From Mobula hypostoma (Eukaryota): a DNA stretch of 64,000 bases. The notes under the pieces were generated by a model. It was given only the letters and a program-made list of their open reading frames with translations, had not been told where the DNA came from and did not search any database. A program made the position numbers and the translations under genes. The stretch's first letter is position 1. Each line of letters begins with the position of its first letter. The stretch spans positions 67,396,001 to 67,460,000 of the forward strand of contig NC_086108.1 of assembly GCF_963921235.1 (NCBI RefSeq). The letters run 5' to 3'. This document shows positions 1 through 64,000 of this stretch, in pieces.

Positions 1-1004
1 TGTAAGCCCTGACTGCCTGGTCAATTCCATGCTTAGATACATTCATTTTAATTTCTCTGGTTGCATGGCTCACAATTAACTTAGTGTTCACCTGCAGCAC
101 CAGCGATATTCATTTCAATAGACATAGTCAACAAGCTGTCCGTGCATCTACAGCTCTTAAACCAGACCAAACAAATAGTCTACAATTCAAACACTGACAA
201 CCAGAATATCCCAGCACTTCAGTAAAAAAAGGTGATAAACCCTAGGCAAACACTTCCCAAGCAACAGTCACCAATGGATGGGCATCACTGACCATTCAAA
301 CCACAAACACACAACATGAATCAACAGAAGTTCATAGATAATCCTACCACAAGCTGCTCCTATTTCCAACATATTGTTCTCAGAGTTGCAATTCCTAATT
401 TGCCAATGGGTCTGAGGCAATTATTTTCCACAGACTAGTGTTTGTTATAAGTATCTTTTTTTGTTGGCAAAACATAGTGGTTACTTGAAAACAAACTAAA
501 ACTGCTGAGAGACTAAACCAGGGTAATTGGCAATGTATGAAACACTTCCAAGTAAGGAATTTCCAAATCAAAAATGGTACATTAAACCTTTTATTACAAA
601 ACCAGCAAAGAATAATAATCTTGTGCAATAAAAAGACTACTAAAATAAATTAGCGATGTAATGGTCTAATAGCGATGCTAGAATTCGAACAGTGTAACTA
701 AGCGTACCAGTTAGCCATCCTGTTAGTGAAATAATGAAGTTAGTGTAAATAACTAGCATATTTAAGGGGTCTAATAATGTTTCAATTAATGATCAACAAA
801 ACCCATGGCTAACTCACTCCCCAATAGATAAGCTAAACAACTCACAAAACAAGGATGCATAACTATACTTATTTGCTTCTACCATGTAACAGATTACCAT
901 AATAAACACACCACAAAATACAATACAGACAGAAAATAGATCCATGGCTGTAATAGACAGAAAGTAAATAACTGACTCCTACAAGTACTTTTCAAAATCG
1001 TGTT

Positions 1005-1230
1005 TTTAAGGTAAACATGACGACCAATTTTGCACACAGCAGATTTCTATCAACAGTGATATTTTATTTAATTGACCAGCTCATCTGTTCTGCCAGTGTT
1101 AATATTGGTTACTTCATCAGGATAAACTAGTGTTTTTCTTCAGATGGTGCCATTAAATCATTCACATTTATCTAACTCTTCACTCAAGATGGTGGGGTTT
1201 TGATTTTAATATATAATAGAAAGTGATTAC
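1005..1230 (-). mobile_element. Ancient Deu-domain SINE remnant (SacSINE1/AmnSINE1-like)
   Basis: 'ccaattttgcacacagcagat...tgaccagctcatctgtt...aatattgg...ttcttcagatggtgccat' resembles the reverse complement of the Deu domain as I recall it; heavily diverged. Confidence 0.45.
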
Positions 1231-3099
1231 ATGGTAGCAGCTATTTGACCCATCATAATCAGGAGCACTTTGTGGCATTCGGCCTCCATAAAGAGATACT
1301 CTACTGACAATGGAAAAACTGAGTGGGCAGCTTCGAAGCCTGTTACTGGCCATTCAAGCCGTTCCTCTCAAATTTAACGGAGTGTGTTATCAACATTTAG
1401 CTGCTGATAAAGGGTGTCTCATTGGAGAAACTGTTCACAGGACTCCATTAGCAACCTGCCAGGCAGAGACATCACAATGGCAACAACTTTACTCCAAGTC
1501 CATTACCTCTTTGCAATTAATGGTGTTACTCACTCTAAATGAAGACGCATTTCAAAAATGCTGGAATATACAACTGAAAGAAAATCAAATAATGCAAACA
1601 TTGAAAAGCATAAAATTAGAAGTTCTTAGTGCCTCCCTCACTTCATTCGCCTTTATGAAGGTTTGATTTTCTGGTGCCTAGTCACTGTGAGCTCTCTGAG
1701 GCTGCAGTGGTAAGTTGTTTTCATACACACTGAGCCCACACTGTCATCTTGGTGACTCATATAAGCTGTGCATTATTTTAGGTCTTCGATGCCATGGGGA
1801 GTTGGATGCAGGCTGCCTTCCAAAGCAGCAGAGGGAACAGTCTTACTGTATATGGTTGGCTGTGGGACAAGTGTGAGCATGCTCACTCAAGGGAGCAGGA
1901 TGCCATTGTCCTGAATCTGAAAACCAGGCAATCTCTCAGGGGGCTGGGGAGATGAGGGTGTGCAGTGGTTTGTAGGAAACCAAACCATTTCCTCATTGTT
2001 TCGTCACCAAGACCTTCAGTTAAGTCAGCCAGCAGGGCCCCTATCACAGCCGCTTGGCCTCTGGAGTCTCAACTGTTCTCCTTAGAGTGAATTCTCCATA
2101 TGTTCCATTGGTATTCTGCTCACAGTGAAGACAGCTGTGAGTGGGGTCAGACTGTCGATGCAGCCTCCCACCCGTCACCCCTCTGTCGACGCTACCAGGC
2201 GAGCATCTCTCTGTTCAGGCAGGAGACAAACCAATTTGCGGACATGCCGTGCCTCTCTGTTACAGGGAACATGCCCGCTACTTGCACGCATGTTCTTTTT
2301 GTCACTGAAGAACCAAGCAGTACACATGGGTAGAATTAGTGTGTCCACCACTCAGGCTGGCACCTCACTGCTCAGGGAGGATGTCAATGTTCCTTCAGAG
2401 CTCCAGGATGCTACCATAGTGGAGAGACCACAGCGTTTGCTTATGAGCCTGCACAGAATAACAAAATGTTTGTGTAGATTCTATCTGTGAATCCAGTGAT
2501 GGAATCAGTACCAGTCTCCACCAGCCATGCACAGTGACACATAGCTTCATGCAACCTCCTGTGAGAATGGTGAGCAGGCCCAAAATCTCACTGACTGTTT
2601 CACTGTGTGCCCACATCATCCTTTCCTTCAGCCGTTCCTGCTCCTTATCTGGGATCCTTGGGGCAGCTTCAGATGCAGCCTTCTTCACCAGGCTCTCTGT
2701 GGCTTATGTCAGACTGCAGCCCACACGTGTCTACTGTATATCCTAGTGACACACTCCCTTCTCACTCGGTCTGCTCACCATGCCAGTCTCGGAGGTGGTT
2801 CTCTAAGGAGGCTTGGACTGTGCTATTCATCAACTCCCCTCCCCTCTCTCCCTGTTTTCTTCTTCTCCCTTCTTCTCTTCATGATCCTCTTTTTAGGAAG
2901 GAAAATCCATCTATCCTAATACCCTGAAGAGACAAGTAGAAAACAGGTCGTCTTCGCACCTTTACAGTGATAGCAATAATAAACATATCTTCTTCTTCTA
3001 TTTCTTTCCCTTATGATCAAGTTTTCCACTCCATTGCTGGGTTTTCTGCAGTAACTGCTGCGACGAATGTCGGGATCACAGACTGATGGTACACTGAGC

Positions 3100-3335
3100 A
3101 GTCAGTTTGTCAGATGCCATGCTCATTCCATAGCTTACACTGGGCTTCTGATGCCTGGATTCAAGGTTTTCAGTGCCATCACTTCTTCATTTTGAGGGAC
3201 AGAGCCTCGCATGACAAAGTGGATTTGGAAAAAGGCTTTGAAAACATCCTTGAATCATTTCCCCAGCTTGTTTTGTAATAGCTTCCTGTTGTGGAACTCA
3301 AGGCAGTATGCCCTTTTCAGCAGTCTAGTATCAAC
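3100..3335 (-). mobile_element. Degenerate RTE-clade LINE C-terminal fragment
   Basis: Minus translation ...GK*FKDVFKAF resembles the KRFKDVLKA motif seen intact in the RTE at 17500-17530. Confidence 0.4.
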
Positions 3336-3359
3336 AATTCAAAGGACGTATTGATGATT

Positions 3360-4390
3360 GAGACAAAAGAAATGAAGTAATCCTAATGAATCATTGTTCT
3401 TGAGCATATATAGTAGATTAATGGATGGCATTTTCTGCAGGGATGATCACTAGTTTCAATACTGAGATTCTTGAACAACGGAGATTAGTTTAAAATTAAG
3501 GACATTGTCATTTAAACCTCAGATAAATAAAAGTTTCTTTTGTAGAGATTCAATCAAGTGTTAATGCTACACAACCGAAGAGGGTGAAATCCATTTTCTA
3601 GTCTAAGAGCTTTCCCCCTTCCCGTCAACATACTGCCTGCTTTTGTATCATCAGCAAACTTCTTAAATCACGTTTCCAATGTTTACATCCAAAGCTACAC
3701 ATTTAAGTTTACATATATTAAAAAAGACAAGAGATCCAATGTTAAGCCCTACAGAACCACACTACATGCATCTCAGTTGTCACTAAATTTCCCTTTGACT
3801 GATACCTTTTCATTTTCTCCATTCAGTCAATTTTTAATTCAGTTTGCCTTTGAATGCTGGATCTCCTGATCTTTCCTTTCATGATCAACTTGTCATATAG
3901 GATTTCTCAGCTGTTTATTTATCTGACATCAGATTTGCTTCTCTCGTTATTGGCTGCTGCAAAAATGTCACAGGTCACACTTGACCTTCCCTTGACAACT
4001 CAGCATCATTGGTTGACCTTTGTCCTTTTACAGTGCTTATCAAGGTCAGTTATCCTCCACTGCAATTAGGATGGCTGACCATCAATGATACAGTATTAAC
4101 AGACTTCTCAGTTTATTGGACTACTGTAGCCAAATATAGTCATAACATGCTCTGCTTCTTTCCTTGTTTTTTTGTAAGAGCTTAGTCTATAGTTTATCAG
4201 GATCATTGATTTACCACTTTAAAAGTGCCAAACCTTTTTATTACCCTCCATTATCTACAATTCCAAAATTTCACAGCATTTCTCCTTCTCCTCTTTATGG
4301 AAGGAAGGGAAGTGTGCATTCTCCTTTTTTCCATAAAGACTGATGCAAGATATTTTGGAGCAACTCATGTTTTCTACATCTTTATATCAG
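3360..4390. mobile_element. Highly decayed CR1 LINE fragments (plus ~3360-3560, minus ~3600-4390)
   Basis: Residual 'tttgtatcatcagcaaact' (KFADDTK antisense) and 'ccctacagaaccacact' (GVPQG antisense). Confidence 0.45.
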
Positions 4391-4394
4391 CTGT

Positions 4395-5654
4395 ATAAGA
4401 CCAGAAGACATAGCACCTGTATTAGGCCATTCGGCCCATCGAGTCTGCTCCACCATTCCATCATGGCTGATCCCGGATCCTGCTCAACCCCATACACCTG
4501 CCTTCTCATTATATCCTTTGATGCCCTGACTGATCAGGAAACGATCAACTTCCACCTTAAATATACCCACAGACTTGGCTTCCACCGCAGTCTGTGGCAG
4601 AGTATTCCACAAATTTACTACTCCCTTGCTAAAAAAAAAAATCCTCTTTACCTCTGTTCTAAAAGGTCGCTTCTCAATTTTGAGATTGTGCCTTTTAGTT
4701 CTGGACACCACAACTATAGGAATTATCCTCTCCATATCCACCCTATCAAATCCTTTCAACATTCAGTAGGTTTCAATGAGATCCCCCCCACTCTTACCCC
4801 ACATTCTTCTAAATTCCAGTGAGTACAGGCCCAAAGCTGTCAAACGCTCCAAATACATTGATCCCTTCATTCCTGGAACTATCCACGTGAACCTTCTCTG
4901 GACTCTCTCCAATGACAACACATTGTTTCTGAGATATGCGCCCAAAACTATTCACAATACTCCACGTGTGACCTAACTAGCGTCTTATAAAGGCTAAGCA
5001 TTATCTCTTTGCTTTTATATTTGATTCTCCTTGAAATAAATAGCAACATTGCATTTGCCTTCCTGACCACAGACTAAACCTGTAAATTAACCTCTGGGTG
5101 TCTTGCACGAGGACTCCTGAGTCCCTCTGCAGCTCTGATATTGGAACCTTCTCCCCATTTAGATAATAGTCTGCACTGTTGTTCCTTTTACCAAAATGTA
5201 TTATCATACATTTCCCGACACTGTATTCCATCTGCCACTTTTTTGCCCATTCTTCCAATTTGTCTAAGTCCTTCTGCAATCACATTTCTTCCTCAGCCCT
5301 ACCTACCTCTCCATCTATCTTTGTATCATCCACAAACTTAGCCACAAAGCCATCAATTCCACTATCTAAATCATTGACAAACAATGTGAAAAATAGCAGT
5401 CCCAATACTGTCCCCTGTGGAACACCACCGGTCAATGGCAGGCAACCAGAAAAGGACACTTTTATTTCCACTCGCTAGCTCCATTCCTCTATCCATGCCA
5501 GTATCTTTCCTGTAACACCATGGGATTTTATCTTGTTAAGCAGCCTCATGTGTGGTGCTTTATCAAATGCCATTTGAAAATCAAAGTAAATTACATCCAC
5601 TGCCTCTCCTTTGTCCACCCTGCTTGTTACTTCCTTCAAGATCTGTGACAGATT
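4395..5654 (-). mobile_element. CR1 LINE, 3' part (RT C-terminus and 3' tail); continues at 7054-8410
   Basis: Broken ORFs with GVPQGTVLGLLFF, KFVDDTK, LERVQRRFT, VVNLWNTLP; short-repeat tail near 4395. Confidence 0.9.
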
Positions 5655-5932
5655 TATATAAACCATATAACAATTACAGCACAGAAACAGGCCATCTCGG
5701 CCCTTCTAGTTCGTGCCAAACTCTTACTCTCACCTAGTCCAACCGACCTGCACTCAGCCCATAACCCTCCATTCCTTTCCTGTCCATATAGCTGTCCCAT
5801 TTAACTTTAAACGACAACATAGAACCTGCCTCAACCACTCCTGCTGGAAGCTCGTTCCACACAGCTACCTCTCTCTGAGTAAAGAAGTTCCCTCTCATGT
5901 TACCCCTAAACTTTTGCCCTTTAACTCTCAAC
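5655..5932 (-). mobile_element. CR1 LINE 3'-end fragment, second subfamily
   Basis: ORF 5734-5931 RGNFFTQREVAVWNELP; same family as 59337-59815. Confidence 0.85.
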
Positions 5933-6119
5933 TCAATTATATTGAGTTATAATTACATGGCCTCTGGGACAGTGGGAAGGCAAGGTCTGAAAGTGCAGGT
6001 GTTCCATCTACTGTCAAGGAATATGAAGTTATCAAGAAACTTCAATTGATTTAATAATTGAAGTTCATAACTACGGCTCTCTTTTTATTTCCTATTTTGA
6101 GTTCCTCAGATCTGTTACT

Positions 6120-7053
6120 TGAGTGTATAGATATTAAGAGGATGTGCTGGAGTTGTTGAAGGGCATTAAGTTAGATAAGTCCTGATGAAGGGTCTCGGCC
6201 TGAAACATCGACAGTACCTCTTCCTAGGGATGCTGTTTGGCCTACTGCGTTCACCAACAACTTTGATGTGTGTTGCTTGAATTTCCAGCATCTGCAGAAT
6301 TCCTCGTGTTTGCAAGTTAGATAAGTCACCAGCATTGAACAAGATATACTCCGAGCTACTGCGGGAAATGAGGGAGGAGATTGCTGAGCCTCTGGTGATG
6401 ATCTTTGCATCATCAATAGAGGCAGGAGAAGTACCAAAGGATTGTAAGATTGCAAATGTTGTTCCCTTGTTCAAGAACGGGAGTAGAGATAACACAGAAA
6501 ATTATATACCAGTGAGTCTTACTTCAGTGGCAGGCAAATTGTTGCAGAAGATCCTGGGAGGCAGGATTTATGAGCATTGGGAGAGACATAATCTGATTAG
6601 GGATAGTCAGCATGGCTTTGTCAAGGGCAGGTCATGCCTTATGAGCCTAATTGAATTCTTTGAGGAAGTAACAAAACACATTGATGAAGGTAGAACAGTG
6701 GATGGATTTCAGTAAGGCATTTGATAAGGTTCCCCATGCAAGGCTCATTCAGAAGGTAAGGAGGTATGGGATCCAAGGAGACCTTGCTTTGTGGATCCAG
6801 AACTGGCTTGCCCACAGAAGGCAAAGGGTGGTTGTAGATGGTTTATATTCTGCATGGAGGTCGGTGACCAGTAGTGTTCCACAGGGATCTGTTCTGGGAC
6901 CCCTCCTCTTTGTGATTTTTATAAATGACCTGCATGAGGAAGTAGAAGGATGGGTTAGTAAGTCTGCTGATAACACGAAAGTTGGGGGTGCTGTGGATAG
7001 TCTGGAGGGTTGTCAGAGGTTACAGCAGAACACCGATAGGATGCAGAACTGGG
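6120..7053 (+). mobile_element. CR1 LINE RT fragment
   Basis: ORFs 6335-6715 and 6681-7196: [48 protein letters not shown]. Confidence 0.9.
6182..6313 (+). mobile_element. Short PLE terminal-repeat insertion with minimal hammerhead motif
   Basis: 14-bp TSD AAGTTAGATAAGTC at 6168-6181 and 6314-6327; insert begins CTGATGA-agggtctcggcct-GAAAC-atc; homologous to the 3' tails of the PLEs ending at ~37762 and 56409. Confidence 0.85.
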
Positions 7054-8410
7054 TTTGTCAGGCAAGATTTACTTTTACAGAAACCACGCTGAATTTGACT
7101 TATTTTATCATTAGTCTCCAAGTACCCAGAACCTCATCTTTAATAATACACTCCAACACTTTTCCAACCACTGAGGTTAGGCTAACTGGCCTATAATTTC
7201 CTTTCTTTTGCCTTCCTCCCTTCTTAAAGAGTGGAGTGACATTTGCAATCTTCCAGACCTCTGGGACCATGCCAAAATCAAGTGATTCTTGAAAGATCAT
7301 GATCGTTATCTCTTCAGCAACCTCTCTCAGGACTCTGGGATGTTGTCCATCTGGCCCAGGTGACTTATCCACCTTAAGTCCTTTGAGTTTGCCTAGCACT
7401 TTTTCCTTTCTAACAGCAATGGCACTCACTCCTGCTCCTTGACATTCATGGACCTCTGGCATAATGCTAGTGTCTTCTACATTGAAGACAAATGCAAAGT
7501 ACCCATTCAGGTTATTTGCTATTTCTTTGTCCCCCATTACTACTTCACCAGCATCATTTTCCAATGGTCTAATATCAACTATCACCTCAGTTTTACTCTT
7601 TATATATCTGAAAACGCTTTTAATATCTTGCTTTATATTATTGGCTAGTTTGCCCTCATATTTCATTTCTTCCCTTCTTATAGCTTTTTTTTAGTTGTCT
7701 TTTGTCGGATTTTAAAAGCTTCCCAATCATCCAACTTCCCACTCACTTTTGCTATCTTATATACCCTTTCCTTGGCTTTTATGCAGTCCTTAACTTCCTT
7801 TGGCAGCCACAGTTGCCTAGCCCTAACATCTGAGAACTTCTTCTGTGGGACTTAATCTATCCTGCGCCTTGTGAACTATTCCCAGAAACTTCAGCTATCT
7901 CTGCTCTGCCGTCATCCCCGCCAGTATCCTCCTCCAATCCACCTGGGCAAGCTCCTCTCTCATGCCTCTGTAATTCCCTTTATTCCATTGCAATACCGAT
8001 ACATGTGAGTTATGCTTCTCCCTCTCAAACTGCAGTATGAATTCAATCATATTAAAATCAATGGCTCCTAAGGGTTCCTTTACATTAAGCTCTCTAATAA
8101 GATCTTGGTTATTACACAACATTTAATCTAAGCTCACCTTTCCCTGAGTAGGCTTGAGCATTAGCAGCTCCAAAAAGCCATCTCATAGGCATTCAACAAA
8201 TTAACAAATTCCCTCCCTCATGATCTGACACCAACCTGATTTTCCTGATCCCTTTGCATATTGAAGTCCCCCATTACAATTGTATGATTACTTCATTACA
8301 TGCTTTTTCCAGCTCCCTTTGCAATCTCAACCCCACATCTTGGCTGCTAATTGGAGACCTATATATGGTTCCCATAATGTGTTTGTTTTACCCTTGCAGT
8401 TTTGATCTTT
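7054..8410 (-). mobile_element. CR1 LINE, upstream part (endonuclease end, linker, RT start) of the element at 4395-5654
   Basis: ORF 7100-7666 KSPGPDG, WKIANVTPLFKKG, NYRPVSLTS; the junction 'gacagatt|tgtcaggcaagattt' rejoins the two halves. Confidence 0.85.
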
Positions 8411-8435
8411 ATATGACCCCATTTGTTCTTTTGTT

Positions 8436-10460
8436 ATAGAACAAAGAACATAGAATAGTACAGCACAGTACAGGCCCTTCAGCCCACAATGTTGTGCCGA
8501 CCCTCAAACCCTGCCTCCCATATAAGCCCCCACCTTAAATTCCTCCATATACCTGTCTAGTAGTCTCTTAAACTTCACGAGTGTATCTGCCTCCACCACT
8601 GATTCAGGCAGTGCATTCCACGCACCAACCACTCTCTGAGTAAAAAACCTTCCTCTAATAACCCCCTTGAAGTTCCCACCCCTTACCTTAAAGCCGTGTC
8701 CTCTTGTATTGAGCAGTGGTGCCCTGGGGAAGAGACGCTGGCTATCCACTCTATCTATTCCTCTTATTATCTTGTACACCTCTATCATGTCTCCTCTCAT
8801 CCTCCTTCTCTCCAAAGAGTAAAGCCCTAGCTCCCTTAATCTCTGATCATAATGCTTACTTTCGAAACCAGGCAGCATCCTGGTAAATCTCCTCTGTACC
8901 CTTTCCAATGCTTCCACATCCTTCCTATAGTGAGGTGACCAGAACTGGACACAGTACTCCAAGTGTGGCCTAACCAGAGTTTTATAGAGCTGCATCATTA
9001 CATCGCGACTCTTAAACTCTATCCCTCGACTTATGAAAGCTAACACCCCATAAGCTTTCTTAACTACCCTATCCACCTGTGAGGCAACTTTCAGGGATCT
9101 GTGGACATGTACCCCGAGATCCCTCTGCTCCTCCACATTACCAAGTATCCTGCCATTTACTTTGTACTCTGCCTTGGAGTTTGTCCTTCCAAAGTGTACC
9201 ACCTCACACTTCTCCGGGTTGAACTCCATCTGCCACTTCTCAGCCCACTTCTGCATCCTATCGATGTGTCTCTGCAATCTTTGACAATCCTCTACACTAT
9301 CTACAACACCACCAACCTTTGTGTCATCTGCAAACTTGCCAACCCACCCTTCTACCCCCACATCCAGGTCGTTAATAAAAATCACGAAAAGTAGAGGTCC
9401 CAGTACCGATCATTGTGGGATACCACTAGTCACAATCCTCCAATCTAAATGTACTCCCTCCACCACCACTCTCTGCCTTCTGCAGGCAAGCCAATTCTGA
9501 ATCCACCTGGCCAAACTTCCCTGGATCCCGTGCCTTCTAACTTTCTGAATAAGCCTACCGTGTGGAGCCTTGTCAAGTGCCTTACTAAAATCCATATAGA
9601 TCACATCCACTGCACTACCCTCATCTATATGCCTGGTCACCTCCTCAAAGAACTCTATCAGGCTTGTTAGACACGATCTGCCCTTCACAAAGCCATGCTG
9701 ACTGTCCCTGATCAGACCATGATTCTCTAAATGCCTATAGATCCTATCTCTAAGAATCTTTTCCAACAGCTTTCCCACCACAGATGTAAGGCTCACTGGT
9801 CTATAATTACCCGGACTATCCCAACTACCTTTTTTGAACAAGGGGACAACATTCGCCTCCCTCCGGTACCATTCCCGTGGACAACGAGGACATAAAGATC
9901 CTAGCCAGAGGCTCAGCAATCTCTTCTCTCACCTCGTGGAGCAGCCTGGGGAATATTCTGTCAGGTCCCGGGGACTTATCTGTCTTAATGTATTTTAACA
10001 ACTCCAACACCTCCTCTTCCTTAATATCAACATGCTCCAGAACATCAACCTCACTCATATTGTCCTCATCATCATCAAGTTCCTTCTCATTGGTGAATAC
10101 TGAAGAGAAGTATTCATTGAGGACCTCGCTCACTTCCACAGCCTCCAGGCACATCTTCCCACCTTTATCTCTAATCGGTTCTACCTTCACTCCTGTCATC
10201 CTTTTTTACTTCACATAATTGAAGAAGTAGGGTTTTCCTTTACCCTACTCGCCAAGGCCTTCTCATGCCCCCTTCTTGCTCTTCTCAGCCCCTTCTTAAG
10301 CTCCTTTCTTGCTTTCCTATATTCCTGAATAGACCCATCTGATCCCTGCTTCCTAAACCTCATGTATGCTGCCTTCTTCCACTTGACTAGATTTTCCACC
10401 TCACTTGTCACCCATGGTTCCTTCACCCTACCATCCTTTATCTTCCTCACCGGGACAAAT
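8436..10460 (-). mobile_element. Relatively young 5'-truncated CR1 LINE
   Basis: Uninterrupted 293-aa RT C-terminal ORF 8504-9385 ([22 protein letters not shown]) plus upstream frameshifted ORFs; ATAGAAC-type tail at 8436-8458. Confidence 0.95.
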
Positions 10461-12939
10461 CATCTGTACTTTCATGGCTATCCTTGAGTTTATCTTCCAA
10501 TTTTTTTTTTAATTTTAAGGTTCTCTCGTTAACACAAAGTACTTCCTCAGCAATGAATGCTGCTATAATCGGCAACTGCCTGATTCCCATCTCCACAATG
10601 AATAGTAAAATTGAATTGGAGTATTTGACAGTCAGTTAATCTTCCAAAATATATTTTCCTACTTCATTGGCAGAGTTAAACTTCACCCCACCGGCCTCCT
10701 TTTCCATCCTACCCCTGTATTTTTTCTGTATCAGCTCATTATGAAATGTGCAAGAGCATGTAGACATTCAAAAATAAAGTAACAAATGTAATTCATTTTC
10801 ATGCAATGTTGAGGTTAGACCACCTCAGGGCAAAATCAAAGACAGACACATTTATACAAAGGATGTTGTGCTGCAATATGAATCTGGAGTAAGATTGTAG
10901 TTTTATATACAATATTAGCATGCTATTGTGCAATCAAAGGAACAAGTACTCTATTCAAACTGTATCAGTATTTCATCAAACTGAATTTAGATTTTCTTCA
11001 TACTCCCAGGTCTTATCAGACAAACTTGCAGAATGTCTAATATTCTCAGTGACTTGGCCCTGCTGGTACTGTATCAGTCAATAGATCAAGGGCACTTACT
11101 CCATAAAATGAGTATAGTTGATGGTTCCACTGTGTCTGATGCTTCCCTTCACATATTTCCCCAGACAAGCAAACCAAATAGGTAACAGCTTTCCGAATGA
11201 TACTGAACAGATTTTGACTGAAAAAAAACTACCCACATGTGCTTTTTAAAAATTTTGTCAATCCTATTTCTTTAGATGGCAGGATATTAATTGTTGGCAG
11301 CCGGTGTTAAGAACTTGCAGACTCAAAGGAGTCAGAAACAAATGTGATAGATGTCATGAAGCCAGTTCTTCTGTTATTTATCAGATTACAAACTTGTTGC
11401 CAACCATGAATTGAAGTTAAAAGAATTAGTATTATTGCACTTACAGAAGCTTTATCACAAATATAAATCTTTTTATGACTCCTAAAATTCAGAGCTTAGA
11501 TGATATTACTGACATTATTACTAATTCAAGGTCAAAGGTTATCTGGTTCTGGGAAATAAATGTTAAAATGGTCACCATCAATTTTTAGAGTTATTGAATC
11601 GTGTGTTCTCCAGTGCAGACTGATCACATAAGCAACTTATAACTCACATCAGGGGAAATGCCTACAATGGGATGCTGATATAACACTTTTTCAAAAGCAT
11701 GCCAATATTGTCATCAATTAAGACAATTTACATATGCATAATATATTTATTATTTACAGATAACAATAAAGGCCTCAACATACAGTGTCCATCAAGAGAA
11801 TTAGGCTTTCCTACTTTGTGGTGGTTGGAGTCAGATTTAGCAGGGCACTCCAACATCACACCTACACATTCCATTCTGGGTCCTTAGTCTCCTGTGCATA
11901 ACTTCTCAAGATTTAACTTAGGAGTTCCGGCTATTAGAAACATTTGTGCAGAATTCTTCAGTAGATCATTTTGGAATATCTTAAAATGCTTATTTGGCTG
12001 ACCAAAGCATAAAAGAGTAATCTTGATAAGTATAGCACAAAGAGTAAATTTTAATTCACCAGTAAACATAAACATATAAAATATTAATGAATGTTTGATT
12101 TGTTAATTTTTTAAACCAAATCTTTGTGCAGCTTATTATCGGAATTTAAAAGCTGATTTAAATTATTGTATATTTTGGTAGATAAAATAGAACGTACTCC
12201 TATATTGGCATAAAACAGCATACTAAAATACTGGTTTTATAATTCCCAGTGAATAGGAACATCAATTAATATGTCAGTATCACCTTCAACCCCCACATGT
12301 TCTAAAAAATATCAGATCCCTTTTCTGCATTTTATGAAATATTTAAAAAGAAGATTACTGGTGCAGATTTTTGATAAACTGTAAGTTTGATGAACTTTTT
12401 TTTGGATAATTATTTGAGTGATATGCTATAATCTCATAGAGAACATATTTTTACATAGCAAGAGCTCTAAATTTGCCCATGAAACAATAGTGCAAATTCA
12501 TATATAATTACTAAAATATGTGCTCTAATTCTTAATTTATTTCTCTATTCAATATTCAGTGTGTACAAGATTAAGGCTTCAGCTGGGAGGTTATGGATAC
12601 TGGTGGTAGGGTAGATGGCGGCATGCCAACTGAAGGAGAGAACAGAATATCAAACAGAAAAGGAAAAATATATAAAAGTTGATTTCAAAATCGAACATCA
12701 TACTTTGACAAACTTACTAACTTTCTAAGAAGGTAATAGAAGCAATTGCCGCTGGTAATGTAGTGGAAGTATTTCATCCATTTTTCCAAAAACCTTTCAA
12801 TATGGTACACCATATTAATAAGATCAGAGAATGTGAAATCAGGGGTAAGCAACAGAATGAATTGCTAGCTGGATTCAGGATAACTATTCACAGTAGAAAA
12901 AGATGATAACACTGTTCCATCAGGGTCAATGCTGTTTAC

Positions 12940-15378
12940 CATATACCCACGAACTTGGCCTCCACCGCAGTCTGTGCCAGAGCATTCCACAGATTCACTA
13001 CTTTCAGGCTGAACAAATTCCTCCTTAACTCTGTTCTAACAGGTCACCTCTCAATTTTGAGGCTGTGCCCTTTAGTTCTGGATACCCCGACCAGAGGAAA
13101 CATACTCTCCATATCCACCTTATCTAATTCTTTCAACATTTCAAAGGTTTCAATGAGATCTCCCTGCATTCTTCTAAATTCCAGTGAGTACAGGCCCAAA
13201 ACTGCCCACCCTCCTCATAGGTTAACCCCTTCTTTCCTGGAATCATCCTCGTGAACCTCCTCTGGACTCTCTTCAATGATAACACATTTTTCCTGAGATA
13301 TGGGGCCCAAAACTGTTGACAATACTCAATGTGCAGCCTGACTAGTGACTTATAAAGCTTCAGCATTATCCTCTTGTTTTTATATTCTATTCCCTTTGAA
13401 ACAAATGACAACATTGCACTTGTCCTCTTTACCACAGACTCAACCTGCAAATTAACTTTCTGAGAGTCCTGAACAAGGACTCCTAAGTCCCTCTGCACCT
13501 CTGATGTTTGAATTTTCTCTGCATTTAAATAACAGTCTGCACTATTGTTCCTTTTACCAAAGAGCATTATCATACATTTCCCAACACTGCATTCCATCTG
13601 TTATTTTTGCCCATTCTTCCAATTTGTCTAAGTTCTGCTGCAATCGCACTACCTCAGCACTACATAGCCCTCCACCTATCTTTGTATCATCTGCAAAATT
13701 TGCCACAAAACCATCAATACCATGATCTAAGCAGCACATACAAAATACTGGAGGAACTCAGCAGGCTAGGCAGCATTTATAGAAAAAAGTACAGTCGACG
13801 TTTCGAGCTGAGACCCTTTGGCAGGACTGGAGAGAAAAAAGCTGAGGGGTAGATTTAAAAGGTTGGGGGAAGGGGAGAGAGAAACACAAGGTGATAGGTG
13901 AAGCTTGAAGGGGGCGGGATGAAGTAAAGAGTTGAGAAGTTGATTGGTGAAAGAGATACAGGGCTGGTAAGGAGGGAGTATGATAGGAGAGGACAGAAGG
14001 CCATGGAAGAAAGAAAAGGGGGGAGGAGCACCAGAGGGAGGTGATGGGCAGGCAAGGAGAAAGGTGAGAGAGGTAAAAGGGGATGGGAAATGGTGAAGGA
14101 GTGGAAGAGGGCATTACTGGAAATTAAAGAAATCCACTAACTAAATCATTTGCAAACAGCATGAAAAATAGCAGTCCCAATACTGCCCCCTGAGGAACAC
14201 CACTGGTCACTGGCAGCCAGCTAGAAAAGACCCTCTTTATTTCCACTCAGTACCTCCTGCCTGTCAGTATTTCCTCTATCCATGCCAGTATCTTTCCCGT
14301 AACACCGTAGGATTTTACCTTGTTAAGCAGCCTCATGTGAGGCACCTTATCAAACGCCTTCTGAAAATCTAAGTAAGTGACATCCAATGCCTCTCCTTTG
14401 TTCTGCTTGTTACTTCCTCAAAGAATTCTAACAGATTGTCAGCCAAGATTTCCCCTTACAGAAACCCATGCTGACTTTGACTTATTTTTATCATTAGTCT
14501 CCAAGTACCCCCAAATCTAGTCCTTAATAACAGACTCCAATGCTTCCCCAACAACTGAGATTAGGCTAACCGGCCTATAATTTCCTCTCTTTTGTCTTCT
14601 TCCCTTCTTAAAGAGTGGAGTGACATTTGCAATTTTCTAGTCCTCCGGGATCATGCCAGAATCGAGTGATTCTTGAAAGATCATGATCAATGCATCTGTT
14701 AACTCTTCAGCAACCTCTCTCAAGATTCTGGGATGTAGTCCATTTGGCCCAGGTGACCTGTCCATCTTAAGATCTTTGAGATTGTGTAGCACTTTTTCAT
14801 TTGTATTAGCAGTGGCACTCACTCCTGCTCCATGACACTCACGGACTTCTGGCACACTGCTAGTGTCTTCTACAGTAAAGACTGAAGCAGAGTACTTATT
14901 AAGTTCATCTGATGTTTCTTTGTCCCCCATTACTACCTCACCAGCATCATTTTCCAGTGATCTAATACCAACTCTCATCTTCCTTTTATTCTTTATTTAA
15001 CTAAAAATCTTTTAGTACCCTGCTTTGTATTATTGGCTAGTTTGCCCTCATATTTAATCTTTTCCCTTCTTATAGCTCTTTTAGTTGCCTTTTGTTGGTT
15101 TTTAAAAACTACTCAGTCATCGAACTTTCCACTCACTTTTGCTACCTTATATGTCCTTTCTTTGGCTTTTATACAGTCCTTAACTTCCGTTGTCAGCCAC
15201 AGTTGCCTACCCCTGCCATTTGAAAACTTCTTCCATGGGACGTATCTATCCTGAACTACTTCCAGAAATTTCAGCCACCTTTGTTCTGTCGTCATCCCCT
15301 CCAATCCACCTGGGCAAGCTCCTCTCTCATACCTCTGGAATTCCCTTTATTCCATTGCAATACTGATACATGTGATTA
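12940..15378 (-). mobile_element. Decayed CR1 LINE interrupted by a PLE tail
   Basis: ORFs 13133-13597, 13554-13739 (NFADDTK), 14637-14978 (SPGPNGLHPRIL). Confidence 0.9.
13731..14130 (-). mobile_element. PLE 3' repeat fragment
   Basis: Antisense homologue of 37390-37730, with pyrimidine-rich tract and hammerhead-like ...GAAACGTCGACTG; degenerate ~14-bp TSD. Confidence 0.8.
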
Positions 15379-16889
15379 AAAATACTGTTTCTAAATATGA
15401 AGGTAAAATGAAGTTTGAGGGATAATTACCTCCACATATTCTTGCAGCTACTTCTAGATCTAAATTTCTTATTCAAGAAAACTCTACACACCTTAGCCTC
15501 TATTCATTTGTGAAGCCCTCTCTCATTTTAACCTGTGTCCACATTCAAATTCCATCCCTACCTGTCCCTGCCCACAGTCTTTTGGAGGATATCCTTAGAT
15601 ACTACCTCTATTTTGTGAAATTCATCCAGGCTCTCCACACAGACAGGAATGGTGCAAGCAACTGAGACTCTCCCAGCTCACTACCAAAAAGTGAAAATCC
15701 ATATTCTATTGATTAAACACAAGTTAGCAACATGTTTCTTTATGGAATCCATGTTTTATATTCACAATAATTGCTTTAAAATTTCATTTCAAGTCAAAGA
15801 GTTTTTTAAAAAGGTGAAATTTTACTCAGATGCTACATGACCTATTGAGTTCCACTAGCAGATTACTTGTCGAAAACTTAAATAAATGTGTATATTGATT
15901 CAATTGATCAGCTTCAACAAGAACTACACTTCAAAGTTATTAAATGTATCTAAAATATGTTGATGACTTTGGATGGTACTCCATGGATGTAAACTCATCA
16001 TTGGTGAGAGGATTTCAAGCCCACCATCAAGTATTAAAATGATAAAATGTACCACATGGACCAGGTGATTCTTTCAGTTTGTAGTCTAAATACAGGTTCC
16101 TGTCTGACAGCTCAGTTAATGCTACGTAGGGAAACAAGAGTGAATGGATATAAATTCTCCTCCATCAGATATTCAGATTCAAGATGCAACCAACAGTTCT
16201 ACAATGAGAAGATAGTGCCTTAACAATACAATCTAATCTGTTTGGCATGAATTTACTATTTGAAAGTACTATATTTCAACCATGTTGACTATTAATCAAA
16301 CTAATTGAAAGATACTACGTAATAAATGTAAAATGGTTTCCTATTGAAGATTTGTCCTCTCATGTTCATATAATTATGTCAGAAATGCAATGATTCCTTT
16401 TTGTTTTCCCACATCATTATTCTCACCATACTTTTTCCATTCTTGCATATGTGCTGAAACCACAAGGAGACATAACATCCCATGGTCGACAGGAACTGAT
16501 GCAGACACCACCACAGAGGGAAATGATGAGCAGTCAGCCCCAAGCTTATCACCACATCTGGATTTAGCACAGTACAACTGCCTTCCAGTTTTAAGTTATT
16601 ACAACACAGCAACAAGTAATTAATCTCATAGAAATTCTCTGTGAAACATGCAACAAAGTTAAAAAAAATTGATACTTTAGTAATGGAACCTTAATGTTTG
16701 GATGGCGCAGCACCTATAAACAATCTGTCGAGCTTTTCCAAAACTCTGCTGTGTGTGTCCTAACTCACACCATCTCCTCGCCACGCATCAGCCCAGAGCT
16801 GACTGTAAGAGGGCAATCAGTGGGATAAAGGAGGCCTTTTTCAGTTGGCTGCTGGTAACTAATGGTATTCTGTGGTGGGGGGGGGGGTC

Positions 16890-17531
16890 GTCGTCGTCAT
16901 GGCTATCACTCAAGGTCTAGGATGATGGCCTTCATTCTATTGATCTACTTATGGGCTCTCAAGTGGCTTATGAGTCCAACCATGGCTTTGAAAGTTCTTC
17001 CGCATTCAGGACAGGTAGTTCCAGATGGCAGATTGGGCTTTGGTTGTTGCTGCCTCTCTTTCCATTTTCTTCTCTCTTCTTCTAATTCTGCACATCTGTT
17101 GACTTCAAAAGTTGCTGTTCCTTCTCGGATGATGGCTTGCCAGAGTTTCCTGTCCTTGGCATTGGTTTCCCAATTGTTGATGTCGATGTAACATTTCTTC
17201 ATGTCCCAATGCTCCTGTATGCATCAGAAACCTGGAGAACATACCGACGACACCTGAAGGCACTTGAAAAGTTCCACCAACGCTGTCTTTGAAACATCTT
17301 AGATATCAGCCGGGAAGATAGAAGAACCAACATTAGCATGCTAAATGAAGCAAAAACAACAAGCATTGAAGCCTACGTCATCAAGAACCAACTAAGATGG
17401 AGCGGTCATATTGTTCGGATGAAAGACGAACGTCTGCTGAAACAAATCTTCTACTCCCAGCTTAAAGAAGGCAAATGTAAAAGTGGTGGACAACAGAAGA
17501 GATTCAAAGATGTCTTAAAAGCCAACATGAA
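16890..17531 (-). mobile_element. RTE-clade LINE 3' fragment with 5' inversion
   Basis: Minus arm ORF 16945-17202 ends in C2H2 finger CPECGRTF..HLRAH, then a (GAC)n tail; plus arm LLYASETW...QLRWSGH...KRFKDVLKANMK; TSD GGGGGGGTC at 16881-16889 and 17532-17540. Confidence 0.9.
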
Positions 17532-17889
17532 GGGGGGGTCCACTACTTTTCATGTTATATGACAAATATGATAATGATCTAGATGGTGGAATTGATCCCT
17601 TTCCGGCCAAGTCTGTTAATGATGCAAAGATAGGTGGAGGGCAGATAGTACTGAAGAAACAGGGAGTCTGTGGAAAGATTTGGATAGATTAGGACATTGG
17701 GCAAAGAAGTCACAGATAGAATACAGTGTAGAGAAGTTCACAATCATGCAGTTTGGTGGGAGGAATAAAGGCTTAGACTATCTTCTGAACAGGGAGTGAA
17801 TTCAGAAATTGTAAGGGAAAAGGGACTTGGAAGTCCCTAGTGCAGGACTTTCTAAAGGTTAACTTGTAGGTTGAGTTAGTGGTAGGAGG

Positions 17890-18952
17890 GATTATACCAG
17901 ATCCAGAACTGGCTTGAGAAGGCAAAGAGTGGTTGTAGACGGGTCATATTCTGCATGGAGGTCGGTGACTAGTGGTGTGCCTCAGGGATCTGTTCTGGGA
18001 CCCCTACTCGTCGTGATTTTTATAAATGACATGGACGAGGAAGTGGAGGGATGGGTTAGTAAGTTTGCTGATGACACAAAGGTTGGCGGTGTTGTGGAGA
18101 GCTGTCAGAGGTTACAGCGGAACATTGATAGGTTGCAACACTAGGCTGAGAAGTGGCAGATGGAGTTCAACCCAGATAAGTGTGAAGTGGTTCATTTTGG
18201 TAAGTCAAGTATGATGGCAGAATATAGTATTAATGATAAGATTCTTGGCAGTGGGAGGATCAGAGGGATCTTGGGGTCTGAGTCCATAAGACATTCAAAA
18301 CAGCTGCACAGGTTGACTCTGTAGTTAAGAAGGCATACAGTGTATTGGCCTTCATTAATCGTGGTATTGAATTTAGGAGCCGAGAGGTAATGCTGCAGCT
18401 ATATAGGACCCTGGTCAGACCCCACTTAGAGTACTGTGCTCAGTTCTGGTCGCCTCACTACAGGAAAGACGTGGAAGCCATTGGAAGGGTGCAGAGATTT
18501 ACAAGGATGTTGCCTGGATTGGGGAGCATGCCTCATGAAAACAGGTTGAGTGAACTCAGCCTTTTCTCCTTGGAGCAACGGAGGATGAGAGGTGACCTGA
18601 TAGAGGTGTATAAGATGATGAGAGGTATTGATCGTGTGAATAGTCAGAGGCTTTTTCCCAGGGCTGAAACGGTTGCCACAAGAGGACACAAGCTTCAGGT
18701 GCTGGGGAGTAGGTACAGAGGAGATGTCAGGAGTAAGTTTTTTACTCAGAGAGTGGTGAGTGCGTGGAATGGGCTGCTGGCAATGGTGGTGGAGGCAGGT
18801 ACGATTGGGCCTTTTAAGAGACTTTTGGATAGGTACATGGAGCTTAGAAAAATAGAGGGTTATTGGTCAGCCTAGTAATTTGTACAGACATGTTCAGCAC
18901 AACTTTGTGAGCCGAAGGGCCTGTATTGTGCTGTAGGTTTTCTATGTTTCTA
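17890..18952 (+). mobile_element. Younger 5'-truncated CR1 LINE
   Basis: ORFs 17914-18144 ([17 protein letters not shown]) and 18345-18875; tail tttctatgtttcta. Confidence 0.92.
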
Positions 18953-20094
18953 CACAATGTTAGCATTTATTTCCAGAGGACGTTTTGGGCCAAATGTCTA
19001 AGAGAGGAAGTGGTGGCATTGGAGAGGTTTTGGAGGAGTTCACAAGAATGATCCTGGGAATGAAAAGATTAATGTATAAGGAGTGTTTATTGGCTGTGGA
19101 TAAGTACTCCCTGGAGTTTAAAGAATGAGGGAGGATCTCATAGAAACCTACAGAATTTTGAAAGGCTTAGATAGAGTGGATGTGGTGAGGATATTTCTAA
19201 AAGTGAAAGAGTCTAGAATCAGAGGGTGGAATCTCAGAATAGAAGGATGTGTCTTTAAAGCAGAGATGTGGAGGAAGCTTTTTAATTAGAGGGTGGTGAA
19301 TCTATAGAATTCATTGTCACAGATAGCCATGGAGGCCAAGTCCTCAGGTATTTTTAAAGCAGAAGTTGAAAAGTTCTTGATTAGTAAGTGTGTCAAAGGG
19401 CATGGGGAGAAAGCAGCAGAATGGGGTTGAGGGGAAAATCAGTTAGACTAGATAAAATCAGAGCAGACTTGATGGGCCAAATTGCCTAATTCTGCTCTTT
19501 TGTCTTATGGTCTTATGCTCACTGACCTACATTAATTTCTATCCCAGATATACCTTAATATGAAATTCCTAATCTTCTCTTTCCAACCACTGCATTGCCT
19601 TGCCCTTCCCATTTCTGTAATCACTCATCCCACCCCACAAGCCAACAAGCTATTAATGACTGACTACATTAAATCTCATTGTTACTCCAATAATACCTCA
19701 GCCCCCATGCCTGAAAATCCCTTTCTAAAGCTCCTCATCTTTTTTATTTTACCATCTTCCTGTAGCACACTCCTTAAAACACCCTTTGGTCATTTTGAAT
19801 ATTTCTCCTCATATCTTTGTCTGTAGCTTGATATCAACGTTGGTTTAACAGTACACCTGTGAAGCACATTGCTGTGTTGATTTTGCTGTAAAAATATAAA
19901 TCATTGTTGTTGATGTCTTTATTCTGTCACACACACATTATTTTACAAGGAAATGTATTAATTAGGAGTTTACAAAGCATAAAAAGTGCACAGAATACAT
20001 TTAATCTAAGTTAGTGCATCTACTTATGCTGATTCTAGACCAAGCCTATCTTATTCTCCTATGTTTGCATCAGCTTCTTCAGTTCTCTCTATCT

Positions 20095-20265
20095 GATCCT
20101 ACCAGCCAGCTACACACTGGGACTACTTACAGGGTAGAGTTAACATCCAGCCCACTTACCCTTGGAAAACCTTCAGAAGAGTGTGCAAACCCCACACTGA
20201 TAGCAACTGAGGTTATAACTGGTTCATGAAGCTGAAGTCCTGAGACGGCAGTTCTACTAGCTTCT
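20095..20265 (-). mobile_element. Decayed V-SINE (HE1-like)
   Basis: 'gtgtgcaaaccccacactgatagcaactgagg' resembles the antisense V-SINE central domain. Confidence 0.4.
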
Positions 20266-21125
20266 AAAAACATGTTTATCTCCTACATTTTCCAGCTCTG
20301 TTAAAAGTTAATACGTTGAAACACTGAGCTAGTTCACTTTAGGTTCCCATGGGTTCCTTGCTGCCTCAGTAACCCTCTATGGTCATGTGGCTCCTATGAA
20401 GCAGACTGATCCGTGATCGTTGTGTAGGCCCCAGTAGGTGAATCTCTCAGTCTGCACCACCAAACAGTCTTAACGGCTTGTTGGGAAAGAAGGTCTTTAT
20501 CACTACTTCAGAATGTTCAATTCAGAAACAGTTCAAGTATATATAAAGAAATACAAAAGTAAATACTTATTCAAAAATATACTTATAAAATGTTTACCTC
20601 ATGTGAGTTAATTAAAATATTATCAGTCTATAAAAGGAAACAAGCATACCATTTAACTTTGTTTGCAGTTTTAAAGATGACGAATTTTGCTTAAATGCTA
20701 GTGATATCAGGCAATAATGTTGAGAGGGCAGACCAATTCTATGCAATTGGAAATCCCTATTGGATCATATCAAATCATCAAATCCGAAAGCACTGATGCG
20801 GAAGCCCAGAAAGCACATTACAGTTAGCCAGTAGTTCCCTGCATTTACATAGCAGTCAGCTGAAAGCATCAATATAATCCTGCTGATACACTCCATCTTG
20901 ATATTAGTATTGCTATTGGTTTATTATTATTGAGATACAATGAAAAGCTTGTCTTGCACATAGATCAGATCATTACACTGCGTATTGAGACAGTATGAGT
21001 TAAAACAGTAACAGAATGTGGAATGAAGTGTAACAGCTATGGAGAAAGTGCAATGCAGGTAAACAATGAGGTGCAAGATCATAACTGGGTAAATTGTGAC
21101 ATCAAGAGTCCAAATTATCATATTA

Positions 21126-23703
21126 AACATAGAACGTAGAACATAGAAAACCTACAGCACAATACACAAAGCTGTGCCAAACATGTCCTTACCTTAGACC
21201 AACCCAGGCTTACCATAGCCCTCTATTTTTCTAAGCTCCATGTACCTATCCAGGAGTCTCCTAAAAGACCCTATCGTTTCCACCTCCACCACCGCTGATG
21301 GCAGCATATTCCACACACTCACCACTCTCTGCGTAAAAAACTTACCCCTGACATCTCCTCTCTACATTCTTCCAAGCACCTTAAAATTGTGCCCTCTTGT
21401 GCTGGCCATTTCAGCCCTGGGAAAAAGCCTCTGACTACCCACACAATCAATGCCTCTCATTATCTTAGACATTTCTATCAGGTCACCTCTCATCCTCCGT
21501 CGCTCCAAGGAGAAAAGGCCGAGTTCACTCAACCTATTCTCATAAGGCATGCTCCCCAATCCAGGCAATATCCTTGTAAACAACACACATAAAAGTTGCT
21601 GGTGAACACAGCAGGCCAGGCAGCGTCTATAGGAAGAGGTACAGTCGACGCTTTGGGCTGAGACCTTTCGTCTTTTCAGTTAGTCCTTACGAAGGGTCTC
21701 GGCCCGAAACATCGACTGTACCTCTTCCTATAAATGTTGCCTGGCTTGCTGCGTTCACCAGCAACTTTTATGTGTGTTGCATGAAATTCCAGCATCTGCA
21801 GATTTCCTCATGTTTGCGTTTTCAAATATCCTTGTAAATCTCCTCTGCACCCTTTCTATGGTTTCCACATCCATCCTGTAGCGAGGCAACCAGAATTAAG
21901 CACAGTACTCCAAGTGGGTCTGACCAGGGTCCTATAAAGCTGCAACCTTACCTTTTGGCTCTTGAACTCAGTCCCACGGTTGATGAAGGCCAATGCACCA
22001 TACGCCTTCTTGACCACAGAGTCAACCTGCGCAGAAGCTTTCAGTGCCATATGGACCCAGACGTCAAGATCCCTTTGAACCTCCACACTACCAAAAGTCT
22101 TACCATTAATGCTACATTCTGCCATCGTGTTCGACCTACCAAAATGAACCACCTCACACTTATCTGGGTTGAACTCCATCCGCCACTTCTCAGCCCAGTT
22201 TTGCATCCTATCAATGTCCCGCTGTAACCCCTGACAGCCCTCCACACTATCCACAACACCCTCAACATTCGTGTCATCAGCAAATTTACTAACCCATCCC
22301 TCCACATCCTCATCCAGGGTCATTTATAAAAATCACAAAGAGTAGGGGTCCCAGAACAGATCCTTGAGGCACTCCACTGGTCACCAGTCTCCATGCAGAA
22401 TATGACCTGTCTACAACCACTCTTTGCCTTCTGTGGGCAAGCCAGTTCTGGATCCACAAAGCAATACCCCCTTGGATCTCAGGCATACTTTCTCAATAAA
22501 ACTTGCATGGGGTACCTTGTCAAATGCCTTGCTGGAATTCATATACACTACATCTATGGCTCTACCTTCATCAATGTGTTTAGTCAGATCCTCAAAAAAT
22601 TCAATCAGGCTCGTAAGGCACGACTTGCCTTTGACAAAGCCATGCTGACTATTTCTAATCATATTATGCCTCTCCAAATGTTCATAAATCCGGCCTCCCA
22701 GGATCTTCTCCATCAACTTACCAACCACTGAAGTAAGACTCACTGGTCTATTATTCCTTGGGCTATCTCTAGTCCCTTTCTTGAATAAGGAAACAGCATC
22801 CACAACCCTCCAATCCTCCAGAACCTCTCCCATTCTCATTGATGATGCGAAGATCATCACCAGAGGCTCAGCAATCTCCTCCGTTGCTTCCCACAGTAGC
22901 CTGGGGTACATCCCATCCAGTCCGGTGACTTACCCAAGTTGATGCTTTCCAAAAGCTCCACCACGTCCTCTTCTTTAATATCTACATGCTCAAGCTTTTC
23001 ACTCTGCTGCAAGTCATCCCTATAATCACCAAGATCCTTTTCTGTAGCGAATACTGAAACAAAGTATTCATTAAGTACCTCTGCTATCTCCTTCGGTTCC
23101 ATACACACTATTCCACTCTCACACTTGATTGGTCCTATTCTCTTGATTGGTCTTATCCCCTTGCTCTTCACAAACTTGTAGAATGACTTGGGGTTTTTCT
23201 TAATCCTATCCGCCAAGGCCTTCTCATGGCCCCTTCTGACTCTCCTAATTTCATTCTTAAGCTCCTTCCTGCTAGTCTTATAATCTTCAAGATCTCTATC
23301 ATTACCTAGTTTTTTAAACCTTTCATAAGCTCTTTTCATCTTGACTAGATTTACAACAGCCTTTGTACACCACAGTTCCTATACCCTACCAACCGTTCCC
23401 TGTCTCATCGGAACGTACCTATGCAGAAACCCACAAAAAAAATCCCCTGAACATTTGCCACATTTCTTCCGTACGTTCCCCTGAGAACGCCTGTTTCCAA
23501 TTTATGCTTCCAAGTTCCTGCCCGATAGCCTCATATTTCGCTTTACTCCAATTAAATGTTTCCCTAACTTGTCTGTTCCTATCCCTCTCCAATGCAGTGG
23601 TAAAGGAGATAGAATTGTGATCAGTATCTCCAAAATGCTCTCCCACTGACAGACCTGACACCTGACTAAGTTCATTTCCTAATACCAGCTCAAGTACAGC
23701 CTC
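21126..23703 (-). mobile_element. CR1 LINE, 5'-truncated
   Basis: ORFs 23419-23661 (GDTDHN endonuclease end), 22857-23339, 22411-22911, 21856-22323 (KFADDT); tail aacatagaacgtagaacataga. Confidence 0.93.
21581..21824. mobile_element. Palindromic mini-PLE insertion
   Basis: 14-bp TSD AATATCCTTGTAAA at 21567-21580 and 21825-21838; inverted arms ~21581-21672 and ~21689-21779. Confidence 0.88.
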
Positions 23704-23848
23704 AAATACATAACTACTTGATAATTTATCTCAGTGGGACAGAAACTGTCTTTCAGCCTGGTGGTAAGTGCTTTCAGACTTTTGAAACTTCTGCTCATTG
23801 GGAGGGGAATGAAGAGAGAATGTCCAGGGTAGGTGGGTTTTTGATAAT

Positions 23849-23970
23849 CCCTTACTCACTCTTCCTTCAGTTAGTCCTGACGAAGGGTCTCGGCCTGAAA
23901 CATCGACTGCACCTCTTCCTAGAGATGCTGCCAGGCCTGCTGCGTTCACCAGCAACTTTGATGTGTGTTG
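23849..23970 (+). mobile_element. Short PLE terminal-repeat insertion with minimal hammerhead motif
   Basis: TTTTGATAAT duplicated at 23839-23848 and 23971-23980; agtc-CTGACGA-agggtctcggcct-GAAAC-atc-gact. Confidence 0.82.
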
Positions 23971-26900
23971 TTTTGATAATGCTAGTTGCTTTACTGAGGC
24001 AGCGAAAAGTACAGACAGACTCTGTAGCGGGAAGGCTAGTTTTTCTGATATGCTGAGCAGTCCACAGTCTCTGCAGTTTCTTGCAGTCACACTCAGAGCA
24101 GTTGCCATACCAGGTTGTTATGCATCACTTAGGTTGTTTTCTATGGTGCATCAATAAAATTGGTAAGGGCCAATTGAGGAACTAGAGGCATTGGTGAGCT
24201 TTCTTGGCCGTGACGTTGACATGGTTGGACCAGGTTGGACAAGCTATTGGTCATGTTTACTCCTTGGAACGTGAACCTCTCACCCTTCTCAGCTTCAACA
24301 CTGTTGATGTAGTTGGGAACATATGCACCGTTTCCCTTTGCTGAAGTCACTGACCAGCTCTTTTGTTCTGTTCCTTTCTCCACAAAAGTTGCTTGAGTGT
24401 TTCTGGTAATTTTGTTTTTTACTTAAGAAGCTGGGTGAGAGTCACCTTGCAATGCAGTGTCATTAGATGCACATTATGGAGGCAGCAAAGGACTGGGTGT
24501 ATTAGTCTGAGTCAGCAAGTGCTGATAGTTCCCAAAGCTGCTGATCATGTTGATGATTAGGTTACACAAATTTACAATTTTTACCACAAGGAATTATTTT
24601 TATATTTTCAATAGACTGCAAAGCTCTTGTTCTTAATTAGCTTTGTGCCCATTATCTTGTTACAGGAGAACATCTAAGACATGAAGTGATGTGGATTATA
24701 AAGCAGAAACAAAAGGTGGGAATATTAATTAGCAGTAGATGTTGAGGTTTTTACAGGAGTCAGACTGATAAACAAACCTCATATTCATCTTCAGACTGGT
24801 ATGCCCACCTGGTTGCATTTTTGAATAAGCTCCTCCCAAATTTAGGGATGAGACTTCTTTGAGTATATAAAAGCCAGTTGAAAAAGAGTGCACATCCTTG
24901 GAAGGTGGATTGCGTTCACTTCTTCCAGGTTCCTTTCAGATATTAGTATGAGAAACATGTGAGACCCTAGCCTACTGTGAGCTTCTCTAGAGACAGTGGT
25001 GGATGAGGTAAGGATATATTCTTTCCTAACATAGTGAAAACCCACATAGAGGTATTATCCCACTGCTGTATTGCATTAGACTTCCCAACAGATTTGGTAT
25101 AAAGTACGATGGAATCAAAGGCTGAAGTGGATTAGACCTTCAATATGTGAAAACCAGGCTGCACTGAAAATGAAAAGTGCTTTGATTTGTCAAGAATGGA
25201 AGGTGTACAACATTGAATCTCACATGAGTATCCAATAAATATAATCTGAAGATTCCATTGTATTCTTTTCAGCTCTTCAGCATGAAGTTGGCCAATTTAG
25301 GAATGATTAAAGCTGATATTCAATATTTAAAATGACAGCGTATTTTCTTTCTCAGGAAAACACCTTTCACTTTGCTGCCAGGTACTTTGGCATTTAAAAA
25401 ATAACTTGAAGCTAAACTTAAGAATATTTTTGGTCAACATGGTTTTTACTAGGTATTATGTTAACATGGCTTTTATTTGTACTGGAAGCAGCTTGTCAGG
25501 ATGAAATGGAAGAATATAGCATATGAAATATTAGAAAACTAACATAAGACTAAGTCATTTACCCTTAGACACTGGATTGGGTTCAAAGAACACAGCTGCA
25601 TGAATGGATTCTAGTAGTGTGGTGCTTTACATTAAATATTATGTTCCATCTTTCAGAGCAAGTTCAGTGAAGCTGTTATTCTTAGTCTTGCACTTAATGT
25701 ATGATGGTCCATGAAATTACCCACAGTTTAACATAAACTGCTGCCTTAATGGTTTTCTTATTTACAGTGGCCATGAAGAAAGCTGTGTGAAAAATAAGCA
25801 AAAGTATATTGGTGTAGTGTGAGGAAAGCTCTTTGGAGATTAAGGCTGAGCATAAGAGAGACAGAGTAGCAATGTGCTAAACCTGTAATAAAGTTGTACT
25901 TGGCTTTGGTTGGTTAGCTGGAACAGGAAACTGTGGTAGTTTCCAGCAATAATATTATGTGCTTTGGAAGACGTAGAAATAATCACAAATTATAAAATTA
26001 AGAAGGGTGAAATCTGACTATGTGTTTTGTATAATGAGTATAAAGTCTTGTGGATGGGTACAAACTTTTTATATTGGACTAGAATACTGCATCTATTGGT
26101 TCATCTACGCCAGTATTTGCAATGTTCCAATCCAAGATTAAAAACACAACCCAAATTTAGTTAACAAATCTGCCCAAATTTTATGATGGAAATGTCTTAA
26201 AGTATTTATTTTCCCTCAAAAATTAAGCTTTATAAATATTCATTGAAATGTTATCATGAAGCCGTAAGAATTATACATGTAATTTAGAATTGTTTGTGCA
26301 CGTTCTTCACTGTTCAGAAAGAAATTAATTATTTGTATCATTTATAGATAAGTTTATTCACTCTAAATATTATTCATGCATGAAATACATCCTCATAATT
26401 TCACAAATTAAGGACTAACTGTAAATAAAGCTGGAAGCTTTTCACAACTAAGAGAAGTGTTCAGGCATAGCATTTCTGCTTACTTAAGGTCTTTCAAAAC
26501 AGGAAGTATCTGTTGGAATGTGAGGTAAACAACTTTATAATAAAACTTTTGAATTAATACAGAAGCTGTATTTTGCAAATCAAGTCCCAGAAGCCATACT
26601 GACCTACTCACTAGGCAAATGCCAATGCAGTTGTTGGTTTATTATGCTCTAGAAGGGGTTTCAGTGCCAGAAATGGGACCTACATAAAGTTATCAAAACT
26701 ATTTTACAGCATTATAATATCTAAGGGTATATTTTGCAAAGAGAGGCTTCTGTTGCATGGTTAACTTTCAGCTGTTTTTCTGTTCCTCTTCACCTTTCCG
26801 CTGAGAAACACTTCTCCTACCATGGTACTAATCTCCAGCATTTTTCAAAATTTTCTGCCATTAAGACACTTCCCTTTGCTTCCTAGCTCTATTCCCACTA

Positions 26901-27120
26901 AACTACTAATCACCACACTCATATTCCTCCCTGTCCAGATGCAAGTAACAGATATTGTGAATGCTATTTCTCACCCATTTTCAAAAACCTTAAACTTGAC
27001 TCCACTATTCATGCTAATTATTGGCTTTTATCCAGACGTCCTTTCCTTTTGCTCAGAATGTTGTACTCTCAATTCATTTCCACCCACAGAAAAAGAAAGT
27101 ATTTTCAAAGGTGTACTTTA

Positions 27121-27365
27121 GGGCACTGCAGTGGTGCAGCTCAGCTCCTGAGACTTAGGTTCAACCTTGAACTTGGCTGCCAACTGTGTGCATTTTTCAC
27201 CTTCTCCCATCACTGAGTGCATTTCCTCCAGGTGTTTTGATATCCTCCCACATCCCAAAGTCATGCTGTATGGTAGTAGATAACCATCAGCTGATCTAGT
27301 GTTGTAGTTGGGGTGGGGGGAGGGCTATTGATGGGCTGTGGGATTAGTATAGGATTTGTGAAAAT
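27121..27365 (+). mobile_element. V-SINE (HE1-like elasmobranch SINE), decayed
   Basis: tRNA-like head (gtggtgcagc...ggttcaacc) followed by the V-domain 'tttcctccaggtgttttgatatcctcccacatcccaaag'. Confidence 0.7.
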
Positions 27366-27382
27366 AGGCACAGGATAGTTGA

Positions 27383-27663
27383 TACCATCAGGAAGGAGGT
27401 ACAGAAGCCTGAAGGCACACACTCAACAATTCAGGAACAACTTCTCCCCTTCTGCCATCCATTTTCTGGATGGACGTTGAACCCATGAGCACTACTTTTT
27501 TATTTCTGTTTTTGCACTACTTATTTAATTGGACTACTTAATATATATACTTACTGTAATTCAGTTTTTTCTCTATTATTATGCATTACATTGCACTGCT
27601 GCCACAAAGTTAACAAATTTCACAACATATGCTCATGATATTAAACCAGATTCTGATTCTGAT
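27383..27663 (+). mobile_element. Rex1/Babar LINE 3' end
   Basis: PSGRRYRSLKAHTQQFRNNFSPSAI terminal motif; (ATTCTG)n tail. Confidence 0.8.
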
Positions 27664-28149
27664 ACGTACTTGGAGGGCCAAAAAGCTGGTGTTGGTGCTG
27701 AGTATCCTTGTATAACAGTTTACGTCCCAATACAACACTTTACTATTTTTCTTTAATACTTCCATTTGACAATTCTCTTCCAACTTTTCACATCATTCCA
27801 TTGCATGATACTTTTGTATGTAGCCTGTTGAACGTCCTCAGATTTACTCTCTCCACCATTCATGTCAAAAGCTTCAGTTTTCAAGACGCTATCACATAAG
27901 TCCCTTCACAATCTTCTCCTTGTTACCTCCTACAACATGCTTCTTAGACCGAATTCTAGATTTCTTAGACCAAATTCTAGATTTCTATATCAACGGCTTT
28001 TGCAGAAAACAAATGCACAAGGTGTAGGAGATAACATATACAATCTATTATGATAAACAGTTACTTGATCAACAGAAAACAGAGAATATGCATAAATGCA
28101 TCATTTCCTGTTTGGCGAAATGTAATGAATGGTTTGTGATAGAATGGTT

Positions 28150-28745
28150 TGCAACGACCAACCTGCGGCCTGACCTGGTCCTTTGGTCCAACTCCTGTTG
28201 GCGAGTCTTTATCATTGAGCTGACGGTCCCCAGGAGGATGCTGTGGATGAGGCTTACAAACGGAAAAGGCTGCGATATGCCAACCTTGCAGTTGAAGCAG
28301 AGGAGCGAGGCTGGAACGTAAAGCTGCGCCCAGTTGAGGTGGGGTGCAGGGGCTTTGTAGCCAGTTCCACCGTAAGGCTGCTGAGGGACGTAGGGGTCAG
28401 AGGGCAGGCCCATAGGAAGGCAATCAAAGCACTTGCTAATGCTGCGAAATGAGCGGTCACTGGCTCTGGCTGAAAAGAAGGGATGCTGTCTGGGCTACCA
28501 AGTGACCATCTGGAGACTAACCATGTGACACACATCCAGGTCTGATCAGCCTGTGGTGGGCCTCCCTCGGCTGAGGGTGTCTTGTGATGAAAGGCCGAAA
28601 CACCCAGTGATGTTGAGGTACACAACTGAAGATGTGTCGTAATGGTAGTAACATCATCTTGTGGTCATCTTTAAGAACTACTTCCACTCAAGTCAAATGC
28701 AGTGCAGAAACTTTTAGGGATTGTAACATCCAGTCCTATTAATCA
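28150..28745 (+). mobile_element. Hero-like (RLE, R2 group) non-LTR retrotransposon 3' fragment: restriction-like endonuclease plus 3' UTR
   Basis: LRPDLVLWS..IIELTVP / EAYKRKRLRY..PVEVGCRGFVA / HWLWLKRR..WATK* across two frameshifts, stop 28503-28505; PD-(D/E) RLE domain; 3' boundary approximate. Confidence 0.85.
28565..28638 (+). ncRNA. Putative non-circularly permuted hammerhead ribozyme with kink-turn
   Basis: GUC 28579-81, GAAA 28597-600, CUGAAGA 28626-32; stem III GGGTGT/ACACCC; stem I TTGTG/CACAA; imperfect stem II; CUGA/AGUGAUG k-turn. Confidence 0.6.
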
Positions 28746-28759
28746 AACAAAGTGATGGG

Positions 28760-30320
28760 GATTACAGTTTACAATTTATATAAATGAATTGAATGAGGAG
28801 CAGGAAGCACGATTGCAGTATTTGTTAGTTCAAAGCTTGGTTCAAAATTAAGTTCTGAAGAGGACTACAATGGGTGTACAGTGTTAAGTGCATGGAGAAG
28901 ATGTGGCAAAGGGAGTATGGTATGAGAAAGTATGAAATTGTCAATTATGACAGGAAAAATATAGAAGCATTTAACTGCATGGTGAGAAGCTGCAGAGACT
29001 TGGGGTACTGAGGAATCTTGGAGTCCAAGTGCATGATTTTCAGGATGACTATTCAGGTACAGCAAGTCATTAAGAAGCAAAAAGAATATTATTGCTTTTT
29101 ATCAGGGAAATTGACCTATAACAATTGGGCTGTTGTAAAAAAAAGTTATGGATAGATTTGATGAGACCTTCTAGATTTTTGTATAGTGTATTGGTTACTT
29201 AAGAAAGGACGCATGTGTGCTAACGAACTTCAGACAAAATTTGAGAGATTAGTCTCTGAAATAGGAAGGTTATTTTATAAGAAAAGGCTAGGCAGGCTAA
29301 GCTTGCAATTGCTGAAGCTTAGGTGAGCAAAAGGTGACTTGACAAAGAGGCACATTTCCTATTTTAGGATGACCCAGAAGAGGAAACATCCAATTGTTCA
29401 ATTTAAACATTCACATACAAACTCATAAGTCTTTTCCTCAGGGTAGGGGATTCCAAAACTAAGGGACATAGTTAAAGTTAAAGTTAAAGTCTGTCCCGAG
29501 CCTTATAGGCTCATCAGACTGGTGCTTATGCCGGTTTCCGTAGCATGAAGTGACTGAGGGTACAAGACTCCCCCCCGCCCCCCAGATAGGATGCCAGTCT
29601 ATCGCGAGGTTAACCCCCAGCATTTTGCCATTTTCAGCTGGGTGGACTGGAGCAGTGTGTGGTTAAGTGCCTTGCTCAAGGACATAACACACTGCCTTGG
29701 CTGGGGCTCAAACTCACAACCTTCAGATCGCTAGTCCAGCACCTTAACCACTTGGCCACGCGCCACACAAGGGACGTAGACTTAGGGTGAAATGACTAAG
29801 ACTTAATAGGGACCTGTGGGGCAACTTTTTCACACAGAACATGGTGAGCATATGGAATAAGCTGCCGAGAGGAGTGATTGAGACAATTACAATAATATAA
29901 TAATTTAAGGTAAGTAATAGAGTCACTGGATCTGGAAGGATATGGGCCGAGCACACAAAATTGGGTCAGTATGGACTAATTGAGCCAAAAGACCTGTATT
30001 ATTGCTCTACAACTCTATGACCCAGGACCTTGCATCACTATTTAAAAAAAATACGGCGTTGCCCACTTATGACTGGGGTTATGCAAATATTTCTTTCTCT
30101 CTCAGATAATTGTGACTTCTTGGAACTTTCTATCGCAGATGGCGATGGAAGAAGCCTTTAAATAGATTTAAGGGGGAAATAGAAAGATAGCAAGATGGAG
30201 AAATGTTATTTCAGATTGACAGGAATGCAGGGTAAGGGTTATAATCTAATTTAATAAATGACATCATTAAATAGTGGAACAGTAGAATAAGCCACATGTC
30301 TTATTCCTGTCACTATTTCA
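28760..30320 (+). mobile_element. Decayed CR1 LINE 3' fragments
   Basis: Residual motifs, e.g. 'ggcaactttttcacacagaacatggtgagcatatggaataagctgcc' (NFFTQ..V.IWNKLP). Confidence 0.65.
29472..29768 (-). mobile_element. tRNA-derived SINE with (CTTTAA)n tail
   Basis: A box TGGCCAAGTGG, B-box-like GAGTTTGAGCC, central GTCCTTGAGCAAGGCACTTAACC; TSD AAGGGAC(A/G)TAG at 29461-29471 and 29769-29779. Confidence 0.88.
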
Positions 30321-31492
30321 TTTGTCTGTGGATTCTACTCTGTCTTCAGACAGTTTTTCTATTTAATAACATTACTATGAAGCTCTGGAATTTTTTTTTA
30401 CCATGCTACGTTTTCGGTTGTTACTATTCATTCCATTAATGATTGAGTTGTCGGTCAGTTTTAACATGATTGAACACTCTCATTATCCATTAAACAACTC
30501 TGTACAACTGACCTCCCTAGTTTCCTTTTATCTTAGTCCATCAAAACTAAAACATCTTCATTAATGATTTCTATTCCTGCTTCTCCTTTGTTACCTAACT
30601 CCAATCTTTACAGTGTCTGTACTGACAGATTGTTTATCTGCCATTGAACCCTACATGAACCTGAATTTTTTCCAGTAAATACTACAAGATTGAAGCCATT
30701 ATCTTGGGCCCCAGTTGTAGTTTTTAAAATATGGCTTGAATTACTTTTATGTGTCCTGCTCAAATTATCTTGCTCTCTCTAATCCCATTTCAGCTGAAGA
30801 CTTTAAAATCTTGTGAAACATAAGAGATTGATCGTTTTATTTTTAATTTTGCGTATCCAATCAGGAAATAATTAACGATAGCAAAAAAAAGAAACTGTAA
30901 GGAGATTTCTGAAAATCTTCCAGGTTTACTTGCTGTATGTTTGCCGATGCATTTTTGATATCTCAAAGACCGTATTGATCCCTTTTTCATGTGATAGAAC
31001 AACAATCAACAGTAATCAGAAAATGTGGCAAATGATGTCACCTTCAGTACAAATAAGCATTTTCCAGGCCATTGGAATTTACGGTGGAAATCTGAGGAGT
31101 CAGTAAGCTGGCAGAGATCTCATGGACTGGAACTCCAACCCATTTCCCAATCCAGGCTTTTAGATACACATCAGGGAAACAGATGCTCTTAATTGGAAAG
31201 TTAAAGCTGCACTTTTGAGGCTCATGCGTCAAACATGTTCACTTGGATGCTAATGGCAAGCATGGAGACTTAGACCAACAAGAGTTGGTACTCAATCTCA
31301 CTCTATATTAAAGCTGTCAACATTTTTGAGCTTCTTTAAATGGCATACTGGAAAGGACCAAATGGATCAACTGGCCCAAACTACATATTTGCATACAATT
31401 CAATAGAACTATTCTTACCTTCCTTACGCCATATAAAGTCCTGAGTTAAGTAAAAAATGGATAAAAACTTTGACCAATCCAACCCTTTAGAG

Positions 31493-33803
31493 GAGTGTTT
31501 CCCAACCTTTTTTTAGTCCAACACCCCCCTAAAGCACCTTCATACTTGCCAACACCCCTCTTAGGCACAGTGTCTGCAGGTGCAAGAAGTATTCTTGTGA
31601 AAGAGAGTGCCATACTTTCCATACAGGGAAATTGTAAGAACATACTTCTCCCAGTATTTCGCTTTTATATTTCCAATTTTCCAAAAAAGTGGACACTGCA
31701 CTTTTTGCCTGGATTAAATTGAGATTTTTACCCTGCAGTTTCATGTTTAGAATGTTCATTTTGTCATATAGATCGGCTAGGTATGCTACGTCTCCACATA
31801 GAATTTCAATCTTGTTTCCCAAGCTCTTGTTGACTCTGAGCAAAAATTCAACCACAGTGTCAAAAAGATCAGAGAAAAGTTTTAAATAGCAGCCTTTAGA
31901 CAGCCAACACACTCCAATATGAAGAAGCAGGCATTCAATTTTTCATCATTATCTTGGCGTAGCTTGTAGAATATTCTGATATTTAATGGATGAGCTTTAA
32001 TTTTGTTGAGAGCAGATATGACAAAAGTCATGCTTGAAAAAGGTCACTGGCTGAGGTTTTTGCCTGCGAGATGTTGACGATGAATTATACAATGGATTGC
32101 AAACAGACATGGAATCTCTTTTTCATAAATGCCTCTAAACCAGCATGTGGCACAAGAAAACATGTTCCTAATTGGAATACTTTTATCCTTAATATACATT
32201 TTGAGCTTGTCATAGATCGATTCTCTGTTGATATTTGTTTTTAATTGTTTACAAGACAGAATCTCTTTACCATTTACCAAAACTTTACCATTTTTTCATA
32301 AACCATATATATGCCAATAGCAATGCCTCATTGTCTCACACATTTGACTCTTTCAGTTGTATCCCAAATTCTGTAGCTCTGCGTATAGTTGAAATTCAAT
32401 GCCTTCACTCATTTCATCAATACAATAAGCTAAGAGCTATTATTCAGAGGAATTCAATTTAAAATACTGATATCCATTTTGAGAACAGTGCTGAGCACTT
32501 CTGATACAGCAGGCATTATTAAGCAATTGTATGAGATATTCCACACTTCTCTATCATTTTGGAAATATTATACGCAGCAATTAGACCACTTTCAAGGTCA
32601 TTTTTAGTTTTCTGGGCAAATGACTCGAGTGTGCAATGCTTTTCATCTTCTGGAACTTCATTCGTGATGGTTTCATAGCTTCATTAGACACTTTGTTGCT
32701 GTTCAGTCATTTAGTTCAGTCTGACTCTTTGTGACCTCATGGACCACAGGGTCCATAGGGTTTTCATGGCAAGATATGGAAGTAGATTGCAAGGCCTTTC
32801 TTCCATGCAGGTAGTGCTGCTGCCTAAGCTGGGACCCAGCTGGGTTCGAACTCAGGACCATCTGCCTTGAAGTCCAGTGCTGATACCGCTACACCACCAG
32901 CCGGCTCCATTAGACACTACAGTATTACAGATAAGATACATGGGGCATCACTGATCTGATGGGAACGGAATTAAACTATACTCCAGGTATGTAACATTGT
33001 ATTGACACACTTTCTGCAGTTTCCGTTTCCTAGTAGGAATAGAATTCAAGGCTTCACTGCCTTCAGACTCAGAGATCGCAACGTGTGTATTTATCCATCA
33101 TTAATGGGGCTAAAGTAAAATTAAAATAGCAGCACAAACTGGGAATGCCTATGGGATGTTGATGATGACAGCGAGTTGACATGGAAGGAACGATGGTGAC
33201 CGCACACAAAGGAACAGTGAGGGAAGATGAAGAGAATCACTACAGCAAGCTACCTTTATACTGTTCCTGTTAGCACGATTGACCAATCACACAAGTCTCA
33301 TGATCCCCAAAAGTGGTTCTTGACTGCACGTGTGAAGCTGAGGTCACTTTGAATCCCTCAAGAAGAATCCTCTGGGTTGGCAGGTTCACTGATTGCCTCC
33401 ATATCACCGTTTGCTTCCAGCCAGTCCTACATTGTTGCACAACCTGTTTTTGTAGATCTGTAGAGAAAGTTGAGAGGGTGTACTTGACTTACCAACAGTT
33501 AAATTGCATGAACTCATTCCATGCCCTGAGTCAAGGAGAACGGTTGGGCACCCTGGTTGCTGATAATGTCTGTTTGGTTGGTAAGGTGGGATGAGATTGT
33601 TGCGTTGTGATAATGAGTGCTCACTGCTTGCAGAGCTATGTTTCCTCCTTTTTTTCGGAAGTGCCTGCTCTGCTAACGGTCGGTCAGGTCTCAAGTAAGG
33701 GTACTGCTTTCCACCCCTCCCCAAGAACCTTGAACGGCCCAACAACTTCCATTTCCTCTAACAGCCCCTTAGTATACATAACCGCCCCCACTGGGAATCG
33801 CTT
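31493..33803 (-). mobile_element. hAT (Buster/Charlie, ZBED8/SCAND3-like) DNA transposon with decayed transposase
   Basis: Minus ORFs with CWLSKG, VAYLADLYDKMNILNMKLQG, HCIIHRQHL; left TIR gAGTGTTTCCCAACC, degenerate right TIR cacTGGGAAtCgCTt; 8-bp TSD CTTTAGAG/CTTTCGAC (6/8 match, central TA on the left copy). Confidence 0.85.
32693..32905 (-). mobile_element. tRNA-derived SINE with RTE/BovB-type tail, inserted in the hAT
   Basis: A box TGGTGTAGCGG, B box GAGTTCGAACC; tail 'gaggtcacaaagagtcagactgaac..gactgaacagcaacaa'; TSD CATTAGACACT at 32682-32692 and 32908-32918. Confidence 0.88.
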
Positions 33804-35631
33804 CTTTCGACACTCTCAGATCGTCCAAAAGATCATAATGGCTCTGTATTACTTTGTATCCTATTTCATCAATTGAAAAGATGGTGCATATGACATTCTC
33901 TTATGCATTCTATTGAAATAGTCGGCATTTTTTTCCTGTTGACATGGTTTATTAACAGGATTAATGTTATACACAATCACTTAAAACTCCATCACATAAA
34001 AAGGTGTATTAAATCTGTAGTAGTTCTGGTGGGAATTGGGGTGGAAGAGTCAGGAAGATCAAAAAAAGGAAATGATAGATCTGTATATTAGTGTCATGAT
34101 ATCAAGGGAATTTACATAAAGGATGGGAACGTCAGGGAAGCATTGTATTGAATATTGAAGAATTGGGGTGGGAGATGTGTTGAAACAGGAAGATGGATGA
34201 GCACACTAACACGAGAAAATCTGCAGATGCTTGTGTGTGTTTCTGCAGATGTATGAGGAGATAAACTGAAGATTTACTGGAGCAATTGGAAATGAATTTC
34301 AAAGGCAAAACTTTGTACGTTATATATAATGTATTTAGCACTACCAGCCAGGTTTGAGATAATAGTCAAATTTGAGGAATACAAATGTTGATTCATGATC
34401 CATCTCTGTGGTGCAGTGCAGAACACTGCCAACAACAGTCCTGAAGGAAAATGCTTACTATGTTTTTATAGATAGTTCTAATTTATTATTTTCCTAATAA
34501 ATGCCTTTCAAGTGAGCATTGTAAACCAATTAAAGTTACATCACTAAACAAGTTCAAATCATTGAGAGGCATAGGTCAATTTTCTATTTTAATCAATGTA
34601 TTAAGCCAATAAGTGTGCATGGATTTTTAGCAAGTTATTTCATAATGGGTACTTCAATACACAAGTATACCAAAGGAACACTTCTATGTAGGTTAAATAC
34701 TTTATGATGAATATGAAGACATGTATTATCACAAAGTAATTCAGTAAATACACATTAAGAAAGTGAAATAATAATTAAGTGATTAGTAAAGGAATAATTT
34801 ATATGATTTTAGCCTAAATGTAGCCAAAATCTACTACCTTAACGATATATACTCAGTCATATTTCATCACGTGAATATAAAGCAATAATTATCATCCAAA
34901 ATAATAATAAGTTTTACTAGAATACTGAATACATTCTTATTTTAATTAGCACAATTGCCTTTGTGCCAAAGTCTTAGAAAATAATAAATTTAGGCAATTA
35001 GCTTATTTAGAAACAAAATCCTTAATTTGAGGTTGTATTAATGCTTCAGAATCTTCAAAGGGTGTAAATTTAAACACACTTTGTTTCTAATTTCAAAGAT
35101 CAACATTTCATAAATGTTTTTAAAGTATGAGCAACCTTACAGCATTCCTTTTCCTTTCTTTTTTGAGCCTTCACCAGTCTACTTCAGAAAATGTTTTTCC
35201 ACTGAATTTTACCTTCTGTATAAAAACATTCTATGCATGAAATTGAATCTAAGGGTGTGAAAGAGCTCCAAGAAGACAGCTATAAATGTAGCTGTGTAGT
35301 ATTAACAAATCAATGGTGCAGAATATAATATGTTAAGTTTCTCGGTTGTACATTCTGCAACTTTGCACGTGACCCCAGTATGTTTCAATCAAAATGTCAT
35401 CTCTCCTCTCACTCTGGGTCCAAGCACACACTTAACTCTTGTTTGTTGATTTAGAAGCACTCATTAACAAAGTAATGTTCTCAAAAGGTAGCAACTGCCC
35501 AACAATTCCTCTTCAGGCTCCTTCCTTACTTTTTGCTTACCGTTTGTTTTCTATTCAACACCTCTGCCTGTAATTTACTCTTCCTTGTCTTAACATCTAC
35601 ATATCAGACAAAAGCCCCACACATCTGCAGT

Positions 35632-37762
35632 CTTGGCTGTCCACTCCCTCCGCACTAATCCTAACACCCTCAAAACCGCAGATAAGGGAGGTGACTTCGT
35701 AGCCCGGCGAATTGACCTCTACCTTGCTGAGGCCCAGTGTCAACTCTCGGACACCCCCTCTTGCTTACCCCTTGAACAGGATGAAAAAACACCAGGCCAT
35801 TGTCTCCCACACCATCACCAACCTTATTGACTTTGGGGATCTCCCATCCACAGCCACCAGCCTCATAGTCCACGCACCCCGCACCTCCTGTTTCTACCTC
35901 CTACCCAAAATCCACAGACCTGCTTGTCCAGGTAGACCTATTGTTTCAGCTTGTTCCTGCCCCACGGAACTCATATCTCCATACCTTGACTCTGTTTTAA
36001 CCCCCTGGTTCAGTCCCTTCCCACCTACATCTGTGACACCTCACATAGTCTTGATCTTTCCAAGGACTTCAGGTTCCCTGGCCCCCATTATTTTATTTTT
36101 ACTATGGATGTCCCGTCCCTGTGCACCTCCATCCCCTACCAGGAAGGCCTCAAATCTCTCTGTTTCCTTCTGGACACCAGACCAATACATTTCCCCTCCA
36201 CCACCACTCTCCTCTGCCTAGCAGAATTTGTCCTCACTCTAAATAATTTCTCCTTTGAGTCTTCCCATGTCCTTCAAACAAAAGGGCATTCGCATGGGTC
36301 CCAGCTATGACTGCCTGTTTGTCGGGTACGTGGAACAGTCTATGTTCCAAGCCTACACTGGTGACCATCCCTCACCATCGACCGCTGTATTGGTGCTGCT
36401 TCTTGAACCTGTGCTGAACTCGTCGATTTCATCCACTTTGCCTCCAACTTCCACCCAGTACTCAAATTCACCTGGTCCATTTCCGACACTTCTCTTCCCT
36501 TTCTCAATTTCATAGTCTCTCTCTCCAGAGACAGCTTATCCACTGATGTCTATTATAAACCAACGGATTCTCAGAGCTAACTGGACTATACCTCATCCCA
36601 CCCTGTTACCTGTAAAAACGCCACCCCCTTCTCTCAATTCCTCCATCTCCGCTGCATCTGTTCTCAGGATGAGGCTTTTCATTCTAGAGCAAAGGAAATG
36701 TCCTCCTTTTTCCTCCAGCATAAACGCTGCCCTCAACTGCATCTCTTCCATCTCACGCACGTCTGCTTTTACCCCATCCTTTCGCCATGCTACCAGGGAT
36801 AGGGTTCCTCTTGCCCTCACGTACCACCCCACCAGCCTTTGCATTCAACACATAATCCTCCAAAACTTCCGCCACTTCCAAATGGATCCCACCACCAAAC
36901 ACGCCTTTCCCTCTACTCCACTTCCGGCTTTCTGCAAGGATCGTACCCTCTGTGACTCCCTCGTCCATTCATCCCTCTCCACTGATCTCCCTTCTGGCAC
37001 TTATCCTTGCAAGCGGAACAAGTGCTTCACCTGCCCCTACACTTCCTCCCTCACTACCATTCAGGGCCTCAAACAGTCCTTCCAGGTGAGGTGACACTTC
37101 ACCTGTGAGTCTGTGGGGGTCATATATTGAATTCAATGCTCCCAGTGTGGCCTCTTGTATATCGGTGAGACTGACATAGATTGGGAGACTGCTTTGCCAA
37201 GCATCTATGTTCCATCTGCCGAAACAAGCGGGATCTCCCAAAGGCCAACCATTTTAATTCCACCTCCCATTCCCATTCCAATATGTCTGTCCATGGCCTC
37301 CTCCACTGTTGAGATAAGGCCACACTTAGATTGGAGGAACAACACCTTATATTTTGTTTGGGTAGCCTCCAACCTGATGGCATGAAGATCGATCTCTCAA
37401 ATTTCCAGTAATGCCTCCAACAACGCCCCTTCACCATTTCCCATCTCCTTTCCCTCTCTCGTGTTATCTCCTTGCCCACCTCTTCTTTTCCATGGCCTTC
37501 TTGTCTCTTTCACCAATCAACTTCCCAACTCTTTGTGTCATTCCTCCCCCTCCAAGTTTCACCTGTTGCTTGGTGTTTCTCTGTCCCCTCCCCCCACCTT
37601 CCAAATCTACTCCTCAGTATTTTTTCTCCTTTTCTGCCAAAGAGTTTCAGCCTGAAACATTGACTGTACTTTTTTCTATAGATGCTGCCTGGCCTGCTGA
37701 GTTCCTCCAGCATTTTGTGTGTGTTGCTTGAATTTCCGGCATCTGCAGATTTTCTCTTGCTT
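35632..37762 (+). mobile_element. Penelope-like element (RT + GIY-YIG), decayed
   Basis: ADKGG, FYLLPKIHR..PGRPIVS, MDVPSLCTSIP, MGPSY, YIGET; pyrimidine-rich 3' repeat. Confidence 0.92.
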
Positions 37763-39049
37763 GTCCTTTTAATGCTTGTTCATTTTTATGCTCCGATGTG
37801 TGGAGCTCTGATGCAACTGCAGCAATAGTACATTTATCCTCACCCCGTCTTGTCCATCACATCATGTTCTCAGCCAATGTCTGGTCACAGTGCCAGAAAG
37901 CTCACTGAACCAAACTAGTAGCAATCAATGGGCTGCAATTTTCAGCCAGGCCCTTGCAGATTCAAGGCCCCAGAATTCATCTCAGGTGTCATATCATGAG
38001 CAAAAGCTGCCTAACACCAGCTCTGCTGTAAGCATCTTCTAGGAGTATTAGACTTTAGGAAGCATTTCTTAAAGTTGACAGGTGACAGGTGAAAGATTGA
38101 TTCAAGGCAGCTTTTTGTGTTTGACTTTAAATTAATTAACCTTATCACATCTTGTACTTTGGTCAAGTTGAGTGTTTTTATTCAGGCTTCTGAGCTTCTG
38201 AAGTTAGTGGAAAGTTTTCAGTGTTTTCTTAACAAGGATTAAAAGAGTAGAGGGCAACAAGGATGATTTTTTTGAGACTTTTCAGGGAGAATGTACATCA
38301 CCATCAGCTGTTTTTAGTCAAATCCCACTGGACTTCCTTTTACTTCTATCTGGCCTCATCTATGGTTTCACTATGATGTATTGAAACTGTCGGATAATGT
38401 AATGGGTAGAAACGTACATAATTCACAGCCACCGACTCTGAGTTGGGGTTTCACCTTAAGAGGCTGGTCTGATGTGATGATGTAATTATGTAAAGGGTTT
38501 TTAGCGTGCTTTGTGTTCAGCTTTTTGGTGTTCAATAAATGAGTTACTGGCTTTTCTGAAATAGAAAATGCCTCCGCCATTTTATTTGCAAAAATCTTCA
38601 AAACCAGCGAGGAAGGCTTTTCTGAGTTTATTGCCCATCTCTGCTGTCAAAAGGTGCTGCTGGTTAACGATTGGATGATTAATCGTCCTAATTGCACTGA
38701 ATACTGAATACTAACCAATTTTGTTGAGGCCACCAGTTAGCTGCAAAATGGGGTTCAGCATGATACAGATTTCAGCCTTTACAACTTGGAGGTACATAGC
38801 ACACGTGCATCTGATTCTTTTACTCCAGTTCTGTGCTCAGCACCAAACTGAGGGACTGGATACACTCAGTATATAGCCCTCCAGCTCGACAAAAGCCATG
38901 AAACCATCAAAGATTGCAGATGTTGGAAGCTGGAACAACAGTCTGCTGGAGGATCCCAGTGGGTTGAGCAGCATTTGTGGGAGTATAGGAATTGTCCTGA
39001 TGCAGGGTTTCAACCTGTAACATCAAAACAGTCTGCTTAAAGTTTTATA

Positions 39050-39960
39050 TATGTAGCATGACATCCTTATCCTTATAGTCAATGCTCCAATTCATGAAGA
39101 TAAGCCTTCTGTACACCTTGTTTGTCATCTTATCCATGTGCATAGCCATTTTTAATAAACTACATACCTGAATCCCAACTCCCTCTGAACCTCAATGGAA
39201 TTAAAGGGTTTACCATTAAATGTATACTTTCTCCTTTCATTTAATCTCTCTCTGCCTAACACCTCATACCTGCCCAGATTAAACTCCCATTTGGCAATTC
39301 TCTGCCCATATCTATAACTGATCTTCAGTTTATCCCACTGTATTCTCTGCTGGACCTATATACTGTCCACAACTCCAGTAATTTTGGTGTCAGCTGCCAA
39401 TTTGCGAATCCACCCATCTACATTTTCATCCAAATATAACAAATGGAGATCACAGCACCTATCCTTGCAGAACACCACGGGTGACAGATTTCCAGCCAGA
39501 ATAACTTCCTTCCACCCTTACTGTCTTCTATGCACAAGCCAGTACTGCATCCAAACTTGCAAATGGCCCTGGATCCCATGCGTCTTTTGATTCAATCTAC
39601 CATGAGATCCCATCATCTTTTGATTCAATCTACCATGAGAGAGCTTTCATATACCTTACTGAAGACCATGTGGGTAACATCCACTTTGTTAACCTTAACA
39701 AGCTCATTTGTCACCTTCTCAAAAAGTCTATCAAGTTTGTAGGTCATGACCTGCTCTACGCAAAGCCATGTTGACTCTTCCTAAGCAGCCATGCCTTTCC
39801 AAATGCACATAAGTCCTACCCCTCTGTATCTTCTCCAGTCCTCATCTCAGTGGTAACTTCTCTACTACTGGGTTGAGGCTCACTGGTTTATAATAACTTG
39901 GATTATTCCTATTTCCATTTGCAAACAAGGGCACAAGATGTGCTGCTCTCCAGTCCTCTG
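39050..39960 (-). mobile_element. Old CR1 LINE RT fragment
   Basis: Antisense 'gtgtcagctgccaattt' (KLAADT), 'caaagccatgttgact' (SQHGF), 'aggctcactggtttata' (YKPVSL). Confidence 0.75.
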
Positions 39961-40129
39961 GGATTTCATTTATTTCTGTGTACATTCAGCTATATCTCCA
40001 GCTCCTTGACCTGTTCTGTCAGGACTCGCAGGGCTCGCACTACCCACCAATGTACTCATCAGGGAGACTACTTCATCATACTATGTGCCATCAGGAAGGC
40101 AAAATGAGATTATATTCATAGCAATTTTA

Positions 40130-41335
40130 CCACCATTTCTGTGAATCCAGAGACACAAGGCACATGTAGCAGGGCACTCAGACCATAACAGACTACAAGT
40201 CCACCCTGTGTGTCAACAACAGTGACGCTTCTCTTCCTGATAGACTAAAATTCTTTTACACTCAGTTTGATGTACGGAATGACATGCCAGTGAGGAAGTC
40301 CTCTCCCCTCCCCAAGGAGCAGGCATTCTGTCTGGCCGCATCTGATGTGAGAAAGACTTGAGCCACGGCCAACCCATGTAAAGCTGTGCGGCCTGATACA
40401 TATCTGATTGGGTGCTGAGGGATTGTGCAGCTCAGCTCAGTCTGCAATTCTAACGGATATCTTCAACAGCTCACTGTCTCCACAGACTTCAAGGCAGCCA
40501 CCATCATTTCAGTGGCCAAGAGGGTGATAGCATCCTGCCTTAATGAATATCATCCAATGACTCTGACCTTGACAATAATGAAGTGCTTTGAGTGGCTGAT
40601 TATGGATCACATTAAATCTGATCTTCCTGCTACATGGGACCCTTTACAGTTTTCTTATTGCTCAGCTGACGATGCCATGTCCTGTGCCCTCCATTCCATC
40701 CTGTCCCATCTAGAAAATGGTGCCTCATACACCAGGTTGCTCTTCATCGACTTCAGCTCAGCATTTAATACAATCATCCCTTAGAAGGTGGTGGGCAAAC
40801 TTCCCTCATTGTGTCTCAGTACCTCACTGGATCTTGGATTTCTTGACACAATGACCACAATTAGTCCGTGTTGGCAGCAACATCTCTAGCTGCAGCACGC
40901 TGAGCACCGGTGCTCCCCAGGTCTGCATTCTCAGCCCACTGCTGTTCACACCGCTAATGTATGACTGCACTGCTAGATCCCGTTCAAACTGAACCATCAG
41001 GTTCGCTGATGACACAACAGTGGTTGGGTTCATCAACAAAGACAATGAGATGGTGTATAAAGGGGAGGCAGAGCAGCTGGTAGAATGGTGTGAGCACAAC
41101 AACTTGAATCTCAACATGGACAAGACTAAAGAGATGATTGTGAATTTAGGAAGGTGCAGGCTGACCACTCTTCACTGCACATGCTGAGAGAGAGAGTTAG
41201 AGAGAGAGTTAGAAGCACCAAGTTTCTGGGAGTTCACATAATGGGCACTCTCAGCTGGTCCTTCAACAGCACTTTTTCAATCAAGAAAGCACAGCAGCGT
41301 CTCCACTTCCTGAGGAGATTGAGGCAAGCTTTAAG
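40130..41335 (+). mobile_element. Rex1/Babar LINE RT fragment
   Basis: IMKCFE, DPLQF, RLLFIDFSSAFNTIIP, FADDTTVVG, KKAQQRLHFLRRL. Confidence 0.9.
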
Positions 41336-43189
41336 TCTGTGAATTTTGATTGAAACATAGATACCTCTTCACATGCTGAACATTTCCAGCATTTTCTGTT
41401 TTCACTTCAAAGTTGCTAGTCTTTACCCCCTCTATTTCTGTAGAATCCTCCAGCTCGCCATCCTTCTAAGAAATCTATACTTCCCCAGGTCTGCTTCTCA
41501 GCATTATCAATGTTAATCACTCTACACTGCCACACTCTGCCACTCGTTGGCACGCCCCTTCCTTCATTTAGATACTCTTTTAACCAACCACTTTGGCTTT
41601 GGTCATTTGCTCTAATACCATCATCCATGTATTTGTGCCAAGTTCAATTTGATGATGTCCTTGCAGAGTACTTCAATATATTTTGTTGAATTCAAGATAC
41701 CATTTAAGAATTTTCATTACTGCACTCAGAGGAGTCCCAAGAATGAAAAAACTAGCACCATTTTAACATCTCTGCAACTACTGCTGAATGAGAATGGAAT
41801 TAAAGTCTTGCCATTAACTAAAAATGACTTAATATTGTAGGATACTTAATTGCTTTTGACAGATGCACATATGAAATAGGAACTAAGTGAAATTAATCTG
41901 CAGTCTAGTGTGCTTAAAGAACTAAACCTTTCTAATCAGATACAGGTTAAGCACTCCTCCCTTGCTTAGTTCAACAGTATATCAGCGTCATCAATCATTT
42001 TGCTTTGTCTTGTGCCTATCTATCATTGTTCAGAGTTCTGCAAGGGGATAATATTAAAAGCTGGCCCTAGCCCAAACCGACCACAGCCAATCAAAATCTC
42101 ACATGTAACCCAGTACTTGGATTTTAGTCCATACCCAGCCTGACTTGATAGATATAAAATTAGTAAAACCAAACACACACACATTACAAATGTCCAATTT
42201 GAGTGCACTCCCATAATATTATGAATCTCAAAAGTCCAAAATACATTAATTCTTATTAAGAGCAGAACTGGTTTCCTGACTCTTTCCACTTAGCAGTTTT
42301 TCTTTCCTATCAGTTCTATGTGCTTTTGATGCCATTTGTTACCACACTGTGTGAGTGATTTTTGTGTATTTTCTGACAAAGTCCACTTATGGACATCTGC
42401 AAAAGTGGAATATATTTGTTACGCATGGAGGCCCTGTACTGAGCTTTATGAGGATAAAACACCAAATAATGATCATTATCAAAGGACATATGCAGTATAG
42501 AAGGAAAATCACTAACTTGATATAGCGCTAACAAACAAAACCTAAATGTTTTTATCAGAATGTACCCATAATCCAACCCTAATCCAACACAAATAGCTGG
42601 GTTTCATCTGGTTCACACTATAATGTCCAGATACAAGCAGTCACTTCTATTGCCTTGTCTTAAGTATGCAATATCCCTTCTCTTTGAGTTGTTTATCATA
42701 GCTTCTTCCCTCTATATCTCGATCTGGTAAACACATTCCTTATATTTTCTTCAGCAAATGAAATGGGGTAATTCAGTATATTTGACCTGATCAGTTCGTC
42801 ACCTTGTAAACAATTTTTAACCATTGGTATCTGCTCTTTCTCTGTATTAATTGTCATTGATTGTACATTGAACAATGTCTTACATCAGCTATGCTAGTAA
42901 AATCACAATATTGTGATATTCCTCTTTCATCATGTAGAATCGTTGGTGACAGAACCTTGGGAACCGAGCATTTAGTGTTCACTTGCAAGGTTCTGTAGAT
43001 TCTGCAACAGTTCCTATGGTTTGGAGGTATGCAATTGTGACACCAGTCACACTATCCCGAGTTAATGAAGGAGGGAGAGAGAAAACAGGGAACTATTGTC
43101 CAGTTAGGCTAAAGTCAGTAGTAGGGAAAATGATGGAATCAGAAATAAGAACAGTTAGATGACTAGAGTGAAAATCAGTAACAAAAAAG

Positions 43190-44013
43190 GTTTCAGTAAG
43201 TACATTTAATGTCAGTGAAATGCATATAATATACACCCTAAAATTTTTTCTTCGCAAACATCCGCAAAAACAGAGGAGTGCCCCAAAAAATGAATGACAG
43301 TTAAGCACTAGATCCCCAAAGCTCCCCCCAGCTCTCCCCCCAACGTACAAGCAGCAGCAAGGCAAAGACCCCCCCCCCACCACTAGCAAAGACCATCAGG
43401 GCCCTCCACTGAGCACTCAAGCGTGCAGCAAAGCATCAATAACAACATAGATTTGCAGTACCCCAATGACTACTCGTTCACCCAATAATTCAACATACCA
43501 TAGACTCTCTCTTTCCCTAATAAGGGAAAAGAGAGAGGGGAGAGCGAGGAGAGCCATAACAAACAATTTGCTGATTTATGATGTTAAAAGTCTGTTGCGT
43601 CGCTTTTTCCGAGCTCTACACCCAGACAGTCAGCCCCAGAAAGGCGCAGCTCTTTGTACACTCAACCCTTGGCAACTAGCCTGCTGCTCCCAATGTTCTG
43701 TTTTCTCCCACAAAGCTTCAATCAGGGCACCAGCCTAGAATCAGCACAAATCCAGAGCCACGAAAATCCAGAACCCCGAAGATGTGCTAGCCTTTCAGGC
43801 CGCATCCTTGGGGTATCAAAAAGTGGGCAGTTGTAAGGACCCAAGTGTGGGTCCCACTCCTGCAAAGTCAACGTGTAACTCCAGGTCAGGGTCTTCAAAA
43901 GAACCTTGAAAAGGAAAAAAAGAGATATCAAAGGTAGAAATAGAGCTGCTTCTGGAGATTCAGGCAAAGGAGTTGCTGTTTAGCGCCATCATGACTTTGC
44001 TCTACCTCTCCGG
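43190..44013 (-). mobile_element. Probable non-autonomous LINE derivative (non-coding)
   Basis: GC/CpG-richer 0.8-kb block; minus 5' end has an ATGATGGCGC (YY1-like) motif and the 3' end resembles Rex1-type UTRs ending ATTAAA. Confidence 0.45.
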
Positions 44014-45295
44014 AATAATAGCAGCAATATTGTTCACAGTATTTTAAGTAAATTCAAAACTTTTGACTAAAATGTAGAAAATAACTCCTGCAAGTGTTCA
44101 TACATGGGGCCCTTTTTTTCAAGTAGCTATGAAAGCTCTTCAGCCTGACTGACTTTATCTGGCTACAGAGAGTAGGTTAAAATACTTTTCATAAATAAAT
44201 GAAAAGTAATAAATCATCTGTTGACATTCAAGAAAAGCACATTGCAAATGAAGTTATATGAACAAAAATGGACATGTTCTTGTAGCTATTGAAGGTGTAC
44301 TGATTCATATCTCCTCGCTCAATTGCCAGATGAAAATTCTACCCAATAATTCTCAGCTCCTCCTCTATATCTTTAGTTACACCACAATCTTTTGTGCTTT
44401 CCCCAACACTTCTCTGCTGTTTTCACTGTAGGATAAATGCATCGTGCCAATAAACTGATATATCTCCATGCCCTGCAGCCAAAATCTGTCAGGATTTAAA
44501 TGGATCGGATTAAAAGTAAAGGGAGCAAGAATGTAGAAGTGAAATCTTACAGTCATACATTGTGAATCAATTTAAATAACTAATGCCACAATGCCATACT
44601 TCTAGAGAAAGGTATAACTAATGCCATAATACAATACTTTTACAGAAAAGCATAAGGTACCATACCACTGAGTATTCATCCAGGGTATCCACATTTTATT
44701 TTGGAATTTAAATTTTATATTAACATTTTCTATCTAGTTACTCAATTGACAATAGTTGATGTCTTCATGAGATGGTTATTTATTCTATAAATTTCGGAGA
44801 GCCTGAGAATGTACAAGGTTTCTGGGGCATTGGAGTATAGAGGTTCTGTTACAATAGTTGTCCTAATCCAGTCGAGGGTTCTATGTGTGTCCAGATCCAC
44901 ACCAATGTGCTTTACTGTTAAAAGCATAGCAAGGCTCTCAGTGAAAGGTCAATTAAGAACAGGTAATATTGTACATGATGTCATACTATAAATCCCCACA
45001 TCCAGTGATTAATAAAACTAATAGAGGCAAGATTCAGTGCTTCTACAACTTATATCCACATAGGTTTTGCTGCTATTATCTTAAGAAATATTGTGATGAT
45101 AGAAACTATGTATCATCCTCTTGCAAATGTGTATGCTCCATTTTTCCCTTTTTTTTGTAATTTCCATTACAAAAGAAATATTTTTCTACCCTCTTTGTGA
45201 ATTTTTCCATTCCATCCCTGATCAAGGGTACTGTGGGTAATCAAGTGGATATTCAATACTATCTTATCACACTTGGTGTCTAAATGGTTGTTGTG

Positions 45296-45491
45296 ATGTG
45301 TCCAGTATGGTAGTGTACTGGGTGGTGCTTGTCACTCTCACTTTCAGCCTTCAGCACTGGCTAGCAGTCTCACGAAAAAGAAAGCTGAATATGTACATCT
45401 CTCCCTGCCAGTACATAGCCTCATGTAGTCCCTCCTCGCTGGCGACACATGGAAACCGAACTCCTTTTGGATTCAGGCTGAACAACAGAGG
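45296..45491 (+). ncRNA. HDV-like ribozyme
   Basis: P1 ATGTGTC/GACACAT; L3 region CCTCCTCGCTGGCG; P1.1 CC/GG; P4 hairpin 45456-45477; J4/2 CTGA; P2 45419-29/45482-91. Confidence 0.8.
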
Positions 45492-45896
45492 ATGGGGAGG
45501 AGGTCAGGCCCCTGCACACGTAGCACACTGGCCCACCAGTGTGGGACACACCCTGGTGCTCATGAACCAGATCCCCAGCTATGGGTAAACAGCCCCACTG
45601 CTTGTGGGCAGCCTTGGGAGAAGCGAAGGCAATGGGAGTAAACCCAGACAGTAAAATCAGAGTGGAGCCCCTAAGGCAGTGAGACATCATAGAACATCCT
45701 TCCAAAAGCTCCTGCAGTCAAGCTGGTGCCAAACAAATTGTTTCACAAGCTTTCCTTTGGACTACACTGGTGAGACCAAGAGGGGGATCTGGATGACTGG
45801 GCATCTCAGGTTCTCCACACCTACCGACCAGGCTCGTGATGGTGATCATCATCACCCATTGTCCTTCGAGACAGACAGATGCCAACCACAACAACA
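45296..45896 (+). mobile_element. Non-coding RTE-derived element (5' UTR fused to 3' tail)
   Basis: Starts at an HDV-like fold; ends with RTE-type tail 'cccattgtccttcgagacagacagatgccaaccacaacaac'; no RT ORF. Confidence 0.7.
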
Positions 45897-47269
45897 TTAT
45901 TACAGTTGTATTGAAATACCAATGTCACAAGAAGTTTGAAGTTTACACTTAACTTTCTAGAGAGGAGACACAACTGAGTTCTGGAAAGTTTGATATTGTA
46001 TGTCAGACACATTATAATGCTGAGATTTCTGGACCAATTCTGCATAAATGTCAGCCTGGGATAGTTTAAACTAAAACTAAATTAAAAAAAAACAGTGGTC
46101 TGAAAATGCTCCTGTGTCAGGTAAGAGCATTTTCAGTCAATTGCTATCAACTTTCCTACTATCTTATCCTTGTCCTTTTCAGATAACATACGTGCAGTGG
46201 GATTTTGAACAGGACATGAGTAATGCCATGATTTCATAAAGATCCAACCCTCCTTCGAAGTTTCTGACCACAATTTCAAAATATAAATGACTCTCACCAA
46301 CCTGCTCAAAATGTATTAATCAATTTTAAGTTGTATTGCTGCTTTACTTTTTACATTGTTGAATTTCACAAGGCCAATTCATAACATTTTCAAAGTTTTG
46401 AATTGCTTTCATAGTTTGAATAATTTTTTCATAACTTTAAATCTTTCTGAACATCAAAAACATTCATAATTTTTGAAAACACTGACAGTCAGCTTAACCA
46501 GGAGTTGGGTTAGCAATCTGTTGAAATATTTCCAATTGATTTGTCGGTATCTATCATTCCCACTTCACTTACCCAACTTTGCTCCACGTTTCTAACTCAG
46601 TCGTAGGAATTGAATCAATATCCACAGTCTCATGAAAAGAATTCTAGATTCTAGGATAAAGCCAACATCAATAACGCCAGACACTGTAACAACCGAGATA
46701 ATGCACGGAATTAGGTGGATTAAAGGCGCAAAAAGAATAAAATGATAATGATTATATAATCAAAAATAAAAAGTGAAACAGCATTTAAAGAGAATCAGAA
46801 CAGTCAGACTTGAAGAATTGTGTCTAATCTTCAAGATATAGTGGGGATTAAATATTTTGTTAAAGTTTTTACAAATGATTGTGAACATAAATGTATATTA
46901 ATCTATATAAAAGCTATTAAAAGATTAGTGGAGTCAATTTCAGAAATAAAATTATGACTTTAAAAAAAATCATCTGAGCTAAATGTATGTACTTCAAAAA
47001 GAAGATACTCTATGCTGTTGAAAAATGTAGGAGGGAACAGAGACTATAGCACAATGCTTCCTTCATTATATAACAACTAAAAGGACTACAGTTACAGGGA
47101 TGGAGAGAAAATTAACTGATGTAACAAATATTCATATTATGAGTTGTTGGCAATCAAGTATCAATAGTTCAAGACAAAATACATCTTCTAAATGGTTTAA
47201 AATAGCATTGATTAATCATTTAAAAGACAAAACATAATTAATCAAAGTAGTAATCGTATTGTTGAGCAC

Positions 47270-48570
47270 CTTGGTCATCTCTGAGGCTGAAGCACGTAGG
47301 TGTTTTCAATGAGTGAACAGCCGCAAGGCTGCGGAACTGGACGGTATCCCAGGGCGGGTAATCGGAGTGTGCGCAGCACAGCTGGCTGGTGTGTTTGCAG
47401 GCATTTTTAATCTCACCCTTTCCCAGTGTACAGTGCCCTCCTGCTTCAAAACATCCTCCATTGTTCCTGTACCTAAAAAGACCACGGTAACATGTCTGAA
47501 CGACTGGCATCCTGTCACACTTGCCTCAATATTAAGCAAATGTTTTGAAAGGCTGGTCAAGGACTACATCTGCAGCTTGCTACCACCCACACTGGACCCC
47601 CTACAATTTGCCTACTGACACAACCAATCGGCAGGTGACACAACAGCCACAGCTCTACACACCATCCTTATGCACCTGGAGAGGAGGGGTGCTTATGTAA
47701 GAATGCTGTTCTTGGATTATAGTTCAGCATTCAACATCATAGTTACCTTCAGGCTTGACAAGAAGCTCAGAGACATCGGCCTTCACCCTGCTTTGTGCAA
47801 CTGAATCCTACACTTCCTGTCAGATCGCCGGCAGGTGGTAAGTGTGGGCTCCCTCACCTCAGCCCCTCTGACCCTCAACACAGTGCAAAAACAAAGGAGG
47901 TGTTTGTGGACTACAGGAGGAATGGAGACAGACTCACCCCTATTGACACCTATGGATCTGGGGAAGAGAGGGTGAACAGCTTCAAGTTCCTCAGTATACA
48001 CATCACCGAGGATTTCACTTGGTCTGTACATACCGGCTGTGTGTACCTCTTTCACTTCAGATGGTTGTAGAAGTTCAGCATGAGTCCCCAAATCCTAAGG
48101 ACTTTCTACAGGCGCACAATTCAGAGCATCTTGACCGGCTGTATCACTGCTTACTATGGGAACTGTACTTCCCTCAAGTGCAGGACTCTGCAGAGAGTGG
48201 ACAGCCCAGCGCATCTGTGGAAGTGATCTTCCCACTATTCAGGACATTTACAGTGACACGTGCGTAAGAAGGGCCTGAAAGATCACTGGAGACCTGAGTC
48301 ACCCCAACCACTGTTCCAGCTGCTACCGTCTGGGAAACAGTCCTGCAGCATTAAAGCCAGGACCAACAGGCTCTGGGACAGCTTCTTCCACCAGGCTGAT
48401 TAATTCACACTGATACCATTGTATTTCTAAGCTATATTAACTGTTCTGTTGTATATCTTACTGTACATACTATTTATTACAGATCACTGTAATTTGCACG
48501 TTGCACATTCAGAGAGAGATGTAACGTAAAGATTTTTACTCCTCACGTATGTGATGGATGTAAGAAATAG
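47270..48570 (+). mobile_element. Rex1/Babar LINE, internally deleted
   Basis: KAAELDGIPG, FNLTLSQCTVPSCFKTS.IVPVPKK, KCFERLV, LDPLQFAY; terminal LLPSG..RTNRL..SFF. Confidence 0.9.
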
Positions 48571-48670
48571 AAACATAGAAAAACTACAGCACAACACAGG
48601 CTCTTTGGCCCACAATGCTGTGCCAAACATGTACTTACTTAGAAATTACCTAGGGTTACCCATAGCCCTC
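48568..48670 (-). mobile_element. CR1 3' tail fragment
   Basis: atagaaacatagaaaa..cagcacaa..caggc, the antisense of the tail at 49500-49562. Confidence 0.8.
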
Positions 48671-49189
48671 AATTCAATTCAAATAAAGTCAATTCATAGA
48701 AAAGAAATATTTTTAAAGATCTGAATGTATAATCTCTGATGTAATATGAAGTACTTAACCCCACAGTTAACTTCTATCTGTATCTTCTTCTGATTCCATG
48801 TCACTAATCTTCATATTCTTCCATCCTCAGTTACCCTTTCTTCCACATTAGTGACAGAGTACCCATGATCAAATGGTGACTATTTTCTGCAAGGTGATTG
48901 ATATCTGTGGAACTGTACCCTGTCAAAATCGTGGGAACACAACTGTGGGGCAATACTAAATGCCATCATTGGCCAAGCGAAGCAAGTACGGCCACTTTGT
49001 CAGAACCTTTGCCATAATGTGATCGAACAATAAAGTAACAGTAAGGATGGTAAAGATCATCAATAAAAAGGAGAGGATTTAACATTAATAACAAAAAAGT
49101 CTGATTCAACAGCACTGATTTAAAGATAACGTTGGGGCAAGAAATCAAATGAGAATGGCAGTATGGGAGCAAGGCACCAAATCAATTAA

Positions 49190-49231
<42 letters not shown>
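49190..49231. repeat. (TG)n microsatellite
   Basis: About 20 TG units with one CG interruption. Confidence 0.97.
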
Positions 49232-49233
<2 letters not shown>

Positions 49234-49399
49234 CTCTGCTACTTGGCTGACTTCACACACATCTGATGTTTTTTTTCCAGTTACTCTAGTTACACAAACG
49301 GTCTAAAAGCTTCTTGGAGACTCAGTTTCCAGATTCCCACAATTAATGCTATGAAACTGACTCTTTGAGCATAGAAACTCTCCAACTATCAACAGATTC

Positions 49400-49562
49400 G
49401 ATAAGGTATTTTAAGAGATTCCTGGATAGGTACATGGAGCTTAGAAAAATGGAGGGCTATGGGTAACCCTAGGTAATTTTTAAGGTAAGGGCATGTTCGG
49501 CACAGCTTTGTGGGCCAAAGAGCCTGTATTGTGCTGTAGGTTTTCTATGTTTCTATGTTTCT
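49400..49562 (+). mobile_element. CR1 3' end fragment
   Basis: FKRFLDRYMELRKMEGYG*; (TTTCTATG)n tail. Confidence 0.85.
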
Positions 49563-49756
49563 AGATCAGTCATTGGCTATGCTAAGTGATATCAATCTGG
49601 TTTACAAGCTTTCTTGAACTAAATGACTTAGCCAGCTTGTCTGGTTTGAAAGAACCCCAACTAAATAACCCATTGTCTTACACTGCAGCCCTTGAGAAGT
49701 CAGTCCAAGTGCTGTGCATTCTATAGAGACTGTGTCTGTTTGCAAAGCTGTCCTTT

Positions 49757-50075
49757 CATAGTCATAGTAGTCATAGTCATACTTTATTGATCCCGGGGGA
49801 AATTGGTTTTCGTTACAGTTGCACCATAAATAATAAATAGTAATAGAAACATAAATAGTTAAATAGTAATATGTAAATTATGCCAATAAATTATGAAGTA
49901 AGTCCAGGACCAGCCTATTGGCTCAGGGTGTCTGACCCTTCAAGGGAGGAGTTGTAAAGTTTGATGGCCACAGGCAGAAATGACTTCCTATGACGCTCTG
50001 TATTGCATCTCGGTGGAATGAGTCTCTGGCTGAATGTACTCCTGTGCCCACCCAGTACATTATGTGGTGGATGGG
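49757..50075 (-). mobile_element. Rex1/Babar LINE 3' end
   Basis: Antisense RHRKSFLPVAIKLYN, AATAAA, (GACTAT)n tail. Confidence 0.75.
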
Positions 50076-51632
50076 ATACTGATTATTGCTTGCCATTTAC
50101 ATTAGGAACTGAAGACTGGCTCTGCTTATGGCAAAAAGTTAAACAAAGAATATTAGTTGGAAACTTAACTTACACAAAAACAATGTTTTGATCCCGAGAA
50201 GTGTTAGCTGCTGTGTTTAGAAAGCTGAGATTGGAAGATGACCCCTGGCATAGGAAGTGAATATACATCTTATAGGTTCTAGGGGACTAGTATGTAATTT
50301 CCCCCATTTCTTTCCAGCGTTGAAGGTAATTTTAGCCCACTGAGTCCATGCAGTTTTAGAACCTAATCCTATTCCCTTAATAATTTTTCTCATCCACTAT
50401 TCTTAGACTTTATCACTCAACCACATTGAGAGCACTTTACAATTAACTTACCAGCCAATATAACTTTAGGATGAGAAGAAATTGGAGATGCAGGCTCTCT
50501 TGGAGGATCTGAAACATAGCAGCAGGATCTTTGTGACAGATTGAAGCATTGCATTAGGCTGACTATGAGAGTACAGAGTGTGGTCCAAATCAAGCTTCCC
50601 CAAATTTGTATTAGAAGCCTTAAATAGAGAACAGAAGAGCACGGAAAATAAAATATGTATTTATATTATAGAATTAAAATCAAAATTTAGACTTTGAAAC
50701 ATTCTGCTGTTCTGAATAGATATATACCCAAAAGCTGTCCTTTCTGTGTTTTCAGAAGAATGACCTGAAAAAGAGAAATGCAATCTTTTGACAGTTATGA
50801 ACTACAACAATGTTTACACAGACTAATTTAATGAACTGCACTCACATTTTTCCAAATAAGAAACCAGGGTGGCCTATAATTATCTGGATGCACTAAACAT
50901 TGATACAGTGTTACATCTTATTATTCACTTACAATAATCATACTTATAAAAGAAGCTATTTAACATTGTCTACATTTTAGCAGTAAATATGTTGTCTTTT
51001 GCTCCCTGTTATGAGTAAATTTACTTCATGAAAGTCATGTTTCCAAAGACTTAAAGCACTTCTGTTTAAAAATAACTCATCTGAAATAAAATCAACATGC
51101 TGAAAGCCATGGATATGCTGATGTATCTCAGAAGTATGAAACTTAATTATTGTGGAGATGATTAGTTAAAGATACATTGACAGTCTTTAATTTCTGTCAT
51201 CTTTTCACATTCAGGCATTCACCAAAGGAGTCTATTTTTCTGCAGACAGGGTATTACAGTAAGATATACAAAACCTAGTAGATGGTAATCAGAAGGATTT
51301 AAGTTTCTTCTCCCCTTTTTATGCATGTTTAGGAAAAACTAGCATGATGATAACCAGACAATGTCAAGAACATCTTTCTTTCTATTAAATATGTCAGTTT
51401 ATTCAACTCATATACTCCCCTCAAATTAAGTGAGATTTTATCAGTTCTAACTCAGGCTATCCAGTAGTATCGTGAATGTATTTGATTTACATTGATAGTT
51501 TATTGGATGTTCTATAGTAATATATATTTATACCCTTTGAACAGTTTGAATATTGTTAATTTAACATACTGTATATCCTCGGAGAATATTGAAACACTGA
51601 CACATACTTTTAAACCATACTGATTACCTGTC

Positions 51633-52550
51633 GTAAACACAAGAGATTCTGCAGATGCTGAAAATCCAGAATAACATACACAAAATGCTGGAGGAATTCA
51701 GCAGGTTAGGCAGTACCTATGGAGAGGAATAAACAGCTGATGATTTGGCTCAAATCCCTTCCTAAAACACAGTCTATTTATTCCTCTCCAAAGATGAACA
51801 ATTATGAGAGGTTTCAATAAGATAGGTAGTTGAGTCTGTTTCTCGTGGTAGCAGTGCCTAGACTTAAGGTAAAATGGAGGTTGTTTAAAGGTAATTTTTT
51901 TTCATATAGTGTAGTTGGAATAAGCTGCCAGAAGAAGCGGTGGTGGCAGGAACAGTAACAACATTTGAAAGGCATTTGGAGGGATACCTGAATGAGCAAG
52001 GCATAGAGGCACACAGAATTAATGCTGGCAAGTGGAAATAATATAGATAAGTATTATAGACTTCATAGACATAGTGGGCTATTGGCTAAAGAAATTCTAA
52101 AGGGCTTTCCCTCTATTCTGAGGCTGTGCCCTTTGGTCCTAGACTCTCCCACTATTGCAAACACCCTCTCCACATCAACTCAATACTTTCAATATTCAGC
52201 AGATTTCCATGAGATTCCCCCCTCATTCTGGTAAACTAAAGTGAGTCCAGGCCAAGCGCCATCAAACGCTCCTTTCGTTCCCAGAATCATTCTCATAAAT
52301 CTTCTCTGAAATGTCTCCAATGCCAGCACATCCTTTCTTAGACTTGGAAGCCAAACTGTTCACATTAGTCTGAATGTGGTCTGACCAGTGCCTTGTAAAG
52401 TCTCACCAAAGCATCCTTGCATTCATATTCTGTTGCCCTTGAAATGAACATCAGCATTGCATTTGCCCTCCTTACTACTGACTCAAATGGCAAGTTAACT
52501 TTTAGGGAATCCTACACTAGGACTTCCAAGACCCATTGTACCTCCAGTTC
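51633..52550. mobile_element. Cluster of a PLE end (51633-51795, minus) and CR1 3' fragments (~51800-52020 plus, ~52090-52550 minus)
   Basis: Similarity to other copies in this window. Confidence 0.65.
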
Positions 52551-52665
52551 ATGTACACTCCCTTCAATGTGAAAGCCACTGTAATTTTACAGATCTTCCC
52601 TCAGACGTTATGTGTCATTAACTCATTTTCACTTTTTGCAAACTCTTATTGGCAGCTTTTGCTTA

Positions 52666-52865
52666 TGTTGTGTCTGTGCAACTACATATCAATTAAAATA
52701 AAAACTCACATTCGAGAAATGGCTTTAACTGGTGTATTCACATTGCAGCGAGAGAGAGAGAGAGAGAGAGAGAGAAAATAATGCACATGTGCAGACAACA
52801 GATCAATACATAGTGCTAAGGGAGGGGGTGTCATTGCTGTAAAAGAAATAGATCCATACTTCATA
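52666..52865 (-). repeat. 3' LTR of Gypsy element
   Basis: Direct repeat of 59122-59328; preceded on minus by PPT AAAGGTGGAGGAAG (52866-52879). Confidence 0.92.
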
Positions 52866-54217
52866 CTTCCTCCACCTTTAGATTAATGCAACATAAAACT
52901 GTATATGTACAAAACATTTAATTTCCCTTTCATAAACCCATAATCCAAAAAAAAACACCTTCACAATAACAGTCTATAAATAACTTCACAGTTCTGAAGG
53001 TTCAGTCTTTTGGGTGGCGCTCTGTTTCTTTCAGGATAGCGTCTCTGGACCTGTGATGTGGCATCAGGCTTGGCAGGTGTCTTGTCTAAGATAATGTTCT
53101 CAGTTTCCCGTGTCACGCTGCTGTCAGTGACATCATCACTGAGAGGTGAGTCCAGTGACTGTAATGTGTCCGTCTTGTTGGATACAATCGACTCAAGTGT
53201 GTTCTTCAGTTAAGCATCCAGTATCAGGTCAACATGACGTCTCCATATCTGATCTCCAACATTTAGTGTGTACATCAGTGGTTCAGTTCTTGTACCTATC
53301 CTACCGGGTATCCACTTGTCTTCTCAGTCATCACACGCTAGGCCTTCCTGTCCAATCTCGAAGTTCCTTGCTGCTTCACTTGGCAATTGCTGAACTGTTT
53401 ATTCTGCACTTCCCTCCACAGATCTGGTTTCAGGAGCTCTATGTGAGATCTCAGATTCCTGCTCATGGACAGCATTGCAGGTGTTTGATTTGTTGTCGCA
53501 TGAACAGAGTTCCGATACACAAAAAGGAAGTTATCCACCTTGTACTGTAGAGAAATGTCCTCCTTGTCCATTGTTTTAATGGACTTCATGAAGGTCTGGA
53601 TAAACCTTTTAGTTAACCCATTAGTTGCTGGGAGGTGAGGAAGGTAGGTTGGCGAAGGTAGTCCTCAGAGTGGAGTCAGTCTTTGCTGACGTGGTTTACT
53701 TCATTGGTATAAACTCCAACCACTTCAAATGAGCTTTCACAGCAATCAGAAACATGGAGTCCATGAATGGCCCAGCAAAGTCAATATGTACTCGTTGCCA
53801 CGGTTACAACATGTAATGTAATGAAAACTTTTGGCCAAGTTTTCAATCTGTTTATCTACTCCTGGTCACCACACATAGCTCCGGGCAAGACTCTTCATAT
53901 TGATTGTATCCAGGTGTCCTTCATGCAGATTTTATAACACTCTGGTGAGCAGTTTAGAAGGGACCACAACACGAATATCCACATATCAGCGTTATTAGAT
54001 ATACTGACAGTTGCATACTAACACCATCCTTGCATAGTGATTTCATAGACTTTTGACAATGTCAGTTCATTCCTTGTTTCCCTTTCAACTGCAGAATTTT
54101 TTACCAGCAACTGGTCCACCAGTGCAGTGTGGAACACTTCTGCTGGGTCACAGTATGAAGACTTTTCTACTTCAGTTGCCATTAATGGAAGATGTGACAA
54201 GCCATCAGCGCTGCTAT

Positions 54218-56409
54218 CACAAAATACTCTGCAGATGCTGGGGTCAAAGCAACACTCACAACACGCTGCAGGAACTCAGCAGGTTGGGCAGCATCCATGG
54301 AGAAGATCAGTCAACGTTTCGGGCTGGAACACTTCATCAGGACTGAAGAGGGAGGGGGCAGAGGCCCTATAAAGAAGGTGGGGGGAGGGTGGGAAGGAGA
54401 AGGACGGTAGGTTCCAGGTGAAAAACCAGTAAGGGGAAAGATAAAGGGGTGGGGGAGGGGAAGCAGAAAGGTGATAGGCAGGAAATGTGAAGAAGGAATA
54501 GGGGAAAACACAATAGGTAGTAGAAGGAGGCGGAACCATGAGGGAGGTGATAGATAGCTGGAGGAGGGGGCAGAGTGAAACAGGGATGGGGGAAGGGAGG
54601 GGGGGGGAATTACCGGAAGTTGGAGAATTCTATGTTCATACCAAGGGGCTGGAGACTACCTAGACAGTATATGAGGTGTTGCTCCTCCAACCTGAGTTTA
54701 GCCTCATCATGGCAGTAGAGGAGGCCATGTATGGACATATCCGAATGGGAATGTGAAGCAGAGTTGAAGTGGGTGGCAACCGGGAGGTCCTGTCTGTTGT
54801 GGCGGACGGAGCGGAGGTGCTCGACAAAGCGGTCTCCCAATCTGCATCGGGTTTCACCAATGTAGAGGAGGCCGCACTGGGAGCACCGGATGCAATAGAT
54901 GACCCCAACAGACTCACAAGTGAAGTGTTGCCTCACCTGGAAGGATTGTTTGGGGCCCTGAATGGTACCCTATTCTGGTACTGCTCCCCAACTTTTCCTT
55001 CACTACATTGACGACTACATTGGTGCTGCTTCCTGCTCCCATGCTGACTCGTCAATTTCATTGACTTTACTTCAAACTTCCACCCAGCCCTCAAATTCAC
55101 TTGGTCTATCTCGGACACTTCTCTCCCCTTTCTCGATCTCTTGGTCTCCATATCTGGAGACAGACTGTCCACTGACATCTTCTACAAGCCCACTGACTCT
55201 CATAACTACCTCAACTATACGTCTTCCCATCCTGCCACATGCAAAAATGCCATTCCCTATTCCCAGTTCCTCCATCTCCACCACATCTGCTCCCAGGATG
55301 AGGCTTTCCATTCCAGGACATCTCAAATGTCCTCTTTCTTTAAAGTTTGTTGTTTTCCTTCTGCTGTTATCAATGATGCCCTCACCCGCATCTCCTCCAT
55401 TTCCTGCACTTCGGCCCTCACCCCATCCTCCTGCCGCCACAACGGGGACAGAGTTCCCCTTGTCCTCACCTACCACCCCACTAGCCTCCGGATCCAACAC
55501 ATTATCCTCTGCAACTTCCGCCACCTTCAACAGGACCCCACCACTAAGCACATCTTTCTTCCTCCACCCCTCTCCGCTTTCCGCAGGGATCGGTCCCTCT
55601 GCGACTCCCTTATCCACACGTCCATCCCCACGGATCTCCCACCCGGCATTTATTCCTGTAAGCGTAAGTGCTACACCTGTCCCTACACCTCCTCTCTTGC
55701 CACCATTCAGGGCCCCAAACAGTCCTTCCAGGTGAGGCAACACTTCACTTGTGAGTCTGTTGGGGTCATCTGTTGCATCCGGTGCTCCCGGTGCAGCCTC
55801 CTCTACATCAGTGAAACCTGACGCAGATTGGGAGACCGCTTCGGCGAGCACCTCCCCTCTCCTCCATCCGCCACAACAGACAGGATCTCTCGGTTGCCAC
55901 CCACTTCAACTCTGCTTCACATTCTCATTCAGATATGTCCATACATGGCCTCCTCTACTGCCATGATGAGGCTAAACTCAGGTTGGAGGAGAAACACCTC
56001 ATATACCGTCTAGGTAGTCTCCAGCCCCTTGGTATGAACATTGAATTCTCCAACTTCCAGTAATTCCCTCCCCCTCCCTTCCCCTATTCCTATTTCACTC
56101 TGCCCCCTCCCCCAGCTGCCTATCACCTCCCTCATGGTTCCGCCTCCTTCTACTACCCATTGTATCCCTATTCCTTCTTCACCTTTCCTGCTTATCATCT
56201 CCCTGCTTCCCCTCCCCCACCCCTTTATCTTTCCCCTTACTGGTTTTTCACCTGGAACCTACCGTCCTTCTCCTTCCCACCCTCCCCCCACCTTCTTTAT
56301 AGGGCCTCTGCCCCTTCCCTCTTCAGTCCTGATGAAGGGTTCCAGCCCGAAACGTTGACTGATCATTTCCATAGATGCTGCCCGACCTGCTGAGTTCCTC
56401 CAGTGTGTT
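54218..56409 (+). mobile_element. Penelope-like element with inverted terminal arm, nested in Gypsy pol
   Basis: RT HYIDD..DIFYKPTDSHNYL and GIY-YIG GVIYCIRCSQCGLLYIGET; 54218-54966 is an inverted copy of 55702-56409; TSD ATCAGC(GC/AT)TGCTAT at 54204-17 and 56410-23. Confidence 0.95.
56323..56362 (+). ncRNA. Minimal type-I hammerhead ribozyme motif of PLE (inverted copy at 54307-54346)
   Basis: TCAGTC-CTGATGA-aGGGttccagCCC-GAAAC-GTT-GACTGA: 6-bp stem I, short stem II, palindromic AACGTT stem III. Confidence 0.8.
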
Positions 56410-59121
56410 ATCAGCATTGCTATGTTGTTTGATACCCTTGAACTCATTGTCCTAAGACTGGGCTCCTAGGAACAATGTCCAGCATTGTAACCAGGCAGCA
56501 GTCATCACTGGAATTCCCTTCTTGGGATTGAAAGTGGACACAAGGGGCTGGTGATCTGTCACTGGTGTAAACATTTGTCCATAGAGGTAGTGGTGGAACT
56601 TCTTTATTCCCCATTCTAGCCTAAGGACCTCTCGGTTGATCAGTGTATAGTTACATTATGTGCTCCTCAGTGATTTTGAAGCAAACACAACTGGGTGTTC
56701 AGATCCATCTTTCATTACGTGTGGCAAAACGGCTCCAATGCCATAACGGAATGCATTGTAGTCCAGTCTGATGGGCAGAGATGGGTCATAATGGGTGAGC
56801 AGTTCTTTGGATGTTATGTCTCTTTGTTTCCTTGAATGTCTTTTCACACCTTTCTGACCATTCCCACTTTGCTCCTGTCTGTACAGTGCGTTCAATGGAT
56901 ACAGCAGTGTAGCAATGTTTGGGAGAAACCAGTGGTAGCAGTTTACAAGGCCCAAGTCTGACCTGAGTTGTGACACACTTTCTGGTTTGGGTGCCTGTAG
57001 CAGTGCTTCTGTCTTCTCTTGTGATTTATGTTAGCCATGCTTGTCAATGACATGTCCACAATATTGGATTGCATTCTTGAAAAACTCACATTTCTCTCTC
57101 TTTGCGTGCAGACCATTCTCACTCAGCCTGGTAAACACTTTACCAAGGTTCTGGAGGTGCTGTTCATCATTTTTGCCAGTCACGATGATGTCATCAAGGT
57201 AACATTGTGTTCCTGCAACATCTTGGAGATCTTGGTCTGTTGCTCTTTGCCAAACTGCTGGAGCTGATGCGATGCCAAAGGCGAGATGATTATATTGGAA
57301 CAGTCCCTTGTGAGTGTTAATTGTGAGGAACTTCCTGCTTGATTCCTCAATCTCCATTTGCAGATAGACTTGTGACAAGTCACCTTTGAAAACCCCTCCC
57401 TATCTGCCAAAGATGCAAAAATGTCTACTCGTGGCAGGGATACTGCACAGTACGTGGCACTGGGTTGATGCTCACCTTGAAATTCCCACATATGCCAATG
57501 GCTCCGGCCTTCCCTTTCTTAATCACGTAGACAATGGGTGTCAATCACTCCACTCAACCTTGGAGAGAATTCCAGATGCCCCCAAGTTCCACAGTTCAGC
57601 ATCCATTTTAGGACATAGTGTGTAAGGCAGTGGACACACTTTATGGAATCTTGGTGTTGCTGTTTCATCCAGTTCAATTCTGGCCTTCATGCCTTTGAGT
57701 TAACCATACCCCTTCTCAAACACCTGCTCATTAGTATTAAGCAGCTGTGCCAGTCTCTGGTTAGTACTACTATCTAGGCTACTGTTGCCTGTTGATGTCA
57801 CCCAGAGAGCTCTGATTGAGTGTCAGTCTAGTTGGATTTTTCTCAACCATTCACAGCTGAAAAGTTCAGGCCCTATATTTTTCAATACATAAAGCTCTAA
57901 CTCTTGTGTTTGGCCTCCATACATCACATGTACTATCAATTTGCCTTTGGGAGACACTACATAAGACGTTAGCATCACTGAGGCCTTCTCTAATGGCATC
58001 TTTGAAAACAGTCTGTTGTAGTCAGCCTCTGGCATTATGGACAAAGCTGAACCTGTATCCAATTCCATTTTCAGTTTTACACCAGGCACGTCTATTGTGA
58101 TCCAAATGTTTTTGTGATCTGCTTCAGTTATACTATGCAGTTCTAGACATGACCATTCACCTTTGTCAGACTCTATGTTGTCTGATTCTGTTTTACATTC
58201 GATAACTTTATGCATCTGTTTAGTTTTGTGTTTGAGACTTTTCACTTGTTTGCGCTTTTTGTGTGCCTTGCACATTCTCTCGATGTAACATTGCCTGAGA
58301 CACTTCCTGCATACCTTTTCTTTGAACCAGCAGTCATTGTCATCATAGGAGGATTTGCTACATTGATAATATTTTTGGCTTTTTGTACTATTCAAGGACA
58401 TTTCGGGTATTTCACATTCTAACCTCCTTTTCTGTAGTTCTGCTGCATCCTTTGCCATAGTCACTAATGATATTGCAATGGTCAATGCCCGCTCTAAGGA
58501 TAGGACTGTTTCAGACGGTAGCCTCTTTTGTCTGCTTTGACTATGCATGCCACATACAAGCCTGTCCCTCAGAAAGTCCATCTCTAAGGTCACAGTACTG
58601 GGGAAGTTTGTGTGTTTCTGCAATGTATTAAGAAATGCTTTCATCCTTTGACTGGTTCCTTTTGTAAAATCTAAATCTCTCAACTATTACCAGTAGTTCA
58701 AGCTCAAGAGATTTTGTAAAATTGTAACAATTTCATCGAACATCTTGCCTGCTGGTTTTGCAGGGGTTACTAAGTTGTGTAAGAGACTGCACGTTCTTGG
58801 GCCCATTAAGCTAAGGAGCGTAGGGACTTTATTTTGCTCCTCCACACTGTTCACATTACAATGCAGTTCCTCCCTCTCGATATATGACTCTCAGCCTTCA
58901 TTAGCACTATCCAGTTCATTAACTTTCCTGACTAAAGTCTTCAGCACATTATTTTCACTATAAATGCAGCGTATCTTTCATTGTGCACTTTGCTGCACTC
59001 ACACTTTTGTTAGTGTCCGTGACAGCTTTCTCGTTCTGTTCAACTCTCACTGTTTTGTCCCATAACTGTTGGTGAAATTCATGATACTTTCTAACATTCA
59101 GGTTCGTACTCGCTACCATTT

Positions 59122-59328
59122 TATTGTGTCTGAGCAACTACGTATCAATTAAAATAAAAACTCGTACGCAGAAGATGGCTTTAACTGGCGTATTCACATT
59201 GCAGTGAGAGAGAGAGAGAGGGAAGACAATGTACATGCATATACAACAGTTTATGCGCAGACAATAAATCAATATGTAGTGCTAAGGAGGGGGTCACTGC
59301 TCTGAAAGAAATAGATTCATACATTACT
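59122..59328 (-). repeat. 5' LTR of Gypsy element
   Basis: Direct repeat of 52666-52865; followed on minus by PBS-like TGGTAGCGAG (59118-59109). Confidence 0.92.
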
Positions 59329-59336
59329 GCTTATGG

Positions 59337-59815
59337 TTTACTAAAATGTTGCCTGGGTTTCATCTCCTAAGTTACAGAGAAAGGTTGAACAAATAAGCTC
59401 TTTATTCTTTGGAGCGTAGAAGGTTGAGGGGGGACTTGATAGAGGTGTTTAAAATTATGAGGGGGATTGATACCAGAGTTGACATGGTTAGACTTTTTCC
59501 ATTGAGAGGTGGGAAGATTCAAACAAGAGGACATGGGTTGAGAATTAGAGGACAGAAGTTTAGGGGTAACATGAGGGGGAACTTCTTTACTCAGAGAGTG
59601 GTAGCTATGTGGAATGAGCTTCCAGCAGAAGTGGTTGAGGCAGGTTCTATGTTGTCGTTTAAAGTTAAATTGGATAGATATATGGACAGGAAAGGAATGG
59701 AGGGTTATGGGCTGAGTGCAGGACGGTGGGACTAAGATAGCGTAAGAGTTCAGCACGGACCAGAAGGGCCAAGATGGCCTGTTTCCGTGCTGTAATTGTT
59801 ATATGGTTATATGGT
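59337..59815 (+). mobile_element. CR1 LINE 3' fragment
   Basis: ORF 59409-59735 ERRRLRGDLIEVFKI..FFTQRVVAMWNELP; (GTTATATG)n-like tail. Confidence 0.92.
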
Positions 59816-59992
59816 TGAGATCATAGCCAAACATAATTGTTCAGACTCTGTACTGAGTAGTTGATTTCTCCTATATTTATATTAATGGCTCATTTATTTT
59901 TGTTTCAGTGGAGCTATAGCTATCACAATTGAAATTTCTGTGAAAGATTTAGTGGTTTACTGTTGATAACCAGCAACTCCGTAAAATGCAGT

Positions 59993-60300
59993 TATAGGCA
60001 TCTGTTAGTCTCATGAAACTATGGATTTGCACTTTGGAAAGTTTCCAGGGCGCAGGCCTGGACAAGGTTGTATGGAAGACGAGCAGTTGCCCATGCTGCA
60101 AGTCTCCCCTCTCCACGCAACCGATGTTGTCCAAGGGAAGGGCATTAGGACCCATACAGCTTGGCACCGGTGTCATCGCAGAGCAATGTGTGGTTAAGTG
60201 CCTTGCTCAAGGACACAACACGCTGCCTCAGCCAAGGCTCAAACTAGTGACCTTCAAATCACTAGACGAACACCTTAACCACTTGGCCACGCGCCAACAC
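59993..60300 (-). mobile_element. tRNA-derived SINE with RTE-like tail
   Basis: Same head and central domain as 29472-29768; different 3' half ending 'catgagactaacagatgcctata'; approximate TSD AAATGCA(G)TTA. Confidence 0.85.
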
Positions 60301-60479
60301 AAATGCATTATTCATTAACAATAGTATAATATTCACTCTTTTCAAAAACCGTATATTACATTGAATTCCTTACCATTGCTTTGGAAGGTGTTTGGTCTGA
60401 GTGAAATATTTTTGCACTATCATCACTTTATAAAATGTCACAATGACATTAATCTTTGACCTGATTCAATAACTATTAG

Positions 60480-62820
60480 ATGTCTTCTTATCTGAGTCTG
60501 TGCCCTCTGGTCTAGACTCCACCTCCAAAAGAAACATGCCCTCCACATTCAGAGCCATCGAACGTGCCTCATATATTAATCCTGTCATTCCCAGAATCTT
60601 TCTCGTGAAGTTCCTCTGGACCCTTTCTAATGCCAGCAATGCCAGCAAACCTTCTCTTCGATAAGGGATCAAAACTGCTCATAATCCACCAAGCGCAGTC
60701 TGACCAGTGCCTTATCAAGCCTCTTCTAGTCCTCTTGAAATGAATGCTAACATTGCATTTGCCTTCCTTACCACTAACTCAAGCTGCAAGTTAACTTTTA
60801 GAGAATCATCTATGAAGACTCCCAAGACCCTTTGCACCATTTTCTTCCCATTTATAAAATAGTTTCTGCCTTTATTCCTTCTACCAAAGAACATGGCCAT
60901 ACATTTCCTTACACTATATTCCATCTGCCACTTCTTTGCCAATTGTCTTAATCTACTTCCTCAACACTACCTGCACCTTAAGCTAATTCCAACAGATTTT
61001 TTTGGGCAAGATTTTCCCTTAAGGAAACCATGCTGACTTGTGTCTAGCAACACATACAAAATGTTGGAGGAACTCAGCAGGCTAGGCAGCCTCTATGGAA
61101 ATGAGTATAGTCAATGTTCCAGGCCGAGACCCTTCTTTGTCCACCATTTCTTTTTTCCCCTTACTACTTCTCCTGTGTCACTTTCCAGAAGACCAATATC
61201 CACTCTTGCCTCTTTTTTACTATTTATAAATTTATACTATTTGGCTATCCTCTTTTATATTATTGGCTAGCTTACCTTCATATTTCTTCTTTTCTCTCCT
61301 TACGGCTTTTTTAGTTCCCTTCTGTTGTTTTTAAAAGCTTCCCAATGCTCTAACTCCCAATAATTTTTGCAACATTATATGCCTTCTCTTTTGCTTTTAT
61401 GTTTTCTTTGACTTCCCTTATCAGCCACAGTTGCCTCATCTTCCCAACAGAATATTTCTTTGGGATGTATCCAGCTTGCGCCTTCTGAGTTGCTCCCAGA
61501 AACTCCTGCCATTGTTGGTCTGCTGTCATCCCCACTCGTATTCCCTTCCAAGCATCTTTGGCCAACTCATGCCTCTGTAGTTCCCTTTACCCTACTCTAA
61601 ATACTCATACATTTGACTTCAGCTTCTCCTCTCCAACTACAGGGTGAATTATATCATATTATGATCGTTGTCACCTTAGCATTCCTTTACCTTCCTAATA
61701 AAATCTTGTTCATTACACAACACCCAATCCAGAATTGCCTTTTCCCTAGTGGGCTCAACCACAAACTGCTCAAAGAGAGCCATCTCGTGGGCATTCTATG
61801 AATTCTTTCTTTTGGCATTCAGCACCAACCTGATTTTCCCCATCTACTTGCATATTGAAATCCGCCTTGACTATTGTAGTATTCCACTTGTTACATGCCT
61901 TTTCTATCTCCCATTGTAATTGGTACCCTACACCCTGGCTACTGTTTGGTGGCCTGTATATAACACCCATCAGGGTATTTTTACCCTTGCAGTTTCTTAA
62001 CTCCACCCACAAGGATTCTACATCTTTTGACCTTTCTTCACCTCTTTCTAAGGAATTGATTTCATTCTTTACCAACAGAGCCACCCCACCCCCTCTGCCT
62101 ACCTGCCTGTCCTTAACAATGTGTTAAGCTTCCAACTATGACCTTCTATCAGCCACAACTTAGTGATGCCCGCATTATACCTGCCAATCTAAATGTGCTG
62201 CATGATCATCTACCTTATTCCATATACTGCGTGCTTGCATTCAAATACAGCACCTTCAGCCCTGTATCCATCACTTTTTTTCAATTTTGCCTCCATGTTA
62301 TGAGAAGTTAAATTCTTATCCCTTTCTAAACTACACACTGCACCTGCTTGTATACAAACTGCCCTATCGCTCCAGTTCCCAACCCCCTGCGAATTTCACC
62401 ATCTTCTCAGACAGAAATACCAAAGTACCTTCATTTTAAATGAACTCCCTGGACCTATAGCAACGTTCCCTCTTTGGAGAATTTCCTATTGGCGGAAACA
62501 TCTCAAATTTACCCTGTCTTTCCATTTAAGATTTTCAATAAGATTATCCCCTCATTCTTCTAAAATCCAAAGGATCTAGGTCTATCTTTTTTAGATGATC
62601 ATGATAGAACAATTTTTCATCCCAGATATTAATCCAGTGATTTTTTTCTGGACTACCTCCAATGCTAGTGTGTCAATTATTAAATAAAGGGAAAAGTTGT
62701 ACATGGTGCACCAGGTGTGGTCACATTGTACAATAGTACCTCCTTATTTTTCTATTTTTAAACTCTAGTCCTGGCAATGAAGGCCAATATGACATATAAC
62801 TGTTTAATTTTATGCTGCAT
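60480..62820 (-). mobile_element. Internally deleted CR1 LINE fragments, with PLE-end insertion ~61045-61137
   Basis: APE endonuclease ESLWVEL..GVIYRPPN..DFN (61770-62084); RT C-terminus WQMEYSV, LERVQRNFT. Confidence 0.85.
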
Positions 62821-63134
62821 ACAGAAGAAGATGAAAAAATCTTCTGTACTCCAGTGCAATGGCAAAATTTAAGAGGAATTTAGACAATCCCACTGAATGG
62901 GCTGGGAATGCAGGGATGTAGACCATATCAAGCGGATGGGATCAGTTTAAATTGGCATCATAGTTGGCACAGATATTGTCAGCCAAAGTGTCTGTTCCTG
63001 TGCTGTCCTGTTCTATATTCTATACTCTATGCACCCTCTCTCCACTTAAATGATAGTCAGCCTTTTGATTGCACCTTCTGTGCTGTAATGTTCTAATGTT
63101 CTCAAGAATACGACCTCACAATTTTCTACATTAA

Positions 63135-64000
63135 TAAGAGCATAAGACATAGGGGCAGAATTAGGCCATTCAGCCCATCAAGTCTGCTCCACCATTCCAT
63201 CATGGCTGATTCCGGATCCCATTCAACACCATACACCTGCCTTCTCACCATATCCTTTGATGCCCTAACCTATCAGGAAACTATCAACTTCCGCCTTAAA
63301 TATACACACTGACTGGGCCTCCACCACAGTCTGTGGCAGAGCATTCCACAGATTTACTACACTCTGGCTAAAAAAGTTCCTCCTTACTTCTGTTCTAACT
63401 GGCTGCCTCTCAATTTTGAGGCTGTGCCCTCTAGTTTTGGGTATCCCCACCATAAGAAATAATCCTCTCCACATCCACCCTACCTAGTCTTTTCAACATT
63501 CGGTAGATTCCAATGAAACCATGACCCCCCCGCCCCAGGCCAAAAGCTGCCAAATGCTCCTCATGTGTTAACCCCTTCATACTGGGAATCATCCTTGTAA
63601 ACCTGCCCTGGACTCTCTCCAATGACACACCCTTTCTGAGATATGGGGTCCAAAACTGTTGACAATACTCAAAGTTTGGCCTGACTAGTGTCTTATAAAG
63701 GCTCATCATTATCTCCTTGCTTTTATATTCTCAGGACTCTGGGATGTAGTCTATCTGGTCCAGGTGACCTATCCACTTTAAGACCTTTCAGTTTATCTGG
63801 TACTTTTTCCTTTGTAATACCAATGGCATTCACTCCTGACACTCATGGGCCTCTGGCACACTCCTAGTGTCTTTCACAGTGAAGACAGATGCAAAGTACC
63901 AATTAAATTCATCCGCAATTGTCCCCCATTACTACCTCACCAGCACCATTTTCCAGTGGTTCAATACCAATACTCACCTCCCTTTTATTCTTCATATAAC
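63135..64000 (-). mobile_element. CR1 LINE 3' end with internal deletion, runs off window
   Basis: LYKTLVRPNFEYC, FFSQSVVNLWNALP; tail ataagagcataagacatagg; jumps to the linker region near 63732. Confidence 0.9.

Follow-up and report, generated by a model that had tools for sequence, protein, structure and literature searches.

The window analysed here, a stretch of 64,000 nucleotides of Mobula hypostoma DNA (contig NC_086108.1), contains in the 3' UTR of a decayed LINE an RNA motif built on a hammerhead core that, as the comparison of related copies indicates, is real, deeply conserved and of a new connectivity. The backbone appears to be opened between the core nucleotides A9 and G10.1, where a clamp helix and a hairpin would make a perfect four-way junction, and the motif probably processes the RNA of an R2-group LINE for replication through a circle. 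Circular replication is unexpected for this class of elements. A sequence-only reading of the same DNA had proposed a non-circularly permuted hammerhead core, with its blocks in the order S-G-C, in the 3' UTR of an RLE-type LINE. The observation is partly confirmed, all the core elements being intact in the window and every string that was named lying where it had been placed, and its interpretation is partly supported; the four-way junction, a k-turn, a bridging helix and the head-to-tail anatomy of complete copies had been missed.

The LINE copy and its relatives

The copy in the window (Table 1) comprises 600 bp and ends at a 3' terminus common to its 30 best genomic relatives, which are 92-94% identical and lack poly(A); the flanks of the family A relatives in the genome are unrelated between copies. 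In the longer copies a single ORF encodes an N-terminal zinc finger, a reverse transcriptase (RT), a CCHC knuckle and an RLE domain (motifs recognized by eye, with an RVT_1 domain match), and relatives of this ORF, of about 1,170 amino acids, occur in fishes, one lamprey and one bivalve. We call the element Hero-like, a provisional name that agrees with the description of the clade. The traits by which the HERO clade is described (PMC4640811, PMC9004415), namely a single ORF, an RT, a C-terminal CCHC knuckle plus RLE and no strict target site, are all found here.

The stop codon of the ORF remnant is the TGA at 28503-05. The motif follows this RLE stop codon, as had been read from the sequence, and stem III begins 70 nt downstream of it. 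At another locus (L113) the ORF reads through strand a' and stops at a TGA in the loop of hairpin B, so that translation and folding would compete. At the opposite side of the motif, the tail sequence at 28716-28738, located 10-40 nt upstream of the 3' end, is a candidate start signal for target-primed reverse transcription (TPRT). In complete copies the 3' end of the element runs on into the 5' start.

Table 1. Features of the LINE copy and of the RNA motif in the window (positions of the window; double changes, both partners of a pair substituted)
Feature	Position	Strand	Evidence or remark
RLE-type (Hero-like) LINE, family A, 5'-truncated copy, no poly(A)	28149..28748	+	91-93% identity with seven longer copies
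ORF C-terminal remnant (RLE domain), broken	28149..28505	+	tblastn with intact relatives: three pieces, 74-82% identity
Strand a', 5' side of the clamp helix, pairs with 28633-39	28526..28532	+	91% paired; 4/7 pairs with double changes; pair probability 0.7-0.95
Hairpin B, GAUC-containing loop, arm of the four-way junction	28533..28558	+	double changes in 5 of the 6 pairs counted
True stem II 5' strand (G10.1 = G28559), pairs with 28592-96	28559..28563	+	pair probability 0.84-0.93
Strand d of the helix bridging the far ends of stems I and II, pairs with 28612-18	28565..28571	+	133/140 cells paired, many pair types
K-turn, non-bulged strand (U, then GA)	28572..28574	+	GA in 26/28; likewise in F and G
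Stem III 5' strand with terminal GUC; cut predicted after C28581	28575..28581	+	covaries, F versus G
Stem I 5' strand	28582..28586	+	all 5 positions paired in 28/28; double changes in 4 pairs
Stem II 3' strand (28592-96), G12-A13-A14 (28597-99), stem III 3' strand (28600-05)	28592..28605	+	
K-turn, bulged strand: 3-nt bulge, GA, U (box C/D-like in the window family)	28606..28611	+	GA in 27/28
Strand d' (28612-18), then stem I 3' strand (28621-25)	28612..28625	+	covariation, pair probability
Core CUGANGA (C3-A9)	28626..28632	+	all four bases occur at N7
Strand a, 3' side of the clamp helix, not stem II	28633..28639	+	covariation with 28526-32
3'-terminal tail motif, then element end	28716..28748	+	common to families A, F, G, H and I

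Architecture of the motif

The fold in Table 1 is deduced from covariation. Core positions follow the usual hammerhead numbering, and G5, G8 and G12 are assigned the roles that they have in hammerheads. Alignment A1 holds 28 sequences, 6 genomic and 22 metagenomic, and 22 of its rows were retrieved with a pattern in which the core is fixed and G17 forbidden; the 5' strand of stem III is invariant in A1 because that pattern fixes it. Eight of the 30 metagenomic family matches are omitted from A1: four at contig ends, two near-duplicates, one truncated, and L095, which has a mismatch in stem I and is included in alignment A4.

Stems I and III stand as the sequence-only reading drew them. All 140 cells of stem I are paired and the stem covaries across the 28 sequences, and stem III covaries when family F is compared with family G. 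The clamp and stem I together, with the invariant stem III counted, are 96% paired and none of 500 shuffles was as good, a control that overstates significance since the rows are related by descent. The expectation that all three stems covary failed at stem II as it had been drawn, GTGTC with GGCC: this stem is 57% paired when ungapped and 71% with a bulge, its covariation is at or below that of shuffles, its pairs have a probability of about 0 in the window copy (model without pseudoknots), and in families F and G at most two of its four pairs can form. The stem II that does covary borders G12 but takes its 5' strand from upstream, not in continuity with A9; this lowers the membership of the motif in any described hammerhead type and leaves untouched the claim that it works like one. 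The pairings GGGTC/GACCC, GGCC/GGCC, GTTGA/TCAAC, GCTGA/TCAGC and ATCGA/TCRAT form this stem in the different families.

There is no unpaired linker around the hairpin between the two upstream strands, hence four helices meet at A9/G10.1. The junction helices of the window copy have pair probabilities of 0.7-0.96 in a pseudoknot-free model; the full model is 94% paired in the GGCC class, where 10 pairs have double changes, and 94% paired in families F and G. A tertiary bridge between stems I and II is provided by helix d/d', which continues the 5' strand of stem II and adjoins the 3' strand of stem I. The fold completes without a dimer, which had been envisaged as one option. We regard the fold as drawn as highly probable; the four-way junction at A9/G10.1 may distort the active site. 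A switch between two forms of stem II was also considered, and it is ruled out for families F and G and still drawable in 9 of 20 family representatives.

The joint between the d helix and stem III is a k-turn, with a 3-nt bulge and tandem GA pairs, both GA being present in 25 of the 28 sequences and also in families F and G. This arrangement is that of the standard definition, a 3-nt bulge and tandem G-A/A-G pairs between helices (PMC5689011), and in the window family it is accompanied by U-U and then G-C, as in the human box C/D k-turn (PMC5689011). It differs from known k-turns in being set within a ribozyme arm, where the kink and the binding of L7Ae/15.5K are hypothetical. A kink of 50 degrees would bring helix d back toward stems I and II; the same distance has been named as a problem for some SGC ribozymes (Eckert et al., PMC10085705). 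No hammerhead model of Rfam matched the motif, and a weak, sub-threshold match to a C/D snoRNA covers 28580-631.

Families found by protein and variants of the core

Loci chosen by the RLE protein alone comprised 18 copies of family F, 11 of family G and 1 of family A. Every stem of F and G is of new sequence and the wiring is unchanged; the strand after the core is unable to pair with the 3' strand of stem II in both families, and F is without the extra U that follows the core in the window. CUGANGA is present in 17 of the 18 family F copies. A U3-A8 swap occurs in 10 of the 11 family G copies and in the three parsed copies of family I (3/3), and it is a compensatory replacement of the C3-G8 core pair, known from natural hammerheads and active in vitro (PMC3088659, PMC4209133); its occurrence in G and I may be one event. 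N7 varies freely. At N17 all seven main own-genome families have C, A or U, and two single copies have G17. The core bases were retained while every stem sequence turned over (families F, G and I). A covariance model run on the 30 protein-picked loci gave one match and missed F and G.

A second protein search yielded 30 loci of family B, the most abundant one, with the motif in 29; stem III has a U-C mismatch in 22 of these 29 copies. In a tree of the C-terminal 330 residues the motif is found in two clades that are 39-49% identical to each other, and F and G are nested within one RT/RLE clade with support 100/99.

Distribution and chance controls

A sequence-free descriptor of the full architecture has a single match on both strands of the window, the site at issue, and none in 640 kb of shuffled window; of 30 single decayed copies, 11 are recognized as complete folds by a strict descriptor. 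The core pattern has 256 exact matches in the genome, in at least five subfamilies, and its reversed control has none. In metagenome contigs 30 of 63 core-pattern matches belong to the family and 33 were judged to be chance. A 5-bp stem I, which the pattern does not demand, is found in 29 of those 30 versus none of the 33 others, and an RT/RLE match lies immediately upstream in 15 of the 30. No motif was found in the viral and prokaryote sequence collections searched.

At 12314-12377 of the window an AU-rich chance match comprises the core and stems I and III but lacks a junction and any surrounding element. An ORF-less variant of the motif lies inside a repeat rich in telomere-like CCCTAA units (L036, L057; also G000 C9:15381 and C21:9517), and two of the copies listed are located near contig ends.

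Anatomy of the copies

According to the sequence-only reading the site would define the 3' end used for TPRT. This is contradicted by the copies, which run 86-167 nt beyond the site and of which none begins or stops there. Among 1,642 copies of family B, one candidate start at the cut site was detected and it was not truncated, in a test that detects about half of such copies; the pattern searches for ends at the cut site gave 1 and 3 matches, all continuing beyond it. No insertion was found at the site in a search that covered the minority GGGTGT subfamily, and a 2-nt insertion is present at the site in one of the 100 core-pattern matches listed.

Most complete copies are arranged head to tail. 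In family B the element's own 3' tail directly precedes its 5' start through one fixed junction in 35 of 39 5'-complete copies, and the N-terminus of the ORF follows in 38 of the 39 (the 39 are the matches listed minus the query, 40 of 290 candidates having been scored). The upstream repeat measures 21-824 nt, with 24 of the 35 repeats reaching beyond the cut site and not one ending there. In families A, H and I, which belong to the other clade, the head-to-tail arrangement was recognized by eye in about 21 of 25 copies, and by a regular expression in 18 of 25; 10 of 21 upstream repeats extend past the site. Ordinary 3' ends fade within a few bases into the sequence of the 5' start, which is what an RT starting within an uninterrupted tail-head template should produce.

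Four contigs from metagenomes (L061, L066, L076 and L077) are ORF-less, have terminal direct repeats delimiting units of 1.6-2.0 kb, and carry one intact motif each; L076 has only the 133-nt motif in common with L085. These contigs are possible retrozyme-like parasites.

Other details of the copies were noted in passing. In family B (loci L221-L259) no upstream repeat ends 75-135 nt from the junction, the span of the 5' half of the ribozyme, 11 ending before it and 24 after it; some single truncated copies (L058, L195) begin within that span. Direct repeats of the flanks occur in family A in L127 (oriented 4559-4853, 295 bp), L129 (4175-5199, more than 1 kb) and L003 (891-977, 87 bp), so that long flank repeats were seen in 3 of 33 loci examined; family B has none in 26. 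Unusually long target-site duplications and transduced flank are the candidate readings of them. One contig (run X7) fuses element sequence resembling the 5' region to 28597, and is probably an internally deleted copy.

A proposed circular template and its alternatives

The anatomy of the copies suggests a life cycle in which a hammerhead of new connectivity would turn the RNA of the retrotransposon into a circular template. A copy whose 5' start is preceded by at least about 140 nt of repeated 3' tail would carry two ribozymes, and a read-through transcript cut at both sites would give a unit RNA of about 3.7 kb, free of host sequence, whose ends would stay paired by four helices (the clamp, stem II, helix d and stem III). 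The ends would be rejoined by self-ligation or by RtcB, or at least kept as a clamped circle. The ORF protein would then begin TPRT internally, at the tail-head junction, and the RT would cross the rejoined site scar-free; more than one round would be possible, and the terminal repeat would be regenerated. A circle would explain at once the head-to-tail junctions, the repeats that extend past the site and the fading 3' ends. A scheme with a circular template has been proposed for Penelope elements (Cervera and de la Pena, PMC4209133), and in retrozymes the circles and their ligation by RtcB have been demonstrated (PMC7229834). We consider cleavage after H17 likely and, given cleavage, a role as circle or clamped circle likely as well; the circular-template model as a whole is moderately favoured. 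A reading that joins Hero-like LINEs of the R2 group, circular RNA made by a ribozyme, a seventh hammerhead topology, a k-turn that closes the fold and may be switched on by a host protein of the L7Ae family, and ORF-less retrozyme-like parasites must be tentative, with somewhat less than an even chance; in it, the catalytic strand and stem II would be linked only through the four-way junction.

That copies traverse the site intact could also mean that the RNA is never cut. The motif would then be a scaffold for docking of the RT, comparable to the 3' UTR of R2, which binds protein and positions TPRT (PMC13580325), and the hammerhead-like bases would serve shape only; the mismatch in stem III of the largest family would be in agreement with this. 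A scaffold, however, has no need to preserve a cleavable site, and the compensation at U3-A8, the restriction of N17 to C, A or U, the free N7 and the retention of the core while the stems turned over all speak for one. The head-to-tail copies could come from end-to-end template jumping, which is known for the R2 RT, or from uncut multimer transcripts, as a scaffold would require; yet within each family most complete copies share one fixed tail-head junction sequence, and untemplated jumping is an unlikely source of it. We judge a non-cleaving scaffold to be unlikely.

The same intact read-through in all copies would be obtained if the ribozyme cuts and the ends are never rejoined. The motif would act as an off-switch or timer destroying RNAs that are unprotected by their own new protein, which would impose a cis preference, and only uncut multimer RNA would be copied. 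A stop codon inside hairpin B, as in some families (L113), implies ribosomes that would unfold the junction, and a box C/D-like k-turn could make folding dependent on protein (PMC5689011), both of which suit such a timer. It leaves unexplained the regeneration of the upstream repeat at each generation, in both RT clades, and the existence of ORF-less units that have terminal repeats and a single motif, and we hold it to be quite improbable. There is finally the original proposal of a type-SGC hammerhead whose stem II would use the strand after CUGANGA, perhaps as an on-state or in a dimer, and would set the 3' end for TPRT. Its block order is indeed S-G-C, and a bulged 4-bp stem can be drawn here as well as in 9 of 20 representatives; but a stem II devoid of covariation, with no more than two of four pairs in F and G and a pair probability close to zero, together with the fact that no copy ends at the site, makes it very improbable.

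Relation to known ribozymes and retroelements

Non-circular permutations of the hammerhead are known, and the comparison with the published ones, which had been called for, identifies the strand set of the motif as that of type-SGC. In HRIMA-1 the order is stem III, GUC, stem I, linker, stem II, GAAA and stem III, and after the second strand of stem III come a bridge, stem I, CUGAUGA, U, stem II, 1 nt and a bridge (PMC10085705). The LINE motif resembles HRIMA-1 and its variant in the S-G-C order, in the short linker from stem I to stem II, in the extra U after CUGAUGA in many LINE families, and in that the stem II 5' strand, 1 nt and the bridging strand are consecutive, with d/d' sitting where the 'I' helix does. 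It differs in that the last three strands stand at the front, the break is clamped, and block C is split by the four-way junction, and also in the k-turn, which connects both strands of stem III to the bridging helix. The strand set being otherwise unchanged, the motif belongs to the SGC/CSG/GCS class as a circular permutant whose opening falls within block C. The hammerhead blocks were assumed to be uninterruptible by Eckert et al. 2023 (PMC10085705), and the SGCs published there come from metatranscriptomes, none of them from the genomes of known organisms.

Penelope-like elements and non-LTR retrozymes (PMC4209133, PMC7229834) share with these LINEs a ribozyme in a terminal repeat, partial head-to-tail tandems and the U3-A8 variant; their circular RNA templates are proposed or shown, whereas here they are predicted from the copies. 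Their hammerheads are of type I or minimal, often dimer-dependent, and reside in GIY-YIG elements or non-coding units, in contrast to the hammerhead of the window, which belongs to a single-ORF LINE with RT and RLE. With R2 and other RLE-LINEs the element has in common the single ORF with RT, CCHC knuckle and RLE, and a 3' structure near the start of TPRT. Release from a co-transcript by self-cleavage, as in R2, is predicted for it. In R2 the ribozyme is 5' and HDV-like and the template linear (PMC13580325), while here a hammerhead occupies the 3' UTR and the complete copies show terminal redundancy.

No report of the motif was found in the literature on type-SGC and non-circularly permuted hammerheads and on hammerheads in connection with Hero, non-LTR retrotransposons, four-way junctions in LINEs and k-turns, and the same literature yielded no precedent for a four-way junction at A9/G10.1. 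Hero is unmentioned in the main text of bioRxiv 10.64898/2026.07.22.740005, and a term search of PMC10162972 gave no match. Hammerhead variants with additional helices have been reported (PMC13725137).

If the present reading is true, it adds a hammerhead topology that the scheme of six permutations excludes, and places a non-circularly permuted hammerhead in animal genomes, in thousands of copies. It would moreover mean that in an R2-group LINE a single ribozyme liberates the RNA at both ends and the template that is copied is a circle; such a route has until now been proposed for Penelope elements and retrozymes. It would also answer directly how tail-less LINEs gain precise ends without poly(A). 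A predicted self-cutting unit of 115 nt, the halves of which clamp the ends of a long RNA, could be of use in the making of circular RNA and in RLE-based gene insertion.

The window contains in addition many decayed retroelement ORFs, at 6672-9928, 13133-23378, 35703-37094, 54962-55821 and 57823-58683, which we take to be CR1-like LINE RT pieces, Penelope-like RT pieces and a gag/protease-like piece.
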